Positions 1 to 64,000 of a DNA stretch of 64,000 bases are shown here, piece after piece. A program made the translations under genes and the position numbers. The stretch is taken from positions 96,001 to 160,000 of the IMG/VR virus record IMGVR_UViG_3300010965_000001. One strand, 5' to 3'. The notes under the pieces were generated by a model. That model did no database searches. It was not told the origin of the DNA and was given only the letters and a program-made list of their open reading frames with translations. Source of the DNA: a virus (Duplodnaviria; Caudoviricetes). Within the stretch, counting starts at the first letter, position 1; every line of letters starts with the position of its first letter.

Positions 1-227
1 ATTAACAATTCACTGTAATTGATTGGAGTTACGATAAGACTCTGAAGTAACGTATCAATAACCACACCCTTTTGAATTAGATTTCTTGAAGTTAAGATGT
101 CTTCTTCTCTTGCGGTCATATACTTAATTTCAATAGTACCGCTTGAAAGAGGATTTGTTGCTTCGTAAAAGTAACCCTGTGATGGTAATTCAATTGTTTC
201 TGCGGGGAATTTGCTTTCTGTTGCCAT
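1..227 (-). CDS. Baseplate hub assembly protein, T4 gp26-like (5' part only; runs off the window edge; not in the ORF track)
   Basis: Hand translation from the ATG at 227 (SD AAAGGAG) gives MATESKFPAETIELPSQGYFYEATNPLSSGTIEIKYMTAREEDILTSRNLIQKGVVIDTLLQSLIVTPINYSELL, open to position 1. The IELPS...MTAREEDILT pattern fits gp26-like hub proteins. Confidence 0.7.
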   Translation of the reverse strand, partial: MATESKFPAETIELPSQGYFYEATNPLSSGTIEIKYMTAREEDILTSRNLIQKGVVIDTLLQSLIVTPINYSELL

Positions 228-263
228 GTGTAGCTCCTTTTGTATGTTAGTAACTGTATTTAA

Positions 264-271
264 TATAAATA
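264..271 (-). promoter_or_regulatory. Putative late promoter TATTTATA
   Basis: Lies between a terminator and the SD of the gp26-like gene; the same octamer recurs upstream of many genes. Confidence 0.6.
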
Positions 272-281
272 TCTACAAAAT

Positions 282-311
282 AAAAAAAGGGAGCATTTCT
301 GCTCCCTTTTC
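282..311 (-). terminator. Rho-independent terminator
   Basis: Minus strand reads GGGAGCA-GAAA-TGCTCCC followed by a 7-T tract, just after the stop of ORF 333..1373. Confidence 0.85.
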
Positions 312-332
312 ATTGTCGATTTTTAGTTAAAT

Positions 333-1373
333 TTACTTCTTTTTACCTTCTAAACGGTCAATCATACTTTTGAGTTTACCATGTTCACCTTTACTCTTCA
401 TTTTTTTGGCAATTTCTCTTAACATGTTTGCTTCACTGATTGTCACTTTTTTCTTTTTTGAGCCAATTCCTGCAGGTACACTTTTCTGTGTCTTCTGCAT
501 CGGAGATTTTGCATGCTGACCACCATCTTTTGGAGGACACATACACCCATCCCATTCACCACATCCAGGGCATCTGTTAATTTCGCCCGCCTCTGCAACT
601 TGTCCATATTTCTGCATCAATGAGTCCATTGCTTCTTCAAGTGATAATCCTGTTTCCATCAATTGTGAGAATTCGGGTGTACCTTGAATCTTCTGTTCGA
701 TTTCTGATATGCGACTGTTTTCATCCATATCATTAATACCCTGACGCATCCAATCGAGGTTTTCTCCGCCGCGTTCACCACGTTGGTTGAATGTGTCCTT
801 ATACCCACGTTTAAAACCACGACCTGCCTTGATTGAACGTCTGCCACCAGATGCAACAAGTTCTCCTTCATCATTCCAAGTATTACCTTCTTCATCGGTC
901 CACTCTTCAGATTCTGCGATTGTTGCTGTATTCGATGTGCCAGCCATTTTCTTCTTTGAAATTGTGTTCTTGATTTGTTTTTCCTTTGCTGATAAGTAGT
1001 CTACTTCTTTTCTCGCAACATCCTTATCAATGGAATCTTCGTTTATAGTCTCTTCATGCTCTTCTGCTTCTTCTTCAGGTGTTTCCTCTTCCTCATGCTC
1101 AATGGATTCGGGTTGACCTTCACCAAAAAATTCCTCAACATGGTTAAGAAGTTCTTTTGCGGCTAAGATATGCGACTTAACCCACGCTTCGACATCTTCA
1201 TCGTCAGCATGTTTTGATGCATTGAGAGCCTGTTGTGCGATAGTCTCAAGGTCAGTCTTCATTTCACTCTGACTACCATCAACTTCCACATTATCATCTG
1301 ACTCTCCGCCCATCATCTTGCCGAACTCTTCTTTTATGATACGTTCTAAGTCCATCTTTGTGATTTTTTGCAT
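333..1373 (-). CDS. Acidic modular protein, probable internal head (core) protein
   Basis: SD GGAG; leader MQKITKMDLERIIKEE; several I-x-E sites (INE, IAE, ISE); Glu-rich tracts; one CxxC..CxC cluster. The function is inferred only. Confidence 0.45.
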   Translation of the reverse strand: MQKITKMDLERIIKEEFGKMMGGESDDNVEVDGSQSEMKTDLETIAQQALNASKHADDEDVEAWVKSHILAAKELLNHVEEFFGEGQPESIEHEEEETPEEEAEEHEETINEDSIDKDVARKEVDYLSAKEKQIKNTISKKKMAGTSNTATIAESEEWTDEEGNTWNDEGELVASGGRRSIKAGRGFKRGYKDTFNQRGERGGENLDWMRQGINDMDENSRISEIEQKIQGTPEFSQLMETGLSLEEAMDSLMQKYGQVAEAGEINRCPGCGEWDGCMCPPKDGGQHAKSPMQKTQKSVPAGIGSKKKKVTISEANMLREIAKKMKSKGEHGKLKSMIDRLEGKKK

Positions 1374-1413
1374 TTATATCTCCATGTTAAGAAATTTAAA
1401 AATATATACACAA

Positions 1414-1902
1414 TTAGAACTGCAAGATTGCGTAGTCAAAACGTAAGGTCATGTCGATTGTCATTGGGTCACCAACTGACCAATCAAGCGTTTGAAAGTT
1501 TGCTTCTTTAATGTATGCACCTTTCAATGTCCATTCTTCAACTTTATCACCCACGGGACCAATCATGTTAATTGTAACGTCTTTCTTATAGAAGTCACTA
1601 TAACCTTCACGTCCTGTAACTGACTCATGTGATAAACGAACCCATTCCATAACCGCCTGTGCTCCCGAAGGAACGATTGGGTCATACAGTGTGCATTTCA
1701 CATCATTCCACGTTACTCTACCTTTCAATTTGCGTTTAACGTTGATATGGTCTAATGTAATATCATCAGAAGTCCAAGTAGGTCTATCGACCGCTTTCAC
1801 CATGAATGAAGGGATTCCTTCGATATACATGATGAAACGATTTTTTACTTTTGGTTCAAACGGTGAAAACATAATTTCCGAGGGGTCAAGTATAGCGGCC
1901 AT
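1414..1902 (-). CDS. gp19: Tail tube protein
   Basis: 162 aa with FEPKVKNRF, GRVTWND...LYDPIVPSGAQAVMEW and VEEWTLKGAY..LDW; lies downstream of the sheath. Confidence 0.9.
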   Translation of the reverse strand: MAAILDPSEIMFSPFEPKVKNRFIMYIEGIPSFMVKAVDRPTWTSDDITLDHINVKRKLKGRVTWNDVKCTLYDPIVPSGAQAVMEWVRLSHESVTGREGYSDFYKKDVTINMIGPVGDKVEEWTLKGAYIKEANFQTLDWSVGDPMTIDMTLRFDYAILQF

Positions 1903-1913
1903 TTTTAATCTCC

Positions 1914-2606
1914 TTAAATTGTTAATCTTATAAAAGTACAGTTCAATAAATTTTCAATCTCTTGCTGTCTTTTAAGGTCTTTTTCTTTATGTGACAGATG
2001 ACGTTTCTCATCAACTTCTATCACAACATTTTTTTCTCTGTCATATCCGTCAACCCAGTATCCCAATTTTTCTATATGATACTCTCCGCCATTTTCAGCA
2101 TGTTGAAAGTTATAACCATACTGCTTCCCACACTCTTCAATCAGAAGACATGCCTTTGGATTGTAATTCGGTGCCATACTATTCTGTCGCATCCATTCAC
2201 TTACCGCCAGTCGTTTCTTTCTTTTTGTTTCATCCGAATCTTTTTTACCTAATTTGATTTCTCTCATTTTAAGTTTAGATTCTTCTGTATGTGGTTTTCT
2301 AATCTGTTTAATTCTTGCTTCGCATAATTTCTTATGAGCTTCTTCGGAAATTTTACGGTCTACATTTATTTCACGCAATATCCGTTTTGTTTCCTCAGTA
2401 TGATGCTTACCTAACATACCTTGATGATTTTTTATATTATTTCTAACTTCATCAGTTTGATGTTTTCCGTAAAATGGATTATTTTCACCCAAGTTAGCAC
2501 ATACTTTGCATCTTGTGTTGTTCTGTGTGGCTCGAGCCAATACATATTTATCTCTATATACTTGCTCTACGCCACACTCTGGACAATTCTTTTTATATTC
2601 TATCAT
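1914..2606 (-). CDS. Free-standing homing endonuclease-like protein (Zn ribbon, NUMOD3 repeats, Vsr/PD-(D/E)XK-like C-terminal nuclease)
   Basis: CPECG..CKVC, NPFYGKHQT / GKHHTEETK repeats and C-terminal GYWVDGYD..KNVVIEVDE..H. The start is moved to the ATG at 2606 because the promoter octamer and an AAGG SD lie inside the longer track ORF. Confidence 0.7.
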   Translation of the reverse strand: MIEYKKNCPECGVEQVYRDKYVLARATQNNTRCKVCANLGENNPFYGKHQTDEVRNNIKNHQGMLGKHHTEETKRILREINVDRKISEEAHKKLCEARIKQIRKPHTEESKLKMREIKLGKKDSDETKRKKRLAVSEWMRQNSMAPNYNPKACLLIEECGKQYGYNFQHAENGGEYHIEKLGYWVDGYDREKNVVIEVDEKRHLSHKEKDLKRQQEIENLLNCTFIRLTI

Positions 2607-2641
2607 CTTATAACCTTTTATAAATATCATCCAACTAAAAA

Positions 2642-4975
2642 TTATGCAGGAAACGACGCCCCTGTCGGCAATACCACGAAGTCAAGAATAATGAATTCTG
2701 CGGTTCGTGTAGGTTGGAGATAAATCTGTCCAACCAATTGATTTCTGTCAATTACTTCTGCCGTATTATTCGTCTCGTCCATAACTACCTTGAAGGTTGT
2801 CAATCCACTCTTTGCTTGGATGTTCTCCAAGTATGGATTTACGATATTCAAGAAGCGTGCGCGTGTTGCCGCTGTATTCTGTTCGAATACTAAGTAACGT
2901 GCCGATGAAGCGATGAATTTCTTCACACGAATTAACAATCTGCGAACATTGATACGGTCAAGTGCGCTTGGTTTTGCCTGAAGTGTCTTCTGACCCCATG
3001 CGGCTACGCCTGTTCCAGGGAATGTAGCGATTGGGTTGATACGACCTCCATACAAATCATCACGTTCTGCGTGTGTTAAGCGTGTGTAGGTTTCGATAAC
3101 TTCCGTTAAACCACCTCTGTTAAGACCTGCAACTGCTGTCCACTCTGCACCAACTCTGTCGTTGAATGCGAACGCACCTGCCATAACAACTGATGGGGAA
3201 ACCCAAACAGGACGATTTAAGTTATCATCGTTAATCTTAACCCAAGGATAGTACGTACCTGAGTAGTTAGTATCCAACGATGCCACTGTTGCATTTGCTG
3301 ACAAGATTGAATCATCTATGTCAAATCCATCCATCACATAAAATACATCACCACGTTCCTCACAGATTGTCATCGCGTATGATGTTACTGCGCTATGCTG
3401 ACTGTGTTGAATTCCAGGAATAACCAGCATGTTAATGTCGATTTCGTCTGGGTTGGCGATTGTGTCAAGTGCTGCCTTGTATGTCTTTGTACCTGCAGTT
3501 CCTGCCGTGCTAATATCAAAACCAAACACGTTGGTTGATGTAATATCTTTTCCAGTTGCCTTGATGACGTGAGGTTTCATACCATCAAATCCACCTTGGA
3601 ATGGAACTGTGAATTTCAATTCTTTAATGCTTGTTGCAATCGTCACTACCGTTAACGCTGAACTCGTGCATGTTGACATTAAGAATGTGTTATTTGTCAT
3701 TGATACGAAGTCACTGTCAGTTACAGAATTAACCACGACAGGATTTACAAACTGCAAGTTACTGATTTTTGAGAAATCAAAACCGAAGTAAAGTCGTGTA
3801 TTCTGTGAACTATCACTTCCACTCAAATTCGATACGAAAGTTACAGGAGGAACGTTGTTGTTAAATGGTTTGTATAAGTTGTTAAAACCAAATGGATACT
3901 GTGTTGCGCTATATTGGTCATCTACGTCAAACATTTCAACATATACATAATTTGAAAGATTTGCATAATTTCCATTCGTAACAATCTTACCAGCATCAGT
4001 GAATAACAAATATCTATCACCAATTGCACGTGCGATATAATTTTTGCTATCTTTGTTTAAGTTAACACCTGTGAATGATTCAAGTACATTCAACTTCAAG
4101 TCTGTATCATCAAATGAACGAATTGCAACATCGAACGATGCGAAGTTTGTTCCCATTCCAGCATCACCAGCTGCGATGTCACTCTGTTTCACGTTCAATA
4201 TAGATGCTTTGAATTTTGCGTTTGCATCTGTACCATCTGAGAAGGTATGAAATCTGAAAAGTTTATTTCCACTTTGGTCTGTAATCCAAGGGGTCAATGC
4301 TTCTGTGAATCCGTACTTACCAAATGCAGAACCACTTACCGTATATGCGGAACCACTTGATACAGAGGCAGTGGTTGTGCTATAAATTGCACTTGTGTTT
4401 GTTTGGAAATTCAATGCGACATAAACGGGTTTCTTTCCGTTTGGTGAAGTTCCAAATACCTTCGTAATATAATCTGCCGCGGTTGGAGTCAATGAACATG
4501 AGAATGTTTGAGCTGGAACAGCTACACCAGACACCGTAAGTGCGAAACTTGTTCCACCAGTAAGTGTTCCGCTTGTTGACGTTGTTGAAAAGTCAAACGT
4601 TGACAGTGCTGAACACGATACCGTAGGTAACAACACTGCTGCCAATGTAGAAGTAACTGAACTACCACTGAGTGATAATGCAATTGGAGTAGTGAACGTG
4701 AACCCGCCGTTACCAAGTGTTCTCACAATCGTTGCCGAAGGTGCTCCACCACGTTCCAAATACGACTTCACCGTATAGGCGGTGTAATTGGTTGGGTCTT
4801 GAGTACCGAACTTACTTTCAAATTCAGAATACGAAGTCACTTGCGTAGGAACCATTGCAGGTCCAGTTACAGTTGGACCAACGACTGCTGCACCCAACTG
4901 TGCGATACCTGCAGGTAAAAATGATAAATCTTTTTCGCGGGTAAAAACCGCTGGACTTACAATGCGTTCTGCCAT
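2642..4975 (-). CDS. gp18: Contractile tail sheath protein
   Basis: MAERIVSPAVFTREKDLSF, VGPTVTGPAMVPT, GGFDG, YYPWVK, AGLNRG, INPIATFPG..WGQKTLQ..LDRINVRRLL, PTRTAEFI. Confidence 0.95.
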   Translation of the reverse strand: MAERIVSPAVFTREKDLSFLPAGIAQLGAAVVGPTVTGPAMVPTQVTSYSEFESKFGTQDPTNYTAYTVKSYLERGGAPSATIVRTLGNGGFTFTTPIALSLSGSSVTSTLAAVLLPTVSCSALSTFDFSTTSTSGTLTGGTSFALTVSGVAVPAQTFSCSLTPTAADYITKVFGTSPNGKKPVYVALNFQTNTSAIYSTTTASVSSGSAYTVSGSAFGKYGFTEALTPWITDQSGNKLFRFHTFSDGTDANAKFKASILNVKQSDIAAGDAGMGTNFASFDVAIRSFDDTDLKLNVLESFTGVNLNKDSKNYIARAIGDRYLLFTDAGKIVTNGNYANLSNYVYVEMFDVDDQYSATQYPFGFNNLYKPFNNNVPPVTFVSNLSGSDSSQNTRLYFGFDFSKISNLQFVNPVVVNSVTDSDFVSMTNNTFLMSTCTSSALTVVTIATSIKELKFTVPFQGGFDGMKPHVIKATGKDITSTNVFGFDISTAGTAGTKTYKAALDTIANPDEIDINMLVIPGIQHSQHSAVTSYAMTICEERGDVFYVMDGFDIDDSILSANATVASLDTNYSGTYYPWVKINDDNLNRPVWVSPSVVMAGAFAFNDRVGAEWTAVAGLNRGGLTEVIETYTRLTHAERDDLYGGRINPIATFPGTGVAAWGQKTLQAKPSALDRINVRRLLIRVKKFIASSARYLVFEQNTAATRARFLNIVNPYLENIQAKSGLTTFKVVMDETNNTAEVIDRNQLVGQIYLQPTRTAEFIILDFVVLPTGASFPA

Positions 4976-5054
4976 TTATTTTCTCCAATTAAGTTGTGTT
5001 ATTATATTTGCTGTTACCAATAAATATAATATTAAAGTTATAAAATACATCTTA

Positions 5055-5342
5055 TTACTCAGAAACTTGAACTTCTGGTGTGAATATTCCAGTAAAGGGG
5101 TTCAACTTTCCTTGACCATATTTGGTGGTCATTTCATCTGTAAATGCCTTTTCTTTTACTTGTAAATCCAAAATTTCATTCTTAACTTTCGCGTTAAGAT
5201 TCTGTAACTGCGACTGTCGTTGTTCGATTGCTAACTTCTCTAATTCCATCCGCCCAAGTTCCACAATTTTGTTTTGATAATCTTGTTGGATTTTTTGGAT
5301 TACTTCCATTTCTTCGGGTGAAAATTTGATTGGTTCTGACAT
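5055..5342 (-). CDS. Small coiled-coil hypothetical protein
   Basis: 95 aa, heptad-rich, ending KYGQGKLNPFTGIF; has its own TATTTATA at 5387-5394 and an SD. Confidence 0.6.
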   Translation of the reverse strand: MSEPIKFSPEEMEVIQKIQQDYQNKIVELGRMELEKLAIEQRQSQLQNLNAKVKNEILDLQVKEKAFTDEMTTKYGQGKLNPFTGIFTPEVQVSE

Positions 5343-5439
5343 AATGTGTTTCCTTTATCGTAAATGATTGTTTGTAGTATTTCGTATATAAATATACATT
5401 AAATTTGGAAAAATGATTAAAATATCGTATATTTTACGA

Positions 5440-6252
5440 TTAATCAATAATAGTCGTTCCAAAAATGACTTGTTTTGGACTGAACTGCTTCTCTACACTT
5501 CCAGCCGCAAGTGCAAGGGTTTTGTTTATAGTAGCGGGAACCAAATAACCACTTATTTCTAAGTTAAATGTAGTTTTTACGGTTCTCTGTGTATCTGCAA
5601 CTGAATCGATGCTTGTGTTATAACTTTGAATCTTGGTTCTAAACTTGAATCGTTCTTTATCACCCCAATAACTACCTTCACTGTAAAGGATAGCTTCAAC
5701 AATTTTGTTCATTTGGTCTACTGCTTCTGTCAATACTAAGAAGTCGTATGTCATAGTCACGTAGTCAGGAATTACAACATTGAAAAGTTCCTCTGTGGGT
5801 TTTGTATTCACACTTATTGAAAAATTATCATATCGATTATTCGCTGACCATTTTTTCTTAAATGAATAGAACTGCAGTGGATTGTTGGCATCCATTTTGT
5901 CAATCGCATAGTTATCATCTTTTGAAACTGTGTTACGTTTGAATGCAATGATTGGAAGGATGATTTTATCTTTTTCATCTTTAAAGAATCCATCTCTCTG
6001 AACACTTTTCCATCGTTCGGGATTGGCATAGATTACGGGAACGTCTACTGTCATACCATTTTCTTCTACTTTTGGTTTGATTACGTTCACTACATAATAA
6101 CGAACTGCTGCATCGATGTCACGTAAAGTAACTGTAAAGTCCTTTACTGTATCACTGGCACGACTCGTCATGGTTCCACGATTTAATGGAAGTTCTTCCT
6201 GTCCTGTAGAAATTTCTACTTGTGTTTTTGGAAGTTGTGGGTCTACGCTCAT
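5440..6252 (-). CDS. gp15: Tail completion / sheath stabiliser (gp15-like)
   Basis: VPVIYANPERW, IILPIIAFKR, VIPDYVTMTYDF, QMNKIVEAI; follows the neck genes and precedes the sheath. Confidence 0.7.
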   Translation of the reverse strand: MSVDPQLPKTQVEISTGQEELPLNRGTMTSRASDTVKDFTVTLRDIDAAVRYYVVNVIKPKVEENGMTVDVPVIYANPERWKSVQRDGFFKDEKDKIILPIIAFKRNTVSKDDNYAIDKMDANNPLQFYSFKKKWSANNRYDNFSISVNTKPTEELFNVVIPDYVTMTYDFLVLTEAVDQMNKIVEAILYSEGSYWGDKERFKFRTKIQSYNTSIDSVADTQRTVKTTFNLEISGYLVPATINKTLALAAGSVEKQFSPKQVIFGTTIID

Positions 6253-6725
6253 TGTGCATCTCCTGCTCTAAATTCCTGAATCTGAATCTTGCTCTTACGT
6301 GTCATATGAGCATTACATACAATAGTATAATTCCAATTTTGGTCTTGCTGACCTGCCGCTAAAGTATTTTCATTATAGTTATGAATTTCATAATACTGCC
6401 CATTCCACAATACAATGTCTCCAATTTCAGGATATACATTCTGCGCGCGCAGGATTTCTCTTTGAAAATTCAGTACGATATTTTGATTAACATCGATACC
6501 CATTTCACCATATTCTGCAATTTCAGGGTCATGCGCAATTAATGCATACAGTGTGACTGGTGCGAAATAAATTTTATTAAGCATATCACCATATAAATCG
6601 TCATCACCCATTGAGGACACGGCAAGTTTATACAATTGGATGGGAGTTTCGATAATAGTTTCCACCAATGTATGTGCTATGGTATTAAATAAATCTAAAT
6701 CTCGTTGTCTTAAAAATAGTTGCAT
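6249..6725 (-). CDS. gp14: Neck / head-closure protein (gp14-like)
   Basis: LFLRQRDL, DDLYG, PEIGDIVLWNGQYYEI; sits between the gp13-like and gp15-like genes. Confidence 0.65.
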   Translation of the reverse strand: MQLFLRQRDLDLFNTIAHTLVETIIETPIQLYKLAVSSMGDDDLYGDMLNKIYFAPVTLYALIAHDPEIAEYGEMGIDVNQNIVLNFQREILRAQNVYPEIGDIVLWNGQYYEIHNYNENTLAAGQQDQNWNYTIVCNAHMTRKSKIQIQEFRAGDAQ

Positions 6726-6736
6726 GTATTTCCTTC

Positions 6737-7897
6737 TTATCCAATGTAAATGAGTAATGGTACATATGATAACTTACCATGTAAATAGTCTGCCTCATTT
6801 TTTTCTTTTTCAAGTTGTGCGTCTCTTGACACTTTCTCAAGATTCTCACGAAGTTGTGCAATTAATTTATCTTTGTCTGCTTGTCCTTCTGTTCGAAGTG
6901 TTGCACCATCCAATGTAAGTTCTGAACCAGGAATTGGAACAGTGGAGTATTTTGAACGAATGTTGCCAAGTAATTCTTTTGATAAAGCCAATGTATATTG
7001 ACGAATCCATTGTCTACCAACATCGTTGATAAATTGATATGTTGGATTGTCAAATTGTGCATTAGAATAGTCCGATGTAACGCCTGTTGGTGATGCAAAA
7101 GAACCACTACCAAGTGCATTATTTCTATCACCAGTTACCATGTAATCAAAATACAATGGATAATCGTATGTAGGAATTGGACTAAGTTTTACCTTGTTAT
7201 TATACATTCTAAATGAGAATGCACTTCTTCGAATCATATCATTAAATTCAATCGACTGCATACGAAGTAAATCTGCGTAAAGGGGCATCAACATAAATGA
7301 TACACCTGTTGAATATCCAGTAAATCCAAATTCCTGTAACATTGAATATGTTCCAAGACCTGTTCCCGCGAATGGGTCAAAGTAACGTGCGATAGCAGGA
7401 ACATTTTGATGATACATTGCACGAATTTCAATTGTTTTTCCACTTTCACTTACTTCTGCCCATGCATTCAAATCATATTCAGTTTGATTACGTCTTACTT
7501 GAATCATGCCTTTTTTAATATCATAGTTTGGACTTACATTTGCTTCTGCTCCATACTGTTGAGAAATTGTAATAGTTCTTCCCATGTTAGGAATAAGTAA
7601 ACGATTTGTCAAATTCGATGAAGTTGGTGAACCTTGAATGTTCAACATATTTTCTCTTATAAGAAACTGATTTATCTGCGCACCATACTCCGTGATTGCT
7701 TCTTCAAAACAAGTGAAGAAAGAACCACTCTGTAATTCGATTTCAACAATCGGATAACCAAGTTTTCGCGCACAGAAATCTGCGACCCGCGGTGCTTCAA
7801 ACACATACAATGGGTCATCTTCGTAAAGCATGAACGGCGTCATTCCAGATGCAGTAAGATACGTTGCACTGCCGTCCCAAATAGGGGTTGTTGCCAT
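6737..7897 (-). CDS. gp13: Neck / head-tail adaptor (gp13-like)
   Basis: LGYPIVEIEL, CFEEAITEY, WIRQYTLALSKELLGNIRSKY..VPIPG..LTLDG, PLLIYIG. Confidence 0.8.
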   Translation of the reverse strand: MATTPIWDGSATYLTASGMTPFMLYEDDPLYVFEAPRVADFCARKLGYPIVEIELQSGSFFTCFEEAITEYGAQINQFLIRENMLNIQGSPTSSNLTNRLLIPNMGRTITISQQYGAEANVSPNYDIKKGMIQVRRNQTEYDLNAWAEVSESGKTIEIRAMYHQNVPAIARYFDPFAGTGLGTYSMLQEFGFTGYSTGVSFMLMPLYADLLRMQSIEFNDMIRRSAFSFRMYNNKVKLSPIPTYDYPLYFDYMVTGDRNNALGSGSFASPTGVTSDYSNAQFDNPTYQFINDVGRQWIRQYTLALSKELLGNIRSKYSTVPIPGSELTLDGATLRTEGQADKDKLIAQLRENLEKVSRDAQLEKEKNEADYLHGKLSYVPLLIYIG

Positions 7898-7906
7898 GTG
7901 TTATCC

Positions 7907-8083
7907 TTATGGTTTGTATTTTGTTATTTTTCCCAAAATTGTAAAATTTGATTTAGCACCTGTTTGGGTGGTATTGGTCATTTTGGGTGTGAATCCACGT
8001 TCAAATTTATCAGAAAAAAAGTTTGTTATTGATAATTTTGCGAACGGTGATGAGGTTTTCTTGAATATGTCAAGTAATGCCAT
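7907..8083 (-). CDS. Small hypothetical protein, 58 aa (below the track cutoff)
   Basis: MALLDIFKKTSSPFAKLSITNFFSDKFERGFTPKMTNTTQTGAKSNFTILGKITKYKP*; SD AGGAG; TATTTATA at 8111-8118; its stop lies just upstream of the gp13 start. Confidence 0.65.
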   Translation of the reverse strand: MALLDIFKKTSSPFAKLSITNFFSDKFERGFTPKMTNTTQTGAKSNFTILGKITKYKP

Positions 8084-8110
8084 GATTTTCTCCTGTGATG
8101 GTTATTTAGA

Positions 8111-8179
8111 TATAAATATCGGATTGTAGTTAAAAAGTGTTGCTTTATTTAAATTTATAACTAAAATTTAATATTTATA
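8111..8179. promoter_or_regulatory. Back-to-back divergent TATTTATA promoters (minus 8111-8118, plus 8172-8179)
   Basis: One octamer faces the neck genes and the other faces the GH18 gene. There is also a weak sigma70-like TTGCTT-16-TAAAAT on the plus strand at 8140-8167. Confidence 0.55.
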
Positions 8180-8229
8180 GACAATGGTAACGTACCTACA
8201 CAAACACAACTAACAAAGGAGAAATATAA

Positions 8230-10359
8230 ATGAAAAAGATTTTAATCGCAATATTACTTGCGTTAACGGTTCTCACATCGACTGCACATGCTGGTAAGTG
8301 GTTTACTACTTACTACGCGGTGTGGTCTTATCAAGCAGTTGGAACTGCACCAAATTCATGCCCACCGTGGGAAATTGATTGGAATGGACTAACACACATG
8401 GTGTTGTTTGACAATGGAAATGTAACACAGAATCCACCGTATTGGGCGTACATGTTTGCTGGAACTGGAAAACCAAAAAACGGAAATATACAAGCAGGTA
8501 GACCAACTGACACAGAATCGGACTCTACAGAAATTCATTATGCGGGAATTTCAAATCCAGGAAATGGAACGTGGCCTAAGTATTTGGACAGTCTTGTCAC
8601 AATTGGTCACAGAAACAACGTAAGAATGTTTATTACCATTCAAGGAGTAAATCCAACCAATCTAAATGCAATCGCAAATGACTCTGCAAAAGCACAGGTA
8701 TTAGTAAATACACTTGTTGCATGGGCTGAACGAAAAAAGTTTGATGGAGTTGAACTTGATTGGGAAGGGTGGGCTGTTCCACTTCCTCCAACTCCAATCG
8801 TAAGTAGATTTGTCCGTCTGTTGTATAGACGATTACAAACAATGAAAACAGGTCTTGGTGGAAGAGCGCAGTTGCTTGTTGCTGGCGGAAGCAATTATTG
8901 GGATAAGTATGACCCAGAACAAGATTATATGGTTGACCAATACAATTTAATGATGTATGACTACACATTTGCATGGGATGATGCCGCTGCAAGAAATGGA
9001 GTATGGCATATCTCTCCATTATATCATGGATATAAAGGTTCTTCGTACATGGGACTCAAGTGGGATTTCCCAAGTTGGCAAGGTGGTTCGTATGAAGACC
9101 GTGGACCTTTACAGTGGGCACAGAAAGGACATGATATTAAAAAGATGGGAATTGGTATACCGACATATGCAGATGTATACATCGGCACTAAAACCTTTAG
9201 AAGTGGATTCAGTCAAATCATGTCTAATGGTCCATATAAAGTTTATGAAGGACTAAAGTCAATTGGTGGTACAAAGGTTTGGGATGATGCTCAGAAGGTT
9301 GAACATACTTATGGAAGAACAACTGCGGCATATCCTTGGTGGTGGTATCAATCGATTCCTGCCAACACAGACTATTATGCAGTATCAGAAACTCCAGCAT
9401 CAATCGCAATGAAATACGAATGGATAGTTAAGATTGGCGCAGGTGGGGTAATGACATACGATTATTGCAATGACATGAATGGTGCATATCCGAAGGGTGA
9501 CAAACGTAGGCATCCGTTAAATAGAGCAGTAGGTGATGCTATTTTAGGATTGCCACCAACACCAGTTGACAGTTCGATTATTGCTCCTCCAGATACAACG
9601 GCAGTTCCACAACCTCCAGTGGATGGTGGAATGGATGTTACAAGTGATTCTATCTTCGTTGGTAAACAACTTATTACACCGTGGAATTCTGACCGTTCTT
9701 GGGCAATCGGTGTTAATTGGAATGGAGATTCGGCAGTAGTAAATTATTCCGCATGGGGTGGATTACAATTGGCAGTTGGTGGTTGGGATAGATATGTTAT
9801 CGTTGATACTGTTAAATATGACTCAATTAGATTTAACGTAAAGACTGTGGCAGGGAAGAATATTAACATGTTCAGTGGATTCCAAAGTTCAATAGATTCT
9901 GGATACATGCGCATTGATGTGAAATCATTCCCAGTGTCAGATAAATGGGCAACACAAACATTACACATTCCATTCCCTTGGTATATGTTCTATGTACAAG
10001 TATCTGATGGGTCTGTGCAAACAGTTTACTTCGACAACTTTATATTGATTCCAAAAGTTGGTGTGACGCCTCCAGATACAATAAAACCGATACCACCGGC
10101 GTGTGATACGGTATTTGTGACGGACACGGTTATAGTTGCTCCACCACTTAAAACACCAACTGCAAGTATTTCATCTATTCCAGGCACGACATTCTTAATA
10201 TGGAATTCATGTGGAGCAGATGCAGTTAAGATTGATAAGTATGGACCAGTGGCAACGACAGGACATAAGAATGTACTACTTACAAAGACTACTACGTTCG
10301 TATTAACAGCAACGAATAAGGCAGGAAGTGTAAGTGTATCGACAACGATGTTGAAGTAA
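8230..10359 (+). CDS. Secreted GH18 (chitinase-like) glycoside hydrolase with a CBM-like and an Ig-like C-terminal domain
   Basis: Sec signal MKKILIAILLALTVLTSTAHA; GLTHMVLF; catalytic FDGVELDWE; YNLMMYD; MGIGIPTY; GAGGVMTY; two Pro-rich linkers separate the C-terminal domains; SD AAAGGAG. Confidence 0.8.
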   Translation: MKKILIAILLALTVLTSTAHAGKWFTTYYAVWSYQAVGTAPNSCPPWEIDWNGLTHMVLFDNGNVTQNPPYWAYMFAGTGKPKNGNIQAGRPTDTESDSTEIHYAGISNPGNGTWPKYLDSLVTIGHRNNVRMFITIQGVNPTNLNAIANDSAKAQVLVNTLVAWAERKKFDGVELDWEGWAVPLPPTPIVSRFVRLLYRRLQTMKTGLGGRAQLLVAGGSNYWDKYDPEQDYMVDQYNLMMYDYTFAWDDAAARNGVWHISPLYHGYKGSSYMGLKWDFPSWQGGSYEDRGPLQWAQKGHDIKKMGIGIPTYADVYIGTKTFRSGFSQIMSNGPYKVYEGLKSIGGTKVWDDAQKVEHTYGRTTAAYPWWWYQSIPANTDYYAVSETPASIAMKYEWIVKIGAGGVMTYDYCNDMNGAYPKGDKRRHPLNRAVGDAILGLPPTPVDSSIIAPPDTTAVPQPPVDGGMDVTSDSIFVGKQLITPWNSDRSWAIGVNWNGDSAVVNYSAWGGLQLAVGGWDRYVIVDTVKYDSIRFNVKTVAGKNINMFSGFQSSIDSGYMRIDVKSFPVSDKWATQTLHIPFPWYMFYVQVSDGSVQTVYFDNFILIPKVGVTPPDTIKPIPPACDTVFVTDTVIVAPPLKTPTASISSIPGTTFLIWNSCGADAVKIDKYGPVATTGHKNVLLTKTTTFVLTATNKAGSVSVSTTMLK

Positions 10360-10360
10360 T

Positions 10361-10397
10361 AAAAAGGGAGTGCTCTTGGTAGGGCACTCCCATTTTT
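10361..10397. terminator. Bidirectional Rho-independent terminator
   Basis: AAAAA-GGGAGTGCTC-TTGGTA-GGGCACTCCC-ATTTTT between two convergent stop codons. Confidence 0.9.
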
Positions 10398-10401
10398 ATG
10401 C

Positions 10402-11313
10402 TTATTTTATAACTGTAAGTTTCTTCGTTTCTGAAAATTTATCTACGGTAAGACGATATACATACATACCGCTTGTCAAATCTGATGCAAGCAACACTCT
10501 TGAATAATTTCCTGCTGTAAGCGTCTCTGCAACAAGTGTCTTTACTTCTCTACCAGTAATATCAAATACTGTTAATCGTGCAAATCCACTTATTGGAAGT
10601 GTAAACGAAATTGTGGTAGAAGGATTGAACGGATTTGGGTAGTTTTGATTCAATAAGAATACAGAAGGTGCCAATATATTCACTTCAATTTCATCGGAAT
10701 ATGTGAACGCACCATCTCTATCAATCTGCTTCAATCGATACTGAACAGTTCCATTTGCAGTTTTATCAGTAAATGAATAATCCTTTGGTGAACTTGACGT
10801 TCCTGCCCCTGTAACAAATCCAACCTTTGTCCACACACCATCCCTACGTTCGATGTCAAACCCGAAATTATTAGTCTCTGTGGCGGTATTCCAATTAAGT
10901 GTTACGACAGTTCCCTTTGCCTGTGCGGTGAATGATGTAAGTTCAACAGGAAGTGCATCAAATAAAAAGTAATGACTTTGCTCTGAGGAATACCCAATCG
11001 CTTTTGCAGTTATTCTAAAACCATTGTGATATACGGTTGATGCGTTTACCTTTATATCTGTGAATTTTGCAACTCCACTTACGGTAGTTTTCGAAAGTGT
11101 TCCCGACAATGTACCTTCACCGTGAGTTAAACTAAGTGTGACAAGTGCTTCACTATCACCAGAATGCCACTTGTGAATTGCAACGATTGGCTGTTTTGAT
11201 AAGAGAACGTTTGCACTATCTCCGTTAGGTTGCTGGCTAAATTTAAGACTTGAACTGAAAGTAAAAGTCGTAACCATAAGTAACATTGTTAAAAGTTGTA
11301 TAAGTTTCTTCAT
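10402..11313 (-). CDS. Secreted protein with an Ig-like domain, an LPVELTSF domain and a type IX secretion system C-terminal sorting domain
   Basis: Signal peptide MKKLIQLLTMLLMVTTFTFS; LPVELTSFTA..VTLNWNTATETNNFGFDIER; C-terminus LNQNYPNPFNPSTTISF..LTVFDITGREVKTLV..LTSGMYVYRL..TKKLTVIK. Confidence 0.88.
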   Translation of the reverse strand: MKKLIQLLTMLLMVTTFTFSSSLKFSQQPNGDSANVLLSKQPIVAIHKWHSGDSEALVTLSLTHGEGTLSGTLSKTTVSGVAKFTDIKVNASTVYHNGFRITAKAIGYSSEQSHYFLFDALPVELTSFTAQAKGTVVTLNWNTATETNNFGFDIERRDGVWTKVGFVTGAGTSSSPKDYSFTDKTANGTVQYRLKQIDRDGAFTYSDEIEVNILAPSVFLLNQNYPNPFNPSTTISFTLPISGFARLTVFDITGREVKTLVAETLTAGNYSRVLLASDLTSGMYVYRLTVDKFSETKKLTVIK

Positions 11314-11360
11314 ATGTTTATCCTTTATATAGTTTTATGATAAGATTGTCTTATCACTTA

Positions 11361-11368
11361 TATAAATA
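11361..11368 (-). promoter_or_regulatory. Putative late promoter TATTTATA for the T9SS cargo gene
   Basis: Exact octamer about 47 nt upstream of the ATG, in the gene's orientation. Confidence 0.55.
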
Positions 11369-11394
11369 TACAAAGAATAAACTTCTGTAAATAG

Positions 11395-11428
11395 TTAGAA
11401 CTTTCTAATGAACATTAGAAGTTTCTAA
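11395..11428. repeat. Near-perfect 16-bp inverted repeat
   Basis: TTAGAACTTTCTAATG-AA-CATTAGAAGTTTCTAA, overlapping the HNH gene stop codon. Confidence 0.7.
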
Positions 11429-12114
11429 TATTTCCCCTTACTCAAATTCTCTTTCCACGGTAACATTGTCAAATTACTGTATTTTGCTATCTCTTTTGGA
11501 GGTATTCCATTGTCAAATCCACAACGAACTCCTACAATATGGTCTATTTGATATGCACCCTCTACACCGCAACGTCCACGTTTATCAAAATTTTCAAGAA
11601 TTGGATTCTCACGTAATGACTTATATGTCTCTTTCCATACGTCTGCTTTATATCGTTTCCAAATTGGAAATTTCTCTTCATACTCTTCCCATGAGGAGAA
11701 GCCTGCTTTGACGGCGCGCATTTGTTTTATACCATCCTCTGTTATGACATCGTTCCAAGTCTTTTTATATTTGTAATTTGCACATCCGTCACAAATTGCG
11801 TTTATTTTATCCGCACGTTTTCTATTATCATCCCTCGCATAATACAGCACTTTGCCACAGTCAGGACAGTTTCTTGTAAATTTAGCTGGTTCACTTTTCT
11901 TTCGTCGTGCCGTTTGGTCATGATTCGGTTTACGTCCTTTCAATGCCTTGGACAGTTGACTGCGTTGCTTCTTCGAAATAACTTTGCAATTAAGATTTGC
12001 CTTGCCACCGCATGTGCGACCATTTCTAATTGCTCCATCTCTATTACTTTTAGTTGAGTGATAAACAGTACCACCACATTTAGGACATTCTCTCGACCAT
12101 TCTGTAATTTCCAT
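11425..12114 (-). CDS. HNH endonuclease-like protein with two Zn-ribbon repeats
   Basis: RECPKCG and RNCPDCG..CDGC; C-terminal YQIDHIV...NLTMLPWKENLSKG. Confidence 0.7.
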   Translation of the reverse strand: MEITEWSRECPKCGGTVYHSTKSNRDGAIRNGRTCGGKANLNCKVISKKQRSQLSKALKGRKPNHDQTARRKKSEPAKFTRNCPDCGKVLYYARDDNRKRADKINAICDGCANYKYKKTWNDVITEDGIKQMRAVKAGFSSWEEYEEKFPIWKRYKADVWKETYKSLRENPILENFDKRGRCGVEGAYQIDHIVGVRCGFDNGIPPKEIAKYSNLTMLPWKENLSKGKY

Positions 12115-12141
12115 AATTTTTTCCTTTTATAGTTGTATTAT

Positions 12142-12170
12142 AATATAAGGAATATTTTGGTTAAAGTCAA
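12142..12170 (-). promoter_or_regulatory. Sigma70-type promoter for the HNH gene
   Basis: TTGACT (12170-12165), 17-nt spacer, TATATT (12147-12142), immediately after the capsid terminator. Confidence 0.65.
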
Positions 12171-12174
12171 GGCA

Positions 12175-12205
12175 TAAAAAAGGAGAGCGTTTCCGCTCTC
12201 CTTTT
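12175..12205 (-). terminator. Rho-independent terminator after the major capsid gene
   Basis: AAGGAGAGCG-GAAA-CGCTCTCCTT plus a T-tract on the minus strand. Confidence 0.9.
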
Positions 12206-12230
12206 CAAATCTACAACAATTACCACCAGA

Positions 12231-13883
12231 TTAAAGCGTCTGCAATTTGCAGATGACCTTCCCGTAAAACTCAGGGCGAACCATCTTCTTTGCATATCTT
12301 GTGAGCACGCCTTTTCTTGGTGTGAAATTTGACGGGTCATAAACCAACGGTGTCATAACAAGTGGCACGTATGGTGCATAAACCGCACCTGTCTCAAGGA
12401 ACTGCTGTCCACGGAATCCAACGAGGATTGTGTTTTCCAACATGTAAGGATTCTTATAGACGGTGAAGCGGTTGTTGATTGCTCCGACCTTCTGAACACC
12501 CATTGCATATTGCTGTTTGTCGCCATTCGTATCGGCCGAATATCCAGGAATTGACTCAAGGATTGTTGACACTTCTGGTGAACAGACAAGGAAGTTTGCA
12601 CCCCCTCTCATTGTACGCTGATGAATCTTGTTGCTTACCTTCTGAACCTTGGTAATCAACGTCTGATACCAGGTCTGCTGTGTGTATGCAGATGCTGCAT
12701 TAACACTTGAATCCATTTGGAATGTACTCGTACCTGCATCAAAATATTCACCAGTTCTCGCTGACCAATATTCCGTGGTCAATGCGTTTTGAATCAACAT
12801 GTCAAGGATTTCCAAATCGATTTCCATCGAGATGTATTCCGACAACATGCTTGTTAATTCTGCTTCCGCGTCGATTGAATGGAATGCATTCAAGTCTTGC
12901 GCGAATTCAGGTGTCCACACTGCTTTCAACTTACGTGTTTTTGCCACGATAGGAATCGAGCGCATCTCAATGTTGATTTCAGGGATAGCAAGTGTGTCAA
13001 GAATTCCTGAACCCACTGTATCTTCGAAGTCACCACGAGTTGTCTGTGTTGGTTGAACTTGGTACTGAACGTTAATGTCACCACCCGTTGCTGAACCACC
13101 CGAACCTGCAAGTGTACCAGAAACGATAAACTGAACCAATGTATCATTCGATACAAGTTTCGTGTATGCTGGGTAGAATGTTACAACTCTGGTTGCACTT
13201 GAACCACTGATGGTCCATGCACGAACACCATTCATGTCAGCGTTAGCCGATGTGAACGTCGATGCTGCCATCGTGACCTTCTGTAAACCAAATGATGGCT
13301 GTAATATAGAAGCCGAAAGGTTCATGTCATAATTCACATCTGCCCATGATGCTGAGGTAATTGTGAGTGACGATGACGCGAATGCAACACTCGTATCATT
13401 GATTGAATAACCAAAACGACCTGCACCATAAAGACCATTATTGCTAAGTGTCTCAAATGCTGAACCGCTTGTGTTACCGTACAACGATGTCTGCGAGTTG
13501 AAACCAGGCTGGTTGTTGTTATACTTAAAGTCTAAGTAGAACACAAGACCAGATGGAAGACTCATTGGTTGAACCGAAACGAATTCCTTCGAAGCGATTT
13601 CACCGAACACTTTACGAACCAATGGAAGTGCAACACCAGTCCATGCTTCCTGACCTGTGTTACCACCGATTGTTCCTGTGCCCGTTGCGTTTGCTTCTGA
13701 AATCAACTGTTTCGCTTGATTTTCAAGAAGCGTGCTCATTCCGTGCTTATCAAAGTCGGAACCCACACCTTCTAAAAGACCAGACTTTTCCCACTTGTCA
13801 ACAAGCTGTTTGGTCTCGTTAATCTGCTTGCGGTACATACCCTCTGTATTCACAAGTTTTTCTATGCCAGATAATGCGCTCAT
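12231..13883 (-). CDS. gp23: Major capsid protein
   Basis: LPLVRKVF, SVQPMSLPSGLVFYLDF, KTRKLKAVWTPEFAQDLNAFHSIDAEAELT, GAVYAPYVPL, GVLTRYAK; probable maturation site QLISE|A. Confidence 0.95.
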   Translation of the reverse strand: MSALSGIEKLVNTEGMYRKQINETKQLVDKWEKSGLLEGVGSDFDKHGMSTLLENQAKQLISEANATGTGTIGGNTGQEAWTGVALPLVRKVFGEIASKEFVSVQPMSLPSGLVFYLDFKYNNNQPGFNSQTSLYGNTSGSAFETLSNNGLYGAGRFGYSINDTSVAFASSSLTITSASWADVNYDMNLSASILQPSFGLQKVTMAASTFTSANADMNGVRAWTISGSSATRVVTFYPAYTKLVSNDTLVQFIVSGTLAGSGGSATGGDINVQYQVQPTQTTRGDFEDTVGSGILDTLAIPEINIEMRSIPIVAKTRKLKAVWTPEFAQDLNAFHSIDAEAELTSMLSEYISMEIDLEILDMLIQNALTTEYWSARTGEYFDAGTSTFQMDSSVNAASAYTQQTWYQTLITKVQKVSNKIHQRTMRGGANFLVCSPEVSTILESIPGYSADTNGDKQQYAMGVQKVGAINNRFTVYKNPYMLENTILVGFRGQQFLETGAVYAPYVPLVMTPLVYDPSNFTPRKGVLTRYAKKMVRPEFYGKVICKLQTL

Positions 13884-13914
13884 ATAATTTATTTCTCCTT
13901 CTTATGTTTGATTG

Positions 13915-15048
13915 TTATTTTGTAATTCCAGCCAATTTTTGGAAACGTGCTGCTAACTCTGTTCCTTCGTTAATAACTGACTTTTGGACAGTTGCTACAC
14001 TTGGACGTGTTGAACCTACTGTGCGTGATGCCATTGACTCAACAATCTTATGTGCCGAATTTGACTTAGGTGCTGCCTGTTTCATGCCTGTGAATGCTTC
14101 TTCTAACGTCGAATAAATGAGTTTGCACTCTTTCAACGTAATAGCGCGGTCAAGCGTTTCAATCACACGTAACTTCTGTGATTCATTCATTGAATGATTC
14201 TTGAAAAGTTTGTTTGTGAATAAAAGTTTAGCGTTCAAAAGGTTTACTTCGTTAAGTTTGCTACGTAAAAACACGATAACATTGCGGTGTTCTTTGAGGC
14301 TCTTCTTAACTTCATTTAATTCATTTGATGAAGGTGATGCTTCGTATTCATTCTTGAGTTCTTTGATAAGTTCTTCAAGATTGACTTCCTCTTCCATCTC
14401 TGCTTCATCACCTTCCTGTGCGATTTCTTCCTTTACTGCTGTGTAGGTAAGACCTGTCTTCTTCTTTGCGAATTGACTTCCAGCCTTCTCAACACCCTTA
14501 ACTGCATTTTTTTCTGCCTTGTTAGCACCAGTTGTATTCGAAGTTGTTAAATAATCTGCGGCTTCCGAAAGTGATGCTTCTTCTTCAAGTGCACGGACGA
14601 TTGAATCAAGTGAGAATTCATCAAGTTCTTCAGGCTCTTCTTCACCTTCTGCACCAAACTCATCACCACCATCTTCAGCTGGTTCTTCTTCGAAATCCAT
14701 ATCATCACCAACACCACCTTCTGCTGCTGCAGGAGTAAGTGTTACTGTACCACTGATATTGAATTGCTCTTCACCGCCACCCATTTCCTCTTCGCCGAAC
14801 TCTTCACCTTCTGGTGCGCCAAACTCTTCTTCACCAGCTGTATCTGCGCCAAACTCTTCTCCGCCTTCTTCACCACCACCAAACTCATCTTCTTCTTCGC
14901 CATCAACTTCATTTTGAAGAGTTGCGTTGAGCATTGATTGTAATTTAGGTGCGAATGCTTCTTCAAGAGCGGCTTTTGCGTTTGCCATTGCGGTCTCACG
15001 GACGGCTTTAGCATCTGCGATAGCCTCTCGTAAAAGGTCATCTTTCAT
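13915..15048 (-). CDS. gp22: Prohead core scaffold protein
   Basis: Directly upstream of the capsid gene; LLREAIADAKAVRETA..NAKAALEEAF, a very acidic middle, LNEVNLLNAKLLFTNKLF, RFQKLAGI. Confidence 0.75.
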   Translation of the reverse strand: MKDDLLREAIADAKAVRETAMANAKAALEEAFAPKLQSMLNATLQNEVDGEEEDEFGGGEEGGEEFGADTAGEEEFGAPEGEEFGEEEMGGGEEQFNISGTVTLTPAAAEGGVGDDMDFEEEPAEDGGDEFGAEGEEEPEELDEFSLDSIVRALEEEASLSEAADYLTTSNTTGANKAEKNAVKGVEKAGSQFAKKKTGLTYTAVKEEIAQEGDEAEMEEEVNLEELIKELKNEYEASPSSNELNEVKKSLKEHRNVIVFLRSKLNEVNLLNAKLLFTNKLFKNHSMNESQKLRVIETLDRAITLKECKLIYSTLEEAFTGMKQAAPKSNSAHKIVESMASRTVGSTRPSVATVQKSVINEGTELAARFQKLAGITK

Positions 15049-15082
15049 ATTGTTTCTCCTTTAATATTGTATTTAGGGAATC

Positions 15083-15224
15083 TTAACTTATTGAGAAGTT
15101 AAATAGAAGTGTAATATTTTTTTGCAAACCCCATATATGGTAGGCATGGGGTATTTAATATAAGTATAAACAAATTTCGGAAACGAGCAATTTATTTAAA
15201 AATATTTTGCCTGTTTCCGAAATT
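15083..15224 (-). promoter_or_regulatory. Structured intergenic leader of the scaffold-capsid operon
   Basis: Perfect 12-bp inverted repeat (15173-15184 / 15213-15224), a TACTTATA promoter variant (15159-15166), and hairpins at 15128-15152 and 15083-15102. Confidence 0.55.
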
Positions 15225-15231
15225 ATGTTAA

Positions 15232-15447
15232 TTAGTATTTCTCTTTTGCTTTTGCCTCTGCCGTTTCATATTCATTACGTCTGATTGATGAAATGTGTTT
15301 ACGTCTCTTTTTTGCCGAAGGTTTTTCAAATTCACGATGAAGTTCAAATTCTTCTAATACCTTAAAGTTCTTCATCTTACGTTTGAAATCTTTAAGTGCG
15401 AATTCTAAATTACCATTCTTAACTGCGACTACGATGTTTGTTGCCAT
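15232..15447 (-). CDS. rpsU: Phage-encoded ribosomal protein bS21
   Basis: IVVAVKNGNLEFALKDFKRKMK..VLEEFELHREFEKPSAKKRRK matches the S21 pattern; 71 aa and basic. Confidence 0.88.
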   Translation of the reverse strand: MATNIVVAVKNGNLEFALKDFKRKMKNFKVLEEFELHREFEKPSAKKRRKHISSIRRNEYETAEAKAKEKY

Positions 15448-15473
15448 AACTATTTACCCTTTATGTTGTGTGT

Positions 15474-16121
15474 TTAATATTCTTTTTTAACAGATGGTTT
15501 AGGTGCCTGTTGCATCTTTCCCTTCTTTGCTTGATTTACTGCCGCGGCCGCTTCTTCATGTGACATTCCTTGCTTCGTTCGTAATTCATAATACTTTGAA
15601 CCTGCATGTGTATTCAATGGTTCACGTGCTTCATTCAAATCATCTTCGGTGTTTGTAACTTCCGCCTGTTTGTGTTTACGATAGTATGCTTCCTCTTCTA
15701 TCCCAACGGGACTTTCGTCCATTCCCATCGCTTCCATCTGTTCATCTGGAACATCGAAGTAACGATTTAAGATAACACCCATATCCTCATAGAGAGTTAA
15801 CATTCTCTGTTGGAGTGCCTGTGCTTCACCAGCGACTTTGGCAAACTCTTTAGCATATGTTTTAAGTTCTTTTGTATTACGTTTGATGGTAATATTATCG
15901 AACCATGTATCACTCTTTGATACTAAATAGTGTTCAGCGTTCTGCGCAAGGGAGTCAAAATATTGTGCAATCTGCTTGTATTTACCTAAGTTATATAGTA
16001 TTTTGCCAAGAGATTTAAACTTCGTAATCTGCTTGTCAAAATTACCTTTAACCTGCTCAATATTAACTTGTGGCTGGTCTTGCTTGTCCTTTATTTGTTC
16101 GTACATTTCTTTAAGTTTCAC
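15474..16121 (-). CDS. Probable head core protein
   Basis: Leader MKLKEMYEQ; helical WFDNITIKRNTKELK..LYEDMGVILNRYF; lies in the head cluster. Confidence 0.5.
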   Translation of the reverse strand: MKLKEMYEQIKDKQDQPQVNIEQVKGNFDKQITKFKSLGKILYNLGKYKQIAQYFDSLAQNAEHYLVSKSDTWFDNITIKRNTKELKTYAKEFAKVAGEAQALQQRMLTLYEDMGVILNRYFDVPDEQMEAMGMDESPVGIEEEAYYRKHKQAEVTNTEDDLNEAREPLNTHAGSKYYELRTKQGMSHEEAAAAVNQAKKGKMQQAPKPSVKKEY

Positions 16122-16122
16122 G

Positions 16123-16986
16123 TTATTCTCCCATTATGTGTTTTATGGATTGCTGAACCGCTTCTCTAATTTCTTGATTTGTTACTTTTGGTGATGGTCT
16201 TGTTGGTAAAATCGACTGCTTTGGTTCTGCATTTACTTCAGGTTCTGCACCGAAATCTTCTTCACCTTCGGGTGCTCCTTCGTCATTACCGATGATTTCC
16301 AACGTTACGGAACGATTTAAGAATGCACCACCTGTTAAATGCTTTAAGTCCACTCTTGAAATAGATGAACCTTTAACACCAAATTTCAGATATGACATTC
16401 TATGACCACTTGATACATCAACTAATGAGACTTTAATCGAATCTTGAATAAGATGAAAATCACCTTCTGCAAGTTTCAATCCTTGATTCTTTGCTAACAC
16501 ATTTGTAATATAATTTGTTGTTTCTTCATCGAAGTTGAAGTTCAATACCACCCGTGGTTGATTGTCTTCTATTTCAACTTCAATTTCACCAAATGTGATT
16601 TTTGCTTCTCTTGGTGCATCACCCTGTTCTGACAAGAGTTGTGCATCTTCTGTTAAGTTGTATCGTTCGAAAAATTCGACCAATTGACCAGCAAGTTCAA
16701 TACGTTCATTCTTAGGGAACATTTCATTCCATAAATATTTGCGAACTGTCATTTCCGCTATGTATTTCTTCGCTGCGAACTCAACAATCGACATAATATT
16801 ATTCTTTGCTCCTCTGTTAGAGTAGTTTTCCTTCATAACTTGTGAGCGTAAATGTTTGAATGACGGAACCACCTTCTGATTGAATGTCTGCCAATCCTTA
16901 AAGATATACTCTTTTAAGGTTTGAATGCCAATCTTATCTTCGGCTGGAATCTCTTTTCGTTCATTTAAGATGTCAGTAAGTTTCAT
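16123..16986 (-). CDS. Probable head core protein
   Basis: Leader MKLTDILNE; internal LTE and LSE sites; acidic tail GAPEGEEDFG. Confidence 0.45.
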   Translation of the reverse strand: MKLTDILNERKEIPAEDKIGIQTLKEYIFKDWQTFNQKVVPSFKHLRSQVMKENYSNRGAKNNIMSIVEFAAKKYIAEMTVRKYLWNEMFPKNERIELAGQLVEFFERYNLTEDAQLLSEQGDAPREAKITFGEIEVEIEDNQPRVVLNFNFDEETTNYITNVLAKNQGLKLAEGDFHLIQDSIKVSLVDVSSGHRMSYLKFGVKGSSISRVDLKHLTGGAFLNRSVTLEIIGNDEGAPEGEEDFGAEPEVNAEPKQSILPTRPSPKVTNQEIREAVQQSIKHIMGE

Positions 16987-17002
16987 TATTTATTCCTTTT
17001 TA

Positions 17003-17785
17003 TTAAAATCCGCTTTTAAGTTGTGACGCGTACGAACGTGCTTCCGCATAACTATTATTGGTATCTATTTCTCTCCGTTTTCCACCATTTGTATTACTAT
17101 CTCTCCATCGTTCAAACTCTTCAAGTGGTTTGGCATATGGTGAATTTGATGGGAATAATACGGCTGTTTTAACTGTATCTCCGTCTACCATGATTACCTC
17201 ATATTTATAATCACCATCTACTTCATTAACTGTATTCTTTTTAAGATATGCACGATTTATTTTTGCCGCTGGCAACGTTGACTGTCGCTGTAATGTTTTT
17301 TTGATTTCCATTGCATGTTGGAGATTGTCTGCGAAATCAATTTCACGTTCTTCACCTTCTGGTGCCGCCTTCTTCCAATTAAGGAACTCAAAATATGGTT
17401 TACCATAAGCACCGTCTGATGGATACAATATAGCCAACTTAGACAGCATTCCATTATATGATATAGCCCTAAACATTCGTTGTGGTTTTCCTGCTTCTTG
17501 AACAGGTGCAGTTTTCATCTGTTGTAAAATTGCTTTTGCTTCATTATAGTCTTTTGCAAACAAAAGTTTACGTCCTTGACCACCGTTCTTCTGTGACCAA
17601 TTTATATAATTTGCATATGGAAATCCACCAGCACCTTCGTATCCTTCTGGATATGCTACTAAAACTTCAGTATCACCAACTTTTCCTTTTGATGCAACAT
17701 ACTTGGTGTTGTATTGGTCATTTACTGATGGAGTGTATTCCTCTGTAAATTTATCAAAATTTTCTCTAAGTAAATGAAAGTTCAC
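17003..17785 (-). CDS. Hypothetical protein with three tandem ~55-aa repeats
   Basis: Three copies of (V/A)xx(Y/F)PxxxxxxxPxxx(Y/F)xxW...R..(L/I)....N/Y.xA, separated by VQE and VNE. Confidence 0.55.
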   Translation of the reverse strand: MNFHLLRENFDKFTEEYTPSVNDQYNTKYVASKGKVGDTEVLVAYPEGYEGAGGFPYANYINWSQKNGGQGRKLLFAKDYNEAKAILQQMKTAPVQEAGKPQRMFRAISYNGMLSKLAILYPSDGAYGKPYFEFLNWKKAAPEGEEREIDFADNLQHAMEIKKTLQRQSTLPAAKINRAYLKKNTVNEVDGDYKYEVIMVDGDTVKTAVLFPSNSPYAKPLEEFERWRDSNTNGGKRREIDTNNSYAEARSYASQLKSGF

Positions 17786-17786
17786 A

Positions 17787-18401
17787 TTATTCTCCCGTTA
17801 AAATTTCTGTAATAATCTTGTTAATGCGTGCATACTTGCCAAGTTGTTTATCCATTACCAAATCCACACCTTCATTCATACGATTACTTGGATGCATGAA
17901 TGCTCCTTGAGTAGAAGGATTTGATACAAAATCAAATGCGATAAGTTCAAAGTCATCTTGAACGATGTTGTTATTTGATTCGTCCATTTTAACTGAGCCT
18001 AATCCTCTTGAACTGATACCTAACTTAATTCCTGCTCTGAATAATTCTTTTAAAATGTTTCCAGAAGGTGTTCCAAGAACTTCAATCTCACCCATTAAGT
18101 TGTTAGAGTCCCACCAAATTCTACGAACATTGTGACTTGCATTATTCAAGTTTACAATGGAACTGTCGGGATGGTCTAACTCACCAAGTGCTCTACGTTC
18201 TTTAACTTGAATTTCGGAATATTTCTTAGATTCACGCATAAGAACTTCTGCAGGATATACTCTTCCATTTTGGTTCTTTGCTTCCGCGCGCTGAAGAACT
18301 CCACCGACTATTAACGGTTTATTCTGTGAGATGCTTTCGTTTACTAATTCGGTTGATACATCGAACAAAATGGTATTTATAAGTAATTGTCTGCCGTCCA
18401 T
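17787..18401 (-). CDS. gp21: Prohead core protease
   Basis: GVLQRAEAKNQNGRVYP, ALGELDHP, GISSRGLGS, FDFVSNPS. Confidence 0.93.
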   Translation of the reverse strand: MDGRQLLINTILFDVSTELVNESISQNKPLIVGGVLQRAEAKNQNGRVYPAEVLMRESKKYSEIQVKERRALGELDHPDSSIVNLNNASHNVRRIWWDSNNLMGEIEVLGTPSGNILKELFRAGIKLGISSRGLGSVKMDESNNNIVQDDFELIAFDFVSNPSTQGAFMHPSNRMNEGVDLVMDKQLGKYARINKIITEILTGE

Positions 18402-19498
18402 TATTTCATCCTTTTCTTAATCACCTGTTTAGGTGCTGCTGGTTGAATTGCGAATTTATCGGAAAGTTTATCCAAATAATTCATCATCTTTACTAATTCC
18501 TGTGCTAACCCTCTATCACCACCACGTGCGTACTTTGTCGCCAACTCTTTTGTTGTTGCACGAAGTGCTTCAAGTTCTTCCAATTTGCTTTCTTCGGGTT
18601 TAATATCTTCGTAAATTTCACGAATCATATGTGAAAGTTCCGCAATTTCTTCAGGTTTTGGTGGAGCCTCCTCCTCACCCTCTGGAGGTAATTCCTCGCC
18701 TTCTGCCCCCGTTGGTGCACCTTCTGCCCCTGGTTCTGCGGGCGGGAGTGGTTGTCCGTCAGGTCCGACTTCTCCACCTTCTGGTGGCATTTCTTCGCCC
18801 GTTGGAGGCATCGTCATTCCGCCTCCCCCGCCGCCACCCGTCGAACCTCCACTACCCCCTCCAACATCACCCATATCTCCACTTGGTGCGGGAGGTGCGG
18901 CACCTGCCTCAGCACCGCCATCAATGTTGTCATTTGGTTGACCACTCATTGGGTCTTCAATTTTTGCTAAGTTATAATAGACAACATCCAAAATATCTTT
19001 ACGTAAGAAATATTCGTCCGCTTTCATATTCACACCAGTTTCCTTCGTGAAGTCACGTGCGGCTCGTTGGATGAAATCTTGATATACTTTGAATGCATCT
19101 TCCTTCGTAAAGGTTCCGTCTGCCTGCATTCTGTCAAACAATTCTTTAATATCTTTCATGTCTTCTTTGTAACGTTCACTTCCCATCACAAAGTCCATCA
19201 ATTCTTTTGCTTGGTCAGACATTTTAATATCAAAGTCTACTTTGTTAATAACATCCTCAAATAGTTTACGACGAGTTTCGGAAATTGCACCTTTACGTTT
19301 CGGAGGTGCAAGTTTCATACCTAACACTGTTCCAATTTTCTTACGTCTTGCCTCACCCTTGGAAGTGCCACCAGTAAATGCGTTTGGAGTTTGAATAATG
19401 TCCGTCCCAGTTCCAATTGTACCAGATGACGCAGTAGAATTCATCTCTTGCATTATAGCAGTTCTAATAAGTTTACGGAGTTCGTGAAGTTTAGCCAT
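18401..19498 (-). CDS. Probable head core protein with a long Pro/Gly/Glu low-complexity linker
   Basis: Leader MAKLHELRKLIRTAIMQEM; GC-rich low-complexity segment at about 18650-18950; the stop overlaps the gp21 start. Confidence 0.5.
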   Translation of the reverse strand: MAKLHELRKLIRTAIMQEMNSTASSGTIGTGTDIIQTPNAFTGGTSKGEARRKKIGTVLGMKLAPPKRKGAISETRRKLFEDVINKVDFDIKMSDQAKELMDFVMGSERYKEDMKDIKELFDRMQADGTFTKEDAFKVYQDFIQRAARDFTKETGVNMKADEYFLRKDILDVVYYNLAKIEDPMSGQPNDNIDGGAEAGAAPPAPSGDMGDVGGGSGGSTGGGGGGGMTMPPTGEEMPPEGGEVGPDGQPLPPAEPGAEGAPTGAEGEELPPEGEEEAPPKPEEIAELSHMIREIYEDIKPEESKLEELEALRATTKELATKYARGGDRGLAQELVKMMNYLDKLSDKFAIQPAAPKQVIKKRMK

Positions 19499-20354
19499 TT
19501 TTCATTCCTTTAAATTCTTTGATAAGTTCGTAATACCGTAAAAGTGAAAGAACATGCTCATCTTTTACAAATTTAATTGTGTCAAATTTATTGAGCATCG
19601 AAACTGTTTCTTGTAATTTGATACGTGTGACGGTATCATCCACTTTACCAAGAAATTGCTTTAACTGTTTCTTGATTCCAGGAATTTGTTGTTTCATGTA
19701 CTCCAATAATTTTGAATTATTTGATGAGTTGTAGATGTATTCTTTTAATACTTTCCTTTGATTCTCATCAAGTTGTGAACTGTATTTACGATTGAATTTA
19801 TCAACGAGCAGTCGATAGGTAATCAATCTAATGTCAGTATTCTCTTTCTCATACTGTTCAAGAATTGTTTCCGTATCTTTCTTTGTTTCTTTGTTAGCAA
19901 CGATATGCTCTATGATTGTAAATCTTTCACGTATGATTTGTTCAGGTGTTGCGGTAATATCATTCTCAAATAACTTATAGATACTCGCATATAACTTGTA
20001 ATTATCAAGTTTGGTATCAAAGAATTTTTCAATATCATAAGATTCTTTAATTTTTTTGATGACTTCGTACTTTTCTTTTCTAAGTTGTTTTTCACTGATG
20101 GTACTACGTGAACGGAGAACTTCTTCCAATAATGCATTTGCCTTCATCTCAGTAGAGAATCGATTACGAATCAAAATTTGATATAATTCCTGCTCTTTAC
20201 CGAGAGCGGTCTTCTTATTAAAGAATTCCTTAATAATAGAAAGTGACGGTGAATTTTCATTCCCGTTGACTGTATCACTTGTTAGTTTTCGTAACAAGAT
20301 TTCAAAGACTATCGCTGGATTTTTTATCTTGCTGTGTTTAATCATATTATTCAT
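19491..20354 (-). CDS. Helical hypothetical protein of the head cluster
   Basis: IKHSKIKNPAIVFEILLRKLTSD, YKLYASIYKLFE; lies between the portal and the protease. Confidence 0.55.
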   Translation of the reverse strand: MNNMIKHSKIKNPAIVFEILLRKLTSDTVNGNENSPSLSIIKEFFNKKTALGKEQELYQILIRNRFSTEMKANALLEEVLRSRSTISEKQLRKEKYEVIKKIKESYDIEKFFDTKLDNYKLYASIYKLFENDITATPEQIIRERFTIIEHIVANKETKKDTETILEQYEKENTDIRLITYRLLVDKFNRKYSSQLDENQRKVLKEYIYNSSNNSKLLEYMKQQIPGIKKQLKQFLGKVDDTVTRIKLQETVSMLNKFDTIKFVKDEHVLSLLRYYELIKEFKGMKNG

Positions 20355-20992
20355 ATTGTTAGTCTAATAAATTTACAATTAAGAAAATTCTCAATTTCTG
20401 TTTGTCTACGTATATCACACTCACGTAATTTTCCACAAGAATCAAAATGATGTGATTCATCTATTTCAATCACAACATTTTTTTCTTTATCATATCCATC
20501 AACCCAATAACAAAGTTCTTTAATATGATGTTCACCACCATTGAGTGCATGCTGAAAATTATATCCATTTTCTTTTCCATATTGTTCTATCAATTTACAT
20601 GCGTTTGGATTAAAATTTGGAAAAACTACAATATCTTCACCATGCTCAGAATAAAGTTTTTTAATTCTACCGATTGTTGCTAATCGTAAATTTTTTCTCC
20701 ATTCATCCGTCCGAATAATACCTTTTCTTGATTTTCCAATATTATTTTCACTAATAGCACAACTATTACATTTTTTGTTATCTCTTATAGAATATACAAG
20801 AGAATATTTATCTTTATATTCCATAATAGAATTACAGGTTGGACACACTTTTTCAAATGGTGAAGTTATATTGGAATATTTAGTTGGCCCCTTAATACGA
20901 GAATCGTCCAATTTTGTTAATCCTTTATTCCATGCCACCTGTTGCCCAATAACATTTTTATTCCACGGAATATTACCTTTTTTAACTGCCAT
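20351..20992 (-). CDS. Homing endonuclease-like protein, second paralogue
   Basis: PWNK repeats, CPTCN..CNSC, FPNFNPNAC..YNFQHALNGGE..YWVDGYDKEKNVVIEIDE.H; TATTTATG upstream at 21022-21029. Confidence 0.7.
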   Translation of the reverse strand: MAVKKGNIPWNKNVIGQQVAWNKGLTKLDDSRIKGPTKYSNITSPFEKVCPTCNSIMEYKDKYSLVYSIRDNKKCNSCAISENNIGKSRKGIIRTDEWRKNLRLATIGRIKKLYSEHGEDIVVFPNFNPNACKLIEQYGKENGYNFQHALNGGEHHIKELCYWVDGYDKEKNVVIEIDESHHFDSCGKLRECDIRRQTEIENFLNCKFIRLTI

Positions 20993-21057
20993 TATTTTTA
21001 CCTTTATAATATTATTTCATACATAAATATAAGAATATTATTAATAATACACAGTTT

Positions 21058-23013
21058 TTAGATGATTAAGTTGCTTTCATCCAGCATTCTTGGTTCTTTT
21101 TTCTCTTCTACCACATGTTCTGTGTTTAAACTTTCGGTAATCATTTCCTTAGTCTTTCTATTCTTCATTTCGTTAATCCACTTATTAGCCGATTCCATTG
21201 GGAAAGGACTTCTATTAGTTTTATTAGGTCTACTTGGATTCAAATCAGTGTTTCTAACTGTATTGAAATATCCAGTTGAACCAAGTGGGTCACGACCTCG
21301 TGGATGGTTGTCTTGTCCATATCCCATCGCAAGTTTATTGAACGAACCCTTCTCATTTCTACGGACATTGGTGGTTCCGAAGTCAATTTCTTCACCGTCC
21401 TGACCAACAGGTTTTACCATCTTTTCATTATTTGTAACCGCAAATTCACGTCCATCAATGTTCAATGATGCTAAATCATGCGGTGTACCGAATGAACGTC
21501 CCGTCTTCTCAGGGTCATTTCCTTCTTCTTCAATCTGTTTCATACGGAAACGTCTACGTGCATCATCCGCTGTTTCTTCACGTTGGGTATCCATATCATC
21601 GTCACTCATATCAAACACATTCTTGTATATCCACGTTGTTGATAAGGTGTTAAGTTCACTTAAGTCCTTAACGAGATTGATTTTCGTCTGTAATAACGCC
21701 AACTTTTCCTGCTCATAAATCGTTGACGGATTTGTCAACTGCAATGAAAAGTCTACCAAGTCTTTATCTTCAAATCCTTGTGAATACAAGTGAACTACCG
21801 CCATCTTGTACAATTCACTCTCTACAATACGTTGAATACGTTCGATTGTTCTTGCAAATCTAACGTCTTCTGCTGCAAGTGTTGCTTTTCCGCCCAATTT
21901 TTCATCAAATCCTAAGAAGGCTTTTGGAATTTTGAGTGCGGCGAACAATTTATTCTTTAAATATTCAATATCGTCTATAGCATTGAACTCAAGTCCAGGA
22001 AGGTTTTCAATTGTTGTAGTGTTATCCCCACCACGAACTGGAAGATAGAAGTCTTCCGTGATGTTCATCATGTTATATTTTAAGTTATAATCACCATTTG
22101 CAGGATTCACATATGGTGCCTTCTTCATCGTATCCATAATACGTTGCATGTATTCATCAACTTGTGGAGGAGGTATATTTCCAATGTCGATTTTGAAGAC
22201 GCGCTTCTCAGGTGCCCTCATAATACGATGGATTAACATAGCATCTTCCATAAGGATTAACTGTTTCCAAAGTTTACGCGCAGGCTCCAACGTTGAGCGA
22301 CCATAAGGTAAGAAGTTTGAATCTCCGAGTAAACGGAAGTGAGCAACTTCATAATTTTGATAGATTGGTGCGTTTGTTCCAACTCGCGATTGGATGTATG
22401 CGGCGTTTTGAACTCTAAACTGAACACTATTTGGATTCATTGGGTCAAATCCTTCTTCTCTCAAGATTTCAAATGTTGAGATTGGGTGAACGTTGACGAT
22501 ACCAAACTTGTCAGATATATCTAACTTCAAGAAGAAGTCACCATACTTACACATACCACGAATCCATCCCCAAAGGTTGAATTCAATGTTAAGAATGTCA
22601 TAGAAAAGATTTTTGAGAACGCTCAATACACGTTCATTGTCAGTCTTGATGGTTAAGCAGTATCCATACTCACTTCGAACAGTCGTTTCATCTGCGAAGA
22701 TGTCAAGTGCTGCTGCAATGATTGGGTCCGTATCCATCGAATCATAGTCTGACAATAGTTCCATACGTGATGCCAAGTAAGGACCAGCAATACCACGACC
22801 AAAACCACTTCCGCCATATCCATTCTGACCACCCAATGGTTTGTTCGCGGAGTGTATCTTAGTGAAACGGTCAATCAAAAAGTTTGTTTCAAGTCCACCC
22901 ATCGATTGAAGATGGTTGGTATCGGAAACTTTTAGTTTCTTTCCACCCAAATTTCTAACGATAACGTCACTTGAAAAAAGTTTTTGTAATCTAGTGAATA
23001 GTTTAGTGTCCAT
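21058..23013 (-). CDS. gp20: Portal protein
   Basis: YDSMDTDPIIAAALDIFADE, KYGDFFL, LMEDAMLIHRIMRAPEKRVFKIDIGNIP, EDFYLPVRG, ALKIPKAFL. Confidence 0.95.
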   Translation of the reverse strand: MDTKLFTRLQKLFSSDVIVRNLGGKKLKVSDTNHLQSMGGLETNFLIDRFTKIHSANKPLGGQNGYGGSGFGRGIAGPYLASRMELLSDYDSMDTDPIIAAALDIFADETTVRSEYGYCLTIKTDNERVLSVLKNLFYDILNIEFNLWGWIRGMCKYGDFFLKLDISDKFGIVNVHPISTFEILREEGFDPMNPNSVQFRVQNAAYIQSRVGTNAPIYQNYEVAHFRLLGDSNFLPYGRSTLEPARKLWKQLILMEDAMLIHRIMRAPEKRVFKIDIGNIPPPQVDEYMQRIMDTMKKAPYVNPANGDYNLKYNMMNITEDFYLPVRGGDNTTTIENLPGLEFNAIDDIEYLKNKLFAALKIPKAFLGFDEKLGGKATLAAEDVRFARTIERIQRIVESELYKMAVVHLYSQGFEDKDLVDFSLQLTNPSTIYEQEKLALLQTKINLVKDLSELNTLSTTWIYKNVFDMSDDDMDTQREETADDARRRFRMKQIEEEGNDPEKTGRSFGTPHDLASLNIDGREFAVTNNEKMVKPVGQDGEEIDFGTTNVRRNEKGSFNKLAMGYGQDNHPRGRDPLGSTGYFNTVRNTDLNPSRPNKTNRSPFPMESANKWINEMKNRKTKEMITESLNTEHVVEEKKEPRMLDESNLII

Positions 23014-23019
23014 ACTTAG

Positions 23020-23811
23020 TTACTCCAATATTTCTATAAATTCACAATTTAAAAAATTAGTAATTTCCAATTTTCGTTTTTTATCACACTCTTCTTTTCT
23101 TTTGTGGTGTTTTTCGTAATATTCAATAACCACATTCTTTTCTTTGTCATATCCATCTACAAAATATCCAAGTTCTTTGATATGATATTCTCCACCGTTA
23201 AGTGCATGCTGAAAGTTATAACCATGTTCTTTACCATATTGCTCTATAATTTCACATGCTTTTGGATTGAAATTTGGAAATTTAACATTATATTTTTCGG
23301 CGTGTGCAATTGATGCCAATCTTAATTTTTTCCGTGTTTCATCTGATGGAACATTGCCTATGTGCGATATACTCAAATTTTTCTTATGTTCATCAGAAAA
23401 AGTTGTTCCAAGTTGAGAAATACTTATCTTATGTTTAGTTTCTTCCGAACAAGTATGAAAATGTTTTCCAGTCTGAGATATACTCATTTTTTTCTTAGAT
23501 TCTTCAGTATGTACCTTTCCATACATCGGGGCATCAATACCTTTATATTTTCCAAATTTAGATTTTGATATTTTGTCTATAGTTTCTTGTGGCATTCCAT
23601 TTTCAAATTGTTTTTTAGATGCTTCTCTGATTTTTTCCTTAGTTTCTTCTGACCGATGTTTTCCAAAATGTGGATGATTTTCTTTATTCATAAAACGTAT
23701 TTTAGCTGAACAAGATTTACAATTAAAATTATTTGCAATGGATTGGTCACGTATTTCCATTGATTTATATATTATTGGTTTTCCACACGTAGGACAAAGT
23801 TTTTCAAACAT
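23020..23811 (-). CDS. Homing endonuclease-like protein, third paralogue, with many NUMOD3 repeats
   Basis: CPTCG..CKSC; repeated (H)SEETKxKI; YFVDGYDKEKNVVIEYYE.HH; TATTTATA at 23835-23842. Confidence 0.72.
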   Translation of the reverse strand: MFEKLCPTCGKPIIYKSMEIRDQSIANNFNCKSCSAKIRFMNKENHPHFGKHRSEETKEKIREASKKQFENGMPQETIDKISKSKFGKYKGIDAPMYGKVHTEESKKKMSISQTGKHFHTCSEETKHKISISQLGTTFSDEHKKNLSISHIGNVPSDETRKKLRLASIAHAEKYNVKFPNFNPKACEIIEQYGKEHGYNFQHALNGGEYHIKELGYFVDGYDKEKNVVIEYYEKHHKRKEECDKKRKLEITNFLNCEFIEILE

Positions 23812-23842
23812 TTTTACCTCATTTAGTGTATAGATATAAATA

Positions 23843-25429
23843 TTAGATTAACCAAATTAAATCTTCTTTTTTCCCACCAACTTGCCAATCCCACGCATTA
23901 TTTGATAATGCTTTTGGTACGAATACTGGTTGCACCTTTGTAATGTGTGATAATGCCACTTTTTGTAACTCAATTCCTTCGGTTCTTAAACGAAGTGCCG
24001 TATCTCTAACCCACAATCCAATTGCATATGACATTACTAAGTCATCATTATAACCAGCAATTGCTTCTGCTTTTGCACCGTTAAAGATATAAGTAAAGAG
24101 TTCATCAATTAATCGCTTACTTCTAATAGTTACACTATAATCTCTCATATATGAATCCATTTTAGAGATGATAAGTGGTTTGGTTCGTTGTGTTGTAGAG
24201 AAACCTGCGGTTAATTGTGATTTCTCTTTTAAATCGATTCGTTTATCAAGATTTACTGCGGTATCTACCAATGCCAAATCTTTTGATGCGTAAAATAAGT
24301 TTTGATAATTTCTATCCAATACTTCTTGAATAACTGCCCATCCGATATTTGCATTTTCTATAACAAGAAGTGCGTTGTTGTATTCGGTTGCGACCGTTAC
24401 ACACATGCCGCCGAATTCTTTAGTGCCAATCTTTCCTTTATATTCTGCAACTTGCTCAAGAGTTTCCGCGTCAATTACTTGAATAGCGGAGTAGTCATTT
24501 CCATCACCTCTCGCCACGTCAGCACTTACCATGTATGTGCGTGAATAGTCGGGATACTGCCAAATCCAATATGCACTTTCTATTCCACGTTTTTCCATTG
24601 GTTCTTTAACCATTGTATCCATGTATACCTTGAGTACTTCTGGGGGAACGATACTATTACCAGACGAAATAAAGTCCGCATCACATTCCTGCGCCGCAAG
24701 TTTTGCTCCAAGTTTTACAGTCTGCTTATCTCGCCATGATTGGTCACGCTCGGGATGTACTGTCCAATCCATACGTATTGTGTGGAAGTTATTGACTCCC
24801 GACTCAGCCTCTACCCATGTTCTGTGGAAGAAGTTACCAACACCATTTGGCGTGGAAAGAACAATAACATCTCCACCCGTTGATAATGCAGGTTGTGCAC
24901 CAGTCCAAATATCATCAATCTCATCAATGAACGCCGCTTCGTCAATAATAAGTAATGACAATGCTTCTGAACGACCTGCGTCTGGTGAACTTGAAACGGC
25001 TTTGATTTGTGAACCATTTGTAAAACGGATTGAGAGTTTGTTCTGCTCTACCGTCTGATTCTTTAACCAACTTGGAAGGTTTGATTGCATGACTTGAACC
25101 TTTGTGACAAGGTTCTTTGCGGTATCCTGCTTCGTTGCGATAACAAGAATATTTTTGTCTGCGTTGAAGGTCATCAACCATAATGCGTACGCGGCAACAA
25201 GTGTTGAGATACCCAACTGACGTGACTTTAACACGATATTATAGTTGTTATCTCGTAGTTCGTACAACGCATTCTTTTGGAATGGGTATAGAACGAATGG
25301 AATCTTACCTCTAACTGGATGCTGAATGAAGCAATATTTTGACATGAAGTGGACTGGGTCTGCCACGCACTTCACATATTCTTCATGGATTAGTTGCTTT
25401 ACTGTTTTTTGTGCTGGTGTGTCTGCCAT
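23843..25429 (-). CDS. gp17: Terminase large subunit
   Basis: Walker A region LKSRQLGISTL, Walker B LIIDEAAF, LSTPNG, nuclease motifs SADVARG and NDDLVMS. Confidence 0.95.
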   Translation of the reverse strand: MADTPAQKTVKQLIHEEYVKCVADPVHFMSKYCFIQHPVRGKIPFVLYPFQKNALYELRDNNYNIVLKSRQLGISTLVAAYALWLMTFNADKNILVIATKQDTAKNLVTKVQVMQSNLPSWLKNQTVEQNKLSIRFTNGSQIKAVSSSPDAGRSEALSLLIIDEAAFIDEIDDIWTGAQPALSTGGDVIVLSTPNGVGNFFHRTWVEAESGVNNFHTIRMDWTVHPERDQSWRDKQTVKLGAKLAAQECDADFISSGNSIVPPEVLKVYMDTMVKEPMEKRGIESAYWIWQYPDYSRTYMVSADVARGDGNDYSAIQVIDAETLEQVAEYKGKIGTKEFGGMCVTVATEYNNALLVIENANIGWAVIQEVLDRNYQNLFYASKDLALVDTAVNLDKRIDLKEKSQLTAGFSTTQRTKPLIISKMDSYMRDYSVTIRSKRLIDELFTYIFNGAKAEAIAGYNDDLVMSYAIGLWVRDTALRLRTEGIELQKVALSHITKVQPVFVPKALSNNAWDWQVGGKKEDLIWLI

Positions 25430-25436
25430 AAATGCC

Positions 25437-26201
25437 TTAGAATACTATACGGTAATAACCAATACTCACTTGATTATTCCATGTATTAGGAATATCTTTG
25501 AATGCATTCAATTTGTAATTGACGATAAAGATGTTCTTATCATAAAAGTTGAGGAGAACTCCAACTTTAAATTCGTTAGCACCAAGTTCTCCACCCAATC
25601 CAAGATTCATAAATGGTATATCTTTGGATTTTTCTGGTGCGACTGCGGCTTGGAAATCATACACCTTGAACATATCCAATGTTTGATTTAACGTATCGGT
25701 GAATTTTAATCTCGCAGAGTAAAATCCATTTTCTAATTTGCTTCCAATTGCCGTAATTTTAAATTCATCCATCAACACATTTAATCTACGTGTTGTTGAA
25801 TCTACATAATGAAACTCACCTGAGACAGCGTATGGACGTAAGTATCCCTTGAAGTATGCCACTGAGTCTTTCACTTCTGTTGTGGTATTGACGTAAACCG
25901 TGTCAGGTTTAACTCTTGCCATAAGTAACAACGTAATAATTTCATTCTTCTTCTTAACGTCTTTCGCCATTCCCTCATTTTCTTGCTTAAGTTTATTGAA
26001 TATTTCCTTCTGTGAGGTATATTCATATGCAAGTTTTGTATAGGAACTATCTTTCTCTTTTACAGCGGAGTCCATCATTACGATTCTATTACGTAATTCT
26101 AACTTTTCCTTTTCTATTTGTGACATTCTGTAGTCTGAATAGAAAAATTGACCTATGATTAATACACAGAGTCCGATGATAACCTTCATTTCTAACTTCA
26201 T
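25437..26201 (-). CDS. N-terminally membrane-anchored coiled-coil protein with a beta-rich C-terminus (spanin-like or envelope protein)
   Basis: Hydrophobic VIIGLCVLIIGQFFY, then heptads, then alternating beta strands ending IGYYRIVF. Confidence 0.45.
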   Translation of the reverse strand: MKLEMKVIIGLCVLIIGQFFYSDYRMSQIEKEKLELRNRIVMMDSAVKEKDSSYTKLAYEYTSQKEIFNKLKQENEGMAKDVKKKNEIITLLLMARVKPDTVYVNTTTEVKDSVAYFKGYLRPYAVSGEFHYVDSTTRRLNVLMDEFKITAIGSKLENGFYSARLKFTDTLNQTLDMFKVYDFQAAVAPEKSKDIPFMNLGLGGELGANEFKVGVLLNFYDKNIFIVNYKLNAFKDIPNTWNNQVSIGYYRIVF

Positions 26202-26213
26202 ACGTATACCTTT

Positions 26214-26786
26214 TTATTGTTGAAATATTTTTGGAAATTTATATCCAAATGCTTTCACGAGTTGACCTGCTACTGCGTTTGCTTCATCTTCTATCTCGCC
26301 GCCAATATCTTGAACTGGTCCTTTTATCTTGTCATTGTCAAGTTGTTGTTTATGAACTAACTCATGTGCAAGACTACGTGCGATGTCGGCGGTATTTCTA
26401 TTTGAACCATACACAACACAATGTGAAGTAGATGGGTCAAATGCCGCCATTGTCTTGAGAGCATAGGAACCTCTATCATTTGTGACTGTGACCCTAACAG
26501 GAGTTGTTATTCCTAAATTCTTTAACGCATACTCTGTGAACTTACGGAGCATACTGAACTTAGTCTTTGCAACATCACCATCATCAGTCTCTAAAAGATA
26601 AGAACATTTACCCTTAACTTCACCAATTGCTGCAGCGGGAGCATCTCCAAGTGATGCATTAACGTGCGCTTCAGCCGACCCGCCTTGAACAAATGGCATG
26701 CGATACCCACTGTTATGTTTCCTAACAATGGGTGGGTGCATGTGTTTCTTTTTCTTTACTTCAGTCAACAATGTCTTTAGTTTCAT
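26214..26786 (-). CDS. Zincin-type metallopeptidase with a head-protein-type leader
   Basis: SLAHELVH (HExxH) with a downstream EDEANAVAG; N-terminus MKLKTLLTE. Confidence 0.7.
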   Translation of the reverse strand: MKLKTLLTEVKKKKHMHPPIVRKHNSGYRMPFVQGGSAEAHVNASLGDAPAAAIGEVKGKCSYLLETDDGDVAKTKFSMLRKFTEYALKNLGITTPVRVTVTNDRGSYALKTMAAFDPSTSHCVVYGSNRNTADIARSLAHELVHKQQLDNDKIKGPVQDIGGEIEDEANAVAGQLVKAFGYKFPKIFQQ

Positions 26787-27100
26787 TATGGTTCCTTTGG
26801 TGCTTCCGCAGGAGGAAGCTGATTCGTTGTATCATTGATTGGTTCTTTTCCTTTTTGCCATACCTTGCCAGCAAAACTGATACCATTTGCAAGTGCATAT
26901 AAGAACAATGTTCCTTGTGCTATGTCAGGCATTATACCATCCTTAAGCGTAACATAGATGAACATCGACCATACAGAAATATTCGACATAACAACTGTAG
27001 TCACAAAAGAAAATCTTGTTGCCGACCAGGAGGTGGCATCTGACACTTCTTGTAACATCGATGACATTTTATTGAATAACGTTTGAATCCACCGTTGCAT
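26786..27100 (-). CDS. Small two-TM membrane protein, holin-like
   Basis: Start reassigned to the ATG at 27100 (SD GGGAG); S-ATRF motif, two hydrophobic helices and a charged tail KVWQKGKE. Confidence 0.5.
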   Translation of the reverse strand: MQRWIQTLFNKMSSMLQEVSDATSWSATRFSFVTTVVMSNISVWSMFIYVTLKDGIMPDIAQGTLFLYALANGISFAGKVWQKGKEPINDTTNQLPPAEAPKEP

Positions 27101-27644
27101 GATACTTCTCCCCGAAGGACTTCTCAAAATCTTCATACATCTGTTTGAGAACATTGTCCATTCGTTCTTTGTAGTGATTCACATCACCCTGTCCTAACTT
27201 CCACGTTTCATACTGTATTGATGCAAGTTGCTCATTTACGACATCAACATTGGTTGTGCCTTCTTCAAGTCGAATTTTTTCTTCTTTGACCTGTTGTTCA
27301 CAATCTCTGATAAACGAACGAATATTTTCTTTCACTTTATTCTTTTCATATTCTTCGTACTTACCAGCAATACGTAATTGAGTTTCCATTTCAATGACAC
27401 AATCGAAACACATATTATGTAACCAATACATCTTATTGTCTAACTTTTTATTCATTACATGCTTACATTTTGGACACCATAAGGGCATTCGTGCAAATTC
27501 CATGAATGATTCTTTCGGTGCTTCTTTTGCTTTCGGACCATCCAACTCAGGAGTCCAACCAAATTGTAATGTGTTTGTATACTTTGTCAAAAATCCATCG
27601 ATTTTCGCTTTAACTCTATCTTGTTCTGTACCTTTACCAGCCAT
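27069..27644 (-). CDS. Zn-ribbon and coiled-coil hypothetical protein
   Basis: Start reassigned to MAGKG at 27644 (SD GAGG); WCPKC...MCFDC. Confidence 0.6.
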   Translation of the reverse strand: MAGKGTEQDRVKAKIDGFLTKYTNTLQFGWTPELDGPKAKEAPKESFMEFARMPLWCPKCKHVMNKKLDNKMYWLHNMCFDCVIEMETQLRIAGKYEEYEKNKVKENIRSFIRDCEQQVKEEKIRLEEGTTNVDVVNEQLASIQYETWKLGQGDVNHYKERMDNVLKQMYEDFEKSFGEKYHATVDSNVIQ

Positions 27645-27660
27645 GTATAACCTCTTCTTT

Positions 27661-30402
27661 TTAGTTTGTATCGTATTGTGCAAGTTCTTGTGGAATTGCA
27701 AATGGTGTTGTTTTCACCGTCTTCACATATTCTTTAAAAATTGCGTCTCTTAATTTTGGAAATTTAAATTGTGGACTCATCATCTTTGTAAACATCGTTT
27801 CAAATGTGCTGACATCTGCATAAGAAATCGGGTCTTTGAATAAATAACGTAACATCTTCTCAGGGTCCGTTTCGATTGTCTTAACATCCAATTTAACACG
27901 TTTACCCTTTGCGTCCATTGTATAAGTTACCAATTGTAATCCATTTTTGAAATCCAATTGATACTTCTGCTTAATTGCAGGGTCTTTTGTATTCATGTTA
28001 ATAACTGCAAAGGCTGATGTTAATAAGTAGTTACGATGTGCTGCTTTCAGCCCTGCTCTTGTACCTTGTGCACCACTCATTACCTTTTCCATCCAAGGGA
28101 CGTTACCAATCATAAAGTCAATCTGAATTGATTCTCCCATGAACTTGTTATGGTCATCTACTACAGGTGCCTTAAATGATATTTGAATCAATCCAGTATT
28201 AATAACCCACACAATGGATGGGTCACTACTTTCCGTAGGTGTCCTGCGTTTGTATTCTTTCAATCCTAACTTATTCATATACTTTCTAAGTGCATCGAAG
28301 AATGTATCCTTGTCAAATGGTTCTTTAAGCCCGATATACTTTGCCATTGCATTAATATCAACTGCAATATCAACGTCATTCATTTCAGGTTTCAAATAAT
28401 TTCCGATGTGTCTGTATTGTAACCCATGCATCTTAATTGAATCGATACAATTTTGAATAGTAGCATCTCTGTATTGGACAGGCATGTTAGGAAGAGGTCC
28501 AAATGATGTACCACCTTCAGTCAATCGTTTCTTTTGAATCTGCTCCATGAGGTTTTTTAATTTCATGTTCTTCCTTTCAGCAATTTGTTTTTTAATATAC
28601 TTGTCCGCCACAGATTCTGGACTTTCGTTCTTTAATAGTTCCAATGCCTTTCCAAGTTTTGTAGATACTAATTGAAAATATTTAATTGTATCTTCCTTCT
28701 TCTTAGGAATCTGAATGTACTTGTCCGCATTTTGGTCAAAGTCTATTTTGATTTTCTGTAAACCATCACTCAACTGAATAAGCAAATCTCTAATTTGAGA
28801 AGGGTTCTGTTTAATCTGTTTACTGATTGAACGGTCTAACATACTAATCTGTTCCATGTAATGCCAATTCAAATTCTTTCGTTTAAGGAATTGACTCTTG
28901 TCGATAACCTTAACCATAGAACCATCGGGTGCTTTGAATACGACACCTTCAATTTCATCACCGAAGTGCGACTTGTAAGTTTGAAGTGCTTTAAGCATTT
29001 CATCCTTATTAGACATTGCGATAGTTTTCACAACATTGAGAATCTTTGTCTTTAATTCTTTTGTTTTTGGTGTTGTTCTGCTGTTAATAATCGTGTCATA
29101 CTTCTGAATGATTTTTGCCAACTTCTCAACGTGCTTAAATTTAACTGCACCAACCCCAACTTTAGGAGTTGCTGTAAACTTTGTTTCTCCCTGAGAGGAA
29201 AGATTTGCTGCGAATTTTTCGACTTGTGCACGGTCTAATCCTTTTCCATCTGCGATAACATGGATGATAATGAATACACCTTTACCAATCTTCTCTTGAC
29301 TGTATAATGTTACGTTGGAATCGTATGATGCAATTCCTTCACCCTTAACAGATACAGTGTTAACTTTATGTCCAACTGCGTTACCAACGGCACCCAATAT
29401 ATTGATATTTTGTAGTCGTTCGTGGAATAAACGGAAATCATCGAACATGAAATTTTCTGCATAATCGGTTGATTGACGTGCTTTTGTATTTCGTGATGAA
29501 GTATAGAATCCTTCTTCATCTACACCAAATTCCATATCCTTCCCATCAACCTTTTCCGTTACTTCAAATCCTTGATTATTTTCGTTCCATGCTTTTAAGA
29601 AGTTGAGTAATTCCGCGGGAGAAAGGTCTTCAAAGTGCATCAACCCTCCTCTGCGTTCTTCTTTTAATGGTTCTTCCGAAGGATTTAATTTATTTCCTAA
29701 TTCATCCACTGATACGGATTCATCATTATATTTCAAGTCCAACGATTCACGTAAATTTTTAGTCAACATATCAAACAACTTTTTAACGGTTGTTGGGTCT
29801 ACGTTTGGATAATTTGTTGCAAAGTGTTTGTAATCTTTATTTACGATGTCTTTACGTAAAATTGTCGCACTAATTGGTTGACCACTCAATCCATCGGTTC
29901 TACGTCCGTAGACGATTGGTTGTGGCACAGGAAGAAGGATTGCCGTAATACCTTGTGGAGTATGTTTTCCATCACGAGTACCAACAGTCTTATATTTACC
30001 ATTTATAGTTGTAACAAACTCATTACTTCTCTTTTGGTCATTCTCTTTATCACTTGCACCAAGAGCAATCTTCCCAACCATATCTTGTGGAAGTGCTAAC
30101 ACATGCTCATATGCCGTTTGCACAGGTGATTCATATGCAGATGCCATAACTTTGATTTTTGGATTAAGTTTCAATGTCTTCAAAACCATCAAACTTTGTT
30201 TCTGCGTAACACCTTCACGTTCTTTTGGACTTACAAATACTAAGACCTGTGAAACTTCAGGATGTGCCGCATATTGATTTGCAATATGTAAGTGACCACC
30301 ATGCGGAGGTTTATATCCGCCGGGAAGCAATACTGTAATATCTCCTTGTTGCTCAAAGAGGAATGGTGCTACCATTTTCCGTGTAAGTTGTTCTATATTC
30401 AT
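27661..30402 (-). CDS. Three-domain enzyme: HIGH-type nucleotidyltransferase, ligase-like (KxDG) domain and Pol-beta-like nucleotidyltransferase
   Basis: PGGYKPPHGGH...ISATILR; HFEDL..VTEKVDG...IEGVVFK..VKVID; LTEGG...IGN..PEMNDVDIAVD...QIDFM. Confidence 0.7.
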   Translation of the reverse strand: MNIEQLTRKMVAPFLFEQQGDITVLLPGGYKPPHGGHLHIANQYAAHPEVSQVLVFVSPKEREGVTQKQSLMVLKTLKLNPKIKVMASAYESPVQTAYEHVLALPQDMVGKIALGASDKENDQKRSNEFVTTINGKYKTVGTRDGKHTPQGITAILLPVPQPIVYGRRTDGLSGQPISATILRKDIVNKDYKHFATNYPNVDPTTVKKLFDMLTKNLRESLDLKYNDESVSVDELGNKLNPSEEPLKEERRGGLMHFEDLSPAELLNFLKAWNENNQGFEVTEKVDGKDMEFGVDEEGFYTSSRNTKARQSTDYAENFMFDDFRLFHERLQNINILGAVGNAVGHKVNTVSVKGEGIASYDSNVTLYSQEKIGKGVFIIIHVIADGKGLDRAQVEKFAANLSSQGETKFTATPKVGVGAVKFKHVEKLAKIIQKYDTIINSRTTPKTKELKTKILNVVKTIAMSNKDEMLKALQTYKSHFGDEIEGVVFKAPDGSMVKVIDKSQFLKRKNLNWHYMEQISMLDRSISKQIKQNPSQIRDLLIQLSDGLQKIKIDFDQNADKYIQIPKKKEDTIKYFQLVSTKLGKALELLKNESPESVADKYIKKQIAERKNMKLKNLMEQIQKKRLTEGGTSFGPLPNMPVQYRDATIQNCIDSIKMHGLQYRHIGNYLKPEMNDVDIAVDINAMAKYIGLKEPFDKDTFFDALRKYMNKLGLKEYKRRTPTESSDPSIVWVINTGLIQISFKAPVVDDHNKFMGESIQIDFMIGNVPWMEKVMSGAQGTRAGLKAAHRNYLLTSAFAVINMNTKDPAIKQKYQLDFKNGLQLVTYTMDAKGKRVKLDVKTIETDPEKMLRYLFKDPISYADVSTFETMFTKMMSPQFKFPKLRDAIFKEYVKTVKTTPFAIPQELAQYDTN

Positions 30403-30462
30403 ATGTATAAATATTAAGATTAATTGGATTTAATGTCGATTTTTACATTTAATACTCATTTA

Positions 30463-32967
30463 TTACCATGTCGTTAATGCTGTTCTTACCCATGCGTTAC
30501 TTCCTGTGCAGACATAAATATAATTTGCAGTATATCTTATTTCACCAAGTGTACCCGAAGATGATATACTTGCTGGTTCTGTTTGAAGTGCTGAGACACG
30601 ATACCCACTTGTTGTTGTCACTGAACCAGTTGTAATTAAACTCTGTGAAATATGAACGTTTCCATTTGGGTATGCTATCAACGATGCGCCATTGTATAGA
30701 CCAGTAGAACTTGGAATATTACCACCAATTGCAACAGTTCCATCATATTTGATTTTTACTTGAACATTAAGTCCACCGTTTGGTAATGTATTTCCAGCCG
30801 TGCCGTTTGTAAAAAATCTAAACTGTCCTTCGTCACCTTGAAAATAGAATAACCCACCTGCACCATTTGCTCTGTATTTAAACACACCACCGTTGTAATA
30901 TATATTATCCGCCATCCACACATTATTAAATGCAAATGGTTGAAATTCCAAAGACCCCATTTTAAGTGACGAATCAGATGAATTGTATGCCCCAATTACA
31001 GATTGACTTGCAATCGTTACCATACCTGTTGAATCGGCGACCAATGTTGAACCAGAAAAATTTGAGGTAGTTGAGTTAATAGTTCCACCAAGAGCAACTG
31101 TTCCATTGGCATTGATTTTAAGTTGAACTGCCAATCCATTTGTGACGGCTCCTCCAGCTGCACCTGCTGGGAAAAATCTAAACTGTCCTTCTGTTCCCTG
31201 AAAATAAAACAATCCACCCGCACCAGCTGCCCTATATCTAAATGCCCCATTGTAATATATATTTTCAGATAACCACCCATTGTTTAATGCATATGGTTGA
31301 AATTCTAACGACCCAATTTTTACGGTGGACTCAGTTGTGTTAAATGATGCAATTGATGCTGACCCATTTAGTTTAAGATACCCATTTATTGTTTCATTCC
31401 CGATGAATGTATTGGACCCAGTTGTTGCAAAGGTAGACGCATTAAGTGATGACACATGTGATGCCGTTACAGCATAGGATGCGGTTCCTTGGAGTGGACC
31501 GTTAAATGTGCCAAGTGCTGTAATGTTAGATGCGGTTATATTTCCAGTTAATGAAAGACTTCCACCATACGTTGAGTATGATACAGATGATGGTTGTGCT
31601 ATCAAGTCTCTAACTCGTGAATCTGTTAAACCAGAACCAGTAGTAGACCAAGTTATACCATTGTCAGTAGACTTTATAACTCCACCTGGATTACATGCCA
31701 AATATAATGTTCCATTAATTGATGTCATTGATGTATATGCCGTTGATAACGGCGTCGTCCCACACATACCCCACGACACACTATCAGAAGAACTATAGAT
31801 ACCTACACCATAATGTGATATATAAAGTTTTCCATTGTGAACTACCATTGCAACCGACTCTGCACTCGATGCTGTTACAAATCTATCCCATGACACACCC
31901 GCATTTGAAGTTCTGAACAATCCATAATTTGTTGACGTATATAGATATGACGCAGACTCCACGAACGAATACATTGTCGGTGCTGATGGTATTCCAGTTC
32001 CCCTACCTACCCACGAACCACCGTCTGGTGTACGTGCTATTAAAGCGGTATTATTTCCAGTTATGGCGACAAACGTATAACCTCGATGGCAATACACCAA
32101 ATATCCACGATTGAATGTGTTATATGCGGCCGCTGGAACCCACGATGCCCCATTAGTTGAAGAAGAGTACAATTGTGGAATTGTCGATGCCCCTCCTCCA
32201 TCATTTGCAACAAAAAGTGTTGAACCAGAAACTGCAACGTCCAATGGTATGGAAGGAGGAGTTCCTCCTGCGGCTGCCCACGTTTGTCCACTATTTGCAG
32301 ACACGTACATACCGTTATTGGTTGCAGCGAACAGGTGTGTACCACTTGTGGAAAATGCCAACGATTTGACATCAGTAGACCCTGGTAAACCGCTACTCGA
32401 TGCTACCCATGAGGCGCCAGTATTCGCCGATTTATACATTCCAGTTGCCTGCATACCTGCATATAAAAATATACTACCATGTGTAGTATCAGTCTTTGAA
32501 CGTATAGCCACGTCACCACCGTTAATCGTTTCATAACCGTTAAATGTGTTAGATGCGGTGGTTGCAAGTGCGGTTACATCGATAGTCTGTGAAACTGGTG
32601 ACCAACTTGCTGACACTGCCATATACGAATTTTCTGCTTGAAGTGCATAACTACTACTCAACACGGTCATTGAACTTGTTTGCGTAATTAACACAAATGA
32701 ACTTGTATCAATCGTCGTACTACTTCCAGCGTTGAGTGCATATGATGATGTAAGTGCATAACTACTACTTAAAACAGTCATGCTTGCAGTTTGATTGGTT
32801 AGTACGAAGGAAGATGTGTCAGTAATCCCTCCTCCTCCGCCATTGATTGCATACGATGCTGTTAATGCATATGAGGAGGTACCAAATAAACTTGATGTTA
32901 TACTTGATACAGTTAATGAGCTACTAACTGTCAACGAATTTGTATTTAAATTACCTTTAAGTTTCAT
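30463..32967 (-). CDS. Tail fibre / adhesin with an ASYA stalk, a BNR beta-propeller and a duplicated C-terminal module
   Basis: SSYALTASYA repeats; SxNxGxSW/TW Asp-box repeats; two ~100-aa copies of GSLEFQP..NIYYNG..GGLFYFQG.EGQFRFF. Confidence 0.7.
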   Translation of the reverse strand: MKLKGNLNTNSLTVSSSLTVSSITSSLFGTSSYALTASYAINGGGGGITDTSSFVLTNQTASMTVLSSSYALTSSYALNAGSSTTIDTSSFVLITQTSSMTVLSSSYALQAENSYMAVSASWSPVSQTIDVTALATTASNTFNGYETINGGDVAIRSKTDTTHGSIFLYAGMQATGMYKSANTGASWVASSSGLPGSTDVKSLAFSTSGTHLFAATNNGMYVSANSGQTWAAAGGTPPSIPLDVAVSGSTLFVANDGGGASTIPQLYSSSTNGASWVPAAAYNTFNRGYLVYCHRGYTFVAITGNNTALIARTPDGGSWVGRGTGIPSAPTMYSFVESASYLYTSTNYGLFRTSNAGVSWDRFVTASSAESVAMVVHNGKLYISHYGVGIYSSSDSVSWGMCGTTPLSTAYTSMTSINGTLYLACNPGGVIKSTDNGITWSTTGSGLTDSRVRDLIAQPSSVSYSTYGGSLSLTGNITASNITALGTFNGPLQGTASYAVTASHVSSLNASTFATTGSNTFIGNETINGYLKLNGSASIASFNTTESTVKIGSLEFQPYALNNGWLSENIYYNGAFRYRAAGAGGLFYFQGTEGQFRFFPAGAAGGAVTNGLAVQLKINANGTVALGGTINSTTSNFSGSTLVADSTGMVTIASQSVIGAYNSSDSSLKMGSLEFQPFAFNNVWMADNIYYNGGVFKYRANGAGGLFYFQGDEGQFRFFTNGTAGNTLPNGGLNVQVKIKYDGTVAIGGNIPSSTGLYNGASLIAYPNGNVHISQSLITTGSVTTTSGYRVSALQTEPASISSSGTLGEIRYTANYIYVCTGSNAWVRTALTTW

Positions 32968-32982
32968 ATTTTTCCAATAATA

Positions 32983-33948
32983 TTATGCTTCGACAAAATA
33001 ACCAACTACATTACTCTGTAATGAGCCAGTCCATTTAAATGAATCAATTGTTGTTGTATAAAATGTACTTCCGACTCCACACCAAACGTATGGAAAGTGT
33101 GTTTTTACGAATCCAGGTGCTGCACTTGCAGGTAATCCAGTATTAACTGCTACCCACGTTGCCACGCCGACACTTGAGGTTGCCATTCCTCCACCATTAG
33201 TTGTTGTTATTACTGTACTGCCAGTTACCGCCATTTTCATGGAATATATATTTGGCAATCCATTTGTAGTATTTGATATTGACCAAGTACTTCCACTGTC
33301 ATTTGAACGATAGATTCCGTTGTTGCCACCCATATAAATATATGAACCAGCATCAACACCACCGAGAAAATAATATCCTCCACCAGTTAATTGAACCCAA
33401 ACCGCTGAACCAGTTAAACTTGTTCTATAAATACCGTTGAGTGTTGCCGCAAATAACCACGATTCGCCATATTGAACAATATGGTATGTGTTCTTTAATC
33501 CGTTTCCTGCACCAGTACCAAGACCAACACTTGCAGCACCCCATGTTACTCCATTATTTGATGATGAGAATATTCCACCATCAGTTCCCACCCACAATTT
33601 AGCATATGTAATTGTTGGAAAATAATGAATTGAACGAATTCCAGAAGTTATTCCACTTGTCGTAGATACCCATGACAACTTACTACCAGTTAAAGAGGTT
33701 CGATACACACCACCATCTGTACCAGCCCAAAGAAATGTATTTGGTTGTGCGGCTAACCACTGAACATATAGATTACCAAGACCAGTGATGTACAGTGTCG
33801 GTGACCATGTAGTTCCGTTATTAGAGGATGTATAGACACCACCAGATGCACCATACGAACCACCATATAATTTAGTTGGTATTGCTGGAACTTCAGTATA
33901 TACAATATCTACTTGTCCTTGAAACATTGCAAATGGAAAATTTATCAT
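32983..33948 (-). CDS. Single beta-propeller protein, probable fibre-tip partner
   Basis: Start reassigned to MINFPFAMF at 33948 (SD GAGGG); repeats of LWAGTDGGVYRTS / SSNNGVTW. Confidence 0.6.
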   Translation of the reverse strand: MINFPFAMFQGQVDIVYTEVPAIPTKLYGGSYGASGGVYTSSNNGTTWSPTLYITGLGNLYVQWLAAQPNTFLWAGTDGGVYRTSLTGSKLSWVSTTSGITSGIRSIHYFPTITYAKLWVGTDGGIFSSSNNGVTWGAASVGLGTGAGNGLKNTYHIVQYGESWLFAATLNGIYRTSLTGSAVWVQLTGGGYYFLGGVDAGSYIYMGGNNGIYRSNDSGSTWSISNTTNGLPNIYSMKMAVTGSTVITTTNGGGMATSSVGVATWVAVNTGLPASAAPGFVKTHFPYVWCGVGSTFYTTTIDSFKWTGSLQSNVVGYFVEA

Positions 33949-33956
33949 AAACCCTC

Positions 33957-36900
33957 TTAGAAATTCTGTGCTGACGCACCATATGTAAGTGAACCAACAC
34001 ATATAAATGTGTAAATATCTGTTTTACTTGTCGTAGCTGACGCTGTTGTTTGTGTTGGAACCGTGCCGCCCTTCCAAGTAATCGTTGCAGGCCACGATGC
34101 TGTAAATGCACTTGCCGAATTTGTCAGTATCACATTTAATGTTTGACCACTTGATGTGTTGCTAAATGTAAGTGTAGAATGTTGCGTAAGTTTTCGTGTA
34201 AACGTATTCCCAAGTGACCAATCGACATCAACGGCTGACATAGATACGGTTGACCCTATGACAGATTTTGATATAATTAAACTACCAGCGATTGCTTGAT
34301 TACCACTAAATGCATTAGAAGTTAACGTAGCAAACGAACCAGTTTGGTCACTCTTAACAAAGAATGACGCACTTACTACACTTAGTGGATTACCAAGTGA
34401 ACCATCTCCAGATAAAGTCGCATCCGTGACAACTGCTGATAGATAATTTCCAGCACTAACCGTTGTCTGACTGTATCTACTTCCAAGTAATTTATCAGTT
34501 TGAATTACACTCCAGTCATTTGCTCCAGTTTCCCGTATAATCACTCTCGCAACAAATACAAATTCTGGTATCATCGTGGATATTGCCGTAGTATTCAAAC
34601 TTGATGGAGTCAATGCTTGAATTGTCGATAGTGTAGTACTTTGTGTTTGCCCGTGGAACCATACATATCTGTATTTTTGTGACTCGGTATCAGATGTAAC
34701 GGGAACTGCAACTAACCATATCGTAGCATATGCGTTGTTTGGTAATGTCGTTCTTTGCCATACCGTGCCAGTATATTGATTGTACGTTGCACTAATTCCA
34801 CTAACAGGTACGAATTCTGCCGATTCGGTCTGGAATGAACCAGTTCCATTTACACCACTTCCAGTCAAATAGAATAACGTATAAGAGCCAGATAATGCAG
34901 TTAGATTGGTTGCAAGGTCTTCATCTTTGATGGTGGCGATTGACATGGTTGGTCTACGAAGTGAAGGTGTAACGGAATTAAGCGTTAAACCACTCACATC
35001 TGCACCAGAACTTAGATACGTTCCAACTGTAGTATGAATTGCTTCATGTACTTGCCATTGCATTAAACCATGAACTTCACGTAGTGCAAACTTATCAGTT
35101 GAAGAATAACGTACCACTGCTATTTGTAATTTATCAAACGTCCACGGAGTTTGTGACCATGTATATGAAGCACCATCATATGATAAGAACCACGTTCCTT
35201 CTGTTGTATCATGTATAGATGATGTCCATCCACTAACCAATTCCTGTATAACTTGACCTTGCCAGTATGCTACTACCGTTCCAGTCAATACTATCTGACG
35301 TGAACCACTATATGTGACTATTATTGATGTAGGATTAACAAATCCAGTTGGGTCTTTGGTTACTTCGTTCATTGTATAGTATGATGCACTTTGTGCCATA
35401 ATTGCATATGATGAAGTACCAAGTAACGACCCAGTTATTCCCGCCGCAACATTTAATGAACCAGTAACCTGTACTATGTCTCCATAAACACGCATCGGAT
35501 AACTAAATACTCCCGCAGTTGCTACACCAAACCTCATAAATCCATTATTATCTACACCATTCCTAAACGTACCAATAGAACCAATAAAATTTTCTGTTGA
35601 ACCACTCTGTAACGTAAATGTCATACTGGAACCGAACCCGTTTACCATTGTATTGTTGGTATGTGCTCTTAATGTTAAAGTTCCTGTTTCACTGTTACCA
35701 GCCGTGTTGGCACGTTGTACCCTCAAAGGTGGGAACGTATCACTAACAAAGTATCCCTTGCCAGCCACATTCAAAGAACCACTGATAATTTCATTCCCAA
35801 CAAATATGTTAGAACCAGTTGTTGCGAATACACTTGTGTCGATTGTGGGTGCCCAACTTGCAGATACTGCATATGATGCACTTTCTGCCAATCCCAACAA
35901 TATGCTTGCGGTTGCAGCATATGATGCAGATACTACTAAGCCCGCACCAGTTGAAACTACAATCTCACCAGTAAATCTTCCATCGGGAATTTCAGATACT
36001 AAAATATCTACCGTAGTTGGACTTGTCTGCCGAATAGTATCTACACCAACTTGCTCATAATATCCACTGCTACTGTCCCACAACGATATTAATAATTCTT
36101 TTGAATTTAAATTATGTACAAATGATTGAGTGTAATATGGTGATGCCAATCCCCACGACGAAGATAAAAATGTTGCTGTATACGATGACCCAGGAAATCC
36201 TGCTCCACCACTTCCACCGTTAAGTGCATATGATGCTGTAAGTGCATACGATGCTGAAATAGATGAACCACCAGGTGCCCACGATGCGCTTAACGCATAT
36301 GATGAACTCAATACCAACATAGAACTTGTTGATACTGCTGATAAAAATCCCGTATGACCTGAACTTGCATAATCTAAATTAGTCAAGTCACTATGTGCAG
36401 TTACTCCAGTTGCTGAAAAATGAATATCAAATGCACTATCAACTTGTATTGCAGTTGATACACCTTCTTGGACAATTATACGTCCTACCAATATTCCCAT
36501 AGATGCTATTCCAGGAGGAATAGAAGATGGTGGTTGTGCTGCCTGTGCATCTGATAGTTTATTGGCGTTCAATGTTCCTAATAAAACACATGCATTGTTA
36601 TAAATAGAACTAGTGGGTCCACTTTGAATGTGGCGATATACCCAATGAGTATTATAATTATTATTACTTAACGATGCCGTAGTTATACCATTGTCATATG
36701 ATGATGAATTGAACGTACTTCCAGTAACATGCGTCCAAGCACTTGCGGAATGATAATATGTGTAAATTTTCTCTGTGTTAGGTAATATTTCTAATAATGT
36801 ATGACGAACAACACCCAACCACACTTTACCTTCTGTAACTGTAACATATGAACCAGTAGTCGATACTATTAATCCACTCTCTCTCGCGTATCGTTGAGTC

Positions 36901-39900
36901 TTAACTAACCGTTGATGAAGTTTATTTGGAAGTCCTCTTCCCAATGAATCCCAATCCACCCAGTAAAGTGTAAGATTGTCTCTAAATATAGTATATACTG
37001 GAAATATATCACTCTCAGTAATTTCTTCTACATCCGTAGTTACTCTGTATATTGGATTACCACTATTATAATCTACTATGACGTAATTTGTAGCAGAATT
37101 AGTAAGAGATAAGGTGGTAATTGGTGGCATTGTATAACGTTGCATAAACCCACTATGATTTTTATTGGTATACAATCTTGAAGAACCACTTACCACAGTA
37201 ATTGTACCATTCCCATTATCAATTATAGAAGAAGTTGTAGTTATACCAGCTGCCGCAGTTACTGTTTTTTGAAATGTTAATACTGACCCGAGCGGTATTC
37301 CAGAATCACTCAATCCACTATTATTTAAAAGCATGCCGCCAGTAACGTATAAAGAACCAGTCAAAATAATAGAACCAGTTGAAATGACGGACCCACTTAT
37401 AACTTGCGTTCCTCTAAATATGTTAGATGAAGTTACTGCGAATGAAGATGACAACATTCCATTAAATAAATATGAAGTAGAAGATGTTGCCGCAAATGAT
37501 GCAGACACCACGGAAAATGCAAACGATGCTGTAGATACAAATGATGCCGTGCCAAGTAAACTACCTGTTACACCACCATTTATTCTAAGACTTCCTGTTA
37601 TGACTTGGTTACCACGGAATGTATTACTTCCAGTCGTTGCATACGATGCTGTATATGATGACAAGATTGCACTGCTTGTCACTGCTGCATTCCATTGAAT
37701 GGAATTTCCAGTTTCTCCTTCACCACCAGCGACACCAGCATATACAACTCTATCAACATATAAGTTTCCACCAGTATCTGATGCAGAACTTGATATGGTG
37801 AGAAATGCACGAACGCTACGCGCGTCAGTAATTGGTGCTGTAAGTGTTGTACCATAATCATCAGAATACAACATACCTTGTTCACCACCATAAAATAATC
37901 TAGAACCTATATGAGATACACATACACCGTAATTTACATATCCTGCAGTGGCGCAGTTCGTCCACGTTGCACCATTGTCGGTGGAACGATACAATGCACG
38001 GGTATAATCCTGCCCGGTGGCGATGAAAATATAACCATCAAATTCATCAAATCCCCCGACTGTTGGATAACCACTGAAATGTGAATACAATCCAGTATTT
38101 GATGCCGCCCATGATGCTCCACCATTATCGGAAACAAATACACCGGCGGAAGGATATACCGCACCAGCAAACAATCTTGTTGAGTTTGCGTAAACTGACT
38201 GGATGTTTGTATTAGTTAATCCATTATTCGCCACAGCCCACGTTATACCATAATCACTTGAAATATACACACCAACAGAGGTTCCCGCAAGTAATGTTGC
38301 GCCGTCGGGTGTCGAACAAATGGCATTGATTTGTGATGCTGCCATTCCATTTCTGGATTGTGTAAATATTAACTGTGTTGGTATATTGGTGATGGATGAT
38401 GAATACATTCCAAGTGAATACGTACCTACAAATAATTTTGACCCAAGTGCTTTTAAAGCACGAACCTCAACATTTGGAAGTCCGGCTGTGGATGATGTCC
38501 AATGTAATCCAAAGTCAGTTGATACAGCTACTCCAGTATTTATCGCACCAGGACCAGATCCACCTGCGTAAAGTGTAGAACCGTTACGACCCAATGCCGC
38601 AATATATGATGATGTAATTGCAGTCGTTCCACTTCCTGTGGCAACTTGAAGTGATACACCATTATCTATAGATGAATAAAGTTGGGACATGTTGGTAAGT
38701 GGGTTTACACCCATAAACAAGTAGGACGCCGCGGAGGTTGTGGTATCCGATGTTTTATACACGTACGCATTACCATATACGTTGATAGCCGCTCCTGCAC
38801 TTCCAGCGGTTGTCGTAGTTGTCGTAGTTGTAATTGGTGGGAACGATGTAATATTAGTTATATTACGATTGTTAAGACCATTTATCTGCTGTGTCCAAGA
38901 GGCTCCACCGTTTACGCTATAAAATACACCTTGGTTTTCCGTTCCAACATATAAATTATTATCAGACGTGACATTAAGTGTTGTTATAGTATAGTCAGTC
39001 AATCCGTTATTACATGCCGTCCAGGTGGCACCCATATCAGTTGATTTGTAAACTCCACCATTTACATTATAGATACCTGCATATACTGTTGTACCAACAA
39101 ATTTAAGACAACTAATATTTAGTGTTGTGGGTGGCATACCATTATTTGCCGCTCCCCACGAACGTCCGCCATTTGAGGATGTATAAATACCGTCACCAAG
39201 CGTGCCAGCAAATAAAGTCGGACCACTGTATGCAAGACTTCGTACACCACTAAACAAAAATCCACTTGTGACTTCATGGAAGGTTGACCCATTATTTGAA
39301 GATGTTACCACACCACCGCTACTAAATCCATTTGCAATAAAGATGACAGAAGATGAAATCATCATATCATAATTATACACATTGGAAATTCCTAATTGGA
39401 ATCCATTCCATGTTTTTCCACCATCTGTTGACTTGTAATATGCAGTTGGATTTGCAAGTGGTGGAATTCTAACACCGAGATAAATATCTGGACCATTCGT
39501 TACTAAGTTAGTAAGGATAATCGATGACAGTGTTGGAAAGTCTGGTGAGAGTTTCCAAGTGTTTCCATAATCAGATGAAGTATAATATACGTTGTTTGTT
39601 GTTCCTGCGAATAACCATGAGCCAGATGCACCAAGAATACCATTTACCCACGGTGCCATTGGTGTGTTGGTTACAGCCCAGTTTGCACCACCGTCAAATG
39701 AACGATACAATCCAGCATGAGTTCCTGCGAATAATGGTATGTCAGTTGTAGTTACAGAACTTGTGGTAGATGAAATATTTCCACCGTAAAATGTTTGTGT
39801 CTTATCCCAAATATTTGAAGTATGTAAGATACCCCAATCAACAGTATCACTAATCGTGCCGTACTTTATAATACCACCAGTCATTAAGATATTGCTACCA

Positions 39901-42725
39901 GTTATATCACCATTACTCTTAACATTGAATCTTGAAGTTGATATAAACATGTTTGCTGGACTTGGATAACCTGCCCATGCCTCTGAAGGGCTACCGCTTA
40001 TAAAAAGTTGACCCGACCATAATGACGAAGAACCGATATGGAATCCACCAATGTTTCCACCAAGTGCATTAATGATACCATTGTAATATGCATCTCCACT
40101 TGAAGAAAGGAAGAAGTTGCTACTACTAATTTCTATTTTACCGTCAGCACCACTAATGTATTGGCTTCCAAGGTCACCTACAAAGAATGACTGTGCTACA
40201 ACTTCAAATATTGACGCTGTACCATCTGCTCTGAATCGCATGCGCCCATAATTTAGACCAGCGTTAAGTTCCAATCCAATTGCGTTGTAATTGTCAGAAG
40301 AACTTAATCTATTTGTTAATGTTGGTGAACCACTATATATTAAAAATCCAGGTGCAGTATTTCCTGCGGTTGCACTTGTATATCCTGAATATGGAAGTGA
40401 ACGAAGATACCCGCCCCAAGGACCACCAGCCAATTCTACACCATATCGATAGTCAGTGCCGGGAGTTAATCCATATGGTAAATTCTCTGTAATCGATGAA
40501 CCACCAATTACTAAACTTCCATCGTGAATGAAGTTGTCATCACCTTCGATTACTACGTTGTTACTTAACGTATAAAGACTCTTTATGCTCGATAACCACG
40601 TTGACGAAAATGAATTTGCGGGATTTAAAAATTCAATCTTGAATTCTAATGTATCACTTCGTTTACTACTTGGATTTGGGACAATCAACGTGTATTCGGC
40701 TGGAGAAAATCCTTTTAATGGCATAGATGTAACAGTGATGTTATTCACAATCCAATCTGCCATATCCTGTATTACAAATACAAGATTTCCAGTTCCGTCA
40801 AAGTCTGGAGTAAATTTATATGTAAGTGTGCTGAAATCTTTTTCGTATACACCGTTTAAACCAACCGCCAAATTAATTAATGTTTGGTCACCGTTTGGTT
40901 CAGTATAATATCCTGCAGGAGTAACCGTTACTTTACCAGTCTTATCTTTTTTAGATTGTGCGGCTCTCCATACCAATGCCGATGGAGCTGGATAAAGTTT
41001 TTTGGATATTAACTCCTTACCAAAAATATTATCTGTATTCTTTCCAAGTGTACTAAACGAATGCTGTAAACCTTCTGCGTTGTTACCTTCCAAAAATCCC
41101 GACCCACTCATGTATACTTCAAAGATTGGTTGACCACTTGTTTCAAATCGTTGACCAATCAAATCTATTGATATTTGATACTCTGTCCCCTTATAAAACG
41201 TCATTTGCTTCTTATGAGTAATCTTGTAAAAAACAAAATCATTTGATAATACTGAGCCAGATGCATTAAATTTAACTGAGTTGAATGAGACATCCGAACT
41301 GAGTTGAATATTCAAGTCATTTACTGCCGTAGGAAGAACTGTATCTGAAAGTGTTGTATAACTTCCAGTAGAAAATATAGTCATAGTATCAGAGATGGAA
41401 CTTGGAAATCTTCCAACGTCAATACCTTTATTATCCACTAATAAGTTTTGATTTGTAATGTTGCGTTCCGCCAATGATGTGAATTCACCATTTGTGCCAG
41501 CACTTCTATACGATACTCTCACTTTTGAAACTTGTCCACCAAGTGTCTTTAGATTACTCAAATCAAAGTTAAGATATGACACAGTTTTTAAATGTGGAAT
41601 GCGCACTTCTGGGTGATAATAACTCATTGACACATGTGAGTTTTCAAATGTGTAGAACTTCAAATCAAATGGTTTTTCATCCGAATTAATGTAATGCTTA
41701 ACATATGGAGTTATAACTGCGGTAGATGAATTAACTACGCGTGTTACGATTCCTCTGTAAGTAAACAACGTTGGATATTTATCTGGAAATCGTGTTAACA
41801 CATTTACAGAATCAGTCATAATTCCGGGAGTTGCAATTTCCATAGTGTTTAATGACATCACACCGAAATTATTATTATCGTTGATATTGACTGGTTCTTG
41901 CACGACAACAGAAGCACCCACGAAGTTAGAATCAAAGGTGAATCCACTTGCATGTAAATAATAGATATTTGGTTCAAGTGTGTAAGCCGTTCCAGCGTAC
42001 TCATTCTGTCCAACGGATTGTGCATTTGATGTTAATGATACGAAGTTGGTAGATGCAGAATTAACAAATATTCCACTTGGAAATACAGCATCCACACCCT
42101 TATAACTTGCCGTAAATTCCGTTATAACCGAAACGGGCGATTTGTAAAATACAATCGGTGCCGCATTGATGGAGTTCCCCAACGTATTGATTCGGATTTT
42201 TGTTGACCATCTAACATTGTATACACCTGTCCAATCTGTGGGGATGTTAACGGTAGCACCATTATAATAACGAATTGCTTCACCAACAAGTGTCAATGTC
42301 GCCATACCAGATGGAATGTCTTCGTATATAATAACTTGAACATCTCTGCCTGTCGTGGTGTTTACCGAATAACCATCGGATGATACGTTTTCTGTAAATT
42401 GTATATTGCCTGGTGTATAATCAATAATATCTTCCATCGTTTTTGGGAACACGATTGGAATACTAACAATATTACCATTGAAATCTGGTTCATCCATGAC
42501 CAATTCTGCCTTAATCTGTGAAGTTAGTTTTAACAGATTTGGGTCTGGATTTACGATAAATGAATATTTTCCATTGGACATTTCACTAAATATCGGTGAA
42601 ACGTGGAAATAGTCAGACATCGGTGAAGTATCTTCGATGAGAATGGGGATTGTTGCCAATCCAAGATAGTCTGCGTGAAGGTTGCGTCCTTCTTCGGGAT
42701 ATTTTAATAGTCTTTTGTCATACAT
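33957..42725 (-). CDS. Giant modular tail fibre / receptor-binding protein (2922 aa)
   Basis: About 700-aa N-terminal anchor region, two BNR propellers joined by a poly-Thr linker, ASYA / TGSN.F.G stalk repeats, and a C-terminal DW..G..F...WxGGxxPT..DIYTF fibre-end module. Confidence 0.7.
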   Translation of the reverse strand: MYDKRLLKYPEEGRNLHADYLGLATIPILIEDTSPMSDYFHVSPIFSEMSNGKYSFIVNPDPNLLKLTSQIKAELVMDEPDFNGNIVSIPIVFPKTMEDIIDYTPGNIQFTENVSSDGYSVNTTTGRDVQVIIYEDIPSGMATLTLVGEAIRYYNGATVNIPTDWTGVYNVRWSTKIRINTLGNSINAAPIVFYKSPVSVITEFTASYKGVDAVFPSGIFVNSASTNFVSLTSNAQSVGQNEYAGTAYTLEPNIYYLHASGFTFDSNFVGASVVVQEPVNINDNNNFGVMSLNTMEIATPGIMTDSVNVLTRFPDKYPTLFTYRGIVTRVVNSSTAVITPYVKHYINSDEKPFDLKFYTFENSHVSMSYYHPEVRIPHLKTVSYLNFDLSNLKTLGGQVSKVRVSYRSAGTNGEFTSLAERNITNQNLLVDNKGIDVGRFPSSISDTMTIFSTGSYTTLSDTVLPTAVNDLNIQLSSDVSFNSVKFNASGSVLSNDFVFYKITHKKQMTFYKGTEYQISIDLIGQRFETSGQPIFEVYMSGSGFLEGNNAEGLQHSFSTLGKNTDNIFGKELISKKLYPAPSALVWRAAQSKKDKTGKVTVTPAGYYTEPNGDQTLINLAVGLNGVYEKDFSTLTYKFTPDFDGTGNLVFVIQDMADWIVNNITVTSMPLKGFSPAEYTLIVPNPSSKRSDTLEFKIEFLNPANSFSSTWLSSIKSLYTLSNNVVIEGDDNFIHDGSLVIGGSSITENLPYGLTPGTDYRYGVELAGGPWGGYLRSLPYSGYTSATAGNTAPGFLIYSGSPTLTNRLSSSDNYNAIGLELNAGLNYGRMRFRADGTASIFEVVAQSFFVGDLGSQYISGADGKIEISSSNFFLSSSGDAYYNGIINALGGNIGGFHIGSSSLWSGQLFISGSPSEAWAGYPSPANMFISTSRFNVKSNGDITGSNILMTGGIIKYGTISDTVDWGILHTSNIWDKTQTFYGGNISSTTSSVTTTDIPLFAGTHAGLYRSFDGGANWAVTNTPMAPWVNGILGASGSWLFAGTTNNVYYTSSDYGNTWKLSPDFPTLSSIILTNLVTNGPDIYLGVRIPPLANPTAYYKSTDGGKTWNGFQLGISNVYNYDMMISSSVIFIANGFSSGGVVTSSNNGSTFHEVTSGFLFSGVRSLAYSGPTLFAGTLGDGIYTSSNGGRSWGAANNGMPPTTLNISCLKFVGTTVYAGIYNVNGGVYKSTDMGATWTACNNGLTDYTITTLNVTSDNNLYVGTENQGVFYSVNGGASWTQQINGLNNRNITNITSFPPITTTTTTTTAGSAGAAINVYGNAYVYKTSDTTTSAASYLFMGVNPLTNMSQLYSSIDNGVSLQVATGSGTTAITSSYIAALGRNGSTLYAGGSGPGAINTGVAVSTDFGLHWTSSTAGLPNVEVRALKALGSKLFVGTYSLGMYSSSITNIPTQLIFTQSRNGMAASQINAICSTPDGATLLAGTSVGVYISSDYGITWAVANNGLTNTNIQSVYANSTRLFAGAVYPSAGVFVSDNGGASWAASNTGLYSHFSGYPTVGGFDEFDGYIFIATGQDYTRALYRSTDNGATWTNCATAGYVNYGVCVSHIGSRLFYGGEQGMLYSDDYGTTLTAPITDARSVRAFLTISSSASDTGGNLYVDRVVYAGVAGGEGETGNSIQWNAAVTSSAILSSYTASYATTGSNTFRGNQVITGSLRINGGVTGSLLGTASFVSTASFAFSVVSASFAATSSTSYLFNGMLSSSFAVTSSNIFRGTQVISGSVISTGSIILTGSLYVTGGMLLNNSGLSDSGIPLGSVLTFQKTVTAAAGITTTSSIIDNGNGTITVVSGSSRLYTNKNHSGFMQRYTMPPITTLSLTNSATNYVIVDYNSGNPIYRVTTDVEEITESDIFPVYTIFRDNLTLYWVDWDSLGRGLPNKLHQRLVKTQRYARESGLIVSTTGSYVTVTEGKVWLGVVRHTLLEILPNTEKIYTYYHSASAWTHVTGSTFNSSSYDNGITTASLSNNNYNTHWVYRHIQSGPTSSIYNNACVLLGTLNANKLSDAQAAQPPSSIPPGIASMGILVGRIIVQEGVSTAIQVDSAFDIHFSATGVTAHSDLTNLDYASSGHTGFLSAVSTSSMLVLSSSYALSASWAPGGSSISASYALTASYALNGGSGGAGFPGSSYTATFLSSSWGLASPYYTQSFVHNLNSKELLISLWDSSSGYYEQVGVDTIRQTSPTTVDILVSEIPDGRFTGEIVVSTGAGLVVSASYAATASILLGLAESASYAVSASWAPTIDTSVFATTGSNIFVGNEIISGSLNVAGKGYFVSDTFPPLRVQRANTAGNSETGTLTLRAHTNNTMVNGFGSSMTFTLQSGSTENFIGSIGTFRNGVDNNGFMRFGVATAGVFSYPMRVYGDIVQVTGSLNVAAGITGSLLGTSSYAIMAQSASYYTMNEVTKDPTGFVNPTSIIVTYSGSRQIVLTGTVVAYWQGQVIQELVSGWTSSIHDTTEGTWFLSYDGASYTWSQTPWTFDKLQIAVVRYSSTDKFALREVHGLMQWQVHEAIHTTVGTYLSSGADVSGLTLNSVTPSLRRPTMSIATIKDEDLATNLTALSGSYTLFYLTGSGVNGTGSFQTESAEFVPVSGISATYNQYTGTVWQRTTLPNNAYATIWLVAVPVTSDTESQKYRYVWFHGQTQSTTLSTIQALTPSSLNTTAISTMIPEFVFVARVIIRETGANDWSVIQTDKLLGSRYSQTTVSAGNYLSAVVTDATLSGDGSLGNPLSVVSASFFVKSDQTGSFATLTSNAFSGNQAIAGSLIISKSVIGSTVSMSAVDVDWSLGNTFTRKLTQHSTLTFSNTSSGQTLNVILTNSASAFTASWPATITWKGGTVPTQTTASATTSKTDIYTFICVGSLTYGASAQNF

Positions 42726-42731
42726 AGTGCT

Positions 42732-42800
42732 TATAAATATAATTGTTTTGAGTTAATCCTCTATTTATTATAAGGAATTATAATCAATCTAATATAAATA
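42732..42800. promoter_or_regulatory. Overlapping divergent promoter cluster
   Basis: TATTTATA on the minus strand at 42732-42739 and 42793-42800; TATTTATT on the plus strand at 42762-42769. Confidence 0.5.
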
Positions 42801-42802
42801 TC

Positions 42803-42979
42803 ATGCACAACAAAAACTATAAGCCAATACAGATACCTCTTGAGTCGTTTGAGCAACTCAAGAAGTATTGTAATGAGAATGGTTATAAGATGGGTAAGTT
42901 CTTAGAGGTTTTAATAGCAAGAAATTGCAAACTTGAAGAGCAACGTCCTAAATTGCCTGTTACTCGTGAACAATTTTAG
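42803..42979 (+). CDS. Small ribbon-helix-helix-like DNA-binding protein, 58 aa (not in the track)
   Basis: MHNKNYKPIQIPLESFEQLKKYCNENGYKMGKFLEVLIARNC...*; a beta strand followed by two amphipathic helices. Confidence 0.6.
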   Translation: MHNKNYKPIQIPLESFEQLKKYCNENGYKMGKFLEVLIARNCKLEEQRPKLPVTREQF

Positions 42980-43002
42980 AGAAATGACTATTTATATATA
43001 AT

Positions 43003-43626
43003 ATGAATACTACAAAACAAAAAATATATTGTTCAAATTGCAAAATAGAGATAACTGGAAGAGGAAAACACGGTAAATGTAAAAAATGTGTATTTCTCGG
43101 TGAAAATAATCCAAATTATGGAAATCCATCTGAACGAAAAAGTCCATATAAAGGTACAGTTGGAATTTTACACGCCAACACAATTTTTCCATCAAAATCT
43201 GGAAAAAATAATCCAATGTATGGTGTAACGAGAACTGGAAAATTGTCTGGATTTTTTGGAAAACGACATACAGAAGAAACTAAAAAGAAAAAACGAATTG
43301 CAATGATTGAATATATTAAAAAGAAAAAAGGTGGAATATCACCAAATTACAATATAAATTCAATTAAAATAATAGAACAATATGGTAAAGAACATGGATA
43401 TAATTTTCAGCATGCGGAAAATGGTGGAGAATTTTATATTAAAGAACTTGGATATTGGGTAGATGGATATGATAAAGAAAAGAATGTCATAATTGAATAT
43501 TATGAACCTTACCATAAATCAAAAAAAGAAAGAGATGAAATTCGTAAAAACGAAATAACATCTCTTCTTAATTGTACATTCATTGAATTAAAATCTTGGG
43601 AATTATTACAAGAAAGTGATACTTGA
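43003..43626 (+). CDS. Homing endonuclease-like protein, fourth paralogue
   Basis: CSNC..CKKC, GENNPNYG / GKNNPMYG / FFGKRHTEETK, YWVDGYDKEKNVIIEYYE..H; overlaps the 3' end of the SbcD-SbcC gene by 21 nt. Confidence 0.72.
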   Translation: MNTTKQKIYCSNCKIEITGRGKHGKCKKCVFLGENNPNYGNPSERKSPYKGTVGILHANTIFPSKSGKNNPMYGVTRTGKLSGFFGKRHTEETKKKKRIAMIEYIKKKKGGISPNYNINSIKIIEQYGKEHGYNFQHAENGGEFYIKELGYWVDGYDKEKNVIIEYYEPYHKSKKERDEIRKNEITSLLNCTFIELKSWELLQESDT

Positions 43627-46600
43627 AAACTCCTCTGAATTTTTAACAATTTCAAGATTAGAATCTACGGAATCTTTTATAGAATCCAAATGTGACACAA
43701 TGAGAACAAAGTCAAATTTCTGCCTCAAATAATCAAACAAGTAACCGAGACTATTCATATTGTCAGAGTCCATCACCCCAAATCCTTCGTCAATTGCCAA
43801 GAATGTGGGTCGTGACAGGTTTGAAATATTGAGTAATGCGCTTCTAATTGCCAAAGACGCAATAAACTTTTCCATTCCACTAACTAACTCAATCGGCCAG
43901 AAACGCGAATCATCATATGCGATTACGGCATTGATGTTCTTACCGTCAAGATTGAAGATGATATTGAAGTCTACCAATGATGATAGAATGTCATTGACTT
44001 CTTCTTGTAAGGTAGGAATGGTATTTGCAATAAGTTCATAGGGAACACCGTCTCTACTGATTGCTTGGGCATACAATTCATATGCTCTAAACTTTTCTTC
44101 AATATCACGTGCGTTCTTCATTAACTCATGGATTTTATTCATTTCATTCTTTGATACTTCTGCCTTTGAGATTGCTTCTCTAAGGTCGCGTTCAGTATCC
44201 TTCTTGTTACTTAGAACAACGTCCAACTGTTTACGAATTTCGGTAATCTTTTTGTCAATTAATCGATTCATTTCGATAATTTGTTTGTTCTGTTCGTATG
44301 CATTCATCTGAGAATCGATAAAATTAACTTCCAATTTTAGAAATTCAATTTTCTGCTCCATCGCACTTTTTGCGGCTTCATTCTTAAAAACAAGTAACTT
44401 CTGTTCGTCCATCTCACGCGTTTTACGAAGTAAATCGGAATGTGCTTTCTCGCTCGATGCGATTGTATCTCTGACGTGTGCGATGTCAACCAATTCCTGT
44501 TCAAGTTCCGCAAACTGTTTCAGGTCTTCGACTATCTCTTTCTTTGTTTTGATAGCATTCTTGACGAAGATATTATCCATACAGAAACTACAATTTGGGT
44601 CATATTTGTGCTGTTCCAAATCTGCAAGAGTTTTTTTCTTCTGTTCAAGTTTTATCTTTTCTTTTTCATATGTTGCATATACTCTCACATATTTGGATAC
44701 ACATGTTTGGAATTCACTATACAATTCTTCTACACCGTTATCCTTCAATGACTTCACTTCACCATACAGTTCAACGGCACATGCTTTTTGTTGAACGATT
44801 TTTTGTTTTAATACTTCTAACTCAGGAAGTAATTTATGTAACTGTATTTCACACTGAGTATATTTAACTTGCAATTCGGCTATATCAATAGAGTCATCAA
44901 CTGATTGAATTCTATTTCCAGTTTCGGTAATAATCTGTTCGTTAAGTTTGCGGTCTAATGCGTCTAACTTATCCTTCTCAATTGTATATTTATCGATTCG
45001 TTCTGAGTGTTCTTCAACTTCAGTTTCAAGTGTAGACAGTTTTCTACTGAAATCTTGTTTACGATATTCCGTCAGTAATGTATTAATCTCTTTTGTCTTT
45101 TCGTTTGCCTCGTCGTAGAGAATATCGAAAATATCGATGTCAAGAAATTTTGCTAAGAAGTCCTTACGTTCTGTCTGTGACTTATTAATGAACGAATCAT
45201 TGTTACCTTGAAATGACATGGCAGTTGTAACGAAGTCTTCGTACGTTCCGACATATCCTCTAATTAATGAGTTCGTTTCATCTCTACTATCACCATTGAG
45301 AGAGATGATGTTATCATCGTCACCGATTGTCCAAAAGTCTACGTCAACTTTTACTGCACCATTCCGTTGTTTGTATCCCTTCCGTTCAATGTAGTAATCA
45401 ACATCATTAATTTCGAAATTAAACTTGCAATTGAACGTCAATTTACGACTGTTGAGCACACTTGCTCCCTTGAAGGCACGCGAGGATTTATCAAAGATAC
45501 AGAACATAAGTGCATCAATCAATGAGGATTTACCACTTGCATTAGGTGCGAACAATCCAATGATTCCACCAAGTTTTGCGAAGTCAACTACGTTATCTTC
45601 ACCATACGCAAACATATTACTGAACTCAAATCTCTTTGGTTTCCACACGATGTTACGTGAGGTTTCATTCGCCATTAAATTTTTATTTGTATCTCTGTTG
45701 ATTGAATATATCTTGTCCATAATCTCTGGTTCGATGTTACCATAACGTGTGTCAAGGTAACTTCTAATGAGATTATTTTGTGTTTCTACATTTCTAACAT
45801 CCAACGTATTCTGCCGATTAGTTGCTTGAACTCTTGTCGTTGCTCTGTCAACATTGCTGATTATTATTTCTTGAACGTCATACTGTTTACGTAAATCTGT
45901 TTGAATTCGTTGTAAATCAGTTGCCACTGTATCAGATACTTTCAATCGAATGCGTGGCTTCTTACTCATTAATGGTGGCACTGTATACTGTCCAGCCGTC
46001 AATTCGATTGTAAAATATCCGTAATCGTTGGGGATGCTTATAAATTGTGGTGTGCGTGTTGGTATATCCCATAACAAGTATCCTTTGGGTAGATGCTCAC
46101 CGTAATTATTCTGTACGATGGCACCTGCATACCAAATTTCTGGCTTGTGTAGTAACGCATTATATTCTTGAAGTCGTTGATGCCCGTGGATGTCTCCAAG
46201 AAGAACCATATCATATCCGTCAAATTCACTACAAGACATTTCACCATTCTTTGCCTTAAATCCACCAAAGTCTGCACCTGTAACTACACCATGATAGAGT
46301 GCGATGTTTGTCTTATCGTCCATCTTAACTAACGATGGATAATCTGCTTTTTCAGAAAATACGGACAAATGCGTAATTCGAATATTGTCTATTTCAAGTG
46401 TTTCTGTATTCTTTGAATAGATTATATTCTTATTTTTGATGTTAGCGATGATAGGTGAGAGCGTATCCAACCGTGAAGAATTGTTTAAGTTACAGTCGTG
46501 ATTGCCAGGAATGATAACTACTTTTGCAATTTTAGCAAGGTTTACGAAGAACTTTGATACAACATCAATAAGTTCAGGTGAAATCTCCGTCTTACTATGA

Positions 46601-46746
46601 ACGATGTCACCTGTAAGAATAATGAGAGAATCTTCTGCATTTTGTTTTATCTGTTTGTATATCGTATTAAATACTTGCGTGTACTCACTGTGGCGTTTTA
46701 ACAATCTAATGTGAATATCAGAAATGTGATGAATTTTATTTATCAT
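43606..46746 (-). CDS. Fused Mre11/SbcD nuclease and Rad50/SbcC ATPase (gp47-gp46 equivalent)
   Basis: HISDIH, LTGDIVH, PGNHD, GDIH; Walker A PNASGKSS; zinc hook CSFC; signature VSGMEKF; Walker B AIDEGFG; IVSH. Confidence 0.9.
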   Translation of the reverse strand: MINKIHHISDIHIRLLKRHSEYTQVFNTIYKQIKQNAEDSLIILTGDIVHSKTEISPELIDVVSKFFVNLAKIAKVVIIPGNHDCNLNNSSRLDTLSPIIANIKNKNIIYSKNTETLEIDNIRITHLSVFSEKADYPSLVKMDDKTNIALYHGVVTGADFGGFKAKNGEMSCSEFDGYDMVLLGDIHGHQRLQEYNALLHKPEIWYAGAIVQNNYGEHLPKGYLLWDIPTRTPQFISIPNDYGYFTIELTAGQYTVPPLMSKKPRIRLKVSDTVATDLQRIQTDLRKQYDVQEIIISNVDRATTRVQATNRQNTLDVRNVETQNNLIRSYLDTRYGNIEPEIMDKIYSINRDTNKNLMANETSRNIVWKPKRFEFSNMFAYGEDNVVDFAKLGGIIGLFAPNASGKSSLIDALMFCIFDKSSRAFKGASVLNSRKLTFNCKFNFEINDVDYYIERKGYKQRNGAVKVDVDFWTIGDDDNIISLNGDSRDETNSLIRGYVGTYEDFVTTAMSFQGNNDSFINKSQTERKDFLAKFLDIDIFDILYDEANEKTKEINTLLTEYRKQDFSRKLSTLETEVEEHSERIDKYTIEKDKLDALDRKLNEQIITETGNRIQSVDDSIDIAELQVKYTQCEIQLHKLLPELEVLKQKIVQQKACAVELYGEVKSLKDNGVEELYSEFQTCVSKYVRVYATYEKEKIKLEQKKKTLADLEQHKYDPNCSFCMDNIFVKNAIKTKKEIVEDLKQFAELEQELVDIAHVRDTIASSEKAHSDLLRKTREMDEQKLLVFKNEAAKSAMEQKIEFLKLEVNFIDSQMNAYEQNKQIIEMNRLIDKKITEIRKQLDVVLSNKKDTERDLREAISKAEVSKNEMNKIHELMKNARDIEEKFRAYELYAQAISRDGVPYELIANTIPTLQEEVNDILSSLVDFNIIFNLDGKNINAVIAYDDSRFWPIELVSGMEKFIASLAIRSALLNISNLSRPTFLAIDEGFGVMDSDNMNSLGYLFDYLRQKFDFVLIVSHLDSIKDSVDSNLEIVKNSEEFSSITFL

Positions 46747-47666
46747 TCAAATAACCTTGTATAAATGAGAGATTTAAAATTGAATTTTGGTGTCTCCTTT
46801 AAGAGATTTACCATACCTCTGAATCCAATTTCGGATGGGTCTTTCTGTTCCAATCTGACAAGATAAACATTCGTGTCAGGATTTATGGACAACAGTTCTT
46901 CTGCGATTTTAACCGCATCAGTACGTGCATCATTGTCAAGACATACATAAATATCTTTGACTTTCTTGATTTCCAATCGATTTTTCAATTGTGGTTGAAC
47001 AAATTTTCCGAGTAACGGTATGGCGTTTCGTTTAATTGCCATTGCATCAAACACACCTTCACATAGTACGATTGGCTGGTCATAACTGATTAAATTCTCA
47101 AATGCTACTATGTCTTTTGATACCTTCGGATTCTTATATTTAAGATTTGAATCGAAGAATGAACGTCCTACGAAGTAGTTCAGTTCACCAAACATATCAT
47201 ATGAAGGGACGATGATTCGTTCACCATATTCACCATCTTCACAGAATCCGATATTATACTTCTTAATATCTTGTGGTGTGAGTCCTCGTTTGCTGAGATA
47301 GACTTTTGCATGTTTATACTCAACACTCTTCCATTCCTGTTGCATTGATTTGAATTCTTTTGGAAGTCGAAGAATGGTTTTTTGTACGTCTGACTTCTGC
47401 GACAGATGTGTGTTGGTGTATTCCTTTATCTTCTCTAACTGTATGTCAGATACATTTGACAGTTCTCTAAAGAGAAAGAAAAAGTTACGTCCACCACGTT
47501 TCGGAGTGCATGTCCAACAATGATAGTTGAACGTCTCTAAATTGATTTCAAGTTTACGTTTATAATGCTTGCAGTGCGGACAGAAGAACGCATAATTGTC
47601 AGGACCAGTTTGTCTGTATTTACCTAACACGTTTTCTGCGATAGTTAGAATCTCAAGTTTTCCCAT
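46743..47666 (-). CDS. DNA primase (Zn finger plus TOPRIM)
   Basis: FCPHC..YHCWTC; RIIVPSYD; VLCEGVFDAM; CLDNDA; KDPSE. Confidence 0.9.
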   Translation of the reverse strand: MGKLEILTIAENVLGKYRQTGPDNYAFFCPHCKHYKRKLEINLETFNYHCWTCTPKRGGRNFFFLFRELSNVSDIQLEKIKEYTNTHLSQKSDVQKTILRLPKEFKSMQQEWKSVEYKHAKVYLSKRGLTPQDIKKYNIGFCEDGEYGERIIVPSYDMFGELNYFVGRSFFDSNLKYKNPKVSKDIVAFENLISYDQPIVLCEGVFDAMAIKRNAIPLLGKFVQPQLKNRLEIKKVKDIYVCLDNDARTDAVKIAEELLSINPDTNVYLVRLEQKDPSEIGFRGMVNLLKETPKFNFKSLIYTRLFE

Positions 47667-47715
47667 AGAACCTTATTTTTAGTGTAATTAAATATACGAA
47701 AAAATAAGGTTAAAA

Positions 47716-48174
47716 TCAAGTTTTTTCTTTAGATAATGTCAAAACGGTCTGTTTTACCTGTTCTAACTGAATTAATAATTTCTGAGCAGACGTTGCGTTG
47801 ATTAAAACGTCTTCTTTAGGATAGATTAACTTAAATAGATTATCGAGGGTCAGAATGACTCTCTCTGGTTCGTTATTTGATTTAAATACGAGAACGGGTA
47901 TGAGAGTGCCCCCCTCAGTATACTCTTCAGACTGTCTAATTGCATCCTTCATCTGAGAACTGACCAATGCTTCCACGTTCTTGCACTCAATACAAAGAGG
48001 GATTATACTTTGTGCCGCTGGAGACAATACAACATCTGCCCCAGCTTGACCCATTGGTTGCGATTTTATATCCTTATCCGAAAGAATCCCATGAAAGGAT
48101 TCTCTAAATTTTAACGTAACCGTTTTCTGCAGCCTCGCACCTTTTGCTTTTCTTGCTCTGGTATTCATAACCAT
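47716..48174 (-). CDS. Holliday junction resolvase-like PD-(D/E)XK nuclease
   Basis: KAKGARLQ..MGQAGADV....IECKNVE...PVLVFK. Confidence 0.7.
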   Translation of the reverse strand: MVMNTRARKAKGARLQKTVTLKFRESFHGILSDKDIKSQPMGQAGADVVLSPAAQSIIPLCIECKNVEALVSSQMKDAIRQSEEYTEGGTLIPVLVFKSNNEPERVILTLDNLFKLIYPKEDVLINATSAQKLLIQLEQVKQTVLTLSKEKT

Positions 48175-48179
48175 TCCTT

Positions 48180-49670
48180 TTACATATCGAAACGTATTTT
48201 AAAATATAAATTTACATCTTTAATTGATTTAATCGGTGCTCTTAGTTTTGCGGTTGCAAGTAAATTATCATCATCGTCATACAATCCAATTCCTGTAATG
48301 TATGGGACGAATACACCCGCGTTGAATGATGAAGTCATGTTATCTGCAAGAATTGACGTGTTGCCTTTACGTAGACTTGGATTCATTGTTAAATTGAATT
48401 CACCGATACCCGCCATAACAGATACTTCATTCTCCGTCAGCTCCGTCACGGAACGATATTGAAGGTTGAATACTCCACCTAACAAATGAGATGGTGTATT
48501 CATAGCAATAATTCCTTTTTCGTAGAATATACTTCCGACTATATTTGTATTGATTGACGATGAATGTAAATTTGTCACTGATATTGGAGTATCATATATT
48601 CTAAGTTCATCGATAGACCCAGATAAATATGTGGTGGTTGATGGTGTTCCTCCGATGAAGAATTTGGAAGCATTCCTTGTTTCATATCGTGACGTATAAT
48701 CAGATACAGAAGAATTTCCGACGCCATCAATATACATCGTTAGAAGTGTTCCATTCTTAACAAATGCGACATGATGATATGCACCATCATTTAAGGTTAC
48801 AGATGATTTAAGAAGAATTGTCTGTAACAAGGTTGAATCCAACGTACCTTGACGAGTTATTAATAATTTTCCTTCATCTACACTTGTTGAGTTATAAATA
48901 CGAACTTCAAATGGATACACATCTTTGGTGGTATCTCTTGTTGTTAAAATAATGTTTGTAGTTTCTGTAAGTATCGACTGTGTAGGTGGAACGTTTAACC
49001 AAAAACCAATCGTAAAATTGGATGTATTGAAATCGTTAAAATCTTTGTCAGGGATGCTCGCATAACTGTTTCCATGCAAATCATACTTATACCCACTTCC
49101 ACCAACACCAACAGAAAATTTTGGATTTACTGTGTCAAGAGTATTTAAGTGAACTGAGTTATCTCTCAATATATGCGTAGTCTTATATGGAAATTGTTTG
49201 GTAACATACCCATCATCAAATGAGAACCATGCTTTTAAGTTAGTAGTTGGAACAAGACTTGATGTTACTACAGTTGTGTCAATTAGGTTTCCAAATCCGT
49301 CATCTACAATCTGAGTTCCATCGTTAATTACTACACTACCCTGTAAAATTCGTTTGCCAAACTTACGAAGTGGTATAGAGATTAAACTAGCACTCTCTTG
49401 TAATATGTGATTATTTTGTGCATAATATTTTGACTTGTAACTGAAAAATCCTGGATTATTATACACCGAATAGAAGTTGTGTTTTAAGAAATTAAAGTTG
49501 TATGAATGAGAGTTTTCTGTATCTGGAATAGAATCTGATGCAGGTGCAATACTATTCTGTATTGTTATTCCGTCAGCGGCAATCGTAGAATCGGTATAAG
49601 TAAATAACTTATACAAATCATGCGTTGAGACAGTGTGATATTCGACTTTTTTCTTGATAAACATGGGCAT
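48180..49670 (-). CDS. Baseplate/tail structural protein with an inserted LamG (concanavalin-like) domain
   Basis: FTIGFWLN, YHHVAFVK..MYIDG, FFIGG, SGSIDELRIY; the C-terminus YITGIGLYDDDDNLLATAKL..RFDM is shared with the next ORF. Confidence 0.65.
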   Translation of the reverse strand: MPMFIKKKVEYHTVSTHDLYKLFTYTDSTIAADGITIQNSIAPASDSIPDTENSHSYNFNFLKHNFYSVYNNPGFFSYKSKYYAQNNHILQESASLISIPLRKFGKRILQGSVVINDGTQIVDDGFGNLIDTTVVTSSLVPTTNLKAWFSFDDGYVTKQFPYKTTHILRDNSVHLNTLDTVNPKFSVGVGGSGYKYDLHGNSYASIPDKDFNDFNTSNFTIGFWLNVPPTQSILTETTNIILTTRDTTKDVYPFEVRIYNSTSVDEGKLLITRQGTLDSTLLQTILLKSSVTLNDGAYHHVAFVKNGTLLTMYIDGVGNSSVSDYTSRYETRNASKFFIGGTPSTTTYLSGSIDELRIYDTPISVTNLHSSSINTNIVGSIFYEKGIIAMNTPSHLLGGVFNLQYRSVTELTENEVSVMAGIGEFNLTMNPSLRKGNTSILADNMTSSFNAGVFVPYITGIGLYDDDDNLLATAKLRAPIKSIKDVNLYFKIRFDM

Positions 49671-49718
49671 CCTCTATTATTATGTAACTATAAATATCAA
49701 CGTAATAGATTTAATGGC

Positions 49719-49748
49719 AAAAAAATTCCCACCGAAAAGTGGGAATTT
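49719..49748 (-). terminator. Rho-independent terminator
   Basis: AAATTCCCAC / GTGGGAATTT stem with a 6-nt loop and a T-tract on the minus strand. Confidence 0.8.
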
Positions 49749-49758
49749 ATTGGTTTTA

Positions 49759-50772
49759 TTAGAAATCCAATCGTATCTTTACAAGTGCCTCAGTGCCTGG
49801 TTCCTTGAAGAGTGGTTTGCTTAACTTTGCGGTTGCAAGTAAGTTACCAGCGTCATCATACAAACCAATTCCTGTCACATACGTGAATGGAACTCCACGT
49901 TTTGTGATTGTGTCAATGATACGTCCAACTGAACCAGAAACATACGTTGGATTGTTGCTTAAGTTGTATTCTTTGCTCTTCATACGAATGAAGTAGTATT
50001 GTGAATTCAGCGTCTCTTCATTACGTGCCTTGAATGATGCACCAGTTTTAATTAAGTTGTGCATACGTTCGTTGTTGTTTGGAACTGGAGTTGTAATACT
50101 TGCACTTAAATATGATGAGTTTGCAAGAGACATACTAACATTGATTGCATCTGCATTTAAAATCATCAATCCCAATTCCTGATATAACAAACCGTACACT
50201 CCCCGACTACCACTTGGACCTGTTGCGATTGTTCCTTCAACGATATTGTAATACTTCTTGCCAGATGGTGAAACACCAGAAACCTGACCAGTTCCAAGAC
50301 TTTGAAGACTGTCGTCAGTTAATGTAACGGTACGTGTACCATTAGATAACTTAAGTTCCCAATTGCCTGGGTCAATATTTTCTTTGAAGCGTGAACGTTT
50401 GAGATTCAACACAACAATGCTGTCCGAATCTACACCACCAGCGAATGTAAAACGTGTATCACCTGGTTCCAAGAGTAAGTTTCTATATTGTGAATAGATT
50501 GCCTTTGTCGGTTTTGAGTCATTTGTGTTTGCTGACCCCGACCCAAGTGCATTTCCATACGATATAGAAAATTGTACTTCAGAAGTTGCATCTGTAGTTA
50601 CTGCATTGTATGCGCTGATTACATACTCACCATTTGTGGTAACTTGTGTTGATGATGTAAATATCGTCGTGATTTCACCGACTCCATTAGTAAATAATCC
50701 TGCCGCAATTTTTGCACTACGTTCTCCAGTATCATCCCCCGAAATGAGTGGTGTATAAATTTTATAAGCCAT
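49759..50772 (-). CDS. Baseplate structural protein
   Basis: AIYSQYRNLLL, IDPGNWELKL, EYNLSNNPTY, YVTGIGLYDDAGNLLATAKLSKPL; lies in the baseplate cluster. Confidence 0.6.
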   Translation of the reverse strand: MAYKIYTPLISGDDTGERSAKIAAGLFTNGVGEITTIFTSSTQVTTNGEYVISAYNAVTTDATSEVQFSISYGNALGSGSANTNDSKPTKAIYSQYRNLLLEPGDTRFTFAGGVDSDSIVVLNLKRSRFKENIDPGNWELKLSNGTRTVTLTDDSLQSLGTGQVSGVSPSGKKYYNIVEGTIATGPSGSRGVYGLLYQELGLMILNADAINVSMSLANSSYLSASITTPVPNNNERMHNLIKTGASFKARNEETLNSQYYFIRMKSKEYNLSNNPTYVSGSVGRIIDTITKRGVPFTYVTGIGLYDDAGNLLATAKLSKPLFKEPGTEALVKIRLDF

Positions 50773-50800
50773 TTGTTTTCTCCATTATATAATATTAAAA

Positions 50801-51511
50801 TTATGATGCGATGTATACTGTTCCTGCTATCGTAAGTAAAAATCCGAAAGTTGCACCACTCTGATTTCCAACTACCGTGATAGGAAGAATCACACTTGCG
50901 TCAACGGTTGCAACATTACTTGTAATCTGCAATGCCGTTCCTTGACGAACAATACTTGAAAAATCACCAGATGGGTCATAAGGATTTCCTGTACTGAATT
51001 GCGACATGTCAGTAATCATACCCTTTGATTCGTTGATAATATCTGCCGATGATTTGTTAATAATAAATGTGTACGATGTGTCAAGTGTCTGTGTTACATT
51101 ACCCTTAATCTTTGTTGCTGGGTAGAATGTAACTGACGCTGGTTGGTCACTATTCTGTGCTAAAGTAATTGAACTGCCGTAAGGAACCGTTCCGTTAAGA
51201 CTATTAACTGTAAGATACGGAATGTTCACTGTAGTTGCCGTTGTAAGGGCTGTATCATCACTGATAAGTTTGAATCTCATTGCCTGTGTTTCATCGACAA
51301 GAGCCTCAAGAACAGGCATGTTTTCAATTACTTTACCATAGTAATCACTACCACTTGGATGAAGGGGATTCCACAATGAATAATCGATTTCATCATCTGA
51401 GAGTGCAAACCGCGTAATCTTGAATGCCACTCCATTTTTTGATAAAATTTCTCTACCTTTTTTGGTCAATACCGCGTCTACAGTAATTGATGAATTATCT
51501 AAATATGCCAT
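50801..51511 (-). CDS. Baseplate structural protein
   Basis: MAYLDNSSITVDAVLTKKGRE..FKITRFALSDDEIDY..IENMPVLEA; TATTTATA at 51545-51552. Confidence 0.6.
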   Translation of the reverse strand: MAYLDNSSITVDAVLTKKGREILSKNGVAFKITRFALSDDEIDYSLWNPLHPSGSDYYGKVIENMPVLEALVDETQAMRFKLISDDTALTTATTVNIPYLTVNSLNGTVPYGSSITLAQNSDQPASVTFYPATKIKGNVTQTLDTSYTFIINKSSADIINESKGMITDMSQFSTGNPYDPSGDFSSIVRQGTALQITSNVATVDASVILPITVVGNQSGATFGFLLTIAGTVYIAS

Positions 51512-51580
51512 TTGAATCTCCTTGTTGTGATACTTGTTATTTTATATAAATATAAGAAAAAAATAAATTATACACGTTTT

Positions 51581-54500
51581 TTACAAATCTAAGTCAACAC
51601 CATCAACTTTAAGACGTGGTTTATCAATATCTTGCGTATTTACTGTTGCAATATTTGGTGAAATGAACGTTACTTCTATTACTTGGTCACCATTCAATGT
51701 AGTTGCACCATTTGGATTTTCTGGTCCTTGGGTGGTTGTTCCATTGTAATACGCCATTTGACCTGCGCTTCTATAAATATAATGTTTAATGTGATTAGGT
51801 TCGTAATGTATGCTTGCAGTCAAGATTTGTCCTGTACTTGACGTAATATACAACGGTTCCATTGCCGAATTTCGTTTGATGTACCATCCGATACTTCCCG
51901 TATATTCTCTTGTTTCTTTGAAATCACTAATTGGCAATATAATTGACATTGTACCATATTCATACAACGGTGCCGTAGTTGCAAAAGTCGTGTAAAATGA
52001 CACCGTATCCAAATTTGCATTACTTGAGGTAGCCTGTTGAACGATTCTTGGTTTGATTCCTTGTTCAAGGAATCTGTGTGATGCAATACCTTCACCTTTA
52101 AATTCGTTATCACCAAATATTATATTATCGGTAACATTGACAAATGTCGTATAGTCGGTAAAACTTCCGATTGGGTCGGAAGGCATAACGTCAATCAGTG
52201 AAGTAAATAATATATACTCTGATTTAAGTGTATCTGGTGCTACATTCACACTTGATGTAAAGTAAATGTATTCTGGATAGAGTGTTGGAACCATACCTAC
52301 AATAGATGAGGTATATGTCACATTCTCAATCTTTACAGACTTCACCATTACAATATTTGTTCTCTCTAAGATGTTTGGTTCAATAGAGATTCCAGCGTTT
52401 AGTATCGTTCGTTCAGAATTAAACTGATGTATATTTCTAAACAATGTTTTTGATAATTGATATGCATTATCTACATAATTTTGAAGTGGAACTGCTGGAT
52501 TGTATGTTCTGTAATACTTGTAAATATTCTCCAAGTCAGTGTATGCCCCAACCTCATCAATCATAAATTTAGGGTCTGCAATATAATCCGTCACGTCAGG
52601 ATTTAAGAACATTATGATTTGTTTGTTCTCTATATTGGTTGGTGAAAAGATGAAATCTGCTTTGTTTAAATCTTTTCCATACTTTGTAAGTGAACTTGGT
52701 TCGATGCTTTCATGCCGTGATAAGTACACCTTACCATCGGAATGTGTTACGTAGTTATTTGCAATTCTAATTTTGTTAGATGTTGGTCTACCACTAAATG
52801 CGGTTGTATTGAGTCTAACAATATTTTTCTCATATCGCTGTTCAAATGTGTTACCAACAAATCCACTCGCAGTTCCATGATTTTTACCAAACGATGATAC
52901 GTTAGCATCATAAATTGAACTTGTCAATGCTAAATTCTTATTTTCATCAAACCGAATATGCGTCACCAATGATTGTGCTGACGATGTAACATCATTTCCA
53001 ATTAAGTAGATTTGTGATAATGAATGTCGTTGGAAAATATCATCACGTAAAACTTCCGTAAATAATTTAAGGTCTGTTACATTACCAACCAATGAGCCAG
53101 AACCAACATTTAATATAGATGAGGATATATATGCACCGTTAATTAACGATGAACTCGTTATCAATGATGCACTTACATAAAAGTTAATAGTATCTGAGTT
53201 GATAGTATTGGTCTTCAATGTATACGTCTGCGATGCAGTTGGATTGCTTGTTGATATGGAACGTTGGAACATTACATTCCAAAATGCACCGTTGAATACA
53301 GGAATCTCTTCTGTAGATACAGTATTTCCGTTGATGGTAAACTGTAGCATTCCAGTAGTAGACTTCCAACCAGTCTTTACCGCCTTAATTGCAAACCCAT
53401 CCGTAGTAAGTAGTGATTGTGTTACAGGAAGACCGTTATTTAATTTAAACTTAAATACAATTGAATCTGGTGTCTTTGAATTATAGGTCTTCCATAACAA
53501 GTTTACATTCTGACTTCCATCGAAACGAAGTGAGTATACCAAATTTGTGTAATCTACTGCTGTCTCAGGAACTACAGTCACGTCCATCTGTCGTGCTGTT
53601 ACGTCTGGTCCACCATATTCACGAATTTCATAATAATCTCTGTCGATGCCGAGCATATTTGCAAATGCGTGAAGTAATTGATAACTTCCCTTTGATTTTA
53701 AGAAGAATACAATGTTACTGAAAAATCGTTTTAATAATACGTTCTTCTTAACGGCGGTTGGAAGGGTACGAATAGACGTATCATCACCTGCATTGTTAAG
53801 AAGGAATGTACCCAAATCATCCGTATCAATATCTGTGATAAGTTCACTACCAAACTGTTCTATAAATTTTGTAATAAGACCATTGGATATTCCTGTATTT
53901 TCTTTTAATCCATGAATATCCTTGCTCGTAATATGTTGAATATACAAATGAAGTTCATCAAAATATTCTGCAACCATATTAATAAACACCATGTAGTCCG
54001 TATTTTGTTCATCCTCTTGAATGAATGTAGGGACAGTGTTTGTTAACAGTGATATGTTTTGACGGTCGTATAGACTTGCAGATGCATACTGTCCATCATA
54101 CCAATCCTGTGCAGTTGAAGATGACACAGAATACAATATATATGGTTTTGCAGAAGTTAACTTTGGCCACGAAGAATTGAACGTTTCACCTAAACTACTT
54201 GACACATATGATGAACTTTCATAATACAAATATTTTTCATATGGAGTGAATGTAGAAATAACATCACTTATCAATTGATTTGTCTTCGTCAATGATTGTG
54301 ATACTGCGACTGTTGGGTTACCACTAATTATTAACAAACCAATTGAACTTGAATATTGTGCGGCATCCGCTGAATAATTTTGAATGTTTGTTAATTTATT
54401 CTTAAAGTTTTCAAGACGTTTTACCGCCGATGAATAATATACAAAATTGTTATAATCGAAGTATTCAACATTAAGAGAATCAATACTTGATGAAAAGTTA

Positions 54501-55372
54501 GAAAGAATTTCTGACGTGTTGGTCATACCTGTTAAGGTATCAAGACTCTTATATAAGTTATCGTCCGATAATTTAGAATGTGCGACTTTAATCGTGAAAT
54601 TTGGTTTCAACTTTATCGAATTGTCAAGTTCCGTTGATTTCTCACCAAAAATTTCTGTAGAAAATATGTTACTGTTTATCTTCTTTGAACAAATATAGCA
54701 AAACTGTTTAACATCAACAATTGTTGGTAATGAGTCATAGAATCGTGCAATAAGTGAATCCGAAGATTCTACTAAAATATTGGTCACGGTGAATAGATTG
54801 TCATTTCCAAAGTTTACAAACACGTTCTGACCAAATGACAAATCTGTACTGCTCTGCTTTCCACTTGTTAGTATAGAGTTAGTAGACAGTGATGGCATAT
54901 TTTTGAAATTGACTTTGCCATCATTTAACGTGTATTTGATTCGTGCTTCATTCCGTGAAGGAGATATATCAAAGGTAATAAGTTCATTGTATGCGTCAGT
55001 AGATACTTCCGCTTTTATGAAGTTAAATGTTAACTTAACTTTACCTGAGAAGAATGGCTGAAAGTCTGCGAAGAACTTTTCTGAGTTAAATGACAATGCT
55101 CCACCTCTATCAGTGGAAAAATAGTCATACATTGCATGTCCGCGGCTCTCAACGTATTTCCTTAGATTTGGAAAAGAGAATAACTGCGTAAAGGTTTCAT
55201 CGTCAGCATATACATGTAATTCAACGATGTCGTTATTGACATCACCAATATTCTTAGAATCCTTCGTTATCTGTAATAATTTTACATCAGTCGCAGATAT
55301 AGTTTCCGCTTCAATCACAGGAACAAGTGACGTTTTTATTTCATCTATATTTTTATAATCAAGTATTGACAT
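51581..55372 (-). CDS. Large baseplate wedge-like protein with a central LamG-like domain
   Basis: FVYYSSAVKRLENF, PTFIQED..FINMVAEYFD, LKSKGS..IREYGG; central beta sandwich (YSLRFDG, FWNVMFQR, DLKLFTEVL); lies downstream of the gp6-like gene. Confidence 0.55.
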   Translation of the reverse strand: MSILDYKNIDEIKTSLVPVIEAETISATDVKLLQITKDSKNIGDVNNDIVELHVYADDETFTQLFSFPNLRKYVESRGHAMYDYFSTDRGGALSFNSEKFFADFQPFFSGKVKLTFNFIKAEVSTDAYNELITFDISPSRNEARIKYTLNDGKVNFKNMPSLSTNSILTSGKQSSTDLSFGQNVFVNFGNDNLFTVTNILVESSDSLIARFYDSLPTIVDVKQFCYICSKKINSNIFSTEIFGEKSTELDNSIKLKPNFTIKVAHSKLSDDNLYKSLDTLTGMTNTSEILSNFSSSIDSLNVEYFDYNNFVYYSSAVKRLENFKNKLTNIQNYSADAAQYSSSIGLLIISGNPTVAVSQSLTKTNQLISDVISTFTPYEKYLYYESSSYVSSSLGETFNSSWPKLTSAKPYILYSVSSSTAQDWYDGQYASASLYDRQNISLLTNTVPTFIQEDEQNTDYMVFINMVAEYFDELHLYIQHITSKDIHGLKENTGISNGLITKFIEQFGSELITDIDTDDLGTFLLNNAGDDTSIRTLPTAVKKNVLLKRFFSNIVFFLKSKGSYQLLHAFANMLGIDRDYYEIREYGGPDVTARQMDVTVVPETAVDYTNLVYSLRFDGSQNVNLLWKTYNSKTPDSIVFKFKLNNGLPVTQSLLTTDGFAIKAVKTGWKSTTGMLQFTINGNTVSTEEIPVFNGAFWNVMFQRSISTSNPTASQTYTLKTNTINSDTINFYVSASLITSSSLINGAYISSSILNVGSGSLVGNVTDLKLFTEVLRDDIFQRHSLSQIYLIGNDVTSSAQSLVTHIRFDENKNLALTSSIYDANVSSFGKNHGTASGFVGNTFEQRYEKNIVRLNTTAFSGRPTSNKIRIANNYVTHSDGKVYLSRHESIEPSSLTKYGKDLNKADFIFSPTNIENKQIIMFLNPDVTDYIADPKFMIDEVGAYTDLENIYKYYRTYNPAVPLQNYVDNAYQLSKTLFRNIHQFNSERTILNAGISIEPNILERTNIVMVKSVKIENVTYTSSIVGMVPTLYPEYIYFTSSVNVAPDTLKSEYILFTSLIDVMPSDPIGSFTDYTTFVNVTDNIIFGDNEFKGEGIASHRFLEQGIKPRIVQQATSSNANLDTVSFYTTFATTAPLYEYGTMSIILPISDFKETREYTGSIGWYIKRNSAMEPLYITSSTGQILTASIHYEPNHIKHYIYRSAGQMAYYNGTTTQGPENPNGATTLNGDQVIEVTFISPNIATVNTQDIDKPRLKVDGVDLDL

Positions 55373-55377
55373 AATTT

Positions 55378-55941
55378 TTATATTGGTAATACTAATCCAG
55401 GTCCTACAGGTGTGACCACTGGTTGTGCTAATAAATATTGAACTTGTGCCGCTGAGGCAATTCCATTTTGAACTTTATTTGCAATTTCTATGATACACGC
55501 GTCACCTTGTGACAACTTAATAAACTCATTTTGAATTGTTTGTGCCGCGTAATTCTGTGCGGCTAAAATCAATCCTCTACCAAATGCACCAAAAAGTGCG
55601 GCTACTGCAGGTGCAGGAATATCAAATGCTTTCAAGAATGACAAGTCAGGGACTTGTGGTAACTGTGGAGCACCTGGAATTTGTGGTAAATTATTGTTAT
55701 TTTGATTCAATACAGGGCATCTATTTGTCTTTAACCGTGCATTAACACTTGCCGCGTTCTTTAATCCATCTAAAGGGTCACCATCCCCATTCAACACATC
55801 GTCAAATGATATTGGAAGTAACGTATCAAGTGGATTTTCGGGGGCAACGTAACTTGCACTTGCCTGTAAATAAGTATCAAATGTCGATAAAAGATTTCCA
55901 GTATTAGTGGAAGGATATATACAATATGTTGTTAGTGTCAT
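55378..55941 (-). CDS. Hypothetical protein
   Basis: 187 aa, coupled to the upstream gene by a TAATG overlap at 55941; QIPGAPQLPQVP repeat. Confidence 0.55.
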   Translation of the reverse strand: MTLTTYCIYPSTNTGNLLSTFDTYLQASASYVAPENPLDTLLPISFDDVLNGDGDPLDGLKNAASVNARLKTNRCPVLNQNNNNLPQIPGAPQLPQVPDLSFLKAFDIPAPAVAALFGAFGRGLILAAQNYAAQTIQNEFIKLSQGDACIIEIANKVQNGIASAAQVQYLLAQPVVTPVGPGLVLPI

Positions 55942-58900
55942 TATCTATATCTCATATTAACAGAAACTGCGGTGAATTTAAAGTTAATTGAACTTCCAGG
56001 TGCAATACTAAATAACTGTATCATTCCTGTGAATGTGTTTCCTGCCGTCAATCCTCTTTCTTTTTCTGGAAATGTACCATCGCCAGTATCATAATTTGTA
56101 AACGGTGACGTTATTGTCGTTGTTCCAAAATTCTTTTCATAAATATTTGGAGTTGGTGTACTTCCTTCACCAAAAACACGTCCTGGTTCTGTTTCATACC
56201 ATGAACCGTTCACTGTTGGTGTTACAGCGTCTCTAAGATAAACAGGTGTAAATATATCCGCCATTACTTGTGTATTGAATTTACTTACTTCCCATCCAAA
56301 TGGAGGAATGTAAATCCAAGTATTCGCGTGAATGTACGATATACCATTTTTAGCACTGTTCTGTCCATGTCCATAATAGAATATGGTTGGATGTAAAAAA
56401 TATCCTGAACCATCTACTGGAGGCGTGTATCCTTTTTGTTTGCTTGACGGCCAATTGAGTTTATCAAGTTTTGCAATATTCTCAAAAATTGGAAGTGCCG
56501 TTCCATTGGTAACAAGTGTTGGCAAAGATACACCATTAGAGTACCACTTGTACGTGTCCATCACCGTAATATAATCTGATACTCCTGTCTGTACAGGCGC
56601 GTTTACTTTTGCCAATGCTTCTATGATAAGACTGATATTGGTAAAGTATTGCACCATTAGATTTGTTGCCTTATGCATGACGGTCAATACTTTTTCAGAA
56701 TAAGAAGTACCGTTGAACACACGTTTTTCATTTGTCACAACTTGTGTGATATATACGGACTGTGTTGATAAACTTGCATCAATCATGTTAAACAAATCAG
56801 TGAATCCCTGTAATATAAACTTCATATCGTTGGATTTACTTATCAAATATTCAAGTGGAAATACTTTTAACTCTGGTCTTGCTTGTTTGTCTGCCATATC
56901 AGAAAATATCTTAGGAAACTTATTTATTGCAAAGTCAAATGCAAGAACCATATTGTAATTTATATCTTTTGAATCTATGGTATCTACCGTTCCTAACAAA
57001 ACAGACAACAAATTTTTAACTTTTGTTGAAGTTTTATTGTTTAATATTTTCTCACTGAAATCAAACAACGAACACCAAGGTAACTGCGGAGGATTTTGTG
57101 GTTTAGGCCACTTACCTTCCGATGGGTTCTGCATATGAAAATCATTGAAAATAGTTTGATAATATTTAGTTGTTGTCCTATCTGACCAATTTTTGTTCAA
57201 TTCCCAATTTGTATATGGAACTGATGTTATTCGTAACGATTCTTGAAAATTTGTCTGTGGTATTGATATTAAAATCATATTCAGAACTTGAATGTAATTT
57301 ATATAAAAATTGGCATAGATGTTTTCCAATGCAGATGTTGATAAATTTGACAAATTGAATTGTGTTATCAACGTTACCCAATTTACCTCTGTTTGGTATT
57401 TGGTTAAAAGTAAATTACTTTCAATCAATCCTTTAAGAGAGTTATTGTATGTGTCTGCGTTATACCCATAAAAATTATCTAATGTTTTCTCTAATCCCAT
57501 TAAAAAGTTTAACTGCTTACTCATTTGAATGCTCAGCGTGTTAATGTTCGCATTTAATTTAGAATTCATGTCCGTCAATTGAGTGTTTATATCAGACAAT
57601 ACAGATGGGTCACTGTAATCAAGTCGTGGATTTTCATAAATAAATCGCAACTCATGTGAATTTTCATCCTCTGTACCACCACTTCTAAACGGTGACTGTG
57701 GTATTCCATCTACAACAGTTCCCTTTAATGAATTCATATAATGATAACTACCATTGTATGGTTGTCCATCAAGTGTGAATATTGAACTGTTTGACGTTAG
57801 ATTACTGTAATCCTTGTCACCCTTCAATATTAAGTTAACATACACAATTTCATTCTTCTTAATTATTTCTTTATTTAGTGTTGTAACCTCATTTTTATTA
57901 TTAATCAATTCGGTATATGAATCTCCAACAGTTATTTTTGGAGTATTTTGCTTTATCATTGCCGACACATCAACATATTGTATATATGGTTTTGATACGG
58001 TTGGCGCAGAATTTTGTGTGATAACAGTTGTTCCGCCACCGACCACATCACCAATAACAGTTGATACTGTAGTGAATGTCCACCACGTTGACGGATACTT
58101 ACCCATTGATAAATAATTTCCAAGTCCATCATCTAATAGATAATCTACTTTACCTCTCCACTTATACACCTTATCCTTGACAAGAGTTGCTGTCACCGAT
58201 GGAAATTTAAGAAGAGTGTATGATTTTATATCATTTGGTGAACCATCTGGATATATTTCAATTGTATATTGCTTTACAACTTTTTTGGATTGACCGTCTG
58301 GTGCATTATACATCAACAATGTATGTTGTCCAGAATCAACCTGTATCTGTGTATCGTATGGAGAATTTGGTGTTAACACTGGTGCTTCATCGATTGGCGT
58401 GGTTGTTCCATCACCATCTTCTCTACCAAGTACTACATCTGTTCCACCAGTACCAGTCTTTGCATTTAAAGACAAATCTGTAGTTGTAAAATTACGTATA
58501 ATACTCCACGCACCTGCTCCAGCGTTATTCGATGCTCTTACTCTCCAATAATATTTAGTAGCATTCTGTAATCCCTGTGCAGTAACTGCGGTAGTTGCTA
58601 TACCATTAACATTCATTGGAAGTACATTTGCTTCAAATGTATTCGTCTTGGAAACTTGAACTTGATATGCAAGTGCAGAAGGTGCTGCGTTCCATGACAA
58701 TCCACCAGTTGCAGGGATATTCTTGCTATCATTCAATGGTAATTTCAATGTAGGAGCAGATGGTATTCCACTTGGTGTTGGTGGGGGAGGCAATACCTTA
58801 TTACCCGTTGTAGTGAACTGTGCTCTTGCCCATTCACTTGCCACACCAGATGCACCAATTGCACGAACTTCCCACCAATAATCGGCACCGTCTTCTAAAT

Positions 58901-60803
58901 CAAATATACTTGAAAATCCGACTATGCCAGTCTTACCAGCGTAACCACCGCCGTAACTCGCGTCTGCATATATTCTAACTTCATAACTCGTTGCCGCAGG
59001 TGAACCGTTCCACTTGAATAATATTCCCTTAGAATTCACGTTAGTCAGTAATGTCGGTCCAACTATTTCTGGCATAGGTGGAGGAGGATTTACTGGTGCA
59101 GGCGGTAATTCAACTGAAGTTGCAACCGAAGGTGTGTTAAAAAATATAACTGGAGTTGACGGTTGACTTGCTACGCCCATTGAGTTTACCGCTGTAATAG
59201 TTGCTTCATACTGACTTCCCAATACCAAGTCTACGATGTCTGCCGTTGTTGACATTGCCCCATAAAATGGATATTCACTCCACTGTGGGGAACTACCAAA
59301 TCTCAATTTAAGTATATACGATGCCGCATCCAATACTGAATTCCATTGGAATGAAGATACCAATTTACCAGAAGGAGATGTTGAAAATCTCACCGTTGGA
59401 TTGAGTGATGGAGTTATAGGTACACCCGGCTCAGTTGGTGGAGGTGTTGTCGTTGTCATGGATGGTGTATGAAACTGCGTCCACGTTGGTCCAAATGACC
59501 CATAGCCATAAATATTACCAGACTGAACGTTATATTCATATGCCGTGTCGGGCGTTAATGTATAATTTGTCGCAGTGGTTGCCATTGCACCAATAGTGGT
59601 GATATATGTTACTGGCTGGTCGGAATTTGCTCTGTGATATTGTAAGTTATACTTGTCCGCACCAGGTTGCATGCTCCACTCAAATACGGTCTGAACTTTA
59701 CCATCAACAATAGTTGTTTGTGGTACTTTTTTGACAGGTGGAAGTGGCACAGTTGCCGTTGGTGTAGGTGGTGGTTGTGTTACAGTTCCATTAGATGTTG
59801 TAAATGTATTAACTACCCAATCACTTTTTACTCCAGTACCACCAACAGAACGAACTCTCCAATATATCAATCGATTTGGGTCAAAACCCGTATCTGATTG
59901 ATTTACAACAGTTGATGTATTTACAGTTGTTATGAATACAGTGTCTCCATCAAAATACGGATTCAAATCAAGTTCAACCTCATATGTCGTAGCACCTTGT
60001 GCTGGAATCCATGCAAGAGAAATAGTTGTACTTCCTACCACCTGCCCGTTGATAGGGGAATTGAGTGTTGGCGGTAACAATGGTGGTAATGGTGGAACAT
60101 CCACCAATGCCTGTGCAGTGTTTCCCGTAGTAAATGAATATACATCTGACCAAGGGCTTCCTGTTCCACTTGCCGTAGTACTTCCCTCCGACATAACTCT
60201 CCAGTAATATGTCGTGTTTGGTTTCAATCCTCTATATGTTTTATTTGGTGTAGAACTATCCACCACAAATTGCGTTCCAATTTCTCTAAACGGGTCTATC
60301 GGGACTTCGAAAAATTTCGATGTTCCGTTTGTTTGCATATACCAACCTGTTGACGTATACACAAAATATGGGTCTGTAAATAATTGAACGTAATAACGTG
60401 CGGCTTGTACTGGTTGCCATTCAACAGTATAACCACCCGTTGACGGATTCGTAGAAACATTAGTAGCACCATTTGATGGTGACAATAATATAGGAGTGGT
60501 AGCCTCACCAACTTTGGTTGTTCTGAAATGATATACATCCGAACGTGGACTTTGCCCATGCTCATTTTCTGCCCACACCTGCCAATAGTAATCAAGAAAT
60601 TCACCTAACCCATAAGTATATTTAGACTTTGGCAAGGTGTTGTAGTCGTACACTACACTATTTTGCATGTCGGGCGTGGTGGACACCAACGTGTAATATG
60701 CGGCGGCACCAGGTGATTCTGTCATAATAAATTGCACATTGGATACAGTCGTTAAATCATTTTCTGCTGGATACACAATGGTTGGAGTAATTGGAATAGC
60801 CAT
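55941..60803 (-). CDS. Large virion-associated protein with about seven fibronectin type III repeats
   Basis: Repeated PxLxSPxNG...W......Y.VQ......L....xYYWRVRA....G.WS....FTT units with Pro-rich linkers in about aa 1-780; helical Asn-rich C-terminal half. Confidence 0.75.
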   Translation of the reverse strand: MAIPITPTIVYPAENDLTTVSNVQFIMTESPGAAAYYTLVSTTPDMQNSVVYDYNTLPKSKYTYGLGEFLDYYWQVWAENEHGQSPRSDVYHFRTTKVGEATTPILLSPSNGATNVSTNPSTGGYTVEWQPVQAARYYVQLFTDPYFVYTSTGWYMQTNGTSKFFEVPIDPFREIGTQFVVDSSTPNKTYRGLKPNTTYYWRVMSEGSTTASGTGSPWSDVYSFTTGNTAQALVDVPPLPPLLPPTLNSPINGQVVGSTTISLAWIPAQGATTYEVELDLNPYFDGDTVFITTVNTSTVVNQSDTGFDPNRLIYWRVRSVGGTGVKSDWVVNTFTTSNGTVTQPPPTPTATVPLPPVKKVPQTTIVDGKVQTVFEWSMQPGADKYNLQYHRANSDQPVTYITTIGAMATTATNYTLTPDTAYEYNVQSGNIYGYGSFGPTWTQFHTPSMTTTTPPPTEPGVPITPSLNPTVRFSTSPSGKLVSSFQWNSVLDAASYILKLRFGSSPQWSEYPFYGAMSTTADIVDLVLGSQYEATITAVNSMGVASQPSTPVIFFNTPSVATSVELPPAPVNPPPPMPEIVGPTLLTNVNSKGILFKWNGSPAATSYEVRIYADASYGGGYAGKTGIVGFSSIFDLEDGADYWWEVRAIGASGVASEWARAQFTTTGNKVLPPPPTPSGIPSAPTLKLPLNDSKNIPATGGLSWNAAPSALAYQVQVSKTNTFEANVLPMNVNGIATTAVTAQGLQNATKYYWRVRASNNAGAGAWSIIRNFTTTDLSLNAKTGTGGTDVVLGREDGDGTTTPIDEAPVLTPNSPYDTQIQVDSGQHTLLMYNAPDGQSKKVVKQYTIEIYPDGSPNDIKSYTLLKFPSVTATLVKDKVYKWRGKVDYLLDDGLGNYLSMGKYPSTWWTFTTVSTVIGDVVGGGTTVITQNSAPTVSKPYIQYVDVSAMIKQNTPKITVGDSYTELINNKNEVTTLNKEIIKKNEIVYVNLILKGDKDYSNLTSNSSIFTLDGQPYNGSYHYMNSLKGTVVDGIPQSPFRSGGTEDENSHELRFIYENPRLDYSDPSVLSDINTQLTDMNSKLNANINTLSIQMSKQLNFLMGLEKTLDNFYGYNADTYNNSLKGLIESNLLLTKYQTEVNWVTLITQFNLSNLSTSALENIYANFYINYIQVLNMILISIPQTNFQESLRITSVPYTNWELNKNWSDRTTTKYYQTIFNDFHMQNPSEGKWPKPQNPPQLPWCSLFDFSEKILNNKTSTKVKNLLSVLLGTVDTIDSKDINYNMVLAFDFAINKFPKIFSDMADKQARPELKVFPLEYLISKSNDMKFILQGFTDLFNMIDASLSTQSVYITQVVTNEKRVFNGTSYSEKVLTVMHKATNLMVQYFTNISLIIEALAKVNAPVQTGVSDYITVMDTYKWYSNGVSLPTLVTNGTALPIFENIAKLDKLNWPSSKQKGYTPPVDGSGYFLHPTIFYYGHGQNSAKNGISYIHANTWIYIPPFGWEVSKFNTQVMADIFTPVYLRDAVTPTVNGSWYETEPGRVFGEGSTPTPNIYEKNFGTTTITSPFTNYDTGDGTFPEKERGLTAGNTFTGMIQLFSIAPGSSINFKFTAVSVNMRYR

Positions 60804-60845
60804 TTATTTTTCCTTTATTTACGATGTTGGTGTTACGTTACTATT

Positions 60846-61487
60846 TTATGTATCGATTGCTCTTCCACCACCAGGAGGAGGTGCCGTTGGAATATAAGTT
60901 GGTGTAGCGTTAAACGTCTTTAAGTCTATCTTTTGATTTTCGACTAAGAATGCGTTAATTCCTTCTTGCACTATATCATTATTAAATGACTCATAATTTC
61001 CAATGAATGCTTGTAATGCTGGACTGTATTTTGTTATATTATCACCACTCATCATAAAGTCTGTTAACGATTTTGTCATTCCACCCAACACACCACCGAA
61101 GGAATTGATGATTGTGACGGATGCGTTAAGTTGTTCGTTCAACTGTATAATTCTATTTCGTAATGTGTCATTTTGAAGTAATAATGCTTCTATTTCGTTT
61201 GGAGAATATTGTGCACTATCACCAGTTAAATAATTTACACTGTTTGCTACTAAGTATGCGTGTGTTTTATATGTGGTATTATTCGCGTCAACAGGCACTC
61301 CTGTCGGCGGCACTTTGTTTATCTTGCCAGGGTCAATACTGTCTTTTAGTTTATCATACAATCTAAACAGCGTATCAATCTCATCTTCACCTGCCAACTC
61401 AAATATAGTGTCATCAATGATATTTTCTTCATTGATATTTGGTGGAGGTGGATTATACAATTCACTTTTAAATGGTGTGTCTGCCAT
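60846..61487 (-). CDS. Hypothetical coiled-coil protein
   Basis: 213 aa with LLQNDTLRNRIIQLNEQL; ends PTYIPTAPPPGGGRAIDT. Confidence 0.6.
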   Translation of the reverse strand: MADTPFKSELYNPPPPNINEENIIDDTIFELAGEDEIDTLFRLYDKLKDSIDPGKINKVPPTGVPVDANNTTYKTHAYLVANSVNYLTGDSAQYSPNEIEALLLQNDTLRNRIIQLNEQLNASVTIINSFGGVLGGMTKSLTDFMMSGDNITKYSPALQAFIGNYESFNNDIVQEGINAFLVENQKIDLKTFNATPTYIPTAPPPGGGRAIDT

Positions 61488-61488
61488 A

Positions 61489-62568
61489 TTATCTTCCTAC
61501 TTTAAAGTAAAATTTATCATCTAAAATAATTGTATTTGCCGTATTCTCTACCTTCAATACAAACTTATAATACCGTTCAGGTTGAAGACCACTCATATCA
61601 AAATTGAAATAATTAATTGTTCCATCACAACTTAACTTCGTAGAATTTACGTCGAATGGAATCAACACTTCTTCTGTATGTGCATCCATTACGGAGTAGT
61701 AAGAAGTTTGTGGAAGTGCCTGTCCAATTAAATAACGTGAACTTGTAACGAACGCTCTTGCTGGGTATCTTCCTCTTGCAAACACATCTACTCTTGCAAC
61801 TTCAGATGTCTTATATTCCGCTTTCAGTTGATTCATTGAAATCAATGTGTGGTTAATATCCGCCAATGCCAAACTACCTGTAGCATATGAAGAATCATCC
61901 CACTTTACTTGAAGTAATGGTGGGTAGATTGTATGTGTATCTCTTGAAAAGAAATTAAGAGAACCGTATTCATTTCCATCTGCTTCGAATGCGGCAGGAA
62001 ATTTTAAAATAAATCCGTAATTAGGTGTGCTTCCGCTTATCCAAGCATTTACTATCTGCGTTACATCCATTAGAATGTCAGATGTTTCATATGAGAATGC
62101 CTGCGATGCTGATGGTGATGCTGCCCACGTTCCACCCTGTAATGTCGTATCTACGGGTAGTCCACCAACCCACGGAGTAACACCATCCGTGAAATTCCAA
62201 CTCACACCATCTATGATGATTGGATTTGCAAATCTATTTCCCATTCCCATTTGCCAATCTTGCGATACAGGATGTGCTTCAAGATTATACTTGATTTTCA
62301 TTCTGTCCGCATGGGTTGTACTAAGTTTTAAATAAAATGCAGGATTGGTAATTCTACCTGATGCAACTGAGCTTGAAATGTCCGTGATGTCGAATTTAAT
62401 TAATGGACGAGCAATCGATGCGGATACTGCGGTAGTCTCAGTCAACGTCCCTACATTAATTTTAAGAAAACTTTTACGGATTTCTAAAATCTCATCAAGA
62501 CCTGTATTTAATGTCGGAATGTCATTATATATCGTAGCATCTGATTCTACGAAAGTACTTTTAATCAT
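61489..62568 (-). CDS. DNRLRE-domain-like baseplate-associated protein
   Basis: DATIY....NTGLDEILEI, RPLIKFDI, MDVTQIVNAW..NYGFILK, FFSRDTHTIYPPLLQVKWDDS. Confidence 0.6.
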   Translation of the reverse strand: MIKSTFVESDATIYNDIPTLNTGLDEILEIRKSFLKINVGTLTETTAVSASIARPLIKFDITDISSSVASGRITNPAFYLKLSTTHADRMKIKYNLEAHPVSQDWQMGMGNRFANPIIIDGVSWNFTDGVTPWVGGLPVDTTLQGGTWAASPSASQAFSYETSDILMDVTQIVNAWISGSTPNYGFILKFPAAFEADGNEYGSLNFFSRDTHTIYPPLLQVKWDDSSYATGSLALADINHTLISMNQLKAEYKTSEVARVDVFARGRYPARAFVTSSRYLIGQALPQTSYYSVMDAHTEEVLIPFDVNSTKLSCDGTINYFNFDMSGLQPERYYKFVLKVENTANTIILDDKFYFKVGR

Positions 62569-62578
62569 TGGTTACTCC

Positions 62579-64000
62579 TTAGTAATTTACTACACGACCA
62601 GTTATGTCTTGATTTGGGAACTTTATTTCAAATATACTTGCGTCCGCCGCTGGATAAATAATTCCACCATCTGGTGAGAATGCCGCGGTGATACCACCTT
62701 CATATGATGCATTTGAATAATTACCACCGACTTTATTTGTAACTTTGACCGATGGAACCGACTGTACACCGTTGACTAATGAAATCAAATTATAAATTTC
62801 CGACATGATAATCGGTTTGTTGATTTGCATATTGTCATTGTTAAAGTAATCTTTTAATGCTAAAATACAACGAAGTAATACTTCATTTTGATTGTAATTC
62901 TTCAACACAACGATGGAGAAGTCTACTCCAATGTTGATTATGTATGCGTCCATCAAATTCAATGAATCACCGAGCATCCGATAGAATCCCAAGTATTGTG
63001 TTAAATTATATTTGGTTGCCGCGTTTACTTTCACAAAGTTCTTTGCACTGTCATATGCCAAACAATACAAGTTAATTGCCATTGGATTGTCTGTAGACGG
63101 TGGAGTTGGAAGTACCGCCGTTGTAGGTGTGCTGTTTCCAATCTCAGTATCAATTGCTCTTCCACCGCCAGCGGGTGGTTGAGTTGGAGTATACGTATTG
63201 ACAATTGGTGTGGATGAATGAATTTGGTCATCTCTAATCGCAAATACTTTTGCAATACTTCCAAGTTTTTGTGGAAGTGCCAATGTACGAATCATGTAAT
63301 CTTGAGCAGTTACACATCGATTCTGTGCGTTGAAATACGCCATTGCGTTCTGTCGAATCTCTTCATCCGATTCTGCCTCTCTACCGCCCTGTGCAGGTTC
63401 TTCATTCGTTGCGGTGATACTATTTTGAACAAATGTAAGAATTCCACTATTTAATCCAGTTGAATTCATCTCACCAAGTTGGATGGATTGTAACTCCGTT
63501 ATACTTCCTGCACTCACGTTTGACTGAAATCCTCCACCAGCATAATAACGAACCGTCAATGTAACATCAGAGGGAACTTCACCATTTGCCTTCATATAAA
63601 GAAAGTTAGTAGGGTCCAATGCTCTGTTGTTTACGGCGGTTGTTTCGAATCCACTGTTAATTGTTTCTTGATTTGCAAACAATATTGAGTCTGCATCAAT
63701 AGCAACACCCGAACCAAACATCAATTCGGTTGTATTATCCACGTTAACTTTCTTAACAAACTTTTTATTGGTTAAGATGTAATTTAACAAATATGGTGTT
63801 TCACGTTCGAATGCAGAAAATACATTATACATACTTGCGTTATTTTCATTGAGTTGTAATATAGTCTGTTGTGCAAGGTATGGAACTTCATACCACACAT
63901 AACCACGACTATCTACCACGTCCATAATTTCAATAACATCCGTTCTATTAATTTTTATAGATGGATTTGGTTGTGTGTTCTGTGGAAAGTAAAATGTTTC
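62579..64000 (-). CDS. Baseplate wedge protein, gp6-like (3' part; the frame is open to the window edge)
   Basis: WYEVPYLAQ, ELMFGSG, PAQGGREAESDEEIRQNAMAYFNAQNRCVTAQDY, YRMLGDS....AYIINIGVDF, SIFEIKFPNQDI.GR. Bases 63926-64000 remain open in frame (ETFYFPQNTQPN...). Confidence 0.8.
   Translation of the reverse strand, partial: ETFYFPQNTQPNPSIKINRTDVIEIMDVVDSRGYVWYEVPYLAQQTILQLNENNASMYNVFSAFERETPYLLNYILTNKKFVKKVNVDNTTELMFGSGVAIDADSILFANQETINSGFETTAVNNRALDPTNFLYMKANGEVPSDVTLTVRYYAGGGFQSNVSAGSITELQSIQLGEMNSTGLNSGILTFVQNSITATNEEPAQGGREAESDEEIRQNAMAYFNAQNRCVTAQDYMIRTLALPQKLGSIAKVFAIRDDQIHSSTPIVNTYTPTQPPAGGGRAIDTEIGNSTPTTAVLPTPPSTDNPMAINLYCLAYDSAKNFVKVNAATKYNLTQYLGFYRMLGDSLNLMDAYIINIGVDFSIVVLKNYNQNEVLLRCILALKDYFNNDNMQINKPIIMSEIYNLISLVNGVQSVPSVKVTNKVGGNYSNASYEGGITAAFSPDGGIIYPAADASIFEIKFPNQDITGRVVNY

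Follow-up and report, generated by a model that had tools for sequence, protein, structure and literature searches.

We have examined here two convergent genes in the structural region of a T4-like phage genome, within a window of 64,000 nucleotides that covers positions 96,001 to 160,000 of the IMG/VR record IMGVR_UViG_3300010965_000001. One gene encodes a 709-residue protein with a GH18 domain and is the sole large inverted gene of a long minus-strand operon; the other encodes a 303-residue T9SS cargo protein, and the two converge on one strong bidirectional hairpin (Table 1). An initial annotation of the window had placed the pair between the neck and capsid genes, and profile matches to gp13-like and gp15 genes on one side and to gp23 on the other bear this out. 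The insert also contains two ORFs beyond the two genes of that annotation. The smaller (58 residues) may not be a gene, and the larger (229 residues), which adjoins gp23 on the cassette side, is a candidate homing endonuclease; its Pfam matches are to zinc ribbons alone, and the HNH reading comes from the motif only.

Table 1. Features of the gp23–gp13 junction and domains of the two cargo proteins. Nucleotide positions are those of the window, and residues are those of the protein named.
Feature	Position	Strand	Residues	Remarks
gp15-like gene, downstream of gp13-like gene	5440-6252	-		PF16724 match
gp14-like gene, downstream of gp13-like gene	6249-6725	-
gp13-like neck/head-tail adaptor gene, left flank	6737-7897	-		PHROG 211 head-tail adaptor Ad2, E 3.6e-12
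58-residue ORF upstream of gp13, possibly not a gene	7907-8083	-		own TATTTATA motif at 8118-8111
TATTTATA promoter-like motif, GH18 gene	8172-8179	+		51 nt before ATG
AAGGAG Shine-Dalgarno, GH18 gene	8216-8221	+
GH18 gene	8230-10359	+	709	inverted relative to operon
GH18 protein, signal peptide			1-21
GH18 protein, catalytic domain			28-415	followed by Pro/Thr linker
GH18 protein, CBM-like beta domain			about 475-624
GH18 protein, Ig-like domain			about 627-709
Bidirectional intrinsic terminator, common to both convergent genes	10366-10391	both		11-bp GC-rich stem
T9SS cargo gene	10402-11313	-	303
T9SS cargo protein, type-A C-terminal sorting domain	10405-10641		225-303
T9SS cargo protein, LPVEL FnIII-like domain	10654-10947		123-220
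T9SS cargo protein, Big_1-like Ig domain	10948-11250		22-122
T9SS cargo protein, signal peptide			about 1-21
AAGGA, T9SS cargo gene	11325-11321	-
TATTTATA promoter-like motif, T9SS cargo gene	11361-11368	-		48 nt before ATG
Zinc-ribbon and HNH-like ORF	11425-12114	-	229	phrog_5104, E 1e-25
T4-type major capsid gene gp23, right flank	12231-13883	-		PF07068, 259.6 bits; phrog_138

Both genes carry the regulatory signals of the phage. Each is preceded by about 50 nt, in its own orientation, by the octamer TATTTATA, followed by a Shine-Dalgarno sequence, as the initial annotation had described. The octamer is found 21 times in the window where 6.2 occurrences are expected, and genome-wide 23 of 50 sites are intergenic, lie no more than 100 nt upstream of a gene and are in the sense of that gene, whereas only five are so placed in the opposite orientation. 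The two genes do face each other across a single terminator, as had also been claimed, and its hairpin, which lies between an A-run and a T-run, folds on both strands (-24.7 kcal/mol on the plus strand and -19.9 on the minus strand, with z about -6 on both). Both cargo genes are predicted to be transcribed from the TATTTATA promoter-like motif of the phage itself and to end at this shared terminator, and the position of the motif before structural genes suggests that their expression is late. Neither the cassette nor the T9SS gene by itself was found in any RNA run listed.

The cassette is genuine phage cargo. The record represents a complete T4-like virus of 210,562 bp (CheckV, 100% complete), in which the cassette lies about 104-107 kb in. 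Chimerism across the cassette, which the initial annotation had raised as a point to check, was examined with independent Logan contigs; those from two runs bridge the junction of gp13 with the GH18 gene (7565-8374) as well as the junctions from the T9SS gene through the HNH-like ORF to gp23 (10896-11526, 11201-12119, and 12095-12640), all at an even depth of 5-7 and with no loose ends or joints. Codon usage is also phage-like, with the GH18 and T9SS genes ranking, by CAI, in the 76th and 80th percentiles among phage genes and having GC3 values of 0.30 and 0.26 compared with 0.35 +/- 0.08. Because the virus record is complete, the bridging contigs have even depth and codon usage resembles that of the phage, we dismiss misassembly. 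The broader proposal that the segment is an assembly chimera, or host DNA carried passively and with no role in infection, could draw on the inversion of the GH18 gene, on the absence of the cassette from every relative, and on the derivation of its sequence data from a single sample, but it is largely refuted and barely credible, given the bridged junctions, the matching codon usage and GC content, the presence of a phage-specific motif on both genes with a clean shared terminator, and the phage genes on both sides within a complete genome. The earlier view that these genes are not passive cargo thus holds.

The junction occupied by the cassette is hypervariable. Both gp23 and gp13 are retained in 62 of 80 related loci, where the gap between them measures anywhere from 130 bp to 7.5 kb; the gaps contain PhoH, GIY-YIG and zinc-finger endonuclease-like (homing-endonuclease-like) genes, while the order gp23-gap-gp13-gp14-gp15 is conserved. 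A homologue of the HNH-like ORF occupies the same position in one relative (L069), and is found elsewhere in four others (L036, L043, L045, and L060). The GH18/T9SS cassette itself is present in none of the 80 related loci, and HMMs for the sorting and LPVEL domains gave no match in 1.2 Mb around gp23 of these relatives. Situated between conserved phage genes, absent from the same junction in relatives, and carrying its own promoter-like motif and terminator, the cassette has the properties of a moron at a plasticity hot spot. T4-like phages have hypervariable islands and homing-endonuclease hot spots, exemplified in marine T4-likes by auxiliary genes such as PhoH and in T4 by the seg and mob genes. 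The arrangement here is similar in that cargo lies between conserved structural genes and adjoins an endonuclease-like gene, with PhoH and GIY-YIG genes there in relatives, but differs in that two genes for envelope-targeted proteins make up the cargo, and one of them is inverted with its own promoter and terminator.

The cassette DNA has no match among GenBank phages, tblastn with the GH18 protein against 50,697 phage records gave no match at E 1e-5, back-translated GH18 patterns found none in IMG/VR, and PHROGs contains no family for either protein. In GenBank phages the small protein matches only three huge metagenomic phages; in LR756502 and LR756504 the match is to the LPVEL region, and in LR756500 it is a weak match of 26% identity that reaches the sorting domain.

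The GH18 protein scores 76.1 bits with PF00704 over residues 28-415 (cut-off 29.6), and by inspection its N-terminus is a classical Sec signal with MKK, a hydrophobic run, and AHA before GK. Compared with the family motif DxxDxDxE, its catalytic sequence D172-G-V-E175-L-D177-W-E179 retains the acid Glu and the preceding Asp, and the middle Asp is replaced by Glu, as it is in every member of the subfamily to which the protein belongs; DGVELDWE is invariant across that subfamily and aligns to DGxDLDWE of chitotriosidase. In an AF2 model of the full protein the core has pLDDT values of 70-89 and the C-terminal 270 residues fall below 40, and since only the catalytic core is confident, the CBM-like fold is unconfirmed. 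Foldseek aligns the model with chitinases and chi-lectins (E 1e-18, TM by target about 0.70-0.73), consistent with a (beta/alpha)8 chitinase-type barrel, and from the intact motif and modelled fold we predict that the protein is catalytically competent. Its C-terminal 80 residues are an Ig-like repeat of a kind common inside giant proteins, and searches for a type-A or type-B T9SS sorting domain (TIGR04183, TIGR04131, and PF18962) gave no match.

Classical phage depolymerases are domains of virion tail spikes, or are freed only at lysis, and do not have Sec signals. The GH18 protein resembles them in that it is encoded by a phage and is proposed to break down the capsule or exopolysaccharide of the host, but it does not fit a virion-associated depolymerase, as a signal peptide is present and neither a tail-fibre or tail-spike module nor a match in PHROGs was found. 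It is also very improbable that the protein is a Sec-exported endolysin that cleaves the GlcNAc-MurNAc backbone of peptidoglycan. The signal peptide, the activity of GH18 enzymes on N-acetylhexosamine linkages, and the late-type expression suggested by TATTTATA would all suit such a role, and some GH18 enzymes do act on peptidoglycan-derived glycans. However, the phage already encodes lysis enzymes with Amidase_2 and SLT domains elsewhere in its genome, the neighbours of the GH18 gene are gp13, the T9SS cargo gene and the HNH-like ORF rather than a holin or spanin, the PHROGs result offers no support, and neither the additional CBM-like and Ig-like domains nor the exopolysaccharide locus of the orthologues described below fits an endolysin.

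The small protein has a complete set of export signals. Its N-terminus, read by eye, has MKK, a hydrophobic core and a small-residue cleavage region as in a Sec signal, and the TIGR04183-type HMM suggested in the initial annotation gave 44.5 bits against a cut-off of 23, with PF18962 at 37 bits (cut-off 27). The profile match spans residues 225-301 of 303, at the extreme C-terminus as in type-A cargo, and the domain retains every column found to be invariant across 33 homologues. The LPVEL and sorting domains are modelled as tandem beta-sandwiches with pLDDT above 90 (residues 230-303 for the sorting domain), and Foldseek matches to the sorting-domain model include PorU of P. gingivalis and FnIII tandems. 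The N-terminal Ig-like domain is poorly folded in its own AF2 model (pLDDT about 40-50), and its assignment to the Big_1/invasin type comes from ESM Atlas look-alikes only, with a TM of 0.85 on the Atlas model. The module formed by the LPVEL and sorting domains is 52-57% identical to thousands of MAG proteins from Ignavibacteriales and Bacteroidota, and the host is probably a T9SS-bearing member of the FCB group, an Ignavibacteria-like Bacteroidota. The protein is most likely a non-catalytic, glycan- or surface-binding module. A Hoc-like role in capsid decoration, considered since the gene adjoins gp23, was rejected because of the Sec signal and sorting domain. A complex prediction for the mature GH18 protein and the mature small protein without its sorting domain gave a score of 0.00, which we count neither for nor against an association of the two. 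The initial annotation had the phage using host secretion, and because the GH18 protein has no T9SS domain, use of the host T9SS is supported by sequence for the small protein only, which reads as complete Sec plus type-A cargo.

The context of bacterial GH18 orthologues is informative about substrate. Across the catalytic domain the phage protein is 45-48% identical to bacterial proteins, and its orthologues (P0002, P0003, P0006, and P0009) are MAG proteins encoded in a conserved polysaccharide-export locus with Wzz, Wza-like and WecA-type transferase genes, a context documented in two MAGs and in two contigs from metagenomes, whose source organisms are probably related. The gene order is Wzz/GNVR, Poly_export, sigma-54 activator, Glycos_transf_4, GH18 plus Big_7, and GH18, then either a T9SS-tagged gene or a fused T9SS domain. 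These proteins (motif DGxELDWEGW) share with the phage protein the invariant motif, the signal peptide, and Ig-like and CBM-like domains, and their T9SS sorting domain is fused or next door, the latter being the phage arrangement. The phage protein differs in having another domain order, no sorting domain and none of the bacterial C-terminal domain type, and in its location in a phage structural region rather than a polysaccharide locus. The subfamily is rare and uncharacterised, and these loci link it to exopolysaccharide export; two further homologues are in phage-like contigs. The comparison with homologues proposed in the initial annotation did recover bacterial relatives, but in the maximum-likelihood tree, for which the Big_7 paralogue served as root, the branching is star-like and unresolved and the phage protein sits on a long branch, and no donor can therefore be named.

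It is because the bacterial subfamily sits in this Wzz, Wza-like and WecA-type transferase locus that we infer an exopolysaccharide substrate, and the idea of surface or matrix remodelling raised in the initial annotation gains new support from it. PslG, PelA, BcsZ and PgaB are glycoside hydrolases encoded inside exopolysaccharide loci, and belong to families GH39, GH166, GH8 and GH153. The likeness lies in an exported hydrolase whose gene accompanies those for synthesis and export of a polymer that it is able to degrade, although these enzymes are of other CAZy families and the polymer link of the GH18 subfamily is predicted from gene context. A different proposal, which we think unlikely, is that the GH18 protein is an ordinary secreted chitinase, an auxiliary metabolic gene product that gives the infected cell more chitin-derived carbon and nitrogen, with the T9SS protein as an unrelated second moron. 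In its favour, sequence and fold comparisons both give chitinases and chitotriosidase as the best solved-structure matches, the catalytic Asp-x-Glu pair is preserved, and the protein has a CBM-like domain; glycoside hydrolases and genes annotated as chitinases have been reported from viruses, as has a prophage chitinase that supports host growth, and GH18 is rare among soil viral genes (14 of 1.43 million). However, the orthologues lie in a polysaccharide locus and not one for chitin utilisation, the enzyme has no outer-membrane export signal, and a lytic 210-kb phage would gain little from extracellular foraging under a structural-gene-type promoter.

The bacterial loci also bear on how the two proteins might be related. 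In three of them an untagged GH18 gene is immediately followed by a small T9SS-tagged gene, in the fourth the GH18 protein has its own sorting domain and the extra tagged gene is missing, and a 1313-residue paralogue is one T9SS cargo that combines the domain types of the two neighbours. Together with the convergence of the phage pair on one terminator and their common type of promoter motif, this could indicate a split cargo in which the small tagged protein ferries or anchors the untagged GH18 protein on the infected-cell surface, the two acting as one secreted hydrolase. We regard this as quite improbable, as the phage T9SS protein and the bacterial neighbour have only the sorting domain in common (for which reason we also make no claim of en-bloc capture), the phage GH18 protein lacks the C-terminal domain type of the bacterial untagged forms, and, given how many T9SS-tagged genes these genomes contain, their adjacency in one phage may be coincidental. 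We also know of no established case of piggyback export through the T9SS.

We somewhat favour, at little better than even odds, a model in which both genes are host-derived envelope 'moron' cargo at the hypervariable gp23-gp13 junction, with the GH18 protein cutting host exopolysaccharide and the small protein exported via the host T9SS. Two bacterial envelope genes would have been captured beside an HNH-like endonuclease gene in a T4-like phage. The GH18 protein would be Sec-exported and would cleave a GlcNAc-containing host capsule or exopolysaccharide rather than dietary chitin, acting in the periplasm while infection proceeds and in the cell's surroundings once lysis has occurred, such that progeny may escape trapping in matrix or capsule. 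The small protein would pass through Sec and then the host T9SS, and would end up either on the surface of the infected cell or released from it. The pair thus probably helps the phage to alter the sugar coat or surface of its host; superinfection exclusion, decoy activity and translocon jamming we regard as speculation, and a spanin role, which was also considered, is likewise speculative.

Phage-encoded T9SS cargo is not in itself new. In Cryophage, which has a Bacteroidota-type host, genes of a flexible region encode proteins with type-A T9SS sorting domains, some of them glycoside hydrolases, and the authors proposed that host secretion is hijacked to supply extra enzymes, to compete or to exclude superinfection (Bellas et al. 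2020, Nat Commun, PMC7468147). The two systems differ in that Cryophage is a 76-kb, non-T4-like phage and the phage described here is a 210-kb T4-like phage, and in that the Cryophage endoglucanase and GH39 protein carry the sorting domain themselves, whereas here the tagged protein is non-catalytic and the GH18 protein is untagged (PMC7468147). Because the general phenomenon was published in 2020, current views are not overturned; our analysis contributes one more to the few phages known to encode T9SS cargo, in this case a large T4-like phage whose host is probably an uncultured, Ignavibacteria-like organism. The tie between the GH18 subfamily and an exopolysaccharide locus provides a concrete candidate for both enzyme and substrate, and a possible phage-derived depolymerase of matrix or capsule. 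The split, fused and neighbouring forms of GH18 and sorting domain in bacteria also offer a simple system in which to ask whether the T9SS can export untagged partners, and if split T9SS cargo proves true, it would represent an instance of piggyback export via the type IX system that a phage has re-created independently.

The cassette formed by the GH18 gene and the convergent T9SS cargo gene is not an artefact. Logan is an independent assembly, albeit one probably made from the source sample; its contigs, from two runs of one sample, span the region without joints or loose ends at an even depth of 5-7, and they bridge gp13 to the GH18 gene (7565-8374), the T9SS gene to the HNH-like ORF (10896-11526 and 11201-12119), and the HNH-like ORF to gp23 (12095-12640). 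In codon adaptation the two genes rank at the 76th and 80th percentile of phage genes, and in GC3 they deviate by no more than one standard deviation. The initial annotation had called for a check of the contig for chimerism, and none was found, with contigs spanning the junctions at even depth and a phage-like codon usage; its description of two genes facing one shared terminator, each with the phage motif and a Shine-Dalgarno-type sequence, is likewise borne out.

The record is a single 210,562-bp virus rated complete by CheckV, of which the window (bases 96,001-160,000) carries almost all of its large ORFs on the minus strand. The cassette neighbourhood is a T4-type structural module, and the interval between gp23 and gp13 holds four ORFs, of 229, 303, 709 and 58 codons. 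The last of these may be part of the insert or no gene at all, because the 130-170-bp gaps of some relatives are too short to hold such an ORF. The 229-residue product combines a pair of zinc ribbons with an HNH-like C-terminus and has homologues at the same gp23-gp13 position in one relative (L069) and at other positions in four more; its probable identity is that of a mobile homing endonuclease, which could have helped turn over cargo at this junction.

Features of the cassette and the surrounding structural module (window positions)
Feature	Position	Strand	Remarks
gp15	5440-6252		PF16724
gp14-like ORF	6249-6725		
gp13-like adaptor	6737-7897		PHROG 211
58-aa ORF	7907-8083	minus	between GH18 promoter and gp13; own promoter motif
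TATTTATA ahead of GH18 gene	8172-8179	plus	gene-sense, 51 nt before start codon; AAGGAG follows
GH18 protein, 709 aa	8230-10359	plus	
Hairpin	10366-10391		A-run and T-run at its sides; both cassette genes converge here
T9SS protein, 303 aa	10402-11313	minus	
TATTTATA ahead of T9SS gene	11368-11361	minus	gene-sense, 48 nt before start codon; AAGGA follows
Zinc-ribbon/HNH-like protein, 229 aa	11425-12114	minus	phrog_5104
gp23 major capsid protein	12231-13883		PF07068, 259.6 bits
gp22-like scaffold, acidic ORF	13915-15048		identity from position and composition, without family match

Comparison with 80 IMG/VR loci found through gp23 (56-75% identity) places the cassette in context. The order gp22-gp23-[gap]-gp13-gp14-gp15 is kept in the 62 loci that retain both gp23 and gp13, and the gap ranges from 130 bp to 7.5 kb, containing PhoH, GIY-YIG and zinc-finger endonuclease-like genes as well as unknowns. 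Recurrent among these loci (L008-L087) are PhoH, a 199-aa partner ORF, GIY-YIG genes and other unknown families, and in L008, which at 75% capsid identity is the closest relative, the gap is occupied by one 526-aa endonuclease-like ORF. The GH18, the LPVEL domain (the middle domain of the T9SS protein) and the sorting domain are absent within 10 kb of gp23 in all relatives. The variable gap and this absence argue that, in a large clade of uncultured T4-like phages, the junction between gp23 and gp13 (7898-12230 in the window) is a hot spot of plasticity, and that the cassette is lineage-specific cargo.

Both genes carry regulatory signals. The hairpin between them is predicted to be very stable on either strand (-24.7 and -19.9 kcal/mol, z about -6), and the octamer is enriched in the window, with 21 copies against 6.2 expected. 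Genome-wide, 23 of 50 sites are intergenic, gene-sense and no more than 100 nt upstream, some of them just 4-7 nt from a start codon; in the reverse orientation only five sites are placed in this way. We regard the motif as putatively late on the sole basis that several sites precede structural genes. In the sense direction it reads (A/T)ATATTTATA, and its two central positions set it apart from the T4 late promoter TATAAATA. Sites on the minus strand of the window include those at 271, 5394, 8118, 23842, 30413, 42739, 49696 and 51552; that at 42739 and another at 42800 stand ahead of a single ORF of 2922 codons (33957-42725, minus strand).

The GH18 protein begins with what by inspection is a Sec signal (MKK, a hydrophobic run, and AHA ahead of GK), followed by a PF00704 domain at residues 28-415 whose fold model matches chitinase-type GH18 domains (E 1e-18, TM about 0.7). 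The catalytic motif D-G-V-E-L-D-W-E (residues 172-179) aligns with the DGxDLDWE of chitotriosidase and retains the acid Glu together with the Asp before it; Glu replaces the middle Asp in all eleven subfamily members, which makes this change a family trait rather than decay. Beyond a Pro/Thr linker the protein continues with a rare beta-rich domain (about residues 475-624), whose few relatives include a bacterial GH18 cargo (23% identity), and then with an 80-residue Ig-like module found elsewhere as tandem repeats in giant proteins. Neither a type-A nor a type-B T9SS sorting domain is detectable in this protein by profile search. An endolysin role is unlikely, since Amidase_2 and SLT genes are already present elsewhere in the genome. 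GH18 genes are on record from viruses, though rarely (14 of 1.43 million soil viral genes). Relatives of the present one number just ten among 5.8 billion clusters (36-48% identity), and a pattern scan finds it in only two of 185,579 species genomes.

The T9SS protein consists of a signal peptide and three domains. For residues 22-122 the ESM Atlas indicates an Ig domain of Big_1/invasin type (TM 0.85 for the Atlas model), but this identity is a lead and not proof because our own prediction models the region poorly. The LPVEL domain (residues 123-220) and the sorting domain (225-303) are modelled as confident tandem beta-sandwiches, with Foldseek matches that include FnIII pairs and PorU. The sorting domain is complete, as initially annotated, and of type A (TIGR04183, 44.5 bits; cut-off 23), and it keeps every column that is invariant among 33 homologues; no catalytic domain is present in the protein. 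The two-domain module has 52-57% identity to thousands of proteins, those named being from Ignavibacteriales, Ignavibacteriaceae, Chlorobiales and 'Bacteroidota' MAGs, and the similar proteins of five viral contigs are more distant than the bacterial ones (38-46%). Of these five contigs one is Mu-like and another has homing endonucleases. LPVEL and sorting domains occur together in proteins of two IMG/VR phage contigs (L003:7563-8663 and L004:7497-8543): a Mu-like one that encodes transposase, terminase and portal genes, and one whose genes include homing endonucleases and a head-closure gene. The only GenBank phage matches are in huge phages of 460-640 kb, at about 40% identity over the LPVEL region (LR756502 and LR756504) or weakly, at 26%, over a stretch that takes in LPVEL and reaches into the sorting domain (LR756500), and the LPVEL beta-sandwich is thus also found in megaphages.

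Four bacterial contigs carry an orthologous GH18 in one conserved and apparently hitherto undescribed locus, in the order Wzz/GNVR, Poly_export (Wza-like), a hypothetical gene, a sigma-54 activator, Glycos_transf_4 (a WecA/MraY-type HexNAc-1-P transferase), a GH18+Big_7 paralogue, the GH18, and sigma-54 and two-component regulators. In three of the four the GH18 has no sorting domain, and a T9SS-tagged gene of 342-439 codons comes directly after it; in the fourth it has its own sorting domain and the extra tagged gene is missing. The locus lies on the MAG contigs L088 (1-11000), L089 (1-11400) and L090 (1-6000), with sigma-54 and PAS regulators after the tagged gene. The two MAGs with this locus also encode second GH18 copies, which are cargos 1313 and 1372 aa long: domain-by-domain comparison shows that the first (L093:333-4271) joins GH18, Ig-like and CBM-like domains, both neighbours' domain types and a sorting domain in one chain, and a Pfam scan finds GH18 and a sorting domain in the second (L091). 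Two further homologues are on tightly packed, Pfam-poor, phage-like contigs. The Rosetta-stone-like fusion in the 1313-aa paralogue hints that the adjacent bacterial genes may act together, and the split and fused arrangements suggest that the small protein could carry or anchor the GH18; this is not supported for the phage pair, however, whose small protein has only the sorting domain in common with the bacterial partner. GH18 chemistry requires a 2-acetamido sugar at the cleavage site. This requirement and the WecA-type initiating transferase suggest that in nature the subfamily may act on a GlcNAc-containing exopolysaccharide. We give only a small chance to the phage gene being a chitin auxiliary metabolic gene.

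In the model that we favor, the phage motif drives both genes, probably alongside the structural ones. The GH18 would reach the periplasm via Sec and degrade the host's own polymer there, and outside the cell after lysis, so that fewer progeny are trapped or capsule export is stopped; the small protein would use Sec first and the host T9SS second, to be displayed or released as a binding module. The initial proposal that the phage uses host secretion to remodel the surface or matrix is partly right; the sequence indicates T9SS use for the tagged small protein only. The hijacking idea is the same as that of Bellas et al. 2020 (PMC7468147), who found T9SS type-A cargo genes in the flexible regions of a Bacteroidetes phage of 76 kb; of the three, two were glycoside hydrolases. 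What the present phage adds is a T4-like carrier, the location at a hot spot, an untagged GH18 next to a tagged non-enzyme, and the link of the GH18 subfamily to an exopolysaccharide locus.
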